DNA of 32,000 nucleotides from Phycisphaera mikurensis NBRC 102666 (GCF_000284115.1 NC_017081.1:30001-62000), one strand, 5' to 3'; positions 1 through 32,000 are shown, counted from the first letter of the stretch. Numbers and translations are program-made. Notes: generated by a model from the letters alone, not told the origin.

Positions 1-258
1 GTCGGGGCCCTGCTGTTGGTAGTCCGCGAGCGGGCCCGCATCGAAGACGCCTTCGGGCAGAAGGGCGTTCGCATTGGGCGTGCCCCGTGCCGCCGGGCCC
101 GTTCCACCGTCGGGATCCGCGGCGACCGGCGGGGACGACTCTCTTCGACAGCCAACGGCGGCGGCGGCGGCGCTCGCCGTCGCGAAGACAAGCAGCCGGC
201 GGCGGTTGACGCGGTCGGCCTCCGTCGGAGCGGTCGGAGCGGTCGGATCAGTGCCCAT
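1..258 (-). CDS. Exported (Tat-like/lipoprotein signal) protein, N-terminal fragment; the gene runs off the left edge
   Basis: Absent from the ORF track because there is no stop inside the window. ATG at 258-256 on the minus strand is preceded by AAGGAGGT 7 nt upstream. Translation is MGTDPTAPTAPTEADRVNRRRLLVFATASAAAAAVGCRRESS..., giving an RRR n-region, an Ala-rich h-region and a VGC lipobox-like Cys. GC3 is high in this frame. The ORF overlaps the end of the upstream gene by 11 nt. Confidence 0.6.
   Translation of the reverse strand, partial: MGTDPTAPTAPTEADRVNRRRLLVFATASAAAAAVGCRRESSPPVAADPDGGTGPAARGTPNANALLPEGVFDAGPLADYQQQGPD
224..250. repeat. 9-bp tandem repeat GTCGGAGCG x2 plus degenerate third unit GTCGGATCA
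   Basis: Read directly: 224-232 and 233-241 are identical, and 242-250 matches 7/9. It encodes PTAPTAPT in the n-region of the 1-258 ORF. Confidence 0.6.
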
Positions 259-910
259 GCTCGTGACCTCCTTCCTCGGTTGCGTCGGCCGCGGGGACGG
301 AGGCCTTCCAGCCCTCGTCGGGCGCGGCCGCCCCTTCCGCGTGCCCGCCGCCCCCGCCGTGGCCACCGCCGGAGCCGAAGCTCAACATCCCGCCGATGTG
401 GCCCTGGGCGACCAGGAACACGACGAACACGGCGCCCGCCGCGATGTAGGCCGGCCGGGCGCCGACCCGCGCGTCCGGCTGCGTCTCGCGGCGACGCTCC
501 CGCCAGCGCCACAACGCGAGCCCGATCACCAGCACGGCCAGCGAGGTGCCCAGCCACTTGTGCACGAGCATCGGGTCTCCGTGGCCGCCCATCTCGTCGA
601 GCCAGAGCCAGCCGGCCAGCGCGGTGAAGGGCGTGACGACCGCCGCGAGCACGGTCATCCACCAGCCCGCCGAAGAGAGCGAGGCCCGGCGGTTGAAGCG
701 GCCGGCGCTGTCGAAGAACACCGCGGCGGGGATGAGCCCTGCGGTCATGTTCACGAGGATCGGGTGCAGCGGCGGCGGCTGGAGGAGCAGCCGGAGCACG
801 TCGGCGGCGTCGGCGAGGGAGAGCGGGAGCATGGGGTCGATCCGAGGATGCGGAGGGAAAGCCCCGCCGCCGCGGTCAGCGGCGACGGAGCCGGGGAAGC
901 GGACAGGCAT
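248..910 (-). CDS. DUF2231-like integral membrane protein with Gly/His-rich C-terminal tail
   Basis: ORF track, 220 aa. It has an LHPILVNMTAGLIPAAVFFD motif and about 4 hydrophobic helices, as in DUF2231-type proteins. The tail is GSGGGHGGGGGHAEG...EEGGHEHGH. The start ATG overlaps the upstream stop (TGATG at 910). Confidence 0.65.
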   Translation of the reverse strand: MPVRFPGSVAADRGGGAFPPHPRIDPMLPLSLADAADVLRLLLQPPPLHPILVNMTAGLIPAAVFFDSAGRFNRRASLSSAGWWMTVLAAVVTPFTALAGWLWLDEMGGHGDPMLVHKWLGTSLAVLVIGLALWRWRERRRETQPDARVGARPAYIAAGAVFVVFLVAQGHIGGMLSFGSGGGHGGGGGHAEGAAAPDEGWKASVPAADATEEGGHEHGH

Positions 911-1395
911 CAGTGCGAGTGAGCCCCGTGCCCGTGGTCTTCCTCTTTCGTGTCGCCACCCGTCATGTTGTGGTGGTTGTCGTCGAGCGTGACCTCCTTG
1001 AAGCCGCCGTCCTCCTGCTGGACGTAGAGGTGCTTGACGTCGAAGGACTGCATGCCCTCGTGGGCGACGCCCTCGACCTTGATGGTCTGCGCCGCGTACT
1101 CAGCGAGCGGCACCGGGTTGGTGAGCAGGAAGAGCAGGTCGCCGGTGTCACCGCCCTCGGGCAGGATCCCGGCGGGGATGCCAGTGGCCAAGCAGGTGCT
1201 GGCGCACTCGGCGTGGCCCTCGCCCTTGGCGCCGCCGTCGCTGGCGACGAAGCAGGCGGTGTCGATGAGTTCACCCGTCAAGGTGGTCATCTCGCCCTCG
1301 CCCCCCGCGTGCCCACCCTCGTGGTCACCGGCGGCAGTGGCGAAGGGTGCGGCGGCCAGCAGGGCGGCGAGAGCGGCACAGGAGGAACGGTGCAT
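910..1395 (-). CDS. Secreted His-rich, Cys-containing putative periplasmic metal-binding protein (family unknown)
   Basis: ORF track, 161 aa. The signal peptide is AALAALLAAAPFATAAG. The mature N-terminus reads DHEGGHAGGEGE and the C-terminus reads DDNHHNMTGGDTKEEDHGHGAHSH. The core contains DTAC and HAECASTC. AAGGA lies 7 nt upstream of the ATG. Confidence 0.65.
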   Translation of the reverse strand: MHRSSCAALAALLAAAPFATAAGDHEGGHAGGEGEMTTLTGELIDTACFVASDGGAKGEGHAECASTCLATGIPAGILPEGGDTGDLLFLLTNPVPLAEYAAQTIKVEGVAHEGMQSFDVKHLYVQQEDGGFKEVTLDDNHHNMTGGDTKEEDHGHGAHSH

Positions 1396-1414
1396 GGTGA
1401 AATCCTTCAGAAAC

Positions 1415-1427
1415 GGGGGGGGGGGGG
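1415..1427. repeat. Homopolymeric G13 (C13 on the coding strand) tract in the intergenic region
   Basis: Counted directly: g1415-g1427. It lies 19 nt upstream of the ATG at 1395 on the minus strand and just upstream of its AAGGA ribosome-binding site. Confidence 0.9.
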
Positions 1428-1488
1428 AAGCTCGCGGGAGCGCGAGCGGAGAGAGAGCGACCGGCGAACGCCGTCGGACGCGACCAAA

Positions 1489-1992
1489 TCAGTCCTTCGG
1501 GATGAAGGTCATGCCGCACTCGGTGCTGTTGCCCGGCACGCCGGTCGCCGCCTCGGGATGCATCACGCGGACCCACGCCCCGGTCGCTTCGAGAGCAGTC
1601 GGCGGACCAGCCGCGGCGGCTTCTTCCGGGGCAGAAGCTTCCGCGCTGGCCGTGCCCGGATTGCTTTGCTCGTCGTGCTGCATCCCGGCCATGCCCGCCA
1701 TCCCGTCGTGGTCGCCGGACAAGGGCGCCGGCTCGCCCGGGAGCCGGACGAGTGGGGCGGCTCCGCCGGGGCTGGCATCGGTGTGTGCGACCCCGGACCG
1801 GCCCGCGTCGCCGGGCGCGGGGTCGGCGCGCTTCACGGCCGGCGTGTCGGTCCGCGGCGGCAGCGGGGCCACCGCGGCGTCCGGGTTGCCAACTTGGCTC
1901 CCGGCGATGGCGGAGTCCTCAGGAAGTCTGTTTGCGCAGCCGGGCAGCAGGAGCGCGACCGTCAGCGCGGCCGCGGAGAAAGAGCGGGCCAT
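1489..1992 (-). CDS. Lipoprotein with Met/His motif and a degenerate MHPE...CGM metal-binding ribbon at the C-terminus
   Basis: ORF track, 167 aa. The lipobox is ALLLPGC. It carries an HDGMAGMAGMQHD motif. The C-terminus VMHPEAATGVPGNSTECGMTFIPKD aligns without gaps to the CopA N-terminal CPMHPE...[12 protein letters not shown] motif in this window. Confidence 0.65.
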   Translation of the reverse strand: MARSFSAAALTVALLLPGCANRLPEDSAIAGSQVGNPDAAVAPLPPRTDTPAVKRADPAPGDAGRSGVAHTDASPGGAAPLVRLPGEPAPLSGDHDGMAGMAGMQHDEQSNPGTASAEASAPEEAAAAGPPTALEATGAWVRVMHPEAATGVPGNSTECGMTFIPKD

Positions 1993-2078
1993 TGGAAACG
2001 GACCTCAAGTGAGAAGAGGGCGGAACAGGAGGCACCACGCTTCGGCCATCAGGGGCCAAGAGCGGGCATGGGCAGACA

Positions 2079-2096
2079 CCACCGCGTGTGCGGCGG
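2079..2096 (-). terminator. GC-rich stem-loop just after the small Cys/His gene (possible attenuator or partial terminator)
   Basis: The minus-strand RNA reads CCGCCGC-ACAC-GCGGUGG, a 7-bp stem with one G-U pair, followed by UGUCUG. It starts 9 nt after the TAG stop at 2105. Confidence 0.3.
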
Positions 2097-2104
2097 GCCC
2101 GGGC

Positions 2105-2533
2105 CTACAGGTTCAGCGCGCACCGCTGGCGCAGGAGCGACCCGCCGGCTCCCGGCGGACGCTGGTTCTCGTTGAGGTCTTCCGTGACCACGACCTCGGC
2201 CGGCGGCTCTTCCAGCAAACGGTCGAGAAGTGACGCAACCACCGGTGGCAGCGGAAGCGGGAGCGGCACCGCGACGGTCGGTGCCGCCGGTGCCTGCAAG
2301 ACTCCCGCCACGCCCGAGCAGTCGCAGGTGCCCCCGTGGTCGTGGGGCTGCGGCGTGTCACCCGGCTGATTCGATGTGCCCGGCTGCTTCGAGTTGCCGT
2401 GCCCGTGGCACGATTCCTGAGCAACGGGTTTCGCCACGTCCATCGACGCCGCCACCGTTGGGCAGGCGCAGAAGAGCGCCGTGTACAGCACCATAAAGGC
2501 GGTAAGGCTCGGGATGAGACGGCGTCCGCTCAC
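2105..2533 (-). CDS. Small signal-anchored Cys/His-rich protein (paralog of 12315-12707)
   Basis: This is the frame of ORF 2105-2626. I place the start at GTG 2533, giving MSGRRLIPSLTAFMVLYTALF..., because that parallels the N-terminus MSLFRRLPTLLVTL of the paralog and keeps the CsoR-type palindrome non-coding. It contains SCHGHG and TCDCSG motifs, a Pro-rich segment and a C-terminal ...CALNL. Confidence 0.55.
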   Translation of the reverse strand: MSGRRLIPSLTAFMVLYTALFCACPTVAASMDVAKPVAQESCHGHGNSKQPGTSNQPGDTPQPHDHGGTCDCSGVAGVLQAPAAPTVAVPLPLPLPPVVASLLDRLLEEPPAEVVVTEDLNENQRPPGAGGSLLRQRCALNL

Positions 2534-2540
2534 GGAACCA

Positions 2541-2569
2541 ACGCTAGCCAGACGCGAACACACCGTCAA
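2541..2569 (-). promoter_or_regulatory. Candidate sigma70-type promoter TTGACG-N17-TAGCGT
   Basis: On the minus strand TTGACG is at 2569-2564 and TAGCGT at 2546-2541. The -35 lies 4 nt downstream of the palindrome. The -10 ends 7 nt before GTG 2533 and no SD is visible, which suggests a leaderless mRNA. Confidence 0.3.
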
Positions 2570-2573
2570 GATG

Positions 2574-2588
2574 TACCCCCATGGGGTA
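2574..2588. promoter_or_regulatory. CsoR-type operator candidate TACCCCCATGGGGTA
   Basis: The arms TACCCC/GGGGTA are a perfect inverted repeat with a 3-nt spacer. The 15-mer is identical to the one at 5601-5615. It is intergenic, 40 nt upstream of GTG 2533. Confidence 0.6.
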
Positions 2589-2650
2589 GCTGCAGGATTG
2601 CGTAGCCCTCCAAGGGAGTCCTCCACCAGCGGCGTGGGCGAGCGGATCGG

Positions 2651-2779
2651 TCAAGCGTTCAGCAGGACCATCGTGAGCAGGACGGTGACAACGAACAACA
2701 CGCCGGCAACCGCCTTCCAAGGAAAGCGTCGGCGGGGGAGAGCGTCGGGGTCTTCGGGTGGTCGGCAGCAATCGCTCAC
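2651..2779 (-). CDS. Unannotated 42-aa tail-anchored micropeptide MSDCCRPPEDPDALPRRRFPWKAVAGVLFVVTVLLTMVLLNA
   Basis: Hand-translated, and too short for the ORF track. GTG 2779-2777 overlaps the permease stop as GTGA. It has an N-terminal DCC, a basic RRR stretch, then a single hydrophobic helix. GC3 is about 74%. Confidence 0.4.
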   Translation of the reverse strand: MSDCCRPPEDPDALPRRRFPWKAVAGVLFVVTVLLTMVLLNA

Positions 2780-4131
2780 GAAGAGCCTCTCTCGCTTCTG
2801 TTGGGCGGGTTCTTCCGCAGGAACAGCCACTCGCCGCCGAAGATCAGGGCGAAGCCCACGGCGGAGAGGACCAGCACGAGCGGGTCGCTGCCGCTCTTCA
2901 CCCAGACCAGAGCGCCGAGCACGGCGGCGTCGAGGATCAGGGCGGTGATCAGGACCCAGGCGCTCGCCTTGAGCTCCTCCCGCAGGTGGCGGAGCAGGCC
3001 CCAGTGGATCGCCATGTCCATGACGAGGTAGAAGATCGCACCCATCGTGGCGATGCGGCCCAGGTCCAGGAACACGGTCAGCACGCCCGCGATCACCGCC
3101 GTGTAAACCAGTGTGTGTGTCTGTCGGTCCCCGGGGAGGCCGAACGAGCGGAACGGCACGAGGTCCATCTGCGTGAGCATCGCGAGCATGCGGGACACCG
3201 CGAACATGGACGCGACGATGCCCGAGGCGGTGGCGATGATCGCGATCGCCACGGTGAACCAGACGCCGTAACGACCCACAGCTGGCTCGGCGGCCCGGGC
3301 CAGGGCGTAATCGCGGGCGTCCACCACCTCCTCGGCCGTCAGGCCCGAGGCCACGGCGAAGGCGACCAGGGTGTAGAGCACGGTGCAGACGGCCAGCGTG
3401 ATGACGATGGCACGCCCGACGTTCTTCTTGGGGTCCTTCAGCTCGTCGCCGTCGTTGGTAATGGTCGTGAAGCCCTTATACGCGAGGATCCCCAGCGCCG
3501 TGGCGGCCAGGAATCCGCCGGCGGTGGAGGCGACACCGCCACCGCCGGCGCCCGGCGGCGGGGCGAGGAAGTCCGTCTCGAACGACAGCCCCGACACCCA
3601 CAGCCCGACGATCGCGAAGACCGCGATGCCGCCGACCTTGGCGGCCGCGGCGACCTTCTGGAAGCCGCCGATGGCCGCGTTCCCGGCGAGGTTGAGGAGA
3701 AAAGAGAAGGCCACCAGGCCGACGCCCAACGCCGGAATGAGCCACCCCGCCCCCTCGGACCGGTCGGCGTCTTTGCCACCGAACAGCTGCATCACATAGG
3801 TGCCGAAGGTCCGCGCGACGAGGCTCTCGTTGATGACCATCGAGAAGTACATCAGCAGCGACATGCCCGCCGTCACGACCCCCGGCCCGTAGCAGCGCTT
3901 CAGGATCATCGCGATCCCGCCCGCCGAAGGCGAGTCGTTGCAGACCTTTACGTAGGAGTACGCGCTGAAGGCCGCGACCAGCGCGGCGGACAGGAAGGCG
4001 AAGGGGAACAGCCCGCTGCTCTGCTCGGCGAGCTGACCGGTGAGGGCGAAGACACCGGCGCCGATCATGACGCCGGTGCCCATGGCCACGGCGCCGAACA
4101 GGGACAGGGAGTTCTTCTCGTAATCAGGCAT
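2776..4131 (-). CDS. APC-superfamily amino acid (or polyamine) permease
   Basis: ORF track 2776-4140. The likely ATG is at 4131 (MPDYEKNSLSLFGAVAMGTGVMIGAGVFALTG...). It has about 12 hydrophobic segments and the GxG(I/V)F N-terminal signature typical of APC permeases. It starts 5 nt after the stop of the upstream gene. Confidence 0.85.
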   Translation of the reverse strand: MPDYEKNSLSLFGAVAMGTGVMIGAGVFALTGQLAEQSSGLFPFAFLSAALVAAFSAYSYVKVCNDSPSAGGIAMILKRCYGPGVVTAGMSLLMYFSMVINESLVARTFGTYVMQLFGGKDADRSEGAGWLIPALGVGLVAFSFLLNLAGNAAIGGFQKVAAAAKVGGIAVFAIVGLWVSGLSFETDFLAPPPGAGGGGVASTAGGFLAATALGILAYKGFTTITNDGDELKDPKKNVGRAIVITLAVCTVLYTLVAFAVASGLTAEEVVDARDYALARAAEPAVGRYGVWFTVAIAIIATASGIVASMFAVSRMLAMLTQMDLVPFRSFGLPGDRQTHTLVYTAVIAGVLTVFLDLGRIATMGAIFYLVMDMAIHWGLLRHLREELKASAWVLITALILDAAVLGALVWVKSGSDPLVLVLSAVGFALIFGGEWLFLRKNPPNRSERGSS

Positions 4132-4136
4132 GGGTC

Positions 4137-5141
4137 TCAATCGCTCCGGTGAACAGGTGTTTGGTTCGGCGACAAGGCCTCACCGGTGGGCGAGGCCGCC
4201 GCGAAGCCCATCTGGATGCGGAGCGCCTCCGCGAGGGCGTAGGCGCCGGACGCTGGAGCGGCTGCACCCAGCAGCCGCGGCCCGAGGTCGCTCACGAGGT
4301 GTGCGGCCGCGTCCCGACACGCTCCGGCCGAAGCGGAAGCCCGCCAGCTCTCCCCGGCGTCGCCTCCCTGGCCCCGGCCGGCGTCGACCAGCTCCAACGC
4401 CAGCAGGACCACCGCGGACATGCCATAGAACGCTTGCCGGCGCCGGAAGTGGTGCAGCAGCGGGTGCGTGTGGTGCGACTCATGGAGCTCGCAGATGCCG
4501 CCCAGGAGCCGGCCGAGCACCCGCGAGGCCTCGGGCGTGTCGGCCCGGCCGCCCGGCAGCCGGTCGAGCAGCTCGGCGCCGCGGCCCGTCCGGCCCGAGA
4601 GGTGCCAGCACTCCATCGCGAAGGCGTCACGCCGCCGCAGCGCCCCGTACACGCCCAGCAGGTAGGTGATCGCGAGGGTGAAGACCGCGAAGCCCAGCGC
4701 TGATTCGGCCACCGCGAGCAGACGCGGCCCCGCCCCCGCAGGCGTCAGCGGACCCAGCCCGAGCGTCGTGAACGCGTACGCGCTGAAGTAGAGCGCTTCG
4801 AGGAAGCCTCCCGTCACGGCGTCGCCGCCGCTCCTGAACCCGCCCGAAGCCATGGCGGGCCAGAAGCACAGGGCGAAACCGACGATGGGCAGCAGCACCC
4901 AGAGCACGAGTCCCAGCACGATGAACGCCGGCCCGAAGCCCTTGAGCAGCCACCGCCGGAACGGGCCTGCGGCGGCCTGCTGCGACCCGCGGACGATCCG
5001 CCAGAGCACCCGCAGCAGCCAGCCGCTGTACAGGCCGGTGGCGCCGCTGCGACCGAGCCCGACCTTGAGCAGGTCGGCAACCCCCACCGCGGTGAGCGGG
5101 ACGCCGAGGAGGGGCGCAATCCAGGGGGTGGAGGCTGTCAA
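4137..5141 (-). CDS. Two-TM pore-loop (K+ channel-like) protein with non-canonical TTLGLG filter and a Cys/His-rich cytoplasmic domain
   Basis: ORF track, 334 aa, with a TTG start. The segment YFSAYAFTTLGLGPL between two hydrophobic helices resembles a K-channel pore helix and filter, but with L in place of Y/F. The C-terminal half contains ICELHESHHTHPLLHH (4449-4493). Confidence 0.55.
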   Translation of the reverse strand: MTASTPWIAPLLGVPLTAVGVADLLKVGLGRSGATGLYSGWLLRVLWRIVRGSQQAAAGPFRRWLLKGFGPAFIVLGLVLWVLLPIVGFALCFWPAMASGGFRSGGDAVTGGFLEALYFSAYAFTTLGLGPLTPAGAGPRLLAVAESALGFAVFTLAITYLLGVYGALRRRDAFAMECWHLSGRTGRGAELLDRLPGGRADTPEASRVLGRLLGGICELHESHHTHPLLHHFRRRQAFYGMSAVVLLALELVDAGRGQGGDAGESWRASASAGACRDAAAHLVSDLGPRLLGAAAPASGAYALAEALRIQMGFAAASPTGEALSPNQTPVHRSD

Positions 5142-5181
5142 GGCGTGACGAACAGGTGCGGCTGCTCCCGCACCCTAGCCT

Positions 5182-5196
5182 TACCCCAGGGGGGTA
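5182..5196. promoter_or_regulatory. CsoR-type operator candidate TACCCCAGGGGGGTA
   Basis: It has the same arms TACCCC/GGGGTA and the same 3-nt spacer length as the other two sites. It lies between the csoR stop (5213) and the channel gene, 40 nt upstream of TTG 5141. Confidence 0.5.
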
Positions 5197-5212
5197 CCGA
5201 CGCCTCAGCCAG

Positions 5213-5557
5213 TCAGCTCCTGCCCTGCCGGTGATAAACCTCCAGCAGCTCCTCGATCGTCCGCTCCAGTGAGTCGGGGTCATTCGCCATCGCCTCCCGC
5301 ACGCAGTGGCGGAGGTGGTGGCGGAGCGTCTCCTTCGCCACCGCCCGCAGGCCGGCGTTGGCGGCGGACACCTGCGTCAAGATGTCCACGCAGTAGCGGT
5401 CGTCCTCGATCATCTGCTGCAGCCCCCGCACCTGTCCTTCGATGCGGCGGAGCCGGCGGCGAACGGCGGCCTTGTGGCCGTCGTCGACGTGGGACGTCTT
5501 CGCTGGCTTCTTGGATCCGCCGGTGCCCGGCCCGGGTTGTGACTTCTTTCTCGCCAT
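5213..5557 (-). CDS. csoR: CsoR-family Cu(I)-sensing transcriptional repressor
   Basis: ORF track, 114 aa. It contains RLRRIEGQVRGLQQMIEDDRYCVDILTQ...LRHHLRHC. The ligand pattern is Cys, His at +25 and Cys at +29, matching the C-H-C Cu(I) site of CsoR rather than RcnR or FrmR patterns. Confidence 0.9.
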   Translation of the reverse strand: MARKKSQPGPGTGGSKKPAKTSHVDDGHKAAVRRRLRRIEGQVRGLQQMIEDDRYCVDILTQVSAANAGLRAVAKETLRHHLRHCVREAMANDPDSLERTIEELLEVYHRQGRS

Positions 5558-5562
5558 CAGAC

Positions 5563-5592
5563 TTGACCCGCGGCGCCGGCCGCTCTACCAAT
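5563..5592 (+). promoter_or_regulatory. Candidate promoter TTGACC-N17-TACCAAT for the csp operon
   Basis: TTGACC is at 5563-5568 and TACCAA(T) at 5586-5592. The palindrome 5601-5615 would sit at or just after the transcription start. Confidence 0.3.
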
Positions 5593-5600
5593 GCTTCCGT

Positions 5601-5615
5601 TACCCCCATGGGGTA
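5601..5615. promoter_or_regulatory. CsoR-type operator TACCCCCATGGGGTA in the csoR/csp divergent region
   Basis: Perfect arms with a 3-nt spacer. It lies 43 nt from the csoR ATG and 55 nt from the csp ATG. It resembles known GC-tract CsoR operators. Confidence 0.7.
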
Positions 5616-5670
5616 CCCGGGCCCGCGTGGGCAACGGGGCCCCGGAGCCTCAATCGTAGGGACGGACCCG

Positions 5671-5985
5671 ATGATGAAACACGCCGACTGCATCAAGACC
5701 TGCCTCGAGTGCGCCGCGGACTGCGACCACTGCCTCGCGAAGATGGCCGGGATGCAGAGCTCCAACGAGTGCCCCGCCTGCTGCATCGATTGCGCCGCGG
5801 CCTGCCGGGCCTGCGCCACGCTGCTCGCCTGCGAGGGGCCGTTCTCGAAGGAAGCCTGCGAGCTGTGTGCGAAGGCGTGCGAGCGGTGCGCCGACGCCTG
5901 CGAGCAACACGACCACGAGCACTGCAAGAAGTGCGCGGAGAGCTCCCGGCGCTGCGCCGAGGCGTGCCGCGCCATGGCCGCCTGA
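5671..5985 (+). CDS. Cys-rich four-helix-bundle copper-binding/storage protein (Csp3/DUF326-like, cytosolic)
   Basis: This is the 3' part of ORF 5269-5985, with the start reset to ATG 5671. The 104-aa product MMKHADCIKTCLECAADCDHCL...CAEACRAMAA has about 20 Cys in CxxxC/CxxC heptad-like spacing and no signal peptide. Confidence 0.85.
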   Translation: MMKHADCIKTCLECAADCDHCLAKMAGMQSSNECPACCIDCAAACRACATLLACEGPFSKEACELCAKACERCADACEQHDHEHCKKCAESSRRCAEACRAMAA

Positions 5986-6103
5986 ACCTTGAACGCCCCC
6001 GCCGGACCCGCCCGCAGCCCACGGGCCGGTCCTTTCGCACCCCCGACTCTTCTCCCCGCCGGAGGCCATCATCCGACCCGCCGCCCTCGCCCTTTTCCTG
6101 CTC

Positions 6104-6478
6104 GTGCCCGTCGGCTGCACCGACACTCGGCAGATCATCGACGACGCCTTCGTCGTCGGCAACCCCGCCGAGCCCGACGCCCCGGCCGGGATGATGCCGG
6201 TCGCGCCGCGCTGGCTCACGATCGCGCATACCGGCCGCGGACCCACGGAGACCGCGGCCGTGGATCCCGAACCGGTGCTCCCGATGATGGACGCCGCCTG
6301 GAAGGTCCGTGAGTTGCCCCCCGGCCTGGAGGAGGCAGACACCGGCGAGGTGAAGGACGCATCCGAGCGGGCGCCGCTGTTCCGGCAGGACGCACCGGAG
6401 CCGGGGATGAAGAACCTGCCTCGCAGCGGCTTCACCGGGACAAACCAGCAGGCCCCCGAAGCGGAGGCCGAACGATGA
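6104..6478 (+). CDS. Small acidic Pro-rich protein, possibly a lipoprotein with a non-canonical start further upstream
   Basis: ORF track, with a GTG start. GC3 is high. The stop overlaps the next gene's ATG (ATGA). Upstream, the same open frame encodes IIRPAALALFLLVPVGC with no ATG/GTG/TTG codon ahead of it (see findings). Confidence 0.45.
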   Translation: MPVGCTDTRQIIDDAFVVGNPAEPDAPAGMMPVAPRWLTIAHTGRGPTETAAVDPEPVLPMMDAAWKVRELPPGLEEADTGEVKDASERAPLFRQDAPEPGMKNLPRSGFTGTNQQAPEAEAER

Positions 6479-8211
6479 AGCAGTTGCTCTTCACCACCAC
6501 GGCGCTTGCCTTGGCTGCCAGCGCCTGCACCTCCGCCCCGCGAGACGCGGGCTTCGGCGACGTCGCCGACACCGCGAAGACCCGCGGCGGCGTCTCGCCC
6601 GCCTGGACCCGCACCCCCGACGCCGACCGCGAAGCGGACCGGATCGTCCGCGAGACGCTCGCGCAGCCGCTCACCGCCGAGGCGGTGGTCCGCGTGGCGA
6701 TCCTGCACAACCGCGACCTGCAGGCGGTGTACGAGGAGCTGGGCATCTCCCGGGGCCAGCTCATCCAGGCCGGCCTCCCGGACAATCCGGTCTTCGTGTG
6801 GGACACCTGGTTCTTCAACGCCGGCACCAGCTTCGAGGGCGCCCTGTTCCAGAACCTGATCAGCGTCTTCACGATCCCGCTGCGGCGCGAGATCCAAGGC
6901 GAGCAGTTCGAAGCCGCGAAGCGGCGGGTCGCCGCCGCCGTCCTGGCCACCATCGGCGACGCCCGGCGGGCCTACGTCACCTTCCTCACCCAGCGGCAAC
7001 TCGTGGACATGGAGCGGGCGGTGGTGACCGCCACCGAGGCCTCGTACCTGACCGCCGAGCGCCTCCGCCAGGCCGGCAACGTCCCGCAGCTGACGGTGCT
7101 GCGTGAACGGGCGCTGTACGAGGAATCCAAGCTCCAGCTGAACGTGGCGCTCGAGCAGCTCGCGGCCGCCCGGGAGGCGCTCAACCAGGTGATGAGCCTG
7201 TCCGGCTCGATGACCACTTGGACCGTGCCCGCGGGCTGGTCGCCGGTGGGCCCGCCCGCCGCGACGGTGGCGGCGGGGGAGGCGAGGCCGGGCGTCACCG
7301 GGCTCGAGCCCGGCGACACGACCGTTCTTGAGCTCGACAAGGTGGCCAAAGTCCCCGGTCCGACGCCGACGCCGATGGCGGACACCCCGCTGGACGCCGC
7401 GCGGAAGCTCGCGGGCCCGCCGCGGGCGGACAACCTCTCCACGCCGCCGGGGAGCGGGACGGCCGATGCCGCGTCGCCGGCCCCGGATCCGGCAATGCCG
7501 GATCTCTCCTGGCTGGGCGCGCTCTCCGAGCCCGGCGGCGCCGGGCTGCCCGACCCGCTGGTTCCCTCGCAGGAGCGGTCCGAGGCGGTGGAGCGCCGGA
7601 TCGTCGAACGCAGCCTCGTGCTCTCCGGCCAGCGGCACCTCATCGAGGCCCAGGCCACCCGGCTCAAGCTCCGCAACATCCTGGCCCTGTTCCCCTTCCT
7701 CAACGTGGGCATCACCACCGAGAAGGGCGCCGGGTCGAGCGAGTTCGGGCTCGGGCCGTCGGTCGCCACGCCGATCCCGGTCTTCGACCTCGGCCAGGGC
7801 ATCCGCCCGGAGGAAGCCTCGCGGCTCCGGCAGCGGCTGGAGACCTTCCTCTCCACCGCCACCTCCCTCCGCTCGCTGGCTCGGACGGCGGAGGTCCGGC
7901 TGCAGACCACCCGCGAGCGGGCCGCGTACCTCCGCGACGTGGTGCTCCCGCTGCACGCCTCGCTCGTGGCCGAGAGCCAGCTGCAGTACAACGCGATGGC
8001 CCTCACGCCCTTCGACCTGCTGCTCGCCAAGCGGCAGCAGATCGCCGCCGGCCGCGCCTACCTGCTCACCCTACGGGCGTACTGGCTGGCCTACGCCGAC
8101 CTTCAGCAGCTGCTCGACGGCTCGGTCCCGCCGATGCCCGGCGCGCCCGGGCTGTTCGTCGGCCCGGTGCTCGCTCCCATGCCGACCGTGCCCGCCATGG
8201 GCATGAACTGA
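6475..8211 (+). CDS. TolC/CzcC-family outer membrane efflux lipoprotein with a long Pro/Ala-rich insert
   Basis: ORF track, 578 aa. The signal and lipobox are LALAASAC. The segment AVVRVAILHNRDLQAVYEELGISRGQLIQAGLPDNP is typical of the OEP family. GGAGG lies 7 nt upstream of the ATG. A low-complexity insert of about 110 aa spans 7237-7569. Confidence 0.8.
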   Translation: MKQLLFTTTALALAASACTSAPRDAGFGDVADTAKTRGGVSPAWTRTPDADREADRIVRETLAQPLTAEAVVRVAILHNRDLQAVYEELGISRGQLIQAGLPDNPVFVWDTWFFNAGTSFEGALFQNLISVFTIPLRREIQGEQFEAAKRRVAAAVLATIGDARRAYVTFLTQRQLVDMERAVVTATEASYLTAERLRQAGNVPQLTVLRERALYEESKLQLNVALEQLAAAREALNQVMSLSGSMTTWTVPAGWSPVGPPAATVAAGEARPGVTGLEPGDTTVLELDKVAKVPGPTPTPMADTPLDAARKLAGPPRADNLSTPPGSGTADAASPAPDPAMPDLSWLGALSEPGGAGLPDPLVPSQERSEAVERRIVERSLVLSGQRHLIEAQATRLKLRNILALFPFLNVGITTEKGAGSSEFGLGPSVATPIPVFDLGQGIRPEEASRLRQRLETFLSTATSLRSLARTAEVRLQTTRERAAYLRDVVLPLHASLVAESQLQYNAMALTPFDLLLAKRQQIAAGRAYLLTLRAYWLAYADLQQLLDGSVPPMPGAPGLFVGPVLAPMPTVPAMGMN

Positions 8212-8257
8212 GCCCCCCAATACCTCCACCTCCCCCGGCCAGAGGCCGGCCCCCGCC

Positions 8258-9790
8258 ATGCCCGAGATCACCCGACGCACCGCACTCCGCTCCGCCACCC
8301 TCGGCGGCACCGCCGCCGCCCTGGCGGCCGCGCCGTCGATCGCCCGCGCCGCCACCACGCACACCGGAACCAACGGCACATCCGACGGCTTCGCCACCTC
8401 CCCCTCGGGCCAGAACCTCCCGAAGGACAACCCCTATGCCGACCTGCTCCGCGACACCACCGGCGCCGACTGGCGTGCCAAGATGGGCGGCGGCTCCTCC
8501 CTGGCCAAGGCCTACGAGGACTGGGAACGCATTGATCCCGACAAGCCGCTGCCCCCGGGCCGACCCGGCGTGGACTACACGCCGGTCATCACCCCCAACA
8601 ACGGCTCGTTGCCCTTCGAGATCCGCGACGGCGTGAAGGTCTTCCACCTCATCGCCGAAGAGGTGCAGCACCGCTTCGCCGAGGGCTTGGAGGCCTACAC
8701 CTGGGGCTACAACGGCGTCACGCAGGGCCCGACCATCGAGGCCGTCGAGGGCGAGCGGGTCTGCATCTACGTCACCAACAGGCTGCCGGCGCCGACCACG
8801 GTGCACTGGCACGGCTTCATCCTGCCGCACGGGATGGACGGAGTGAGTGGGCTCGAGCAGGCCCCGATCCTGCCCGGCGAGACCTTCAAGTACGAGTGGA
8901 CGATCCGCCAGAACGGCACGTTCATGTACCACAGCCATCACGACACCATGACCCAGGAGGGCATGGGCCTCACCGGCATGTTCATCGTGCACCCCCGGAG
9001 GGAGCTGTACCCCGCGAGCGGCCCCGGGGCGCTGGGGCCGGAGGTCGACCGCGAGTTCGCGATCATGCTCCAAACGTGGTTCATGGCGCCGGGCACCCAC
9101 CGGCCCGACCCGTTCTCGATGATGTTCAACCTCTTCACGATGAACGCCCATGTGATGCCCGACACCGAGCCCTTGGTGGCCCGGCTGGGCCAGCGGGTGC
9201 GGATCCGCTTCGGGAACCTCTCCGCCGTGCACCACCACCCGATCCACCTGCACGGCTACGAGTTCGCCGTGACCGCCGAGGACGGCCGCCGGATCCCCCC
9301 CGAGGACCAAGATATCCAAGCGACGATCTTCGTGCCCGTCGGGCGGACCAAGGACATCGAGCTCGTCGGCATCTACGAAGGCGACTGGGTCTTCCACTGC
9401 CACATGACCCACCACATCATGACGCAGATGATGCCCTTCACGAACACGGTGGGGATGGCGACCGCCGGGCGTGACGGACAAGCGGGTTTGGACGAGAAGT
9501 ACAAGGAGCTGCTCCCCGACTTCATGACCATGGGCAACGCCGGCATGAACGACCGCACCGGCCGGCCCATGCACCCGATCCCCGAAAACAGCCGCCCGAT
9601 GTACAAGGGCATGGGCCCCTTCGGAAAGCTCAGCGTCGCCGGCATGGCGAACCTGCTGAAGATCCGGCGGGACGTAAGCGACACGATGCTTGCCAACAAC
9701 ACCGACCCGGGCATGTATCGCGGCCCGCGGGCGACGCAGGCGCTGCCGGTGTCGCCCGCGGAGATGCGGGCGGCGGGGCTGGCCGTCTGA
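8258..9790 (+). CDS. Tat-exported multicopper oxidase (CopA/PcoA/CueO class) with Met-rich C-terminal extension
   Basis: ORF track, 510 aa. The Tat signal is MPEITRRTALRSATLGG...ARA. Copper-site motifs are HWHGF, HSHH and HPIHLHG, with HCHMTHH at 9395-9403. Confidence 0.9.
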   Translation: MPEITRRTALRSATLGGTAAALAAAPSIARAATTHTGTNGTSDGFATSPSGQNLPKDNPYADLLRDTTGADWRAKMGGGSSLAKAYEDWERIDPDKPLPPGRPGVDYTPVITPNNGSLPFEIRDGVKVFHLIAEEVQHRFAEGLEAYTWGYNGVTQGPTIEAVEGERVCIYVTNRLPAPTTVHWHGFILPHGMDGVSGLEQAPILPGETFKYEWTIRQNGTFMYHSHHDTMTQEGMGLTGMFIVHPRRELYPASGPGALGPEVDREFAIMLQTWFMAPGTHRPDPFSMMFNLFTMNAHVMPDTEPLVARLGQRVRIRFGNLSAVHHHPIHLHGYEFAVTAEDGRRIPPEDQDIQATIFVPVGRTKDIELVGIYEGDWVFHCHMTHHIMTQMMPFTNTVGMATAGRDGQAGLDEKYKELLPDFMTMGNAGMNDRTGRPMHPIPENSRPMYKGMGPFGKLSVAGMANLLKIRRDVSDTMLANNTDPGMYRGPRATQALPVSPAEMRAAGLAV

Positions 9791-9794
9791 TCGG

Positions 9795-9883
9795 CGGCCA
9801 AAGCACACTTCGTGTGCCGGGTCTTCAATTTCAACAAACTCCCCTTGGCACGAGCACTCGGCACACGGAGTGTGCTTTGGCCG
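9795..9883. repeat. 25-bp inverted repeat pair (24/25 complementary) flanking a 39-bp AT-richer core; each arm holds GCACAC-N3-GTGTGC
   Basis: Arm 1 is CGGCCAAAGCACACTTCGTGTGCCG (9795-9819). Arm 2 is CGGCACACGGAGTGTGCTTTGGCCG (9859-9883). The element lies between the MCO stop (9790) and the copA ATG (9904). Confidence 0.6.
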
Positions 9884-9903
9884 CTGCGCAGCAGAGACAT
9901 GCC

Positions 9904-12237
<2,334 letters not shown>

Positions 12238-12300
12238 GGGGGTCCGGCCCGTGGATGACGCTGCGGATCTCCGATGCCGAACCAGCCTCCCGATCTGACG

Positions 12301-12306
12301 TAGAAT
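12301..12306 (+). promoter_or_regulatory. Candidate -10 box TAGAAT directly upstream of the small Cys/His gene
   Basis: This AT-rich hexamer stands in a 70% GC context, 8 nt before GTG 12315. No SD is present. The -35 is weak (CGAACC). Confidence 0.3.
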
Positions 12307-12314
12307 CCCCCGTC

Positions 12315-12707
12315 GTGTCCCTGTTCCGCCGCCTGCCCACGCTGCTTGTCACGCTCTCGCTCCTCCTGGGGGCGGTGGTGCCGGCGGGCGGCGTGGCGGT
12401 GCTCTGCTTCGGCAAGGACCACATCGCCGTGGAGGCGATGCAGGAAGAGCACTGCGGCGATGGCCACGGTGAAGCGGGATCATCGCTCGCGAACGCGGAC
12501 CCGGACTGCAACGACCTGACGCCCTCAGCGGTGCCGCTGGACAGAGCCGGCGACGGAGCATCTGTTCCTTCGCTCCTGCCGCTCGCGTCTGCGTGGATCC
12601 CGATGAATCTCGGGGTGGACGCTCCCGCGGGCGTGGCGTGGGCCCCGCTCGCGCCGCGACCGCCGCCGCACCTGGTGTCGATCGACACGCTCGTCCTGCG
12701 TCTCTGA
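12315..12707 (+). CDS. Small signal-anchored Cys/His-rich protein heading the czc module (paralog of 2105-2533)
   Basis: This is the frame of ORF 12255-12707. I prefer GTG 12315, giving MSLFRRLPTLLVTLSLLLGAVVP... It contains VLCFGKDHIAVE, HCGDGHG and PDCND motifs, a Pro-rich segment and a C-terminal TLVLRL. Confidence 0.55.
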   Translation: MSLFRRLPTLLVTLSLLLGAVVPAGGVAVLCFGKDHIAVEAMQEEHCGDGHGEAGSSLANADPDCNDLTPSAVPLDRAGDGASVPSLLPLASAWIPMNLGVDAPAGVAWAPLAPRPPPHLVSIDTLVLRL

Positions 12708-12726
12708 AACGAGGAAGCCGTTCCGG

Positions 12727-12757
12727 CCCGTCCCCTCCCCTTCCCGGGGAGGGCGGG
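12727..12757 (+). terminator. GC-rich hairpin between the small Cys/His gene and czcC (attenuator or partial terminator candidate)
   Basis: CCCTCCCC (12733-12740), a TTCCC loop and GGGGAGGG (12746-12753) form the stem-loop, with an outer CCC/GGG extension across a small internal loop. It is followed by TCGCTGTTCGTTG. Confidence 0.3.
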
Positions 12758-12815
12758 TCGCTGTTCGTTGCCGCGCGCTTTGCGTGGTGTGCTTTCCCGC
12801 TTCTGACGCTTGACG

Positions 12816-14186
12816 ATGAAACTCCTTCTCCTCCCCGGCGCCGCCGCTGCGGCGTTGCTGCTGGCCGGCTGCGCCGGCTCTCCACCCGACCTGAACCCCG
12901 GCCGCATGGCGGCCGACGCCGCGGGCCTGGTCGCCACGGTAGACCTCCGCCCCGAGGCCGACCCGCTTGATGTTCCCGCGCCCGCCGATGTTGCCGGCGG
13001 CCTGGCAGCCACGGATGCCGCGGAGGCGGCCGTCCGCAACAGCCCCCGCGTGCAGGCCGCGCTCGCCGAGGTGCAGCGGGCGCTCGCCGACGCGCGGCAA
13101 GCCCGGCTGATCGCCAACCCGGTGCTCAGCCTGAACCTCCGCTTCGCCGCCGGCGACGCGGACGACGTCATCGAGGCCGGGCTCGCCCAGCCGCTGGTGG
13201 AGTTGCTCAGCCGGCCGGTGCGTGCCTCCGCCGCCGACGCGCGGCTGCGCGCGGCGGCGGCCGGAGCCGTCGTTGCGGCGATCGACGCCTTGGCCGAGGG
13301 GAGCCGCGCACACGCGGAGGCTCTCGCGGCCGAGCGACGCTTAGGCGTGCTGGAGGAGCAGGCCGCGTTGCTGGAACGCTTGCTCGGCCTGGCCCGGGCC
13401 CGGCTGGACGCCGGCGAGGCCTCGCCGCTGGAGGTGGCGGGCTTCGAAGCCCGCGAGGCCTCGCTCCGGGCAGAGGTGACGGCGCAGCGGTACGAGCGGG
13501 ACGCGGCGCAGCTCACGCTCGCCCGGCTGCTGGGACGGCCATCGGCGTCGCCGAACCTCACGCTCACGCCCTCAGACCCCGCTGACGCCCCCGGCGACGA
13601 GGCCGCTTGGCTGCGACGCGCCGCGGAAGCGCGGCCGGAGCTGGCCGCGGCCGTGCAGGAGCTGCTCGCCCTCGGCGACGACGTCCGCCTCGCGGGCTGG
13701 TCGGTGTTCGACGGCCTGGAGGCCGGCGTCGCGACCGAGACCGAGGGCGCCACCTCGATCGGCCCCGCCATCGGCGGGCCCATCCCGCTGTTCGACTTCG
13801 GGAAGCAGCGTCGGGCTGCTGCGCGGGCCGAAGTCCTCGCCGCGCGGCACCGCCTGCTTGGACTCCAGCGCACCGTGGTGGAGGAGGTCCGGCGGGCTCA
13901 CGCCGCATCGCTCAACGCGGCCGAGGTGGTCGCCGCCACCGAGGGCCGTGTCCTCCCGCTGGCCCGCGAGCGGGTCGAGCAGACCCGCGCCTCCTTCGAC
14001 GCCGGCTTCGCCGACGTCACCGACGTCCTCTCCGCCGAGTCGGACCTGCTCGACGCCGAGTCGCGCCTCGTCGACGCACGCCTCCGCGGGCGGCTGGCCG
14101 CCGCGGACCTGCGGCGGGCCGCCGGGGCGGCGCTCCCCGATCCCACCACCGAACCGACCCTCTCCACCACGGACAACCCCCGATGA
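12816..14186 (+). CDS. czcC: Outer membrane factor of the heavy-metal RND system (CzcC/TolC family lipoprotein)
   Basis: ORF 12810-14186, with ATG at 12816 ([19 protein letters not shown] lipobox). It has two Ala/Leu/Arg-rich coiled-coil repeats typical of OEP proteins. Its stop overlaps the czcB start (ATGA). Confidence 0.85.
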
Positions 14187-15580
14187 ACCCACGCATCCTC
14201 CCCCTCCTGCTGGCCGGCCTCACCGCCGCCTCCACCGCCGTGATCGGCTGCGAGCCGACCTCCGCCGCGGCGCCTGAAGACGACCACGCGGGGCATGACC
14301 ACGCCGAGCCGACCGCTGCGGGGCCCGACGACCACGGCGCCGAGGACGGTCACGATCACGGCGCAGCGCCCGAAGCCGCCGGGAGCGGCCACGCCGAAGA
14401 CGACGGCCACGGACACGGCTCCGGCGGAGAGGGCGAAGCCGAGGGCGCCCACGCCGACGAAGTCCGCCTGACCGAGGAGGCCGTCGCCGCCTACGGCATC
14501 CGCACCGCCCCGGTCGAGCGACGCCCGCTGGAGGGCGTCGTCTCGGCACCCGCCCGCGTCGGCTTCAACGAGGAGGCGATGGCCCACGTGGCGGCGCTTC
14601 TGCCCGGCCGCGTCGACACGCTGCACGCGAAGCTTGGCCAACAGGTGGCTGCCGGGGACGTGCTGATCGAGGTGCGCAGCCCCGAGCTCGGCCGGCTGCA
14701 GGCCGACTACTTCTCCGCCCGCTCCGCGGTGGAGGCCGCTCGCCCCGCGGTGGAGATCGCCCGCGACAACGCCGAGCGTGCCCGGACGCTCCTGGAGAAC
14801 GCCGGCGGCATCACCCAGACCGCGGTGCAGGAGCGCGAGGCGACGCTCGCCCAAGCCCAGCGCGAACTGACCGCGGCCGAGGCGGAGGTGTCCGCGGCCG
14901 AGAACACGCTGCGGCTCAACGGCGTGAGCGAGGACACGATCGCGGAGATCGCAAACACGCAGAAGGTCTCGCCGGTCTTTCAGGTCCTCGCCCCCATCGC
15001 CGGCGAGGTGGTGGAGCGCGAGGTCACCCCCGGCGAGCTGGTCGGCCCCGGCATGGGCGGCGGCGACGGGCCGCTGCTGGTGCTCGCCGACCTCTCCACG
15101 GTCTGGGTGGGCGTGGACGTGGCCGAAGCGCGGCTGGGCCGCATCGGCGTGGGCTCCGTAGCCTCGCTGACGGTGCCCGCGCTCGACGGCCGCCGCGTCG
15201 AGGGGGAGGTGACCTACGTGGACCCGCGCGTCGACGCCGGCTCCCGCACCGCCCGCCTGCGGGTGGAGGTGGACAACCCCGACGGCGTGCTCCGCCCCGG
15301 GATGTTCGCGCGGGCCGAGGTCGGCCCGAAGGAACCCGGCCGCGGCGTGCCTGCGCTGCCGGTCGACGCGGTGATGACCGTCGAGGGCGAGGACAGCGTC
15401 TTCGTGCCGGTCGAGGGCGAGAAGAACACCTTCGCCCGCCGCGCCGTTGCGGTCGGCCCGCGCGTCGGCGGTTTCGTGCCCCTGGTCCGCGGCCTGGAGG
15501 AGGGCGACGAGGTCGTCATTTCCGGCGGCTTCATCCTGAAAGCCGACCTCGGGAAGGCGGGTGCCGAGCATGCCCATTGA
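14183..15580 (+). CDS. czcB: RND periplasmic adaptor (CzcB/CusB-type MFP) with His/Asp-rich N-terminal extension
   Basis: This is the 3' part of ORF 13607-15580, with ATG at 14183. The lipoprotein-like signal is [17 protein letters not shown] His-rich region spans 14273-14458. Barrel-sandwich, hairpin and beta-barrel motifs are present ([38 protein letters not shown]). Confidence 0.9.
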
Positions 15581-15593
15581 GCCCGCACCCAAC

Positions 15594-15639
15594 CCGCGGA
15601 CCGCGGCCGGAATCACGCGAAAACCGCCACGGTCCGCGG
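15594..15639 (+). other. Perfect 10-bp stem (CCGCGGACCG/CGGTCCGCGG) with a 26-nt loop right after the czcB stop
   Basis: Read directly: 15594-15603 pairs with 15630-15639. Two further short hairpins lie at about 15663-15678 and 15735-15749, all inside the 228-bp czcB-czcA spacer. Confidence 0.4.
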
Positions 15640-15808
15640 ATCCAACTGCAAACGGAGGCTTCCAACGCGCGAGCGTTGTGGCCGCTGTTCAACGGGCACA
15701 ACGCCAGCGCTACCCGCACTCCCGCCGCTGAAGAACCTGCCTCCGCCGCAGGCGGACTTGCCCCGCTGCGTCTTCCCCCTCCCCCAACTCAAACAACACC
15801 GGTCCCCT

Positions 15809-18800
15809 GTGCTTGAACGCATCCTCCGATTCTCGATCGACCAGCGCTGGCTGGTCGTCCTCCTCACCGCCGCGGCGGCGCTCCTGGGCGTGTACTCGCT
15901 CACGCAGCTGCCCATCGACGCCGTCCCGGACATCACCAACAACCAGGTCCAGATCAACACCGAGTACGAGGCCCTGGGCCCCGAGCAGGTGGAGAAGCAG
16001 ATCACCTTCCCGGTCGAGACGGCGCTGGCCGGCATCGAAGGCCTCGATTACACGCGCTCGATCAGCCGCAACGGCTTCAGCCAGGTGACCGCGGTCTTCA
16101 CCGACGCCACCGACGTGTACTTCGCCCGCTCCCAGGTGCTCGAGCGCCTGGTTGGCCTGGGCGAGACGCTGCCGCCGGGGGCCGAGCCCTCGATGGGCGC
16201 AATCAGCACCGGGCTCGGCGAGGTCTTCATGTACGCGGTCGAGTTCACGAACCCCGGCGGGGTGGGCGCCGAAATCGTGGAAGATGGCCCCGGGTGGCGC
16301 TCCGACGGCACCTACGTCACTCCCGAAGATGAGGTGCTGCGAACGCCGGTCGAGAAGGCCGCCTACCTCCGCACCCTGCAGGAGTACACGATCTCCCCGC
16401 AGCTGCGGCAGGTGGCCAACGTCGCCGGCGTCGACGCGATCGGCGGCTACGAGAAGCAGTACGGCGTCGAGCCCGACCCGATGAAGCTGATGGCCCACGG
16501 GCTGTCCTTCGCGGACCTGCTCGACGCGCTCGAGGCCGGCAACGTCGCGCAGGGCGCGAAGTACATCGAGACCGCCGGCGAGGCGCTGCAGGTCCGCGCC
16601 AGCGGCCTGCTCACCGGCGTGGAGGACATCGCCGGCATCGTCATTGGTCAGCACGACGGCGTGCCCGTCCGCGTCCGCGACGTCGCCGCGGTCGGCGTCA
16701 GCCGTGAGGTCCGCTACGGCTCGGCCAGCCTCAACGGCGAGGAGGCGGTGATCGGCACCGCGCTCATGCTCATCGGCGGCAACAGCCGGCAGGTCGCCGC
16801 CGACGTGGGGGCGAAGCTCGGGGAGATCGGGCAGACGCTGCCGCCGGGCATCTCCATCCGCACCGTGCTCGACCGCACCGGCCTGGTCGACAAGACGATC
16901 GCCACCGTCGAGCACAACCTGTTCTTCGGCGCGATCCTGGTGATCGTCGTGCTCTTCGTGCTGCTGGGCAACCTCCGCGCGGCGCTGATCACCGCGCTGG
17001 CGATCCCGCTGTCGATGCTGCTCACCGCCACCGGCATGGTGCAGGCGGGCATCAGCGCCAACCTCCTGTCGCTGGGCGCGATCGACTTCGGGATCATCAT
17101 CGACGGCAGCGTCATCATCGTCGAGAACTGCGTCCGCCGGCTCGCCGAGCGGCAGCACGAACTCGGCCGGAAGCTCACGCTTCAGGAGCGGCTGGAGACG
17201 ACCTTCCTTGCGGCGAAGCAGGTGCGGACGGCCACCGCCTTCGGCGAGGCGATCATCATCACGGTCTACCTGCCGGTGCTCTTCTTGACCGGCGTGGAGG
17301 GCAAGATGTTCACGCCGATGGCGGCGACGGTGATCTTCGCGCTCGTGGGGGCCTTCGTCCTCTCGCTGACCTTCGTGCCCGCGGCGGTGGCGATCGTCAT
17401 GCGGGGCAAGGTCTCCGAGAAGGACGTCTTCGTGCTCCGCTGGGCGCGGGCCGCCTACGAGCCGGTGGTGCGGGCCGCGGTGCGGGCCCGGGTCGCCGTG
17501 GTGGCGGCCGCGGTGCTCGCCTTCGTCGGTTCGCTGCTGCTGTTCACGCAACTCGGCCAGGAGTTCGTGCCGCAGCTGGACGAGGGCGACGTCGCCATGC
17601 ACGCGATGCGGATCCCTGCCACGGCGCTCTCCAGCTCGCAGGAGAACCAGGGGATGCTCGAGAAGAAGATCGCCGCGGTGCCCGAGGTCGCCTACGTCTT
17701 CAGCAAGACCGGCACGGCCGAGCTGGCGGCGGACCCGATGGCGCCCAGCGTCAGCGACAACTTCCTGATCCTGGCGGACGAGGAGGACTGGCGGCCGGTG
17801 CCCGAGCTGCTCGCCGAGGCGAAACGCTTCGAGGCGATGCTCCCGGAGGACCCGCACGCGGGCGAGGACGAGCACGGCCACGGCGGCCACGGGGAGGAAC
17901 ACGGCCACGGAGAGGAACAAGCTGGCAACTTCTCCGAGCACAAGAACGCCCTGATGCGGCTGCTGCGCGCGGTGGTCGCCACCGTGCCCGGCAACAACTA
18001 CGAGTTCACGCAGCCCATCGAGATGCGCTTCAACGAGTTGATCTCCGGCGTGCGGAGCGACCTGGCGATCAAGGTCTTCGGCGACGACTTCGAGGTGATG
18101 CTCCCGGCCGCCAACGCGATCGCCGCGGTGGTCGCTCAGGTGCCCGGCGCCTCGGACGTGAAGGTCGAGCAGACCGAGGGCCTTCCGGTGCTGGACGTCT
18201 CGATCGACCGCCAGGCAATTTCGCGGCTGGGCCTCACGCTCAAGGAGGTGCAGGACCTGGTCGCCGCCGCTGTGGGCGGGAAAGAGGCGGGCCTGATCTT
18301 CCAGGGCGACCGCCGCTTCGACCTGATCGTCCGCCTGCCCGAGCGGCTCCGCGCCGACGTGCAGGCGCTCCGCGACCTGCCGGTCCCGCTGCCCCCCCGG
18401 GAAGCGAGCGGCGGAGCGATGGCCCGCAACGCGGACTTTCGATTTGCCCCGGCTCCCTTCGTCCCCCTCGGCGACATCGCCGACCTTTTCGTGACCGAGG
18501 GCCTCAACCAGGTCAGCCGCGAGAACGGCAAGCGTCGCATCGTCGTGCAGGCTAACGTCCGCGGCCGCGACATCGGCGGCTTCGTCGACGAGGTGCGGGC
18601 CCGCATTGCGGAGACCGCACCGCCCCCACCGGGCACGTACCTCACCTACGGCGGCCAGTTCGAGAACCTCGAGCGGGCCCGGCAGCGGCTGCTGATCGTC
18701 GTCCCGGTCTGCTTCCTCCTGATCTTCGGCCTGCTCTACGCGACCTTCGGGAACGCGAAGGACGCGGTGATGGTCTTCGTGTGCGTGCCGCTGGCGCTCA

Positions 18801-19198
18801 CCGGCGGCATCCTCGCGCTCTGGCTCCGCGGCATGCCCTTTTCGATCTCCGCCGCCGTGGGCTTCATCGCCCTCTCGGGCGTGGCCGTGCTCAACGGCTT
18901 GGTGATGGTCACCTTCATCAACGAGCGGCTCCAGGAGGGCGACCCGCTGGAGGAGGCGATCATCGGCGGCAGCCTCGTCCGGCTGCGGCCCGTGCTGATG
19001 ACCGCGCTGGTCGCGGCGCTGGGCTTCGTCCCCATGGCAATCGCGACCGGAGCGGGGGCCGAGGTGCAGAAGCCCCTGGCCACCGTCGTCATCGGCGGCA
19101 TCGCCAGCGCCACGCTGCTCACGCTGGTGGTGCTTCCGGCCGTGTACCGGCTGTGGCACCGGCCCGGCCGCAAGCACGAGCTGGAGCCGGCGGTGTGA
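15809..19198 (+). CDS. czcA: Heavy-metal efflux RND pump, CzcA (HME, divalent-cation type)
   Basis: ORF 15758-19198, with the start reset to GTG 15809 (MLERILRFSIDQRWLVV, the canonical CzcA N-terminus). The TM4 motif GAIDFGIIIDGSVIIVEN is the DFG-D-EN signature of divalent HME pumps. It carries a His-rich insert at 17846-17917. Confidence 0.95.
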   Translation: MLERILRFSIDQRWLVVLLTAAAALLGVYSLTQLPIDAVPDITNNQVQINTEYEALGPEQVEKQITFPVETALAGIEGLDYTRSISRNGFSQVTAVFTDATDVYFARSQVLERLVGLGETLPPGAEPSMGAISTGLGEVFMYAVEFTNPGGVGAEIVEDGPGWRSDGTYVTPEDEVLRTPVEKAAYLRTLQEYTISPQLRQVANVAGVDAIGGYEKQYGVEPDPMKLMAHGLSFADLLDALEAGNVAQGAKYIETAGEALQVRASGLLTGVEDIAGIVIGQHDGVPVRVRDVAAVGVSREVRYGSASLNGEEAVIGTALMLIGGNSRQVAADVGAKLGEIGQTLPPGISIRTVLDRTGLVDKTIATVEHNLFFGAILVIVVLFVLLGNLRAALITALAIPLSMLLTATGMVQAGISANLLSLGAIDFGIIIDGSVIIVENCVRRLAERQHELGRKLTLQERLETTFLAAKQVRTATAFGEAIIITVYLPVLFLTGVEGKMFTPMAATVIFALVGAFVLSLTFVPAAVAIVMRGKVSEKDVFVLRWARAAYEPVVRAAVRARVAVVAAAVLAFVGSLLLFTQLGQEFVPQLDEGDVAMHAMRIPATALSSSQENQGMLEKKIAAVPEVAYVFSKTGTAELAADPMAPSVSDNFLILADEEDWRPVPELLAEAKRFEAMLPEDPHAGEDEHGHGGHGEEHGHGEEQAGNFSEHKNALMRLLRAVVATVPGNNYEFTQPIEMRFNELISGVRSDLAIKVFGDDFEVMLPAANAIAAVVAQVPGASDVKVEQTEGLPVLDVSIDRQAISRLGLTLKEVQDLVAAAVGGKEAGLIFQGDRRFDLIVRLPERLRADVQALRDLPVPLPPREASGGAMARNADFRFAPAPFVPLGDIADLFVTEGLNQVSRENGKRRIVVQANVRGRDIGGFVDEVRARIAETAPPPPGTYLTYGGQFENLERARQRLLIVVPVCFLLIFGLLYATFGNAKDAVMVFVCVPLALTGGILALWLRGMPFSISAAVGFIALSGVAVLNGLVMVTFINERLQEGDPLEEAIIGGSLVRLRPVLMTALVAALGFVPMAIATGAGAEVQKPLATVVIGGIASATLLTLVVLPAVYRLWHRPGRKHELEPAV

Positions 19199-19280
19199 CG
19201 CCGCACCCCTGCCGCGCACGCGGCTGCCTGAGTGCGTCTCAACGCGCTCGTTGATCTTGAACCCACATGAAAGGAACCTG

Positions 19281-19511
19281 ATGAAGCTTTTTCTCACCAC
19301 CGCCCTGACGCTCGGCCTCTTCGCCCTCACCGGCTGCGGCGAGACCCCCGCCACCGCCCCGGACCCGCTCGCGGGCGAGGCGCCGGCCATCGACCTCCAC
19401 GCGGAGGGCGACGGGCACGGCCACGGCAGCGATGAACACGACCACGAGGGCGACGCTCACGGCCACGGCGAGGAGGCTGCGGGCGACGACCACTCCGACC
19501 ACGAGCACTGA
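19281..19511 (+). CDS. 76-aa His/Asp/Glu-rich mini-lipoprotein (putative periplasmic metal buffer or chaperone)
   Basis: This lies within ORF 19251-19511. ATG 19281 is preceded by AAAGGAA. The lipobox is MKLFLTTALTLGLFALTGC. The mature part ends DLHAEGDGHGHGSDEHDHEGDAHGHGEEAAGDDHSDHEH. Confidence 0.65.
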   Translation: MKLFLTTALTLGLFALTGCGETPATAPDPLAGEAPAIDLHAEGDGHGHGSDEHDHEGDAHGHGEEAAGDDHSDHEH

Positions 19512-19526
19512 TCCGTGCCGCGCGTC

Positions 19527-19605
19527 CCGCCGCCCACGCGCCGCCCCGGGTGGGCGTCCGCGGCGGTCACCACCGGATTCGACCGCCGGGAGCGCCCGGC
19601 GGGTC
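19527..19605 (+). terminator. Two GC-rich stem-loops between the mini-lipoprotein gene and the CDF gene
   Basis: The first has CCGCCGC (19527-19533) pairing with GCGGCGG (19560-19566), with an inner CCCAC/GTGGG pair. The second is GACCGCCGGG-AGCG-CCCGGCGGGTC (19581-19605, one bulge). No U-tract follows, so function is uncertain. Confidence 0.25.
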
Positions 19606-19635
19606 CGGCTTCCACGCCTCGAACGAGACCCCACG

Positions 19636-20334
19636 ATGCCTGACGACCCAACCGATGCCCCCGACCCCGATCGGCAGAAGCTGCTGCGCCGCGGACGCTG
19701 GACCGAGGTGGCGAGCCTCGTCTACAACCTCACCGAGGTCGTGGTCTCCGTGACCGCTGGCCTGCTCGCCGGCAGCTCCGCGCTCATCAGCTGGGGCCTG
19801 GACAGCGCCGTCGAGTCGGTCTCGGCGGGCACACTGATTTGGCGGCTCACCGGCGAGATCGATGGGATCGGCCCGCGCCGGGTCGCCCACCGCAAGAAGG
19901 TGGCCCTCACCGTGCTGGCGGTCGCCTTCGCGGTCGCGGTCGCGTTCATCCTCTACGAGGCCGCCTCGAAGCTGATCTCGCAGGAGCCGCCGGGCTTCTC
20001 GGGCTGGGGCATCGGCATCCTCGTGCTCTCGCTGGTCGTCAACCCCTTCCTGGCGTGGGGCAAGCACCACTACGGGAAGAAGCTCGACGCCAAGGCGCTC
20101 CGCTACGACGCCATCGACACGCTGATCTGCCAGTACCAGACGATCGTCGCGTTGACGGGCCTGGGCCTCTCGCTGGGGCTGGGCTGGTGGTGGGCCGACC
20201 CGGTGGCCGCGCTGCTCATCGTCCCCTACGTCGCGTGGGAGGGCTTCGAGGCCGCCCGTGACGCCCTGAAGGTTGACCCCGAGCAGGAGGCCAACGACCA
20301 CCCGAACCCGCAGGAAAGCAACCAAGGCTCATGA
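19636..20334 (+). CDS. Cation diffusion facilitator-like transporter, six TM, lacking the cytoplasmic C-terminal domain
   Basis: This is the 3' part of ORF 19432-20334, with ATG at 19636, giving 232 aa. It has six hydrophobic helices. Acidic pairs sit in TM2 (WGLDSAVES) and TM5 (YDAIDT), where CDF site A normally lies. The protein ends about 20 aa after TM6. The stop overlaps the next ATG (ATGA). Confidence 0.65.
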   Translation: MPDDPTDAPDPDRQKLLRRGRWTEVASLVYNLTEVVVSVTAGLLAGSSALISWGLDSAVESVSAGTLIWRLTGEIDGIGPRRVAHRKKVALTVLAVAFAVAVAFILYEAASKLISQEPPGFSGWGIGILVLSLVVNPFLAWGKHHYGKKLDAKALRYDAIDTLICQYQTIVALTGLGLSLGLGWWWADPVAALLIVPYVAWEGFEAARDALKVDPEQEANDHPNPQESNQGS

Positions 20335-22355
20335 AGAATCCACCCCCCGATGCAGACCCTCACGCCGACCGCGATCACGGCGAAGGCGGGGGCGAGGACG
20401 GGCACGACCACAGCCACGGCACCTTCCTCGGCTTCAACCTGGAGCTGGTCTTCGCCGTGGCGTGCGGGCTGTGCGTCCTGGTGGGCTGGCTGCTCGGGGC
20501 GCTGACGCCGGTGCCCGAGGCGGTCCCGGTGACGCTCTTCGTCCTCGGGTACTTCTTCGGCGGCTTCTTCACGGTCGCCGAGGCGTTCACGAAGATCCGC
20601 CAGGGCCAGTTCGAGATCGACTTCCTGATGCTCGTCGCCGCGGCGGGGGCCGCGGCCCTCGGGGAGTTCTTCGAGGGGGCGCTGCTGCTGTTCCTCTTCA
20701 GCATCGGCCACGCGCTGGAGAACTACGCGATGGGCCGGGCCCGCCGGGCGATCGAGGCCCTCGCGGACCTGGCCCCCGCCACCGCCCGCGTCCGGCGGGG
20801 GGCCGAGACGGTGGAGGTGCCGGTCGAGGAACTCGAAGTCGGCGACACCGTGGTCGTCCGGCCCGACGAGCGGGTGCCCGCCGACGGCTTCGTCACCGCC
20901 GGCGAGAGCGCCATCGACCAGGCGCCGATCACCGGCGAGAGCGTGCCGGTGGACAAGCGGCCGGTGGCGGACCCCGACGCCGTGGACGACCCCGAGGCGC
21001 TGGACAAGGAGCACCGCGTCTTCGCGGGGACCATCAACGGCAGCGGGGCGCTGGACGTGCGGGTGACCAAGCGGGCGTCGGAGAACACGCTGGCCCGCGT
21101 GGTCGAGCTGGTGGCGAGCGCCGAGGGCGGCAAGTCCGCCACGCAGCGCTTCACCGACCGCTTCCAGCGGGTCTTCGTGCCCGCGGTGCTGCTCTTCGTG
21201 CTGCTGCTGCTCTTCGCCCCGCTGGTGCTCGATGAACCTTTCTCCGAGAGCTTCTACCGGGCCATGGCGGTGCTGGTCGCGGCCAGCCCGTGCGCGCTGG
21301 CGATCGCCACGCCCAGCGCCGTGCTCAGCGGCGTCGCCCGGGCCGGCCGCGGCGGCGTGCTCGTCAAGGGCGGGGCTCCGCTGGAGGACCTGGGCTCGCT
21401 CACCGCCATCGCATTCGACAAGACCGGCACGCTCACCAAGGGCGAGCCCCGGCTCACCGACGTGCGGGCCGCGGAGGGCGTCGAGGAAACCGAGCTGCTC
21501 CGCGTCGCCGCGGCGGTGGAGGCGCTCAGCGAGCACCCGCTGGCGCGGGCGGTCGTGCGGGACGCCGGTGAGCGGCTGGGCGACGCCGAGGTTCCCGAAG
21601 CAAGCGACCTGCAGAGCATCACCGGACGCGGCGTCCGGGCCCGGGTGGAGGGCGAGGACGTGTTCATCGGCAAGGACGACCTCTTCGACGAGGTGCCCGG
21701 CGAGCCGCTGCCGTCGTCGATCCGCGGCGTGGTCGAGGGCCTCGAAGCCAACGGCCGCACCACGATGATCGTCCGCCGGGGCGACCGCTGGCTCGGCGTG
21801 ATCGGCCTCATGGACACGCCCCGCGAGGATGCCAAGGCCGTCATCGCGAAGCTCCACGAGATGGGCATCCGCCGGGCGGTGATGATCTCCGGCGACAACC
21901 AGAAGGTGGCGGAGGCGGTGGGGCGGGCGGTCGGGCTTGACGACGCCGTCGGCGACCTCATGCCCGAGGACAAGGTCGCCACCATCGAGCGGCTGCTCGA
22001 GGAGGAAGGCAAGGTCGCGATGGTCGGCGACGGCGTGAACGACGCCCCCGCGCTGGCGACGGCGACGGTGGGCATCGCCATGGGCGCCGCCGGCTCGGAC
22101 GTGGCGCTCGAAACCGCCGACGTCGCGCTCATGGCCGATGACCTCACGCACCTGCCCTTCGCGGTCGGCCTCTCGCGGCAGAGCCGCTCCATCATCCGCC
22201 AGAACCTGTGGATGAGCCTGGGCATGGTCGCCTTCCTCGTGCCCGCGACCGTCTTCGGCCTGGGCATCGGCCCGGCCGTCGCGCTGCACGAGGGCTCCAC
22301 CCTGGTGGTGGTCGGCAACGCGCTCCGCCTGCTCACGTACCGGAGAGAGCGGTGA
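20331..22355 (+). CDS. P1B-type heavy-metal ATPase with SPC and HEGST motifs (P1B-4-like, Co/Zn/Fe class) and His-rich N-terminus
   Basis: ORF track, 674 aa. Motifs are SPC at 21285-21293, DKTGTLT, SEHPLA, GDGVNDAPAL and HEGSTLVVVGNALRLL. The N-terminus is DADPHADRDHGEGGGEDGHDHSHG. It is short and has no HMA domain. Confidence 0.85.
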   Translation: MKNPPPDADPHADRDHGEGGGEDGHDHSHGTFLGFNLELVFAVACGLCVLVGWLLGALTPVPEAVPVTLFVLGYFFGGFFTVAEAFTKIRQGQFEIDFLMLVAAAGAAALGEFFEGALLLFLFSIGHALENYAMGRARRAIEALADLAPATARVRRGAETVEVPVEELEVGDTVVVRPDERVPADGFVTAGESAIDQAPITGESVPVDKRPVADPDAVDDPEALDKEHRVFAGTINGSGALDVRVTKRASENTLARVVELVASAEGGKSATQRFTDRFQRVFVPAVLLFVLLLLFAPLVLDEPFSESFYRAMAVLVAASPCALAIATPSAVLSGVARAGRGGVLVKGGAPLEDLGSLTAIAFDKTGTLTKGEPRLTDVRAAEGVEETELLRVAAAVEALSEHPLARAVVRDAGERLGDAEVPEASDLQSITGRGVRARVEGEDVFIGKDDLFDEVPGEPLPSSIRGVVEGLEANGRTTMIVRRGDRWLGVIGLMDTPREDAKAVIAKLHEMGIRRAVMISGDNQKVAEAVGRAVGLDDAVGDLMPEDKVATIERLLEEEGKVAMVGDGVNDAPALATATVGIAMGAAGSDVALETADVALMADDLTHLPFAVGLSRQSRSIIRQNLWMSLGMVAFLVPATVFGLGIGPAVALHEGSTLVVVGNALRLLTYRRER

Positions 22356-23413
22356 TTACAGGAGGCCGGCGGGTGCTTTGTCTGTTGGCCCTCCTGCTGC
22401 CGGCCGCGGGTGCGGCCGGTGCAGATCCAGCGCTCGGGTCCGGTGGCGAGGACGGCTCGACCCGCTACCGATTCCAAGTGCTCTTCGACAACGACGGCGC
22501 CTTCGTCAAGCCCAATGAGTTGGAGGACCGGCACTACACCAACGGGGCGGCCCTGGCCCTGTCGGTGCAGAACGACGGCATCGAGCGCTTCGTGCGTGGC
22601 CTGGGCCTCCCGGTCGATGGCGCAGCCGCGGGCTTCATCTTCGCGCAGGAGATGTACGCGCCCGAGGACCTCTGGCGGGTTCGACCGGATCCCGACGACC
22701 AGCCCTACGCCGGCTACCTCTACGGCAGGCTGTTCCTTCAGCGGGAGCGGGACGGCTGGCTCGATCACCTCCAGCTGGACCTGGGGGTGGTCGGCCCGTC
22801 CTCGCTCGCCGAGCAGACGCAGGGCTTCGTCCACCGGAACATCTCCGGCGACGAGCCCTTCGGCTGGGACAGCCAGCTCGGCGACGAGCTGGCCGCGAAC
22901 CTGACGCTGCGGCGGAGCGTGCGGCTCGACGTGCTGGGGGCGTCGGGCCGCGGCTCGGTCGGCAGCGACCGCGCGGGCCTCGGCGTGGAGCTGATCCCCT
23001 ACGGCGAGGTGCGGGTCGGCACGGTCCACCGCGACGCCACGCTCGGAGGGCTGGTCCGGATCGGTTGGAACCTGCCCGACGACTTCGGTCCCGCTCACGT
23101 GCGAGACCCCGGCTCGTTCACAGGGCGACCGCCGCGGCGCGGGTGGAGCGTCTACGGCTACGCCGGCGCGGCCGCCCGGTACGTGCAGTGGAACACCTTC
23201 CTCGACGGCAACTACGCGCGGGACCCGAGCCCCTCGGTCACGCCCGAGCCCCTCGTGGGCATCTTCCGCGGCGGCTTCGCGGTCGCCCACACCGGCGAAC
23301 GCCTCCGGCTCGAACTCACCTATGGCCAGCAATTCTTCACGCACGAGTTAAAGGGGCAGGAGGACGCTGACGGCATCGGCCGCCTCGGCTTGAGCCTCGG
23401 CTGGGGGTTCTGA
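22352..23413 (+). CDS. LpxR-family (DUF2219) outer membrane lipid A 3'-O-deacylase-like protein
   Basis: This is the 3' part of ORF 22208-23413. GTG 22352 overlaps the ATPase stop (GTGA). An alternative start is GTG 22373, 7 nt after a GGAGG. Motifs are FDNDGAF...EDRHYTNG, EMYAPED...DDQPYAGYLY and GVVGPSSLAEQTQGFVH, with a C-terminal aromatic residue (GWGF). Confidence 0.75.
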   Translation: MITGGRRVLCLLALLLPAAGAAGADPALGSGGEDGSTRYRFQVLFDNDGAFVKPNELEDRHYTNGAALALSVQNDGIERFVRGLGLPVDGAAAGFIFAQEMYAPEDLWRVRPDPDDQPYAGYLYGRLFLQRERDGWLDHLQLDLGVVGPSSLAEQTQGFVHRNISGDEPFGWDSQLGDELAANLTLRRSVRLDVLGASGRGSVGSDRAGLGVELIPYGEVRVGTVHRDATLGGLVRIGWNLPDDFGPAHVRDPGSFTGRPPRRGWSVYGYAGAAARYVQWNTFLDGNYARDPSPSVTPEPLVGIFRGGFAVAHTGERLRLELTYGQQFFTHELKGQEDADGIGRLGLSLGWGF

Positions 23414-23443
23414 AGCCGACGAGGCACACCGAGGAGGAGGATC

Positions 23444-23935
23444 TCACGAGCCGCGGTGGGGCCGCTTCCGCTCCCGGTCCCACTCCCGCTGCAGCCCTTC
23501 CCGCCACGCCCGCGCTTCCTTCAGCGCTGCCTCCGGCTCAGTACGCCGGACCACGCCCTTGCCCCGACTCGCGAACCAGCGCCGTGGAGTGGCTCGATGT
23601 TCCCGCTGGTTGTGCTCCAGGACCGCGAGCACCGCATCGGCGATCTTCTCCCGCCCGGCCCGTCCAAAGCAGAGCGGCGCCGTTTCGCCCGGCGGCGGGA
23701 AGTGCGGGTCCGACGCCGGCCGCAGGATCACGAGGTCCGTCCCGTGTGTCCGCGCAACCACGATGAACGGCACCTCCTCGGGCAACCCCGCGAGGTCGTT
23801 CCGATCGTGCTCCAGGTCGCCGCGGTAGTGCTCCACCCACGGATCGCACAGGCGGTGCAGCTGCTCCGCCACGGTCGGGTTCCCGGCGGGGCGGGGGGAA
23901 GGGGAGAGGGAAATGGCAGGAGAATCAACGGGCAT
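23444..23935 (-). CDS. Hypothetical protein (no recognisable family)
   Basis: ORF track 23444-23938. ATG 23935 is preceded by GAGG 8 nt upstream. It is the only non-Arg-rich frame in this stretch. Confidence 0.45.
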   Translation of the reverse strand: MPVDSPAISLSPSPRPAGNPTVAEQLHRLCDPWVEHYRGDLEHDRNDLAGLPEEVPFIVVARTHGTDLVILRPASDPHFPPPGETAPLCFGRAGREKIADAVLAVLEHNQREHRATPRRWFASRGKGVVRRTEPEAALKEARAWREGLQREWDRERKRPHRGS

Positions 23936-24306
23936 CACAAAGACCTCAAGAGGCGCGGATGAAGGTCAGGGGCCGACACTGTTTTTCGGCCCTCCCTTCG
24001 CAAGAAGCAGGAAGGGCTGAAAAACCAACAACACCCGCCCGCCGGCGGGGCGGCGCAGGCAGAGGGCGGGAACGGCATGCCGGAGGCGCAGCGGGGCCTC
24101 TGGCATCTGATCGCCCGGCCTCGGGCTGCTCTGCCGCCCGAGGCTCGGCGACCCCGAAGGGGCGGGTCAGATGACGAGCCCCCCGCGCAGCGACGGCGGG
24201 ACGTTCCGGTCCGCAGCCGCAGCCGACGCGTCGGCGGGCGGAGCCAGCCGGCCCCCGGGGCCGGCGTTCCTTTCCCTCTTCGTCTCAAGTCCCGAAAGGG
24301 TCGTTC

Positions 24307-25275
24307 ATGAGAGGGCCGATCGAGGAAGTTGGACCGGACCCTCAATCAATGGCGAAGCAGAAGACCTCCAGCGGCGTCGGGCAGGCCGAGCTGGAGGTCG
24401 TGAAGCGGGCGACGCTCACGGCCTTGGTCACCGACGATGGCCTCACCGACCGCCTCGTCCTCAAGGGCGGCAGCGCTCTCGAGATGATCTACGGAGTGTC
24501 CGACCGGTCCTCGATCGACCTCGACTTCTCCATGAGCAACACCTTCGCCGCGGAGGAACTCGGTCCTCTGCGAGACCGCATCGAGTCGCTTCTCTCGCGG
24601 AGCCTCGGCGAGATCGGTCTGCACGCCCTGGACGTGAAGCTGCAGCCGCGGCCGAAGAAGCTCACCGCCGACATCGCCGACTTCTGGGGCGGGCACGAGC
24701 TCTCCTTCAAGGTCATCTCCAAGCGGGTGGCCGAGTCCCACGCGGACCTCGACCAGCGACGGAACCGCGCCATCCAGGTCGGTGCCGGCGGCCGCGCCAG
24801 CTTCTCCGTCGACATCAGCTCCTTCGAGCACGTGGAGTCCAGGACCGAGCAGGAAGTCGATGGCTACACAGTGTTCGTCTACTCCCCCGCGATGATCGTG
24901 GCCGAGAAGCTGCGGGCGCTCTGCCAGCAGATGGTTGAATACGCCCCCGTGGTGAAGCGGGCCGGGCGGCCCGGGGCCCCGCGGGCCCGCGACTTCCTCG
25001 ACATCTTCAGCGTCGTCGAGCAGTGCCGCGTCGACACGACGACGCCGGAGCACCTCGACCTCGTGCAGCACACCTTCGCCGCCAAGAAGGTGCCCCTGCA
25101 CCTCCTGCAGAAAATCCGTGCAACCGAGGACTTTCATCGGATCAGCTGGCCGAGCGTCCAAGACACGGTCCTCCCCAGCCACGACCTGCAGCCGTTCGAG
25201 ACCTACTTCGCCTTCGTCGTGGAGCTGGCCCGCCAGCTGACAGCTGCGCTACCGGGCAGCGAGGATGGGGGCTGA
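24307..25275 (+). CDS. abiEii: AbiEii/AbiGii-family nucleotidyltransferase toxin (DUF1814)
   Basis: ORF track, 322 aa. The signature LVLKGGSALEMIYGVSDRSSIDLDFS (GG..L...Y...R.S.D.DF) is present, followed by AEKLRAL. An alternative start is ATG 24349. Confidence 0.8.
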   Translation: MRGPIEEVGPDPQSMAKQKTSSGVGQAELEVVKRATLTALVTDDGLTDRLVLKGGSALEMIYGVSDRSSIDLDFSMSNTFAAEELGPLRDRIESLLSRSLGEIGLHALDVKLQPRPKKLTADIADFWGGHELSFKVISKRVAESHADLDQRRNRAIQVGAGGRASFSVDISSFEHVESRTEQEVDGYTVFVYSPAMIVAEKLRALCQQMVEYAPVVKRAGRPGAPRARDFLDIFSVVEQCRVDTTTPEHLDLVQHTFAAKKVPLHLLQKIRATEDFHRISWPSVQDTVLPSHDLQPFETYFAFVVELARQLTAALPGSEDGG

Positions 25276-25283
25276 CGCTCGAT

Positions 25284-26177
25284 TCAGAATCCAGCGGGAA
25301 CGTGGAGCTTCCAGCGGGGGACGTACTCGGTCTTGCCCATCCGGTACCCGAGGTAAAAGTCGAACTCGAAGTCGAACTTTGACCTGAATCGTTCGATCAG
25401 CTCGGGCTTGAAGGCACCGCTCCGCTCCAGATAGAAGCCGATCGACTGGTGGTACGGGTAGCGGTAGCCGATCTTCTTGAGCAACGCCGCGAGGCGGTTG
25501 ATGGAGACGCCGGGCTCAAGAGCCCCGGCAAGCTCGTACGCCTTGAGCACCTCCCCAACGCCGCCGCAGTAGTCCGCCCGCACCGTTGCGTCGATCAAGG
25601 CCCGCTCGGCCCCCGCCACCGGCAGCTCGACCGCCCGTCCCTCGAGATCGAAAGACCGCGTCTCGACACCGGCGTTGCCGGTGTTCATCCCGTTGAGGAT
25701 CACGATCGTGTTGCCCCCGTGTTCCACCCGATTGGTGGTGGTTCGCTGCTTCCCCGCGAACGCCCGGTCGATGGCCAGCTGCTCCATCTCGCCGCTCGGC
25801 GGTGGCTTTGGCGTCTGCTCGTCGTTCAGGTAGATCGTTTTGGGGTTCTGCTCGGTGAGCCCGTGCAGCACGAGGGCCGTGTAGTGACAGAAGTAACCCC
25901 GCGTCTTCAGGGTGGCCAGCACCGCCAGCAGCGGAACATCGCCCCACACGTACCGCGTCTCGGGGCGGAAGGGGAAGGCGAACTTGAGGATCCGCAGCTC
26001 ACCATGCTGGCAGAGGTCCTTCACGAACTCCGACCGGCTCGTTCTGTGGGCGAGCTTCCAGCCCTCCCGCTGTTCATCGAAGACCTGAGAAAGCTCCTTC
26101 AGCCGGAAGACCTTCGTCCCCGACTCATCGAAGAAGCCCTTGATGCGGGGACGTGCGAGTTGAAGACGAGTGGCCAT
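25284..26177 (-). CDS. abiEi: AbiEi-like antitoxin/transcriptional regulator (COG5340-like)
   Basis: ORF 25284-26321, with the start reset to ATG 26177 (MATRLQLARPR...). It contains GYFCHYTALVLHGLTEQNPKTIYL, AGAERALIDATVRADYCGG and YRYPYHQSIGFYLE, motifs I associate with AbiEi-type antitoxins. Confidence 0.65.
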   Translation of the reverse strand: MATRLQLARPRIKGFFDESGTKVFRLKELSQVFDEQREGWKLAHRTSRSEFVKDLCQHGELRILKFAFPFRPETRYVWGDVPLLAVLATLKTRGYFCHYTALVLHGLTEQNPKTIYLNDEQTPKPPPSGEMEQLAIDRAFAGKQRTTTNRVEHGGNTIVILNGMNTGNAGVETRSFDLEGRAVELPVAGAERALIDATVRADYCGGVGEVLKAYELAGALEPGVSINRLAALLKKIGYRYPYHQSIGFYLERSGAFKPELIERFRSKFDFEFDFYLGYRMGKTEYVPRWKLHVPAGF

Positions 26178-26193
26178 AAACAACACCGGATCA

Positions 26194-26227
26194 TGTGGTC
26201 GTGTCGTATATATACTGCACGACCACA
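26194..26227. promoter_or_regulatory. 34-bp near-perfect palindrome (15/17 pairs) centred on TATATATA, a candidate AbiEi autoregulatory operator/promoter
   Basis: The sequence is TGTGGTCGTGTCGTATA|TATACTGCACGACCACA. It begins 17 nt upstream of the abiEi ATG, in an AT-rich stretch. Confidence 0.5.
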
Positions 26228-26420
26228 AGCTCTGGCACTTCACCTGCTGGATGGCTCTGAAATGGGTTAGAGAGACCTCCCGCTGGCTGATCTTTATCGC
26301 GTGCGGATGTAGTCTATACACTGCAACGCCGCATCTCCCTATGCCGCGGAAGCGAGCCGAGCATGCCCCCGTGAACCAACATTGCTCCAGCGGGTGCCAG
26401 AGGATGCGGCTTGCACAGCT

Positions 26421-27518
26421 TTACATCCATTCTGAATCAGTGGCGGGTGGGTGCGCGGATGACTCTCGGGCTTCGGGCTCCGGTGCGGGAGCAGGCGACT
26501 TGACAGCCTCGGGTGCCGGTGAACCCAGGAGATGGTCTACCGCCTCCAGTTCGGTGGCCTGGTTGGTCATCGTGGCAACCCCGGCCTCCACCACAAACCG
26601 GATGATCTCCACGTAGATGTAGTCCCGGAGCACGCCGGGGAAGCTCCGTGGGATTAGAAATCGACCTATCCGCGTGGCGGCCTCAACGGTAGCGTTCCAA
26701 GCGGTTCCTTCAGGCGGCCCCTTGCCCTCCCGCTCCATGTCCTCGTCCAAAGCTGCAACCGCTTCAACGGCCGCTTCGACCTCATCGACCGTAGGGTCAT
26801 CACCTGCGTCGGTCATCGGCATCTGGTCGAGCAAGGCGTTGATCGCTTCAACGCCCGCCTGATCCGCAAAGGCCCTCTTGAGCAGTGTGTCGACCGTTCC
26901 GGCCAGATTGTGGTGATCCAAGCGATCGACGAGTGGACGGGCGGACGCCACGAGTCGCGTGAGGTCGACAGATTCCTGGGCCCGGGCCATCCTTGAGATC
27001 GACTCGTCGATGCGGTCGAGGATGGCATCGGAGCGAAGGATTCCCTCCATCCGACGGCTCGCCTCCGCGATCCAGGCGGTCTGCTCCATGCCTCTCTGGA
27101 GCGTCTCGTCCAGTCGGGTTGCAAGTAGCTCCGTCGTGTTCGAGATCGTAGAGGCGTCGCGAAGCTGCTGAAACTGCTTCAGGTCGTCAGTCACTCGCGC
27201 AGCGAACATCGCGTCGGCGCCCGTGTACCAGCGGGTGGTGGAGGCGATGCGGTCGTGCAACTCCTTCATCCTCCGGGCGTCGTCGGCCAACCGTGCAATC
27301 ACAGGACTGGAAGCGAGCTCGACGGCGAAGTGCCTGTCGGCGAACGCCTTATCGGCCGCCGCGGTTTCATACATCCGCGGGTCGAAGGAGGGGTTGAGGC
27401 TGTCGGTCACGCGGATCCTGGAGAGCTTGAATGATGGACGCAGTGACCATATGTCCCCACACCAACCAGAGAGGGCAACGACTCCCTTGGCTGACCGAGC
27501 CGTTACTGGACTGTTCAA
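26421..27518 (-). CDS. Hypothetical acidic, predominantly helical protein (unknown family)
   Basis: ORF track, 365 aa, with a TTG start. An alternative ATG is at 27374 (MYETAAADKAF...). GC is lower than in the island. It is the only long non-shadow frame here. Confidence 0.5.
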   Translation of the reverse strand: MNSPVTARSAKGVVALSGWCGDIWSLRPSFKLSRIRVTDSLNPSFDPRMYETAAADKAFADRHFAVELASSPVIARLADDARRMKELHDRIASTTRWYTGADAMFAARVTDDLKQFQQLRDASTISNTTELLATRLDETLQRGMEQTAWIAEASRRMEGILRSDAILDRIDESISRMARAQESVDLTRLVASARPLVDRLDHHNLAGTVDTLLKRAFADQAGVEAINALLDQMPMTDAGDDPTVDEVEAAVEAVAALDEDMEREGKGPPEGTAWNATVEAATRIGRFLIPRSFPGVLRDYIYVEIIRFVVEAGVATMTNQATELEAVDHLLGSPAPEAVKSPAPAPEPEARESSAHPPATDSEWM

Positions 27519-27553
27519 ACGTCCAGGCCGTTACACGCAGCACACAAACCCTT

Positions 27554-27583
27554 TTGTGGCAACACTTTACAAAGTCCTATAAT
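27554..27583 (+). promoter_or_regulatory. Candidate promoter TTGTGG-N18-TATAAT in the most AT-rich stretch of the window
   Basis: TTGTGG is at 27554-27559 and a consensus TATAAT at 27578-27583. The stretch 27541-27600 is about 32% GC by direct count. It lies in the divergent region between 27518(-) and 27705(+). Confidence 0.35.
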
Positions 27584-27648
27584 CTTAATTATGTATAGTC
27601 GTCAGGTTTTTGGACGGTAGGGCGGTCTCGCTACCTGCAGCCACAACG

Positions 27649-27661
27649 GGTGTGGCACACC
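27649..27661. promoter_or_regulatory. 13-bp palindrome GGTGTG-G-CACACC upstream of the 97-aa gene
   Basis: Read directly. It overlaps the alternative hairpin GCCACA-N5-TGTGGC (27640-27656) and lies 44 nt upstream of ATG 27705. Confidence 0.3.
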
Positions 27662-27704
27662 ACCAAACCTAGCTCCCGCAAGCGGCACGAGGTAGAAGCT
27701 CACC

Positions 27705-27998
27705 ATGCCCGACAAACCTCTGAAAGAGGACGAGAAACGAGAGTGGATGCTCGCCCTCGCTCACACGTTCCCGTCGCACCAGCAGTTGAGGATCTGGGAC
27801 ACCGAGGCGGTTGACCACCGAGCGACGCACGGAGCCAGCCACGGCGAGAAGGTCACCGCCCAGTTCCTCCTGAGCGTCTGGAACCAGTGGCACGCCTACG
27901 ACGCCGGAGCCTTCGACCTGTTCGAGGCCGTGCGGGTTTGGGACGAGGAGCACTTGAAGGCGTTCCAGGCGTGGGCTTCAGATCCGGTCTGTTTTTGA
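27705..27998 (+). CDS. Small hypothetical protein, reminiscent of conserved ICE/plasmid backbone proteins
   Basis: ORF track, 97 aa. The segment AQFLLSVWNQWHAYDAGAFDLFEAVRVWDEEHLKAF recalls a FLLxxxN...FDL...D motif I associate with small ICE-borne proteins. The family is not verified. Confidence 0.45.
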   Translation: MPDKPLKEDEKREWMLALAHTFPSHQQLRIWDTEAVDHRATHGASHGEKVTAQFLLSVWNQWHAYDAGAFDLFEAVRVWDEEHLKAFQAWASDPVCF

Positions 27999-28175
27999 GA
28001 GTTCTGGCGAGTGCTGCCCTCCCGATAGAAGACGTTTTCGAGCGCGCTCTCGTGCTCCTGGAGGCCCTGGCGCTCTGACCTGATGGCGCTTACACTTCCC
28101 GCACACGGATGTGGTGTTGGTGGATCCTGCCCCGGCCCCGCCGCCGCAGAATCTTCTTCCTTTGAGGTCGTCACG

Positions 28176-29180
28176 ATGATGTCGCAGCTCACCCTGGCGG
28201 ACGCGACCCCAGAGCGTCGGAAGCTGACGGCGGTGGAGTTCAGCGGGCTCACCGAGGTTCCGGAGGCGGCGACGTGGTTCGCCAACCTCGACAACGAGAA
28301 CACGAGGCGTGCCTACCAAGCCGATGTGCGGGATTTCATGGAGTTCCTGGGCATCCGGGAGCCCGAGGACCTGCGGGCGGTCACCCGGGCCCACGTGATC
28401 GCTTGGCGGACATCGCTGACGGAGGCACCAGAGGACGGTGGTCGGGGCCTCGCGCCGGCCTCGGTGCAGCGGAAGCTCGGTGCGGTGTCCTCGCTCTTCG
28501 AGCACCTCTGTGACCGCAACGCGGTGGCGGGCAATCCGGTCCGCGGGGTGAAGCGTCCATCGCGGGACGTCCAGGCCGGGCGGACCCCCGCCCTCGGTGA
28601 CGAGGAGGCACAACGACTGCTCGATGCACCGAAGGGCAACGGGCTGAAGGCCCTCCGGGACCGAGCGATCCTGTCCTGCTACCTCTTCCATGCGCTGCGT
28701 CGCTCGGAGCTTGCCTCCCTCACGGTCGGCAGCATCACCCGGCGACGCGGGGTGCCGCACCTCACCGTCCTCGGCAAGGGCGGGAAGACTCGATACGTCC
28801 CCGCACATCAGGGGACACTCGCCGCCATCCGCGCTTACCTCGCCGAGGCGGGTCATGGCGACGATCCCGCCGCCCCCCTCTTCCGGCCGGTCGTGAACCC
28901 GGCCGGCTCCCCCGATCGGGGCATCAGCGGGGACGGGATCTACGTGGCGGTGAAGAAGTACGCCGCCGAGGCTGGCATTGAGGTCGAGGGCCTGTGCCTG
29001 CACGCCCTCCGCGCCACGGCCGCGACCAACGCCCTTGAGAACGGGGCGGACCTGGCCGCCGTCCAAGAATGGCTCGGTCACGCCAGCATCGAGACCACCC
29101 GCCTCTACGACCACCGGCACGTGCGGGCGCATGATTCGCCGACGTTCAGCGTGCGGTACGGGTCGGCGGAATCATCCTGA
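28176..29180 (+). CDS. Tyrosine-type site-specific recombinase/integrase
   Basis: ORF 28083-29180, with ATG 28176 preceded by GAGG 8 nt upstream. It has an N-terminal SAM-like core-binding region (TRRAYQADVRDFMEF, VQRKLGAVSSLFEHL). The catalytic motifs are LRRSE, HALRATAAT and LGHASIETTRLY. Confidence 0.85.
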   Translation: MMSQLTLADATPERRKLTAVEFSGLTEVPEAATWFANLDNENTRRAYQADVRDFMEFLGIREPEDLRAVTRAHVIAWRTSLTEAPEDGGRGLAPASVQRKLGAVSSLFEHLCDRNAVAGNPVRGVKRPSRDVQAGRTPALGDEEAQRLLDAPKGNGLKALRDRAILSCYLFHALRRSELASLTVGSITRRRGVPHLTVLGKGGKTRYVPAHQGTLAAIRAYLAEAGHGDDPAAPLFRPVVNPAGSPDRGISGDGIYVAVKKYAAEAGIEVEGLCLHALRATAATNALENGADLAAVQEWLGHASIETTRLYDHRHVRAHDSPTFSVRYGSAESS

Positions 29181-29210
29181 GCGCGGCCGGTCCACCGGAG
29201 TTCTTTCACC

Positions 29211-30287
29211 ATGCCCGATGCCCCTCAACCCTTCCTGGCCATGTACCGCGAAAGCGTCGCCGCCTGGTGCGGCAGCATGCCCGAGGGGTTGTTGTGCCCC
29301 TTCTCCGGCTTGGATGTCTCAGAGACGTCTCTTTGCCAAGGCCATTTGATTCCGAAGTGCGTCGACCACTGGCGCGGCGGCGGAACGGTCCCCCAGCACG
29401 CTGAGCTTGACCACTACTTCGGCCGCACCCTGGACCGTGAATTGGCGAAGCTGGTCGCCAATGGCCGCCAGCCGCTGTTGAGTGCGCTCGCCAACGCGGA
29501 CCGGATCCGCATCCAGCACGAAACCGATGACCCATGCTCGAGCGATGTCTGGGCATATCCCAAGGGTGAGATGTCTCCAGGCAAGGCGGCCAAGGCAGGC
29601 GCCGCGGTCTTGCAATTTCACCCGGACGGGGAGTCACCCTTGACGTTCTCGATCCGGGCTTCGCCGATGGACCTCGCCCGCCTGCGTCGTACCGAACCTC
29701 TGAACCTTCGTCTTCACGCGGAAGGCGGCGTCGCTGATCTGCGGCTCGGTGGCGCAGCATTGGTTCGAGCTGCGTTTCTCATGTGGTTTCGGAGCGACCC
29801 GATGTTCGCGTTCTGCAACAACCTCCGCGGATGGATCGTCGATCCCTTCGTGCAGGCCTTTCAGGAGGACCGCCGACTCGAGGAGTGCGGTGACCTGTAT
29901 GACCGCTTCGAGGGAAGCGTGAAGGTGTTGTCAATCAAGCCGAACCCGAGGCCCGAGCAGGTAGAGGCCCTGGACTCGCTGAAAGCGGGTCACTACGTGA
30001 TGCACACAACCACCCAGCGTTTCCCGGATCTGGCTCCTTTTGCCATCTCGGCGCTGCTTCGCGGCAGCCGACACGCATCCCTCGCCATCACCCTGCCTTT
30101 CGCTACGCGCCCAGAAAACCGGGAGGAGAGCCTCCAGCTCTACCGCAGGTACCAGACGGACCCAGCATGGCCACACACCCGGACCTTCGTGCGGCTCGAA
30201 CCCGGTGCGTTCGACGTGTACACCGGGCTTCCCGGGCCGGATGCAGAACGGAAGAGCTTCCGCAGCGGAACCAAGCTTGCCGCCTGA
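29211..30287 (+). CDS. Hypothetical protein with possible N-terminal HNH-like nuclease motif
   Basis: ORF track, 358 aa, starting 30 nt after the integrase. The segment CPFSGLDVSETSLCQGHLIPK...QHAELDHYFG resembles the C..G...(A/G)H(I/L)IP...H..FD pattern of HNH_2-type domains. The rest is unrecognised. Confidence 0.45.
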   Translation: MPDAPQPFLAMYRESVAAWCGSMPEGLLCPFSGLDVSETSLCQGHLIPKCVDHWRGGGTVPQHAELDHYFGRTLDRELAKLVANGRQPLLSALANADRIRIQHETDDPCSSDVWAYPKGEMSPGKAAKAGAAVLQFHPDGESPLTFSIRASPMDLARLRRTEPLNLRLHAEGGVADLRLGGAALVRAAFLMWFRSDPMFAFCNNLRGWIVDPFVQAFQEDRRLEECGDLYDRFEGSVKVLSIKPNPRPEQVEALDSLKAGHYVMHTTTQRFPDLAPFAISALLRGSRHASLAITLPFATRPENREESLQLYRRYQTDPAWPHTRTFVRLEPGAFDVYTGLPGPDAERKSFRSGTKLAA

Positions 30288-30306
30288 GAGAAGCACCGTG
30301 ACACGC

Positions 30307-30552
30307 TCATGCTGATGAAGAGAGCTTCTGCCGCGTCCACGCTTTGAAGCCGGGGTCGGCCGACAGGAAGTGTTCGAGGATGGCGACGCCAAGCTTCTGC
30401 TTGGTGGCCAAATCGCCGTGATGCTCCCGGTGATAGCTGACATACGCGTCCAGCTCTTGGTTGAGCTTTGGCGGAAGGGACAGCGCGAGGCGTTCGACCT
30501 TCCCCTCCGGGGGAAGGGGACCGAGAACGGGGGCGGCGGGGCTGGAGGGCAT
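30307..30552 (-). CDS. DUF2274-like small protein that commonly follows trbI
   Basis: ORF track, 81 aa. The pattern LGPLPPEGKVERLALSLPPKLNQELDAYVSYH...LATKQKLGVAILEHFLSADPGFKAW matches the LGPLPdxkpvkltv.lp..l...L..Ya pattern seen downstream of trbI in ICEs and plasmids. Confidence 0.65.
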   Translation of the reverse strand: MPSSPAAPVLGPLPPEGKVERLALSLPPKLNQELDAYVSYHREHHGDLATKQKLGVAILEHFLSADPGFKAWTRQKLSSSA

Positions 30553-30557
30553 GGGGA

Positions 30558-31886
30558 TCAGTACCGGTAGGGCTCAAGGAGGAGGTCTTCTTCCACCAGC
30601 ACGCGAACCCGTGCGCCCTGGCGGATCTTGATCGTGGGTTGAACGTCGAGCACCCGGTCGACGATGCGGCCGCCAACCCGCGTGGACTCGAGGGCGACGG
30701 AGTCGCCGATGAGGTCTTCGTCTCGGCCGCTGTCGCGGTCCCGGGCAGAGTTGGCCCCGTAGGTGATGGCGGTCGAGAGCAGCACGCCGCCGAGCAGGCG
30801 ATCGAGGTGGTAGTCCACCTTGTCCTTCACGCCGGCCGCTCCGGTGGGGTCTGTGCCGAGCAACGCGTCGAGGATCAGCGAGCTGCCATCGGGGAACAGC
30901 AGCCGCTCCCACACCAGCAGCGCCCGGTCCTGCCCGTTGCTCACGAGGCTGTCGTAGCTGCCCAGCAGCCGGGCCCCCTGCGGGATGAGCAGGTGCTGCC
31001 CGGTCACCGAATCGTAGACCGGAGAGGTCACCTGGGCGACGATGCGCCCGGGCAGGTCGGTGTTGATGGCGGTGAGGAGGCTCGCGGCGACGGTGCTCCC
31101 AGCCTGCAGCGTGTACGGGCTTGACGGCTGTCTCAGCCGCTCTGGCAGCACCGGCCGCACCCCCCCACCGCCCTCCTCGGTGAAGGCCCGCTTCTCCAAC
31201 TGGAGGTTCGTGTCCACCGTCGGCGTCCTCTCCGCCACCAGCGGCGACACCGGCGTTTCAATCCCGCCGAGGGATCCGGCGCCTGGGGCGAGGCCCGGGC
31301 CGAAGAGATCTGTCCCGGCGGATCCGGCGGCAGCCGGCAGCGGCGGCGCAAAGAAGACGGAGCTGCGATACGCCGTCGCGCTCGCCTCTTCGCTCGCCCG
31401 CTGGATCGCCTCCACCTTGGCCATGAGATCGGCGACCTCCGCCGCCGTGGGACCGGAGGGCATTCCGGCGCCTTGCGGAGCTGCTTCGCTCGTGACTGGC
31501 GTCGCGGAGGCCACAGATTCGGGTGCCGCTGCAGAAGCCCCGGTGGCGGTGGCGGCCGTGGCTCCCGTTGTCTCCGACACGAGGCTCGCGTAGGAGAGCG
31601 GTCCGAAGTCGCGTGGGTCGGCGTCTCCATACGTCACGGGCAGGCGCATCGTGGCGGTCGGCGTCGCCACCGAGCGGACCGGTGCACTTTGCGCCTGCTC
31701 CTCGGCCGGGACCGGGTCAGAGGAACCCCACATCAGGATCGCCGCCACCACTACGACCAACACGCCCACCGCCACGGCCACCGTCCGCTTGTTGACGCCG
31801 ACAACCCGTTCGTCCACAGCGGTGCCCGGCTCGCCATCGATGGCGTCCTCGAAGCTCTCCTTGCTCGCACCGGGGGTGGACATCAC
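30558..31886 (-). CDS. trbI: Conjugal transfer protein TrbI (VirB10 family)
   Basis: ORF track, 442 aa. It has an N-terminal TM (VAVAVGVLVVVVAAILMW), a Pro/Ala-rich linker and a C-terminal VirB10 domain (LQAGSTVAASLLTAINTDLPGRIVAQVTSPVYD...LLIPQGARLLGSY...DRALLVWERLLFPDGSS). Confidence 0.9.
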   Translation of the reverse strand: MMSTPGASKESFEDAIDGEPGTAVDERVVGVNKRTVAVAVGVLVVVVAAILMWGSSDPVPAEEQAQSAPVRSVATPTATMRLPVTYGDADPRDFGPLSYASLVSETTGATAATATGASAAAPESVASATPVTSEAAPQGAGMPSGPTAAEVADLMAKVEAIQRASEEASATAYRSSVFFAPPLPAAAGSAGTDLFGPGLAPGAGSLGGIETPVSPLVAERTPTVDTNLQLEKRAFTEEGGGGVRPVLPERLRQPSSPYTLQAGSTVAASLLTAINTDLPGRIVAQVTSPVYDSVTGQHLLIPQGARLLGSYDSLVSNGQDRALLVWERLLFPDGSSLILDALLGTDPTGAAGVKDKVDYHLDRLLGGVLLSTAITYGANSARDRDSGRDEDLIGDSVALESTRVGGRIVDRVLDVQPTIKIRQGARVRVLVEEDLLLEPYRY

Positions 31887-32000
31887 GGCGCCTCCCCGAA
31901 GAAACCGCCCTCGTAGGCGATGACGACCTCGTCCGCCGCGTCCTTGCCCACCTTCAGCACCGCGGTGTCGAAGACGGTGTCGACGACGTACAGCCCATTC
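31883..32000 (-). CDS. trbG: C-terminal end of a TrbG/VirB9-like protein (the gene enters from the right edge)
   Basis: Hand-translated as ...NGLYVVDTVFDTAVLKVGKDAADEVVIAYEGGFFGEAP*. The stop TGA at 31885-31883 overlaps the trbI start, and the position immediately upstream of trbI fits the trbG-trbI order. Confidence 0.55.
   Translation of the reverse strand, partial: NGLYVVDTVFDTAVLKVGKDAADEVVIAYEGGFFGEAP

What the first reader, a model, noticed from the sequence alone, without database searches (positions are those of the whole stretch)
2651..5196. Copper-repressor-gated operon of a K-channel-like protein, an APC permease and a CC micropeptide
Seen: the minus strand from 5141 to 2651 encodes three tightly packed genes (a 5-nt gap, then a GTGA overlap). 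(i) A 334-aa two-TM pore-loop protein has the filter TTLGLG (4752-4769) instead of T[VI]G[YF]G, and its soluble C-terminal half carries the cluster ICELHESHHTHPLLHH (4449-4493). (ii) A 12-TM APC-family permease follows. (iii) A 42-aa tail-anchored peptide starting MSDCC follows that. The unit sits directly downstream of csoR, behind a CsoR-type palindrome. Established: pore-loop channels and APC permeases are not part of the canonical copper regulons (CopA/CopZ, CueO, Cus, Pco, Csp). Inference: this is a copper-derepressed ion/solute flux module. It may be a metal-gated channel, with the His cluster as sensor, coupled to amino-acid, histidine or thiol transport. I regard this as the best candidate for an undescribed system in the window.
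Basis: partly seen in the sequence, partly recalled or inferred. Interest (0 to 1): 0.7.

Follow-up and report, generated by a model that had tools for sequence, protein, structure and literature searches.

The report
Copper-island permease and channel pair
In a copper-resistance island of the planctomycete Phycisphaera mikurensis, a gene pair behind a copper-repressor binding site encodes a potassium-channel-like protein and an amino-acid-type permease. Relatives of the permease sit next to copper pumps in many bacterial phyla, which points to an overlooked helper of copper tolerance, while the proposed third 'micropeptide' gene is probably not real.

Summary
The sequence features are real. 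On the minus strand lie csoR (5213-5557), a 334-aa pore-loop protein (4137-5141) and an APC permease (2776-4131). Three perfect CsoR-type operators (TAC-N9-GTA) lie at 5601-5615, 5182-5196 and 2574-2588. The source is Phycisphaera mikurensis, inside a large metal-resistance island that carries a conjugation gene.

The new point is comparative. The permease belongs to a tightly conserved clade (55-77% identity across many phyla). In 80 genome loci, 57 have copA within 10 kb and about 23 have it directly adjacent on the same strand. E. coli YbaT, a copper-induced permease between copA and cueR, is a 30%-identical precedent.

Pore-loop channel genes recur beside this permease: 22 of 80 loci, 11 directly adjacent. 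These are an unrelated 'mini' type. The csoR/channel/permease trio appears in three arrangements within Phycisphaerae.

The His cluster is mostly lineage-specific and sits on a motif that also occurs in family members outside copper loci. The 42-codon ORF has no counterpart elsewhere and low GC3.

Best reading: a CsoR-derepressed accessory solute and cation flux module. Substrates and regulation are untested. I rate it a new variant of a known kind, with moderate interest.

The parts
5601..5615 (.). CsoR operator 1 (TACCCCCATGGGGTA), in the divergent region between csoR and the Csp3-like copper-storage gene
   Evidence: Perfect TAC-N9-GTA palindrome with G-tracts. It matches the Streptomyces CsoR type-2 consensus ATATACCCCTNAGGGGTATAT and the TAC-X9-GTA rule (PMC3902906).
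5213..5557 (-). csoR, a Cu(I)-type CsoR-family repressor (114 aa)
   Evidence: Pfam Trns_repr_metal E 1e-28. NCBIfam RicR-like E 3.5e-26, below its cut-off. Best solved match is S. lividans CsoR 4ADZ, E 1.6e-20, with YC..., H-x3-C, RLxR and TQ motifs aligned.
5182..5196 (.). CsoR operator 2 (TACCCCAGGGGGGTA on the + strand), 41 nt upstream of the channel start codon
   Evidence: It is kept in the near-identical contig L003 with one central change that preserves TAC-N9-GTA.
4137..5141 (-). Pore-loop (K-channel-like) membrane protein, 334 aa: TM0, interfacial helix, TM1, pore helix, filter TTLGLGP, TM2, then a helical cytoplasmic domain
   Evidence: Ion_trans_2 at 31.6 bits against a cut-off of 22.5. 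AF2 model pLDDT 71.7, with the membrane part at 80-94. Foldseek finds only K-channel pore matches. It is a member of a large uncharacterised full-length family, with 1714 representative clusters at E<=1e-30. pN/pS is 0.23 against the L003 allele. The TTG start is supported by N-terminal homology to the L088 protein.
4752..4769 (-). Selectivity-filter-like segment TTLGLG, followed by Pro instead of the family's Asp
   Evidence: T126, L127, G128 and G130 are invariant in both family alignments. Asp is nearly invariant at position 131 but is Pro here.
4446..4496 (-). His-rich helix-Pro-helix motif ICELHESHHTHPLLHHF in the cytoplasmic domain
   Evidence: It overlies the family motif ELLESHxSYPxL / QxHLAYPILHxFH. 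Only H224 and H231 (plus H232 with L088) are shared.
2776..4131 (-). APC-superfamily permease (451 aa, about 12 TM) of a copper-locus-associated clade
   Evidence: AA_permease_2 E 1.4e-25. Closest solved structure is ApcT MJ0609, E 2.7e-28. It is 30% identical to E. coli YbaT. Relatives at 55-77% identity occur in many phyla, with copA within 10 kb in 57 of 80 loci.
2651..2779 (-). 42-codon ORF (GTG start, MSDCC..., hydrophobic tail); probably not a gene
   Evidence: No family hit. GC3 is 0.72. No counterpart in related loci. The gene calls on L001, L002 and L003 omit it. The sequence is present in UniParc, so some pipeline has called it.
2574..2588 (.). CsoR operator 3 (TACCCCCATGGGGTA); marks the end of this unit and the start of the next CsoR-controlled unit (the DUF2946 gene and those after it)
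   Evidence: It is followed 4 nt later by TTGACG-17 nt-TAGCGT. Boxes in the same position just after the permease gene occur in L048, L054, L062, L064 and L071.

Best explanation
This is an accessory transcription unit of a CsoR-controlled copper-resistance island on a mobile element of Phycisphaera mikurensis.

Shown: a Cu(I)-type CsoR gene, three perfect CsoR operators, and a tightly packed channel-then-permease gene pair 41 nt downstream of one operator. The permease belongs to a horizontally spread clade that is a recurrent component of copper loci. Pore-loop channel genes are recurrent partners of that clade.

Inferred: when cytoplasmic Cu(I) rises, CsoR leaves its operators and both proteins are made. 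The permease most likely imports amino acids (Gln/Glu, branched-chain or broad specificity). That would bypass biosynthetic enzymes with copper-sensitive Fe-S clusters, as proposed for E. coli YbaT. The pore-loop protein most likely forms a tetrameric cation (probably K+) pathway that balances charge or the K+ pool during that transport or during electrogenic Cu+ export.

Rough likelihoods: copper-regulated accessory module, 0.8. Permease moves an amino acid or related small solute inward, 0.4. Channel conducts K+ for charge or K+ compensation, 0.25. The 42-codon ORF is not part of the system, 0.8.
For: Regulator and operators. The CsoR ligand and DNA-binding motifs are conserved against S. 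lividans CsoR. Three perfect TAC-N9-GTA boxes are present and match the published consensus (PMC3902906).

Island context. The neighbours are Csp3-like, multicopper oxidase, CopA, Cus-type RND, CDF and TrbI genes.

Permease clade. 591 of 600 candidate stretches in species-representative genomes encode relatives. Among the best 80 loci, CopA lies within 10 kb in 57, MCO in 35, CusB in 28, CsoR in 12 and a CueR-like gene in 21. In total 67 of 80 have at least one of these. About 23 have copA directly adjacent on the same strand. CsoR boxes precede copA-APC(-channel) operons, for example in L039.

Channel partner. 22 of 80 loci carry an Ion_trans_2 ORF, and 11 of these lie within 300 nt of the permease gene (binomial 1.4e-7 against uniform placement). 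The trio csoR/channel/APC occurs as csoR>long channel>APC (window), csoR> <long channel APC> (L088; APC 77% identical, channel 33%) and mini-channel>APC>csoR with a 4-nt overlap (L011). The long and mini types share only the pore module (hhalign 97.6% over 59 columns), so the partner has been supplied by two channel families that share only the pore.

The channel gene is under purifying selection (pN/pS 0.23).

Physiological rationale. Cu poisons Fe-S dehydratases and GOGAT. BCAA, Gln/Glu, His and Cys supply rescues growth, and YbaST is Cu-induced and needed for rescue by glutamine (PMC10903455, PMC9628877).
Against: No expression data exist, and the promoter scan found no sigma-70-like promoter or terminator. 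Whether operator 2 gates a separate promoter or the unit is read through from csoR is therefore unknown.

The permease is only 30% identical to YbaT. No glutaminase gene accompanies it in any of the 80 loci, so the YbaST logic may not transfer. The substrate is unknown.

Channel filters in partner genes are degenerate (TLGYTQ, TLGMSE, TLGLAQ, TLGLSE), and the window protein has Pro for the conserved Asp. K+ selectivity is therefore doubtful.

Most copper loci with the permease (58 of 80) have no channel, so the channel is not obligatory. The 80 loci are not phylogenetically independent, because several are near-duplicates. Other members of the long channel family lie in non-copper contexts.
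Confidence: 0.55

Rival explanations
1. The permease handles a copper ligand or a copper complex rather than serving nutrition. It might export or import histidine, cysteine or another thiol, or move a Cu-amino-acid chelate. The pore-loop protein, with its non-canonical filter, would then pass Cu+/Ag+ or another cation rather than K+.
For: The tight and frequent same-strand adjacency to copA, in both orders, suggests direct involvement in copper handling. Filters of the partner channels depart from K+-selective sequences. His and Cys supply modulates copper toxicity in other bacteria (PMC10903455). No catabolic or biosynthetic amino-acid gene is linked.
Against: The permease shows no obvious Cys/Met/His metal-binding motif among its conserved positions, and its closest characterised relatives are plain amino-acid carriers. 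No pore-loop channel is known to me to conduct Cu+ (my own knowledge). Nothing here tests the substrate.
Confidence: 0.2
2. One reading: a metal-gated channel whose cytoplasmic His cluster senses copper and opens the pore, coupled to the permease.
For: There are six His in 14 residues in a cytoplasmic helix-Pro-helix just after TM2. Three of them (H224, H231, H232) are shared with the csoR-linked L088 homologue, which is only 33% identical overall.
Against: H224 and H231 belong to a motif common to relatives that sit in non-copper neighbourhoods. H221, H225 and H227 are confined to this lineage. The mini-channels partnering the same permease elsewhere lack any C-terminal domain. No Cys or Met typical of Cu(I) sites is conserved. 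The model's confidence in this region is only about 50-80.
Confidence: 0.1
3. A general ion and acid or osmotic homeostasis pair (K+ with glutamate or glutamine) that travels with metal islands because copper and acid stress co-occur. On this view it is not a copper-specific function.
For: E. coli ybaST is primarily part of glutamine-dependent acid resistance under GadE/W/X control and is only secondarily linked to copper (PMC9628877). K+ and glutamate pools are physiologically coupled (my own knowledge).
Against: CsoR operators lie directly at the unit and at copA-APC operons in other genomes. No glutaminase or decarboxylase is linked. The neighbours are overwhelmingly copper-specific.
Confidence: 0.1
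4. Passenger genes: the channel and the permease are unrelated housekeeping genes that happen to lie in the island.
For: Other members of the long channel family lie in unrelated neighbourhoods. Thirteen of the 80 permease loci show no copper gene with my queries, although seven of those are short contigs.
Against: The copA linkage in 57 of 80 loci, the channel adjacency in 11 loci and the conserved trio in three arrangements are far beyond chance.
Confidence: 0.05

Closest known systems
E. coli YbaT (b0486), a putative glutamine permease in the copA-glsA(ybaS)-ybaT-cueR locus
   Same: It is an APC-superfamily permease of similar length, alignable end to end with the window permease (30% identity, E 2e-43). 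It is encoded between the copper pump and the copper regulator. ybaST is copper-induced and needed for glutamine-dependent rescue from copper (PMC10903455, PMC9628877). It was already proposed as a member of the copper regulon in 2006 (PMC1526738).
   Different: Identity is only 30%, so it belongs to a different clade. YbaT is paired with a glutaminase, which is absent from all 80 loci here. It is not reported to be directly controlled by CueR, whereas here CsoR boxes flank the unit. It has no channel partner.
ApcT (MJ0609, PDB 3GI9/3GIA) and the archaeal/bacterial transporter group of the APC superfamily (TIGR00909)
   Same: ApcT is the best solved-structure match (E 2.7e-28 over residues 6-375). 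TIGR00909 is the best NCBIfam match. The ~12-TM hydropathy pattern agrees.
   Different: The TIGR00909 score is 100 bits against a cut-off of 557, so the window permease is not a member by the curated threshold. The clade has its own invariant motifs, for example YKGFTTITN. ApcT has no link to metals.
CsoR regulons (M. tuberculosis cso operon, B. subtilis and S. lividans copZA)
   Same: The repressor family, the conserved Cys-His-Cys ligands and the TAC-N9-GTA G-tract operator are the same, as is autoregulation through a box at csoR itself.
   Different: The described targets that I know of are chaperones, P-type ATPases and csoR itself. Here operators also precede a channel/permease unit, a Csp3-like gene and a DUF2946 operon. 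The host is a planctomycete.
Prokaryotic K+ channels of the Ion_trans_2 type (KcsA, KirBac, SthK pore domains)
   Same: The TM-pore helix-filter-TM architecture and the TxGxG filter backbone are shared. Weak but consistent sequence and fold matches go only to K-channel pores.
   Different: There is an extra N-terminal TM. The filter is TLGLGP rather than T[VI]G[YF]GD. The C-terminal helical domain has no match to any solved structure. No PDB sequence match is better than E 0.026.

Membership tests
CsoR (copper-sensing CsoR/RcnR family repressor) | Trns_repr_metal (DUF156) domain | tested here: met
   Pfam PF02583, E 1.1e-28, 99.8 bits against a cut-off of 22.8.
CsoR (copper-sensing CsoR/RcnR family repressor) | Cu(I) ligand set Cys ... 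His-x3-Cys, plus the RLxR and Gln DNA-binding motifs | tested here: met
   The alignment to S. lividans CsoR 4ADZ shows YCVDILTQVSA and HLRHCV aligned to YCIDILTQVSA and HLRHCV, and RLRRIEGQ aligned. The roles of these motifs are taken from PMC3902906.
CsoR (copper-sensing CsoR/RcnR family repressor) | Operator: G-tract pseudopalindrome with 5'-TAC-X9-GTA-3' | tested here: met
   Three perfect sites are present. The consensus is taken from PMC3902906.
CsoR (copper-sensing CsoR/RcnR family repressor) | Copper-dependent release from DNA and derepression | not testable with these tools
   This needs EMSA or ITC and expression data.
K+ channel (pore-loop, Ion_trans_2) | Pore domain profile match above the curated threshold | tested here: met
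   PF07885, 31.6 bits against 22.5.
K+ channel (pore-loop, Ion_trans_2) | TM-pore helix-loop-TM architecture | tested here: met
   AF2 model: H60-98, H113-126, H137-182, with pLDDT 80-94. Foldseek matches go to K-channel pores only, none below E 1e-3.
K+ channel (pore-loop, Ion_trans_2) | Canonical selectivity filter T-[VI]-G-[YF]-G-D | tested here: not met
   The sequence is T-L-G-L-G-P. The family norm is TLGLGD. K+ selectivity therefore cannot be assumed.
K+ channel (pore-loop, Ion_trans_2) | Tetrameric assembly and ion conduction | not testable with these tools
   Only a monomer prediction was possible.
APC superfamily permease | AA_permease / AA_permease_2 profile and about 12 TM | tested here: met
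   PF13520 at 90.5 bits against 27 and PF00324 at 54.5 against 24.6. There are about 12 hydropathy peaks.
YbaT orthologue (E. coli copA-locus permease) | Close sequence relationship to YbaT | tested here: inconclusive
   30% identity over the full length. A 62%-identical relative is named YbaT by UniRef. No reciprocal-best-hit test was possible.
YbaT orthologue (E. coli copA-locus permease) | Operon partner glutaminase (GlsA/YbaS) | tested here: not met
   tblastn with E. coli GlsA found no hit in any of the 80 loci. None of the annotated genes around the unit in the window is a glutaminase.
Archaeal/bacterial transporter group (TIGR00909) | Score above the curated cut-off | tested here: not met
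   100.2 bits against 556.8.
Conserved small membrane protein (the 42-codon ORF) | Conservation of the ORF in related loci, and a coding signature | tested here: not met
   There is no counterpart in the 80 loci or in L088, L089 and L091. GC3 is 0.72 against 0.84-0.93.

The most novel reading that the evidence does not exclude
The permease clade and a pore-loop channel together form an unrecognised, widely transferred two-protein copper-tolerance module. The channel partner would have been recruited at least twice from different channel families: the long type in the Phycisphaera lineage and the mini type in other phyla and in other Phycisphaerales. The job of the module would be a coupled solute/cation flux specific to copper stress, for example a copper-ligand or glutamate/K+ exchange that supports CopA, rather than general nutrition.
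Probability: 0.3. Interest if true: 0.7.

Novelty: new variant of a known kind. Interest (0 to 1): 0.55.

Why it matters
Copper tolerance is usually explained by efflux pumps, oxidases, chaperones and storage proteins. In E. coli there is one isolated hint that an amino-acid permease next to copA matters. The comparison here shows that a distinct, highly conserved permease clade is a frequent member of copper loci across Planctomycetota, Proteobacteria, Verrucomicrobiota, Bacteroidota and even Patescibacteria. It lies immediately beside copA in about 23 of 80 loci and beside a small pore-loop channel in 11. I found no paper that discusses this. If the pair is functional, metabolic or ionic compensation would be a standard, horizontally transferred part of copper resistance. 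It would also give an experimental handle on how copper stress, amino-acid supply and membrane energetics are linked: knock-outs in Marinobacter, Hyphomonas or Alteromonas, which carry the module.

Tried and rejected
- A metagenome scan with a three-sequence channel alignment found nothing.
- The plasmid collection has no match to the window, and the accession I recalled for the P. mikurensis plasmid is not held. A plasmid origin therefore remains a guess, based on the 81-kb contig and the TrbI gene.
- The promoter and terminator scan was uninformative.
- I looked for a counterpart of the micro-ORF after every permease gene and found none.
- I looked for glutaminase genes, to test the YbaST analogy, and found none.
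- I tested whether the subfamily of the csoR-linked long channel (P0286-P0299) is copper-linked. Four contexts were examined and none was.
- I considered the GTG at codon 19 as the true start, as called in L003. I rejected it for the window because residues 8-25 are homologous to the N-terminus of the L088 protein, and D23 is near-invariant with a preceding helix in all relatives. L003 has an in-frame TAG at codon 7, so its copy may be truncated, or the contig may contain an error.
- Literature searches for the permease or a channel in copper islands returned only the E. coli ybaT work and an unremarked 'amino acid permease' in a Psychrobacter figure legend.
Full report
**What is in the sequence.** The window comes from Phycisphaera mikurensis. 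Exact protein look-ups give BAM05400.1 'potassium channel family protein' and BAM05399.1 'APC family permease'. The contig is JACHEL010000016.1, 81 kb. Reading the minus strand, the order is as follows:
- csoR at 5213-5557;
- a 71-nt spacer that contains TACCCCAGGGGGGTA (5182-5196);
- a 334-codon ORF at 4137-5141;
- a 5-nt gap;
- a 451-codon ORF at 2776-4131;
- a 42-codon ORF (2651-2779) whose GTG overlaps the preceding TGA.

Pfam assigns Trns_repr_metal to csoR, Ion_trans_2 to the 334-aa protein and AA_permease_2 to the 451-aa protein, and nothing to the small ORF.

**The repressor and its sites.** The CsoR protein aligns best with the structurally characterised S. lividans CsoR (E 1.6e-20). 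It keeps the Cys, the His-x3-Cys, the RLxR motif and the Gln that the literature ties to Cu(I) and DNA binding (PMC3902906). The window holds three perfect copies of TACCCC-N3-GGGGTA, at 5601-5615, 5182-5196 and 2574-2588. Shuffled sequence gave a mean of 0.56 matches even with two mismatches allowed. These fit the published TAC-X9-GTA G-tract operator and nearly equal the S. lividans copZA1 site. The channel/permease unit is therefore bracketed by CsoR operators. One lies 41 nt upstream of its start. The other lies just downstream of it, in front of the next unit (the DUF2946 gene and those after it). No sigma-70-like promoter or terminator was detectable. I cannot say whether operator 2 controls a promoter of its own or acts on read-through from csoR. 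Either way the inference is copper-dependent derepression, and that step is inferred, not shown.

**Surroundings.** The neighbours are a Csp3-like four-helix-bundle protein, a multicopper oxidase, CopA, two Cus/Czc-type tripartite systems, DUF2231, a CDF, a second P-type ATPase and a TrbI/VirB10 conjugation protein. This is a metal-resistance island on what looks like a conjugative element.

**The permease is the informative gene.** It has thousands of relatives, and the best 120 are 61-100% identical. In one-genome-per-species contigs, 591 of 600 candidate stretches encode a relative. The 80 best (55-65% identical) come from Phycisphaerae, Planctomycetia, Alpha-, Beta- and Gammaproteobacteria, Verrucomicrobiota, Lentisphaeria, Bacteroidota, a Sericytochromatia MAG and a Patescibacteria genome. 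I searched these loci with the island's own proteins. The numbers of loci (of 80) with each gene within 10 kb were:

| Gene | Loci |
|---|---|
| CopA | 57 |
| Multicopper oxidase | 35 |
| CusB | 28 |
| CueR-like MerR regulator | 21 |
| CsoR | 12 |
| At least one of the above | 67 |

. In about 23 loci copA is directly adjacent on the same strand, in either order. Clustering of all ORFs within 3 kb of the permease gave the following loci counts: CopA 49, MCO 23, CopB 18, His-rich DUF2231-like 15, a small Ion_trans_2 protein 15, RND 12, glutaredoxin-MauE fusions 12, DUF305 10 and MerR 8. CsoR-type boxes occur in 14 of these other loci. One example is upstream of a copA-permease-channel operon in Hyphomonas (L039). 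Others lie right after the permease gene, as in the window. High identity across phyla together with copper-island context indicates horizontal spread as part of copper determinants. The loci are not independent samples, because several are near-duplicates, but the effect is far larger than that could explain.

**Known precedent.** E. coli ybaT lies between copA and cueR. ybaS-ybaT were proposed as members of the copper regulon in 2006 (PMC1526738). Later work reported copper induction and a requirement for YbaST in glutamine-dependent rescue from copper (as reviewed in PMC10903455; PMC9628877). The window permease aligns with YbaT end to end at 30% identity, and its closest solved relative is ApcT. 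No glutaminase accompanies the clade in any of the 80 loci, and it scores far below the curated cut-offs of all NCBIfam subfamilies. It therefore works in the same setting as YbaT, but I do not file it as a YbaT orthologue.

**The channel.** The 334-aa protein belongs to a large uncharacterised family of about 330-390-residue proteins. A profile search gave 1714 representative clusters at E<=1e-30, matched over the full length. The architecture is an N-terminal TM, an interfacial helix, TM1, a pore helix, a filter, TM2 and a helical C-terminal domain (AF2 pLDDT 71.7; membrane part 80-94). Solved structures match only over the pore. TLGLGD is the family's normal filter. The window protein has Pro where Asp is near-invariant. 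Members of this family on other contigs sit in unrelated neighbourhoods, so the family as such is not a copper family.

**The pairing recurs.**
- A metagenomic relative (L088; permease 77% identical) has csoR, then a 306-aa long-type channel on the opposite strand (33% identical to the window's, filter TLGLGD), then the permease. A perfect CsoR box lies upstream of csoR and an imperfect one in the channel/permease divergent region.
- A Phycisphaerales MAG (L011) has a 157-aa mini-channel whose stop overlaps the permease start by 4 nt, followed by csoR.
- An HMM of the channel family run over six-frame ORFs of the 80 loci found Ion_trans_2 ORFs of 113-209 residues in 22 loci. Eleven of these lie within 300 nt of the permease gene (eight just downstream, two just upstream, one convergent). 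They come from Opitutaceae, Verrucomicrobiia, Hyphomonas, Aquisalinus, Cellvibrionaceae, a betaproteobacterium, Pseudomonadales and Phycisphaerales. The seven submitted to Pfam all exceed the gathering score.
- With uniform placement in +/-10 kb, 11 of 22 so close has a probability of about 1e-7.
- The mini and long types are alignable only over pore helix-filter-TM2 (59 columns). Two channel families that share only the pore module therefore supply the partner. Since other members of the long family sit outside copper loci, I read this as separate recruitment.
- The filters of the mini proteins vary (TLGLGD/E/S, SLG[VI]GD, TIGFGD, TLGYTQ, TLGMSE, TLGLAQ, TLGLSE), so K+ selectivity is not assured.

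**The His cluster.** In the family alignments the stretch overlies a conserved helix-Pro-helix motif: ELLESHxSYPxL in distant members and QxHLAYPILHxFH in the closer subfamily. H224 and H231 are family features that also occur in non-copper contexts. H232 is shared only with the L088 protein. H221, H225 and H227 are confined to the window lineage. The mini-channels have no such domain. A copper-sensing role is not excluded, because the motif is cytoplasmic. It has no comparative support beyond the HH shared by two csoR-linked proteins.

**The micro-ORF.**
- GC3 is 0.72 against 0.84-0.93 in all neighbouring genes, and overall GC equals that of the adjoining intergenic DNA.
- At this base composition, 42 stop-free codons have a chance of roughly one in three.
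- The gene calls on L001, L002 and L003 omit it. The sequence does exist in UniParc, so some pipeline has called it.
- No similar ORF follows the permease in 80 loci.
- In L088 a convergent gene starts 86 nt after the permease, and in L089 and L091 other genes overlap its stop.
- The only other copy is in DNA that is identical over that stretch.

I treat it as probably non-coding.

**Allelic comparison.** Against the near-identical contig L003, the flanking genes differ at 0.2-0.3% of bases. Channel codons ~7-220 differ at about 8%. Over the gene from codon 19 the differences are 51 of 951 nt, with pS 0.12 and pN/pS 0.23. This indicates purifying selection on the channel, and a recombination tract that covers its membrane domain. 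L003 carries an in-frame TAG at codon 7. The window's long N-terminus is supported by homology to L088 (APxLGVxL...DLL).

**Mechanism and its status.**
- Shown: the parts, the operators, and the comparative linkage of the permease clade to copper genes and to pore-loop channels.
- Inferred (strongly): derepression by Cu(I)-CsoR.
- Inferred (weakly): the permease imports amino acids to bypass copper-poisoned Fe-S enzymes. This is the physiology documented for BCAA, Gln/Glu and His in other bacteria (PMC10903455). The channel would then provide cation flux for charge or K+ balance.
- Rivals: ligand or chelate transport with a non-K+ cation pore; a His-gated metal-sensing channel; general acid or osmotic homeostasis; passenger genes.

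**Verdict.** The components belong to known families, and the E. coli ybaT precedent exists. The breadth of the permease clade in copper loci and its recurrent pairing with pore-loop channels were not described in any paper I could find. I rate it a new variant of a known kind, with an interest score of about 0.55.

Noticed in passing
window ~4482-5122 (channel codons ~7-220) compared with L003: The divergence is mosaic. The channel's membrane domain differs at about 8% of bases from the otherwise 99.7%-identical contig L003 (51 of 951 nt from codon 19; pN/pS 0.23). This suggests a recombination tract confined to this gene. L003 also has an in-frame TAG at codon 7 of the long N-terminus.
   Followed up: partly
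window 5136-5141: The channel's TTG start codon is the first three bases of a perfect TTGACA hexamer. Whether this is a start codon, a -35 element or both is unresolved. Homology of the N-terminal helix favours the start-codon reading.
   Followed up: partly
window 4749-4751 (Pro131): The Asp that follows the G-x-G of the filter is near-invariant in both family alignments but is Pro in this protein and in its 94% relative.
   Followed up: no
window 248-2626, minus strand: Behind CsoR box 3 lies a run of unknown-function genes: a DUF2946 Cys/His-rich protein, a 167-aa protein with a weak HMBD match, a 161-aa His-rich protein and DUF2231. Rieske and sulfotransferase genes follow beyond the window edge. 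This is another candidate CsoR-controlled operon of unknown role.
   Followed up: no
window 15758-23413 and 30558-31886: These stretches hold an RND pump, a CDF, a second P-type ATPase and LpxR, then a TrbI/VirB10-like conjugation gene. The island appears to be on a conjugative element. The source contig is 81 kb. No match was found in the plasmid collection.
   Followed up: partly
window 6475-8211, plus strand: A 578-aa protein lies upstream of the multicopper oxidase. No Pfam family is recorded for it in the precomputed gene table. It has relatives near MCO in L044 and L086 (28-30% identity) and a counterpart of similar length (580 aa) at the same position in L088.
   Followed up: no
L007-L086 (loci of the permease clade): Other poorly characterised families recur within 3 kb of the permease: glutaredoxin- or HMA-MauE fusions, DUF5676, DUF305, isoprenylcysteine-carboxyl-methyltransferase-like proteins and CopB. 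Together they form a shared accessory gene set of copper loci.
   Followed up: partly
L041 (Patescibacteria UBA2163 chromosome): A 58%-identical copy of the permease sits with csoR, copA and two perfect CsoR boxes in a candidate-phyla-radiation genome. This suggests horizontal transfer of the copper module into a reduced genome.
   Followed up: no
L001:16477 (outside the window, about 1.3 kb beyond its left edge): A fourth perfect CsoR box (TACCCCCAGGGGGTA) precedes a 139-aa gene and a YHS-domain gene. The CsoR regulon of this island therefore has at least four operators.
   Followed up: no
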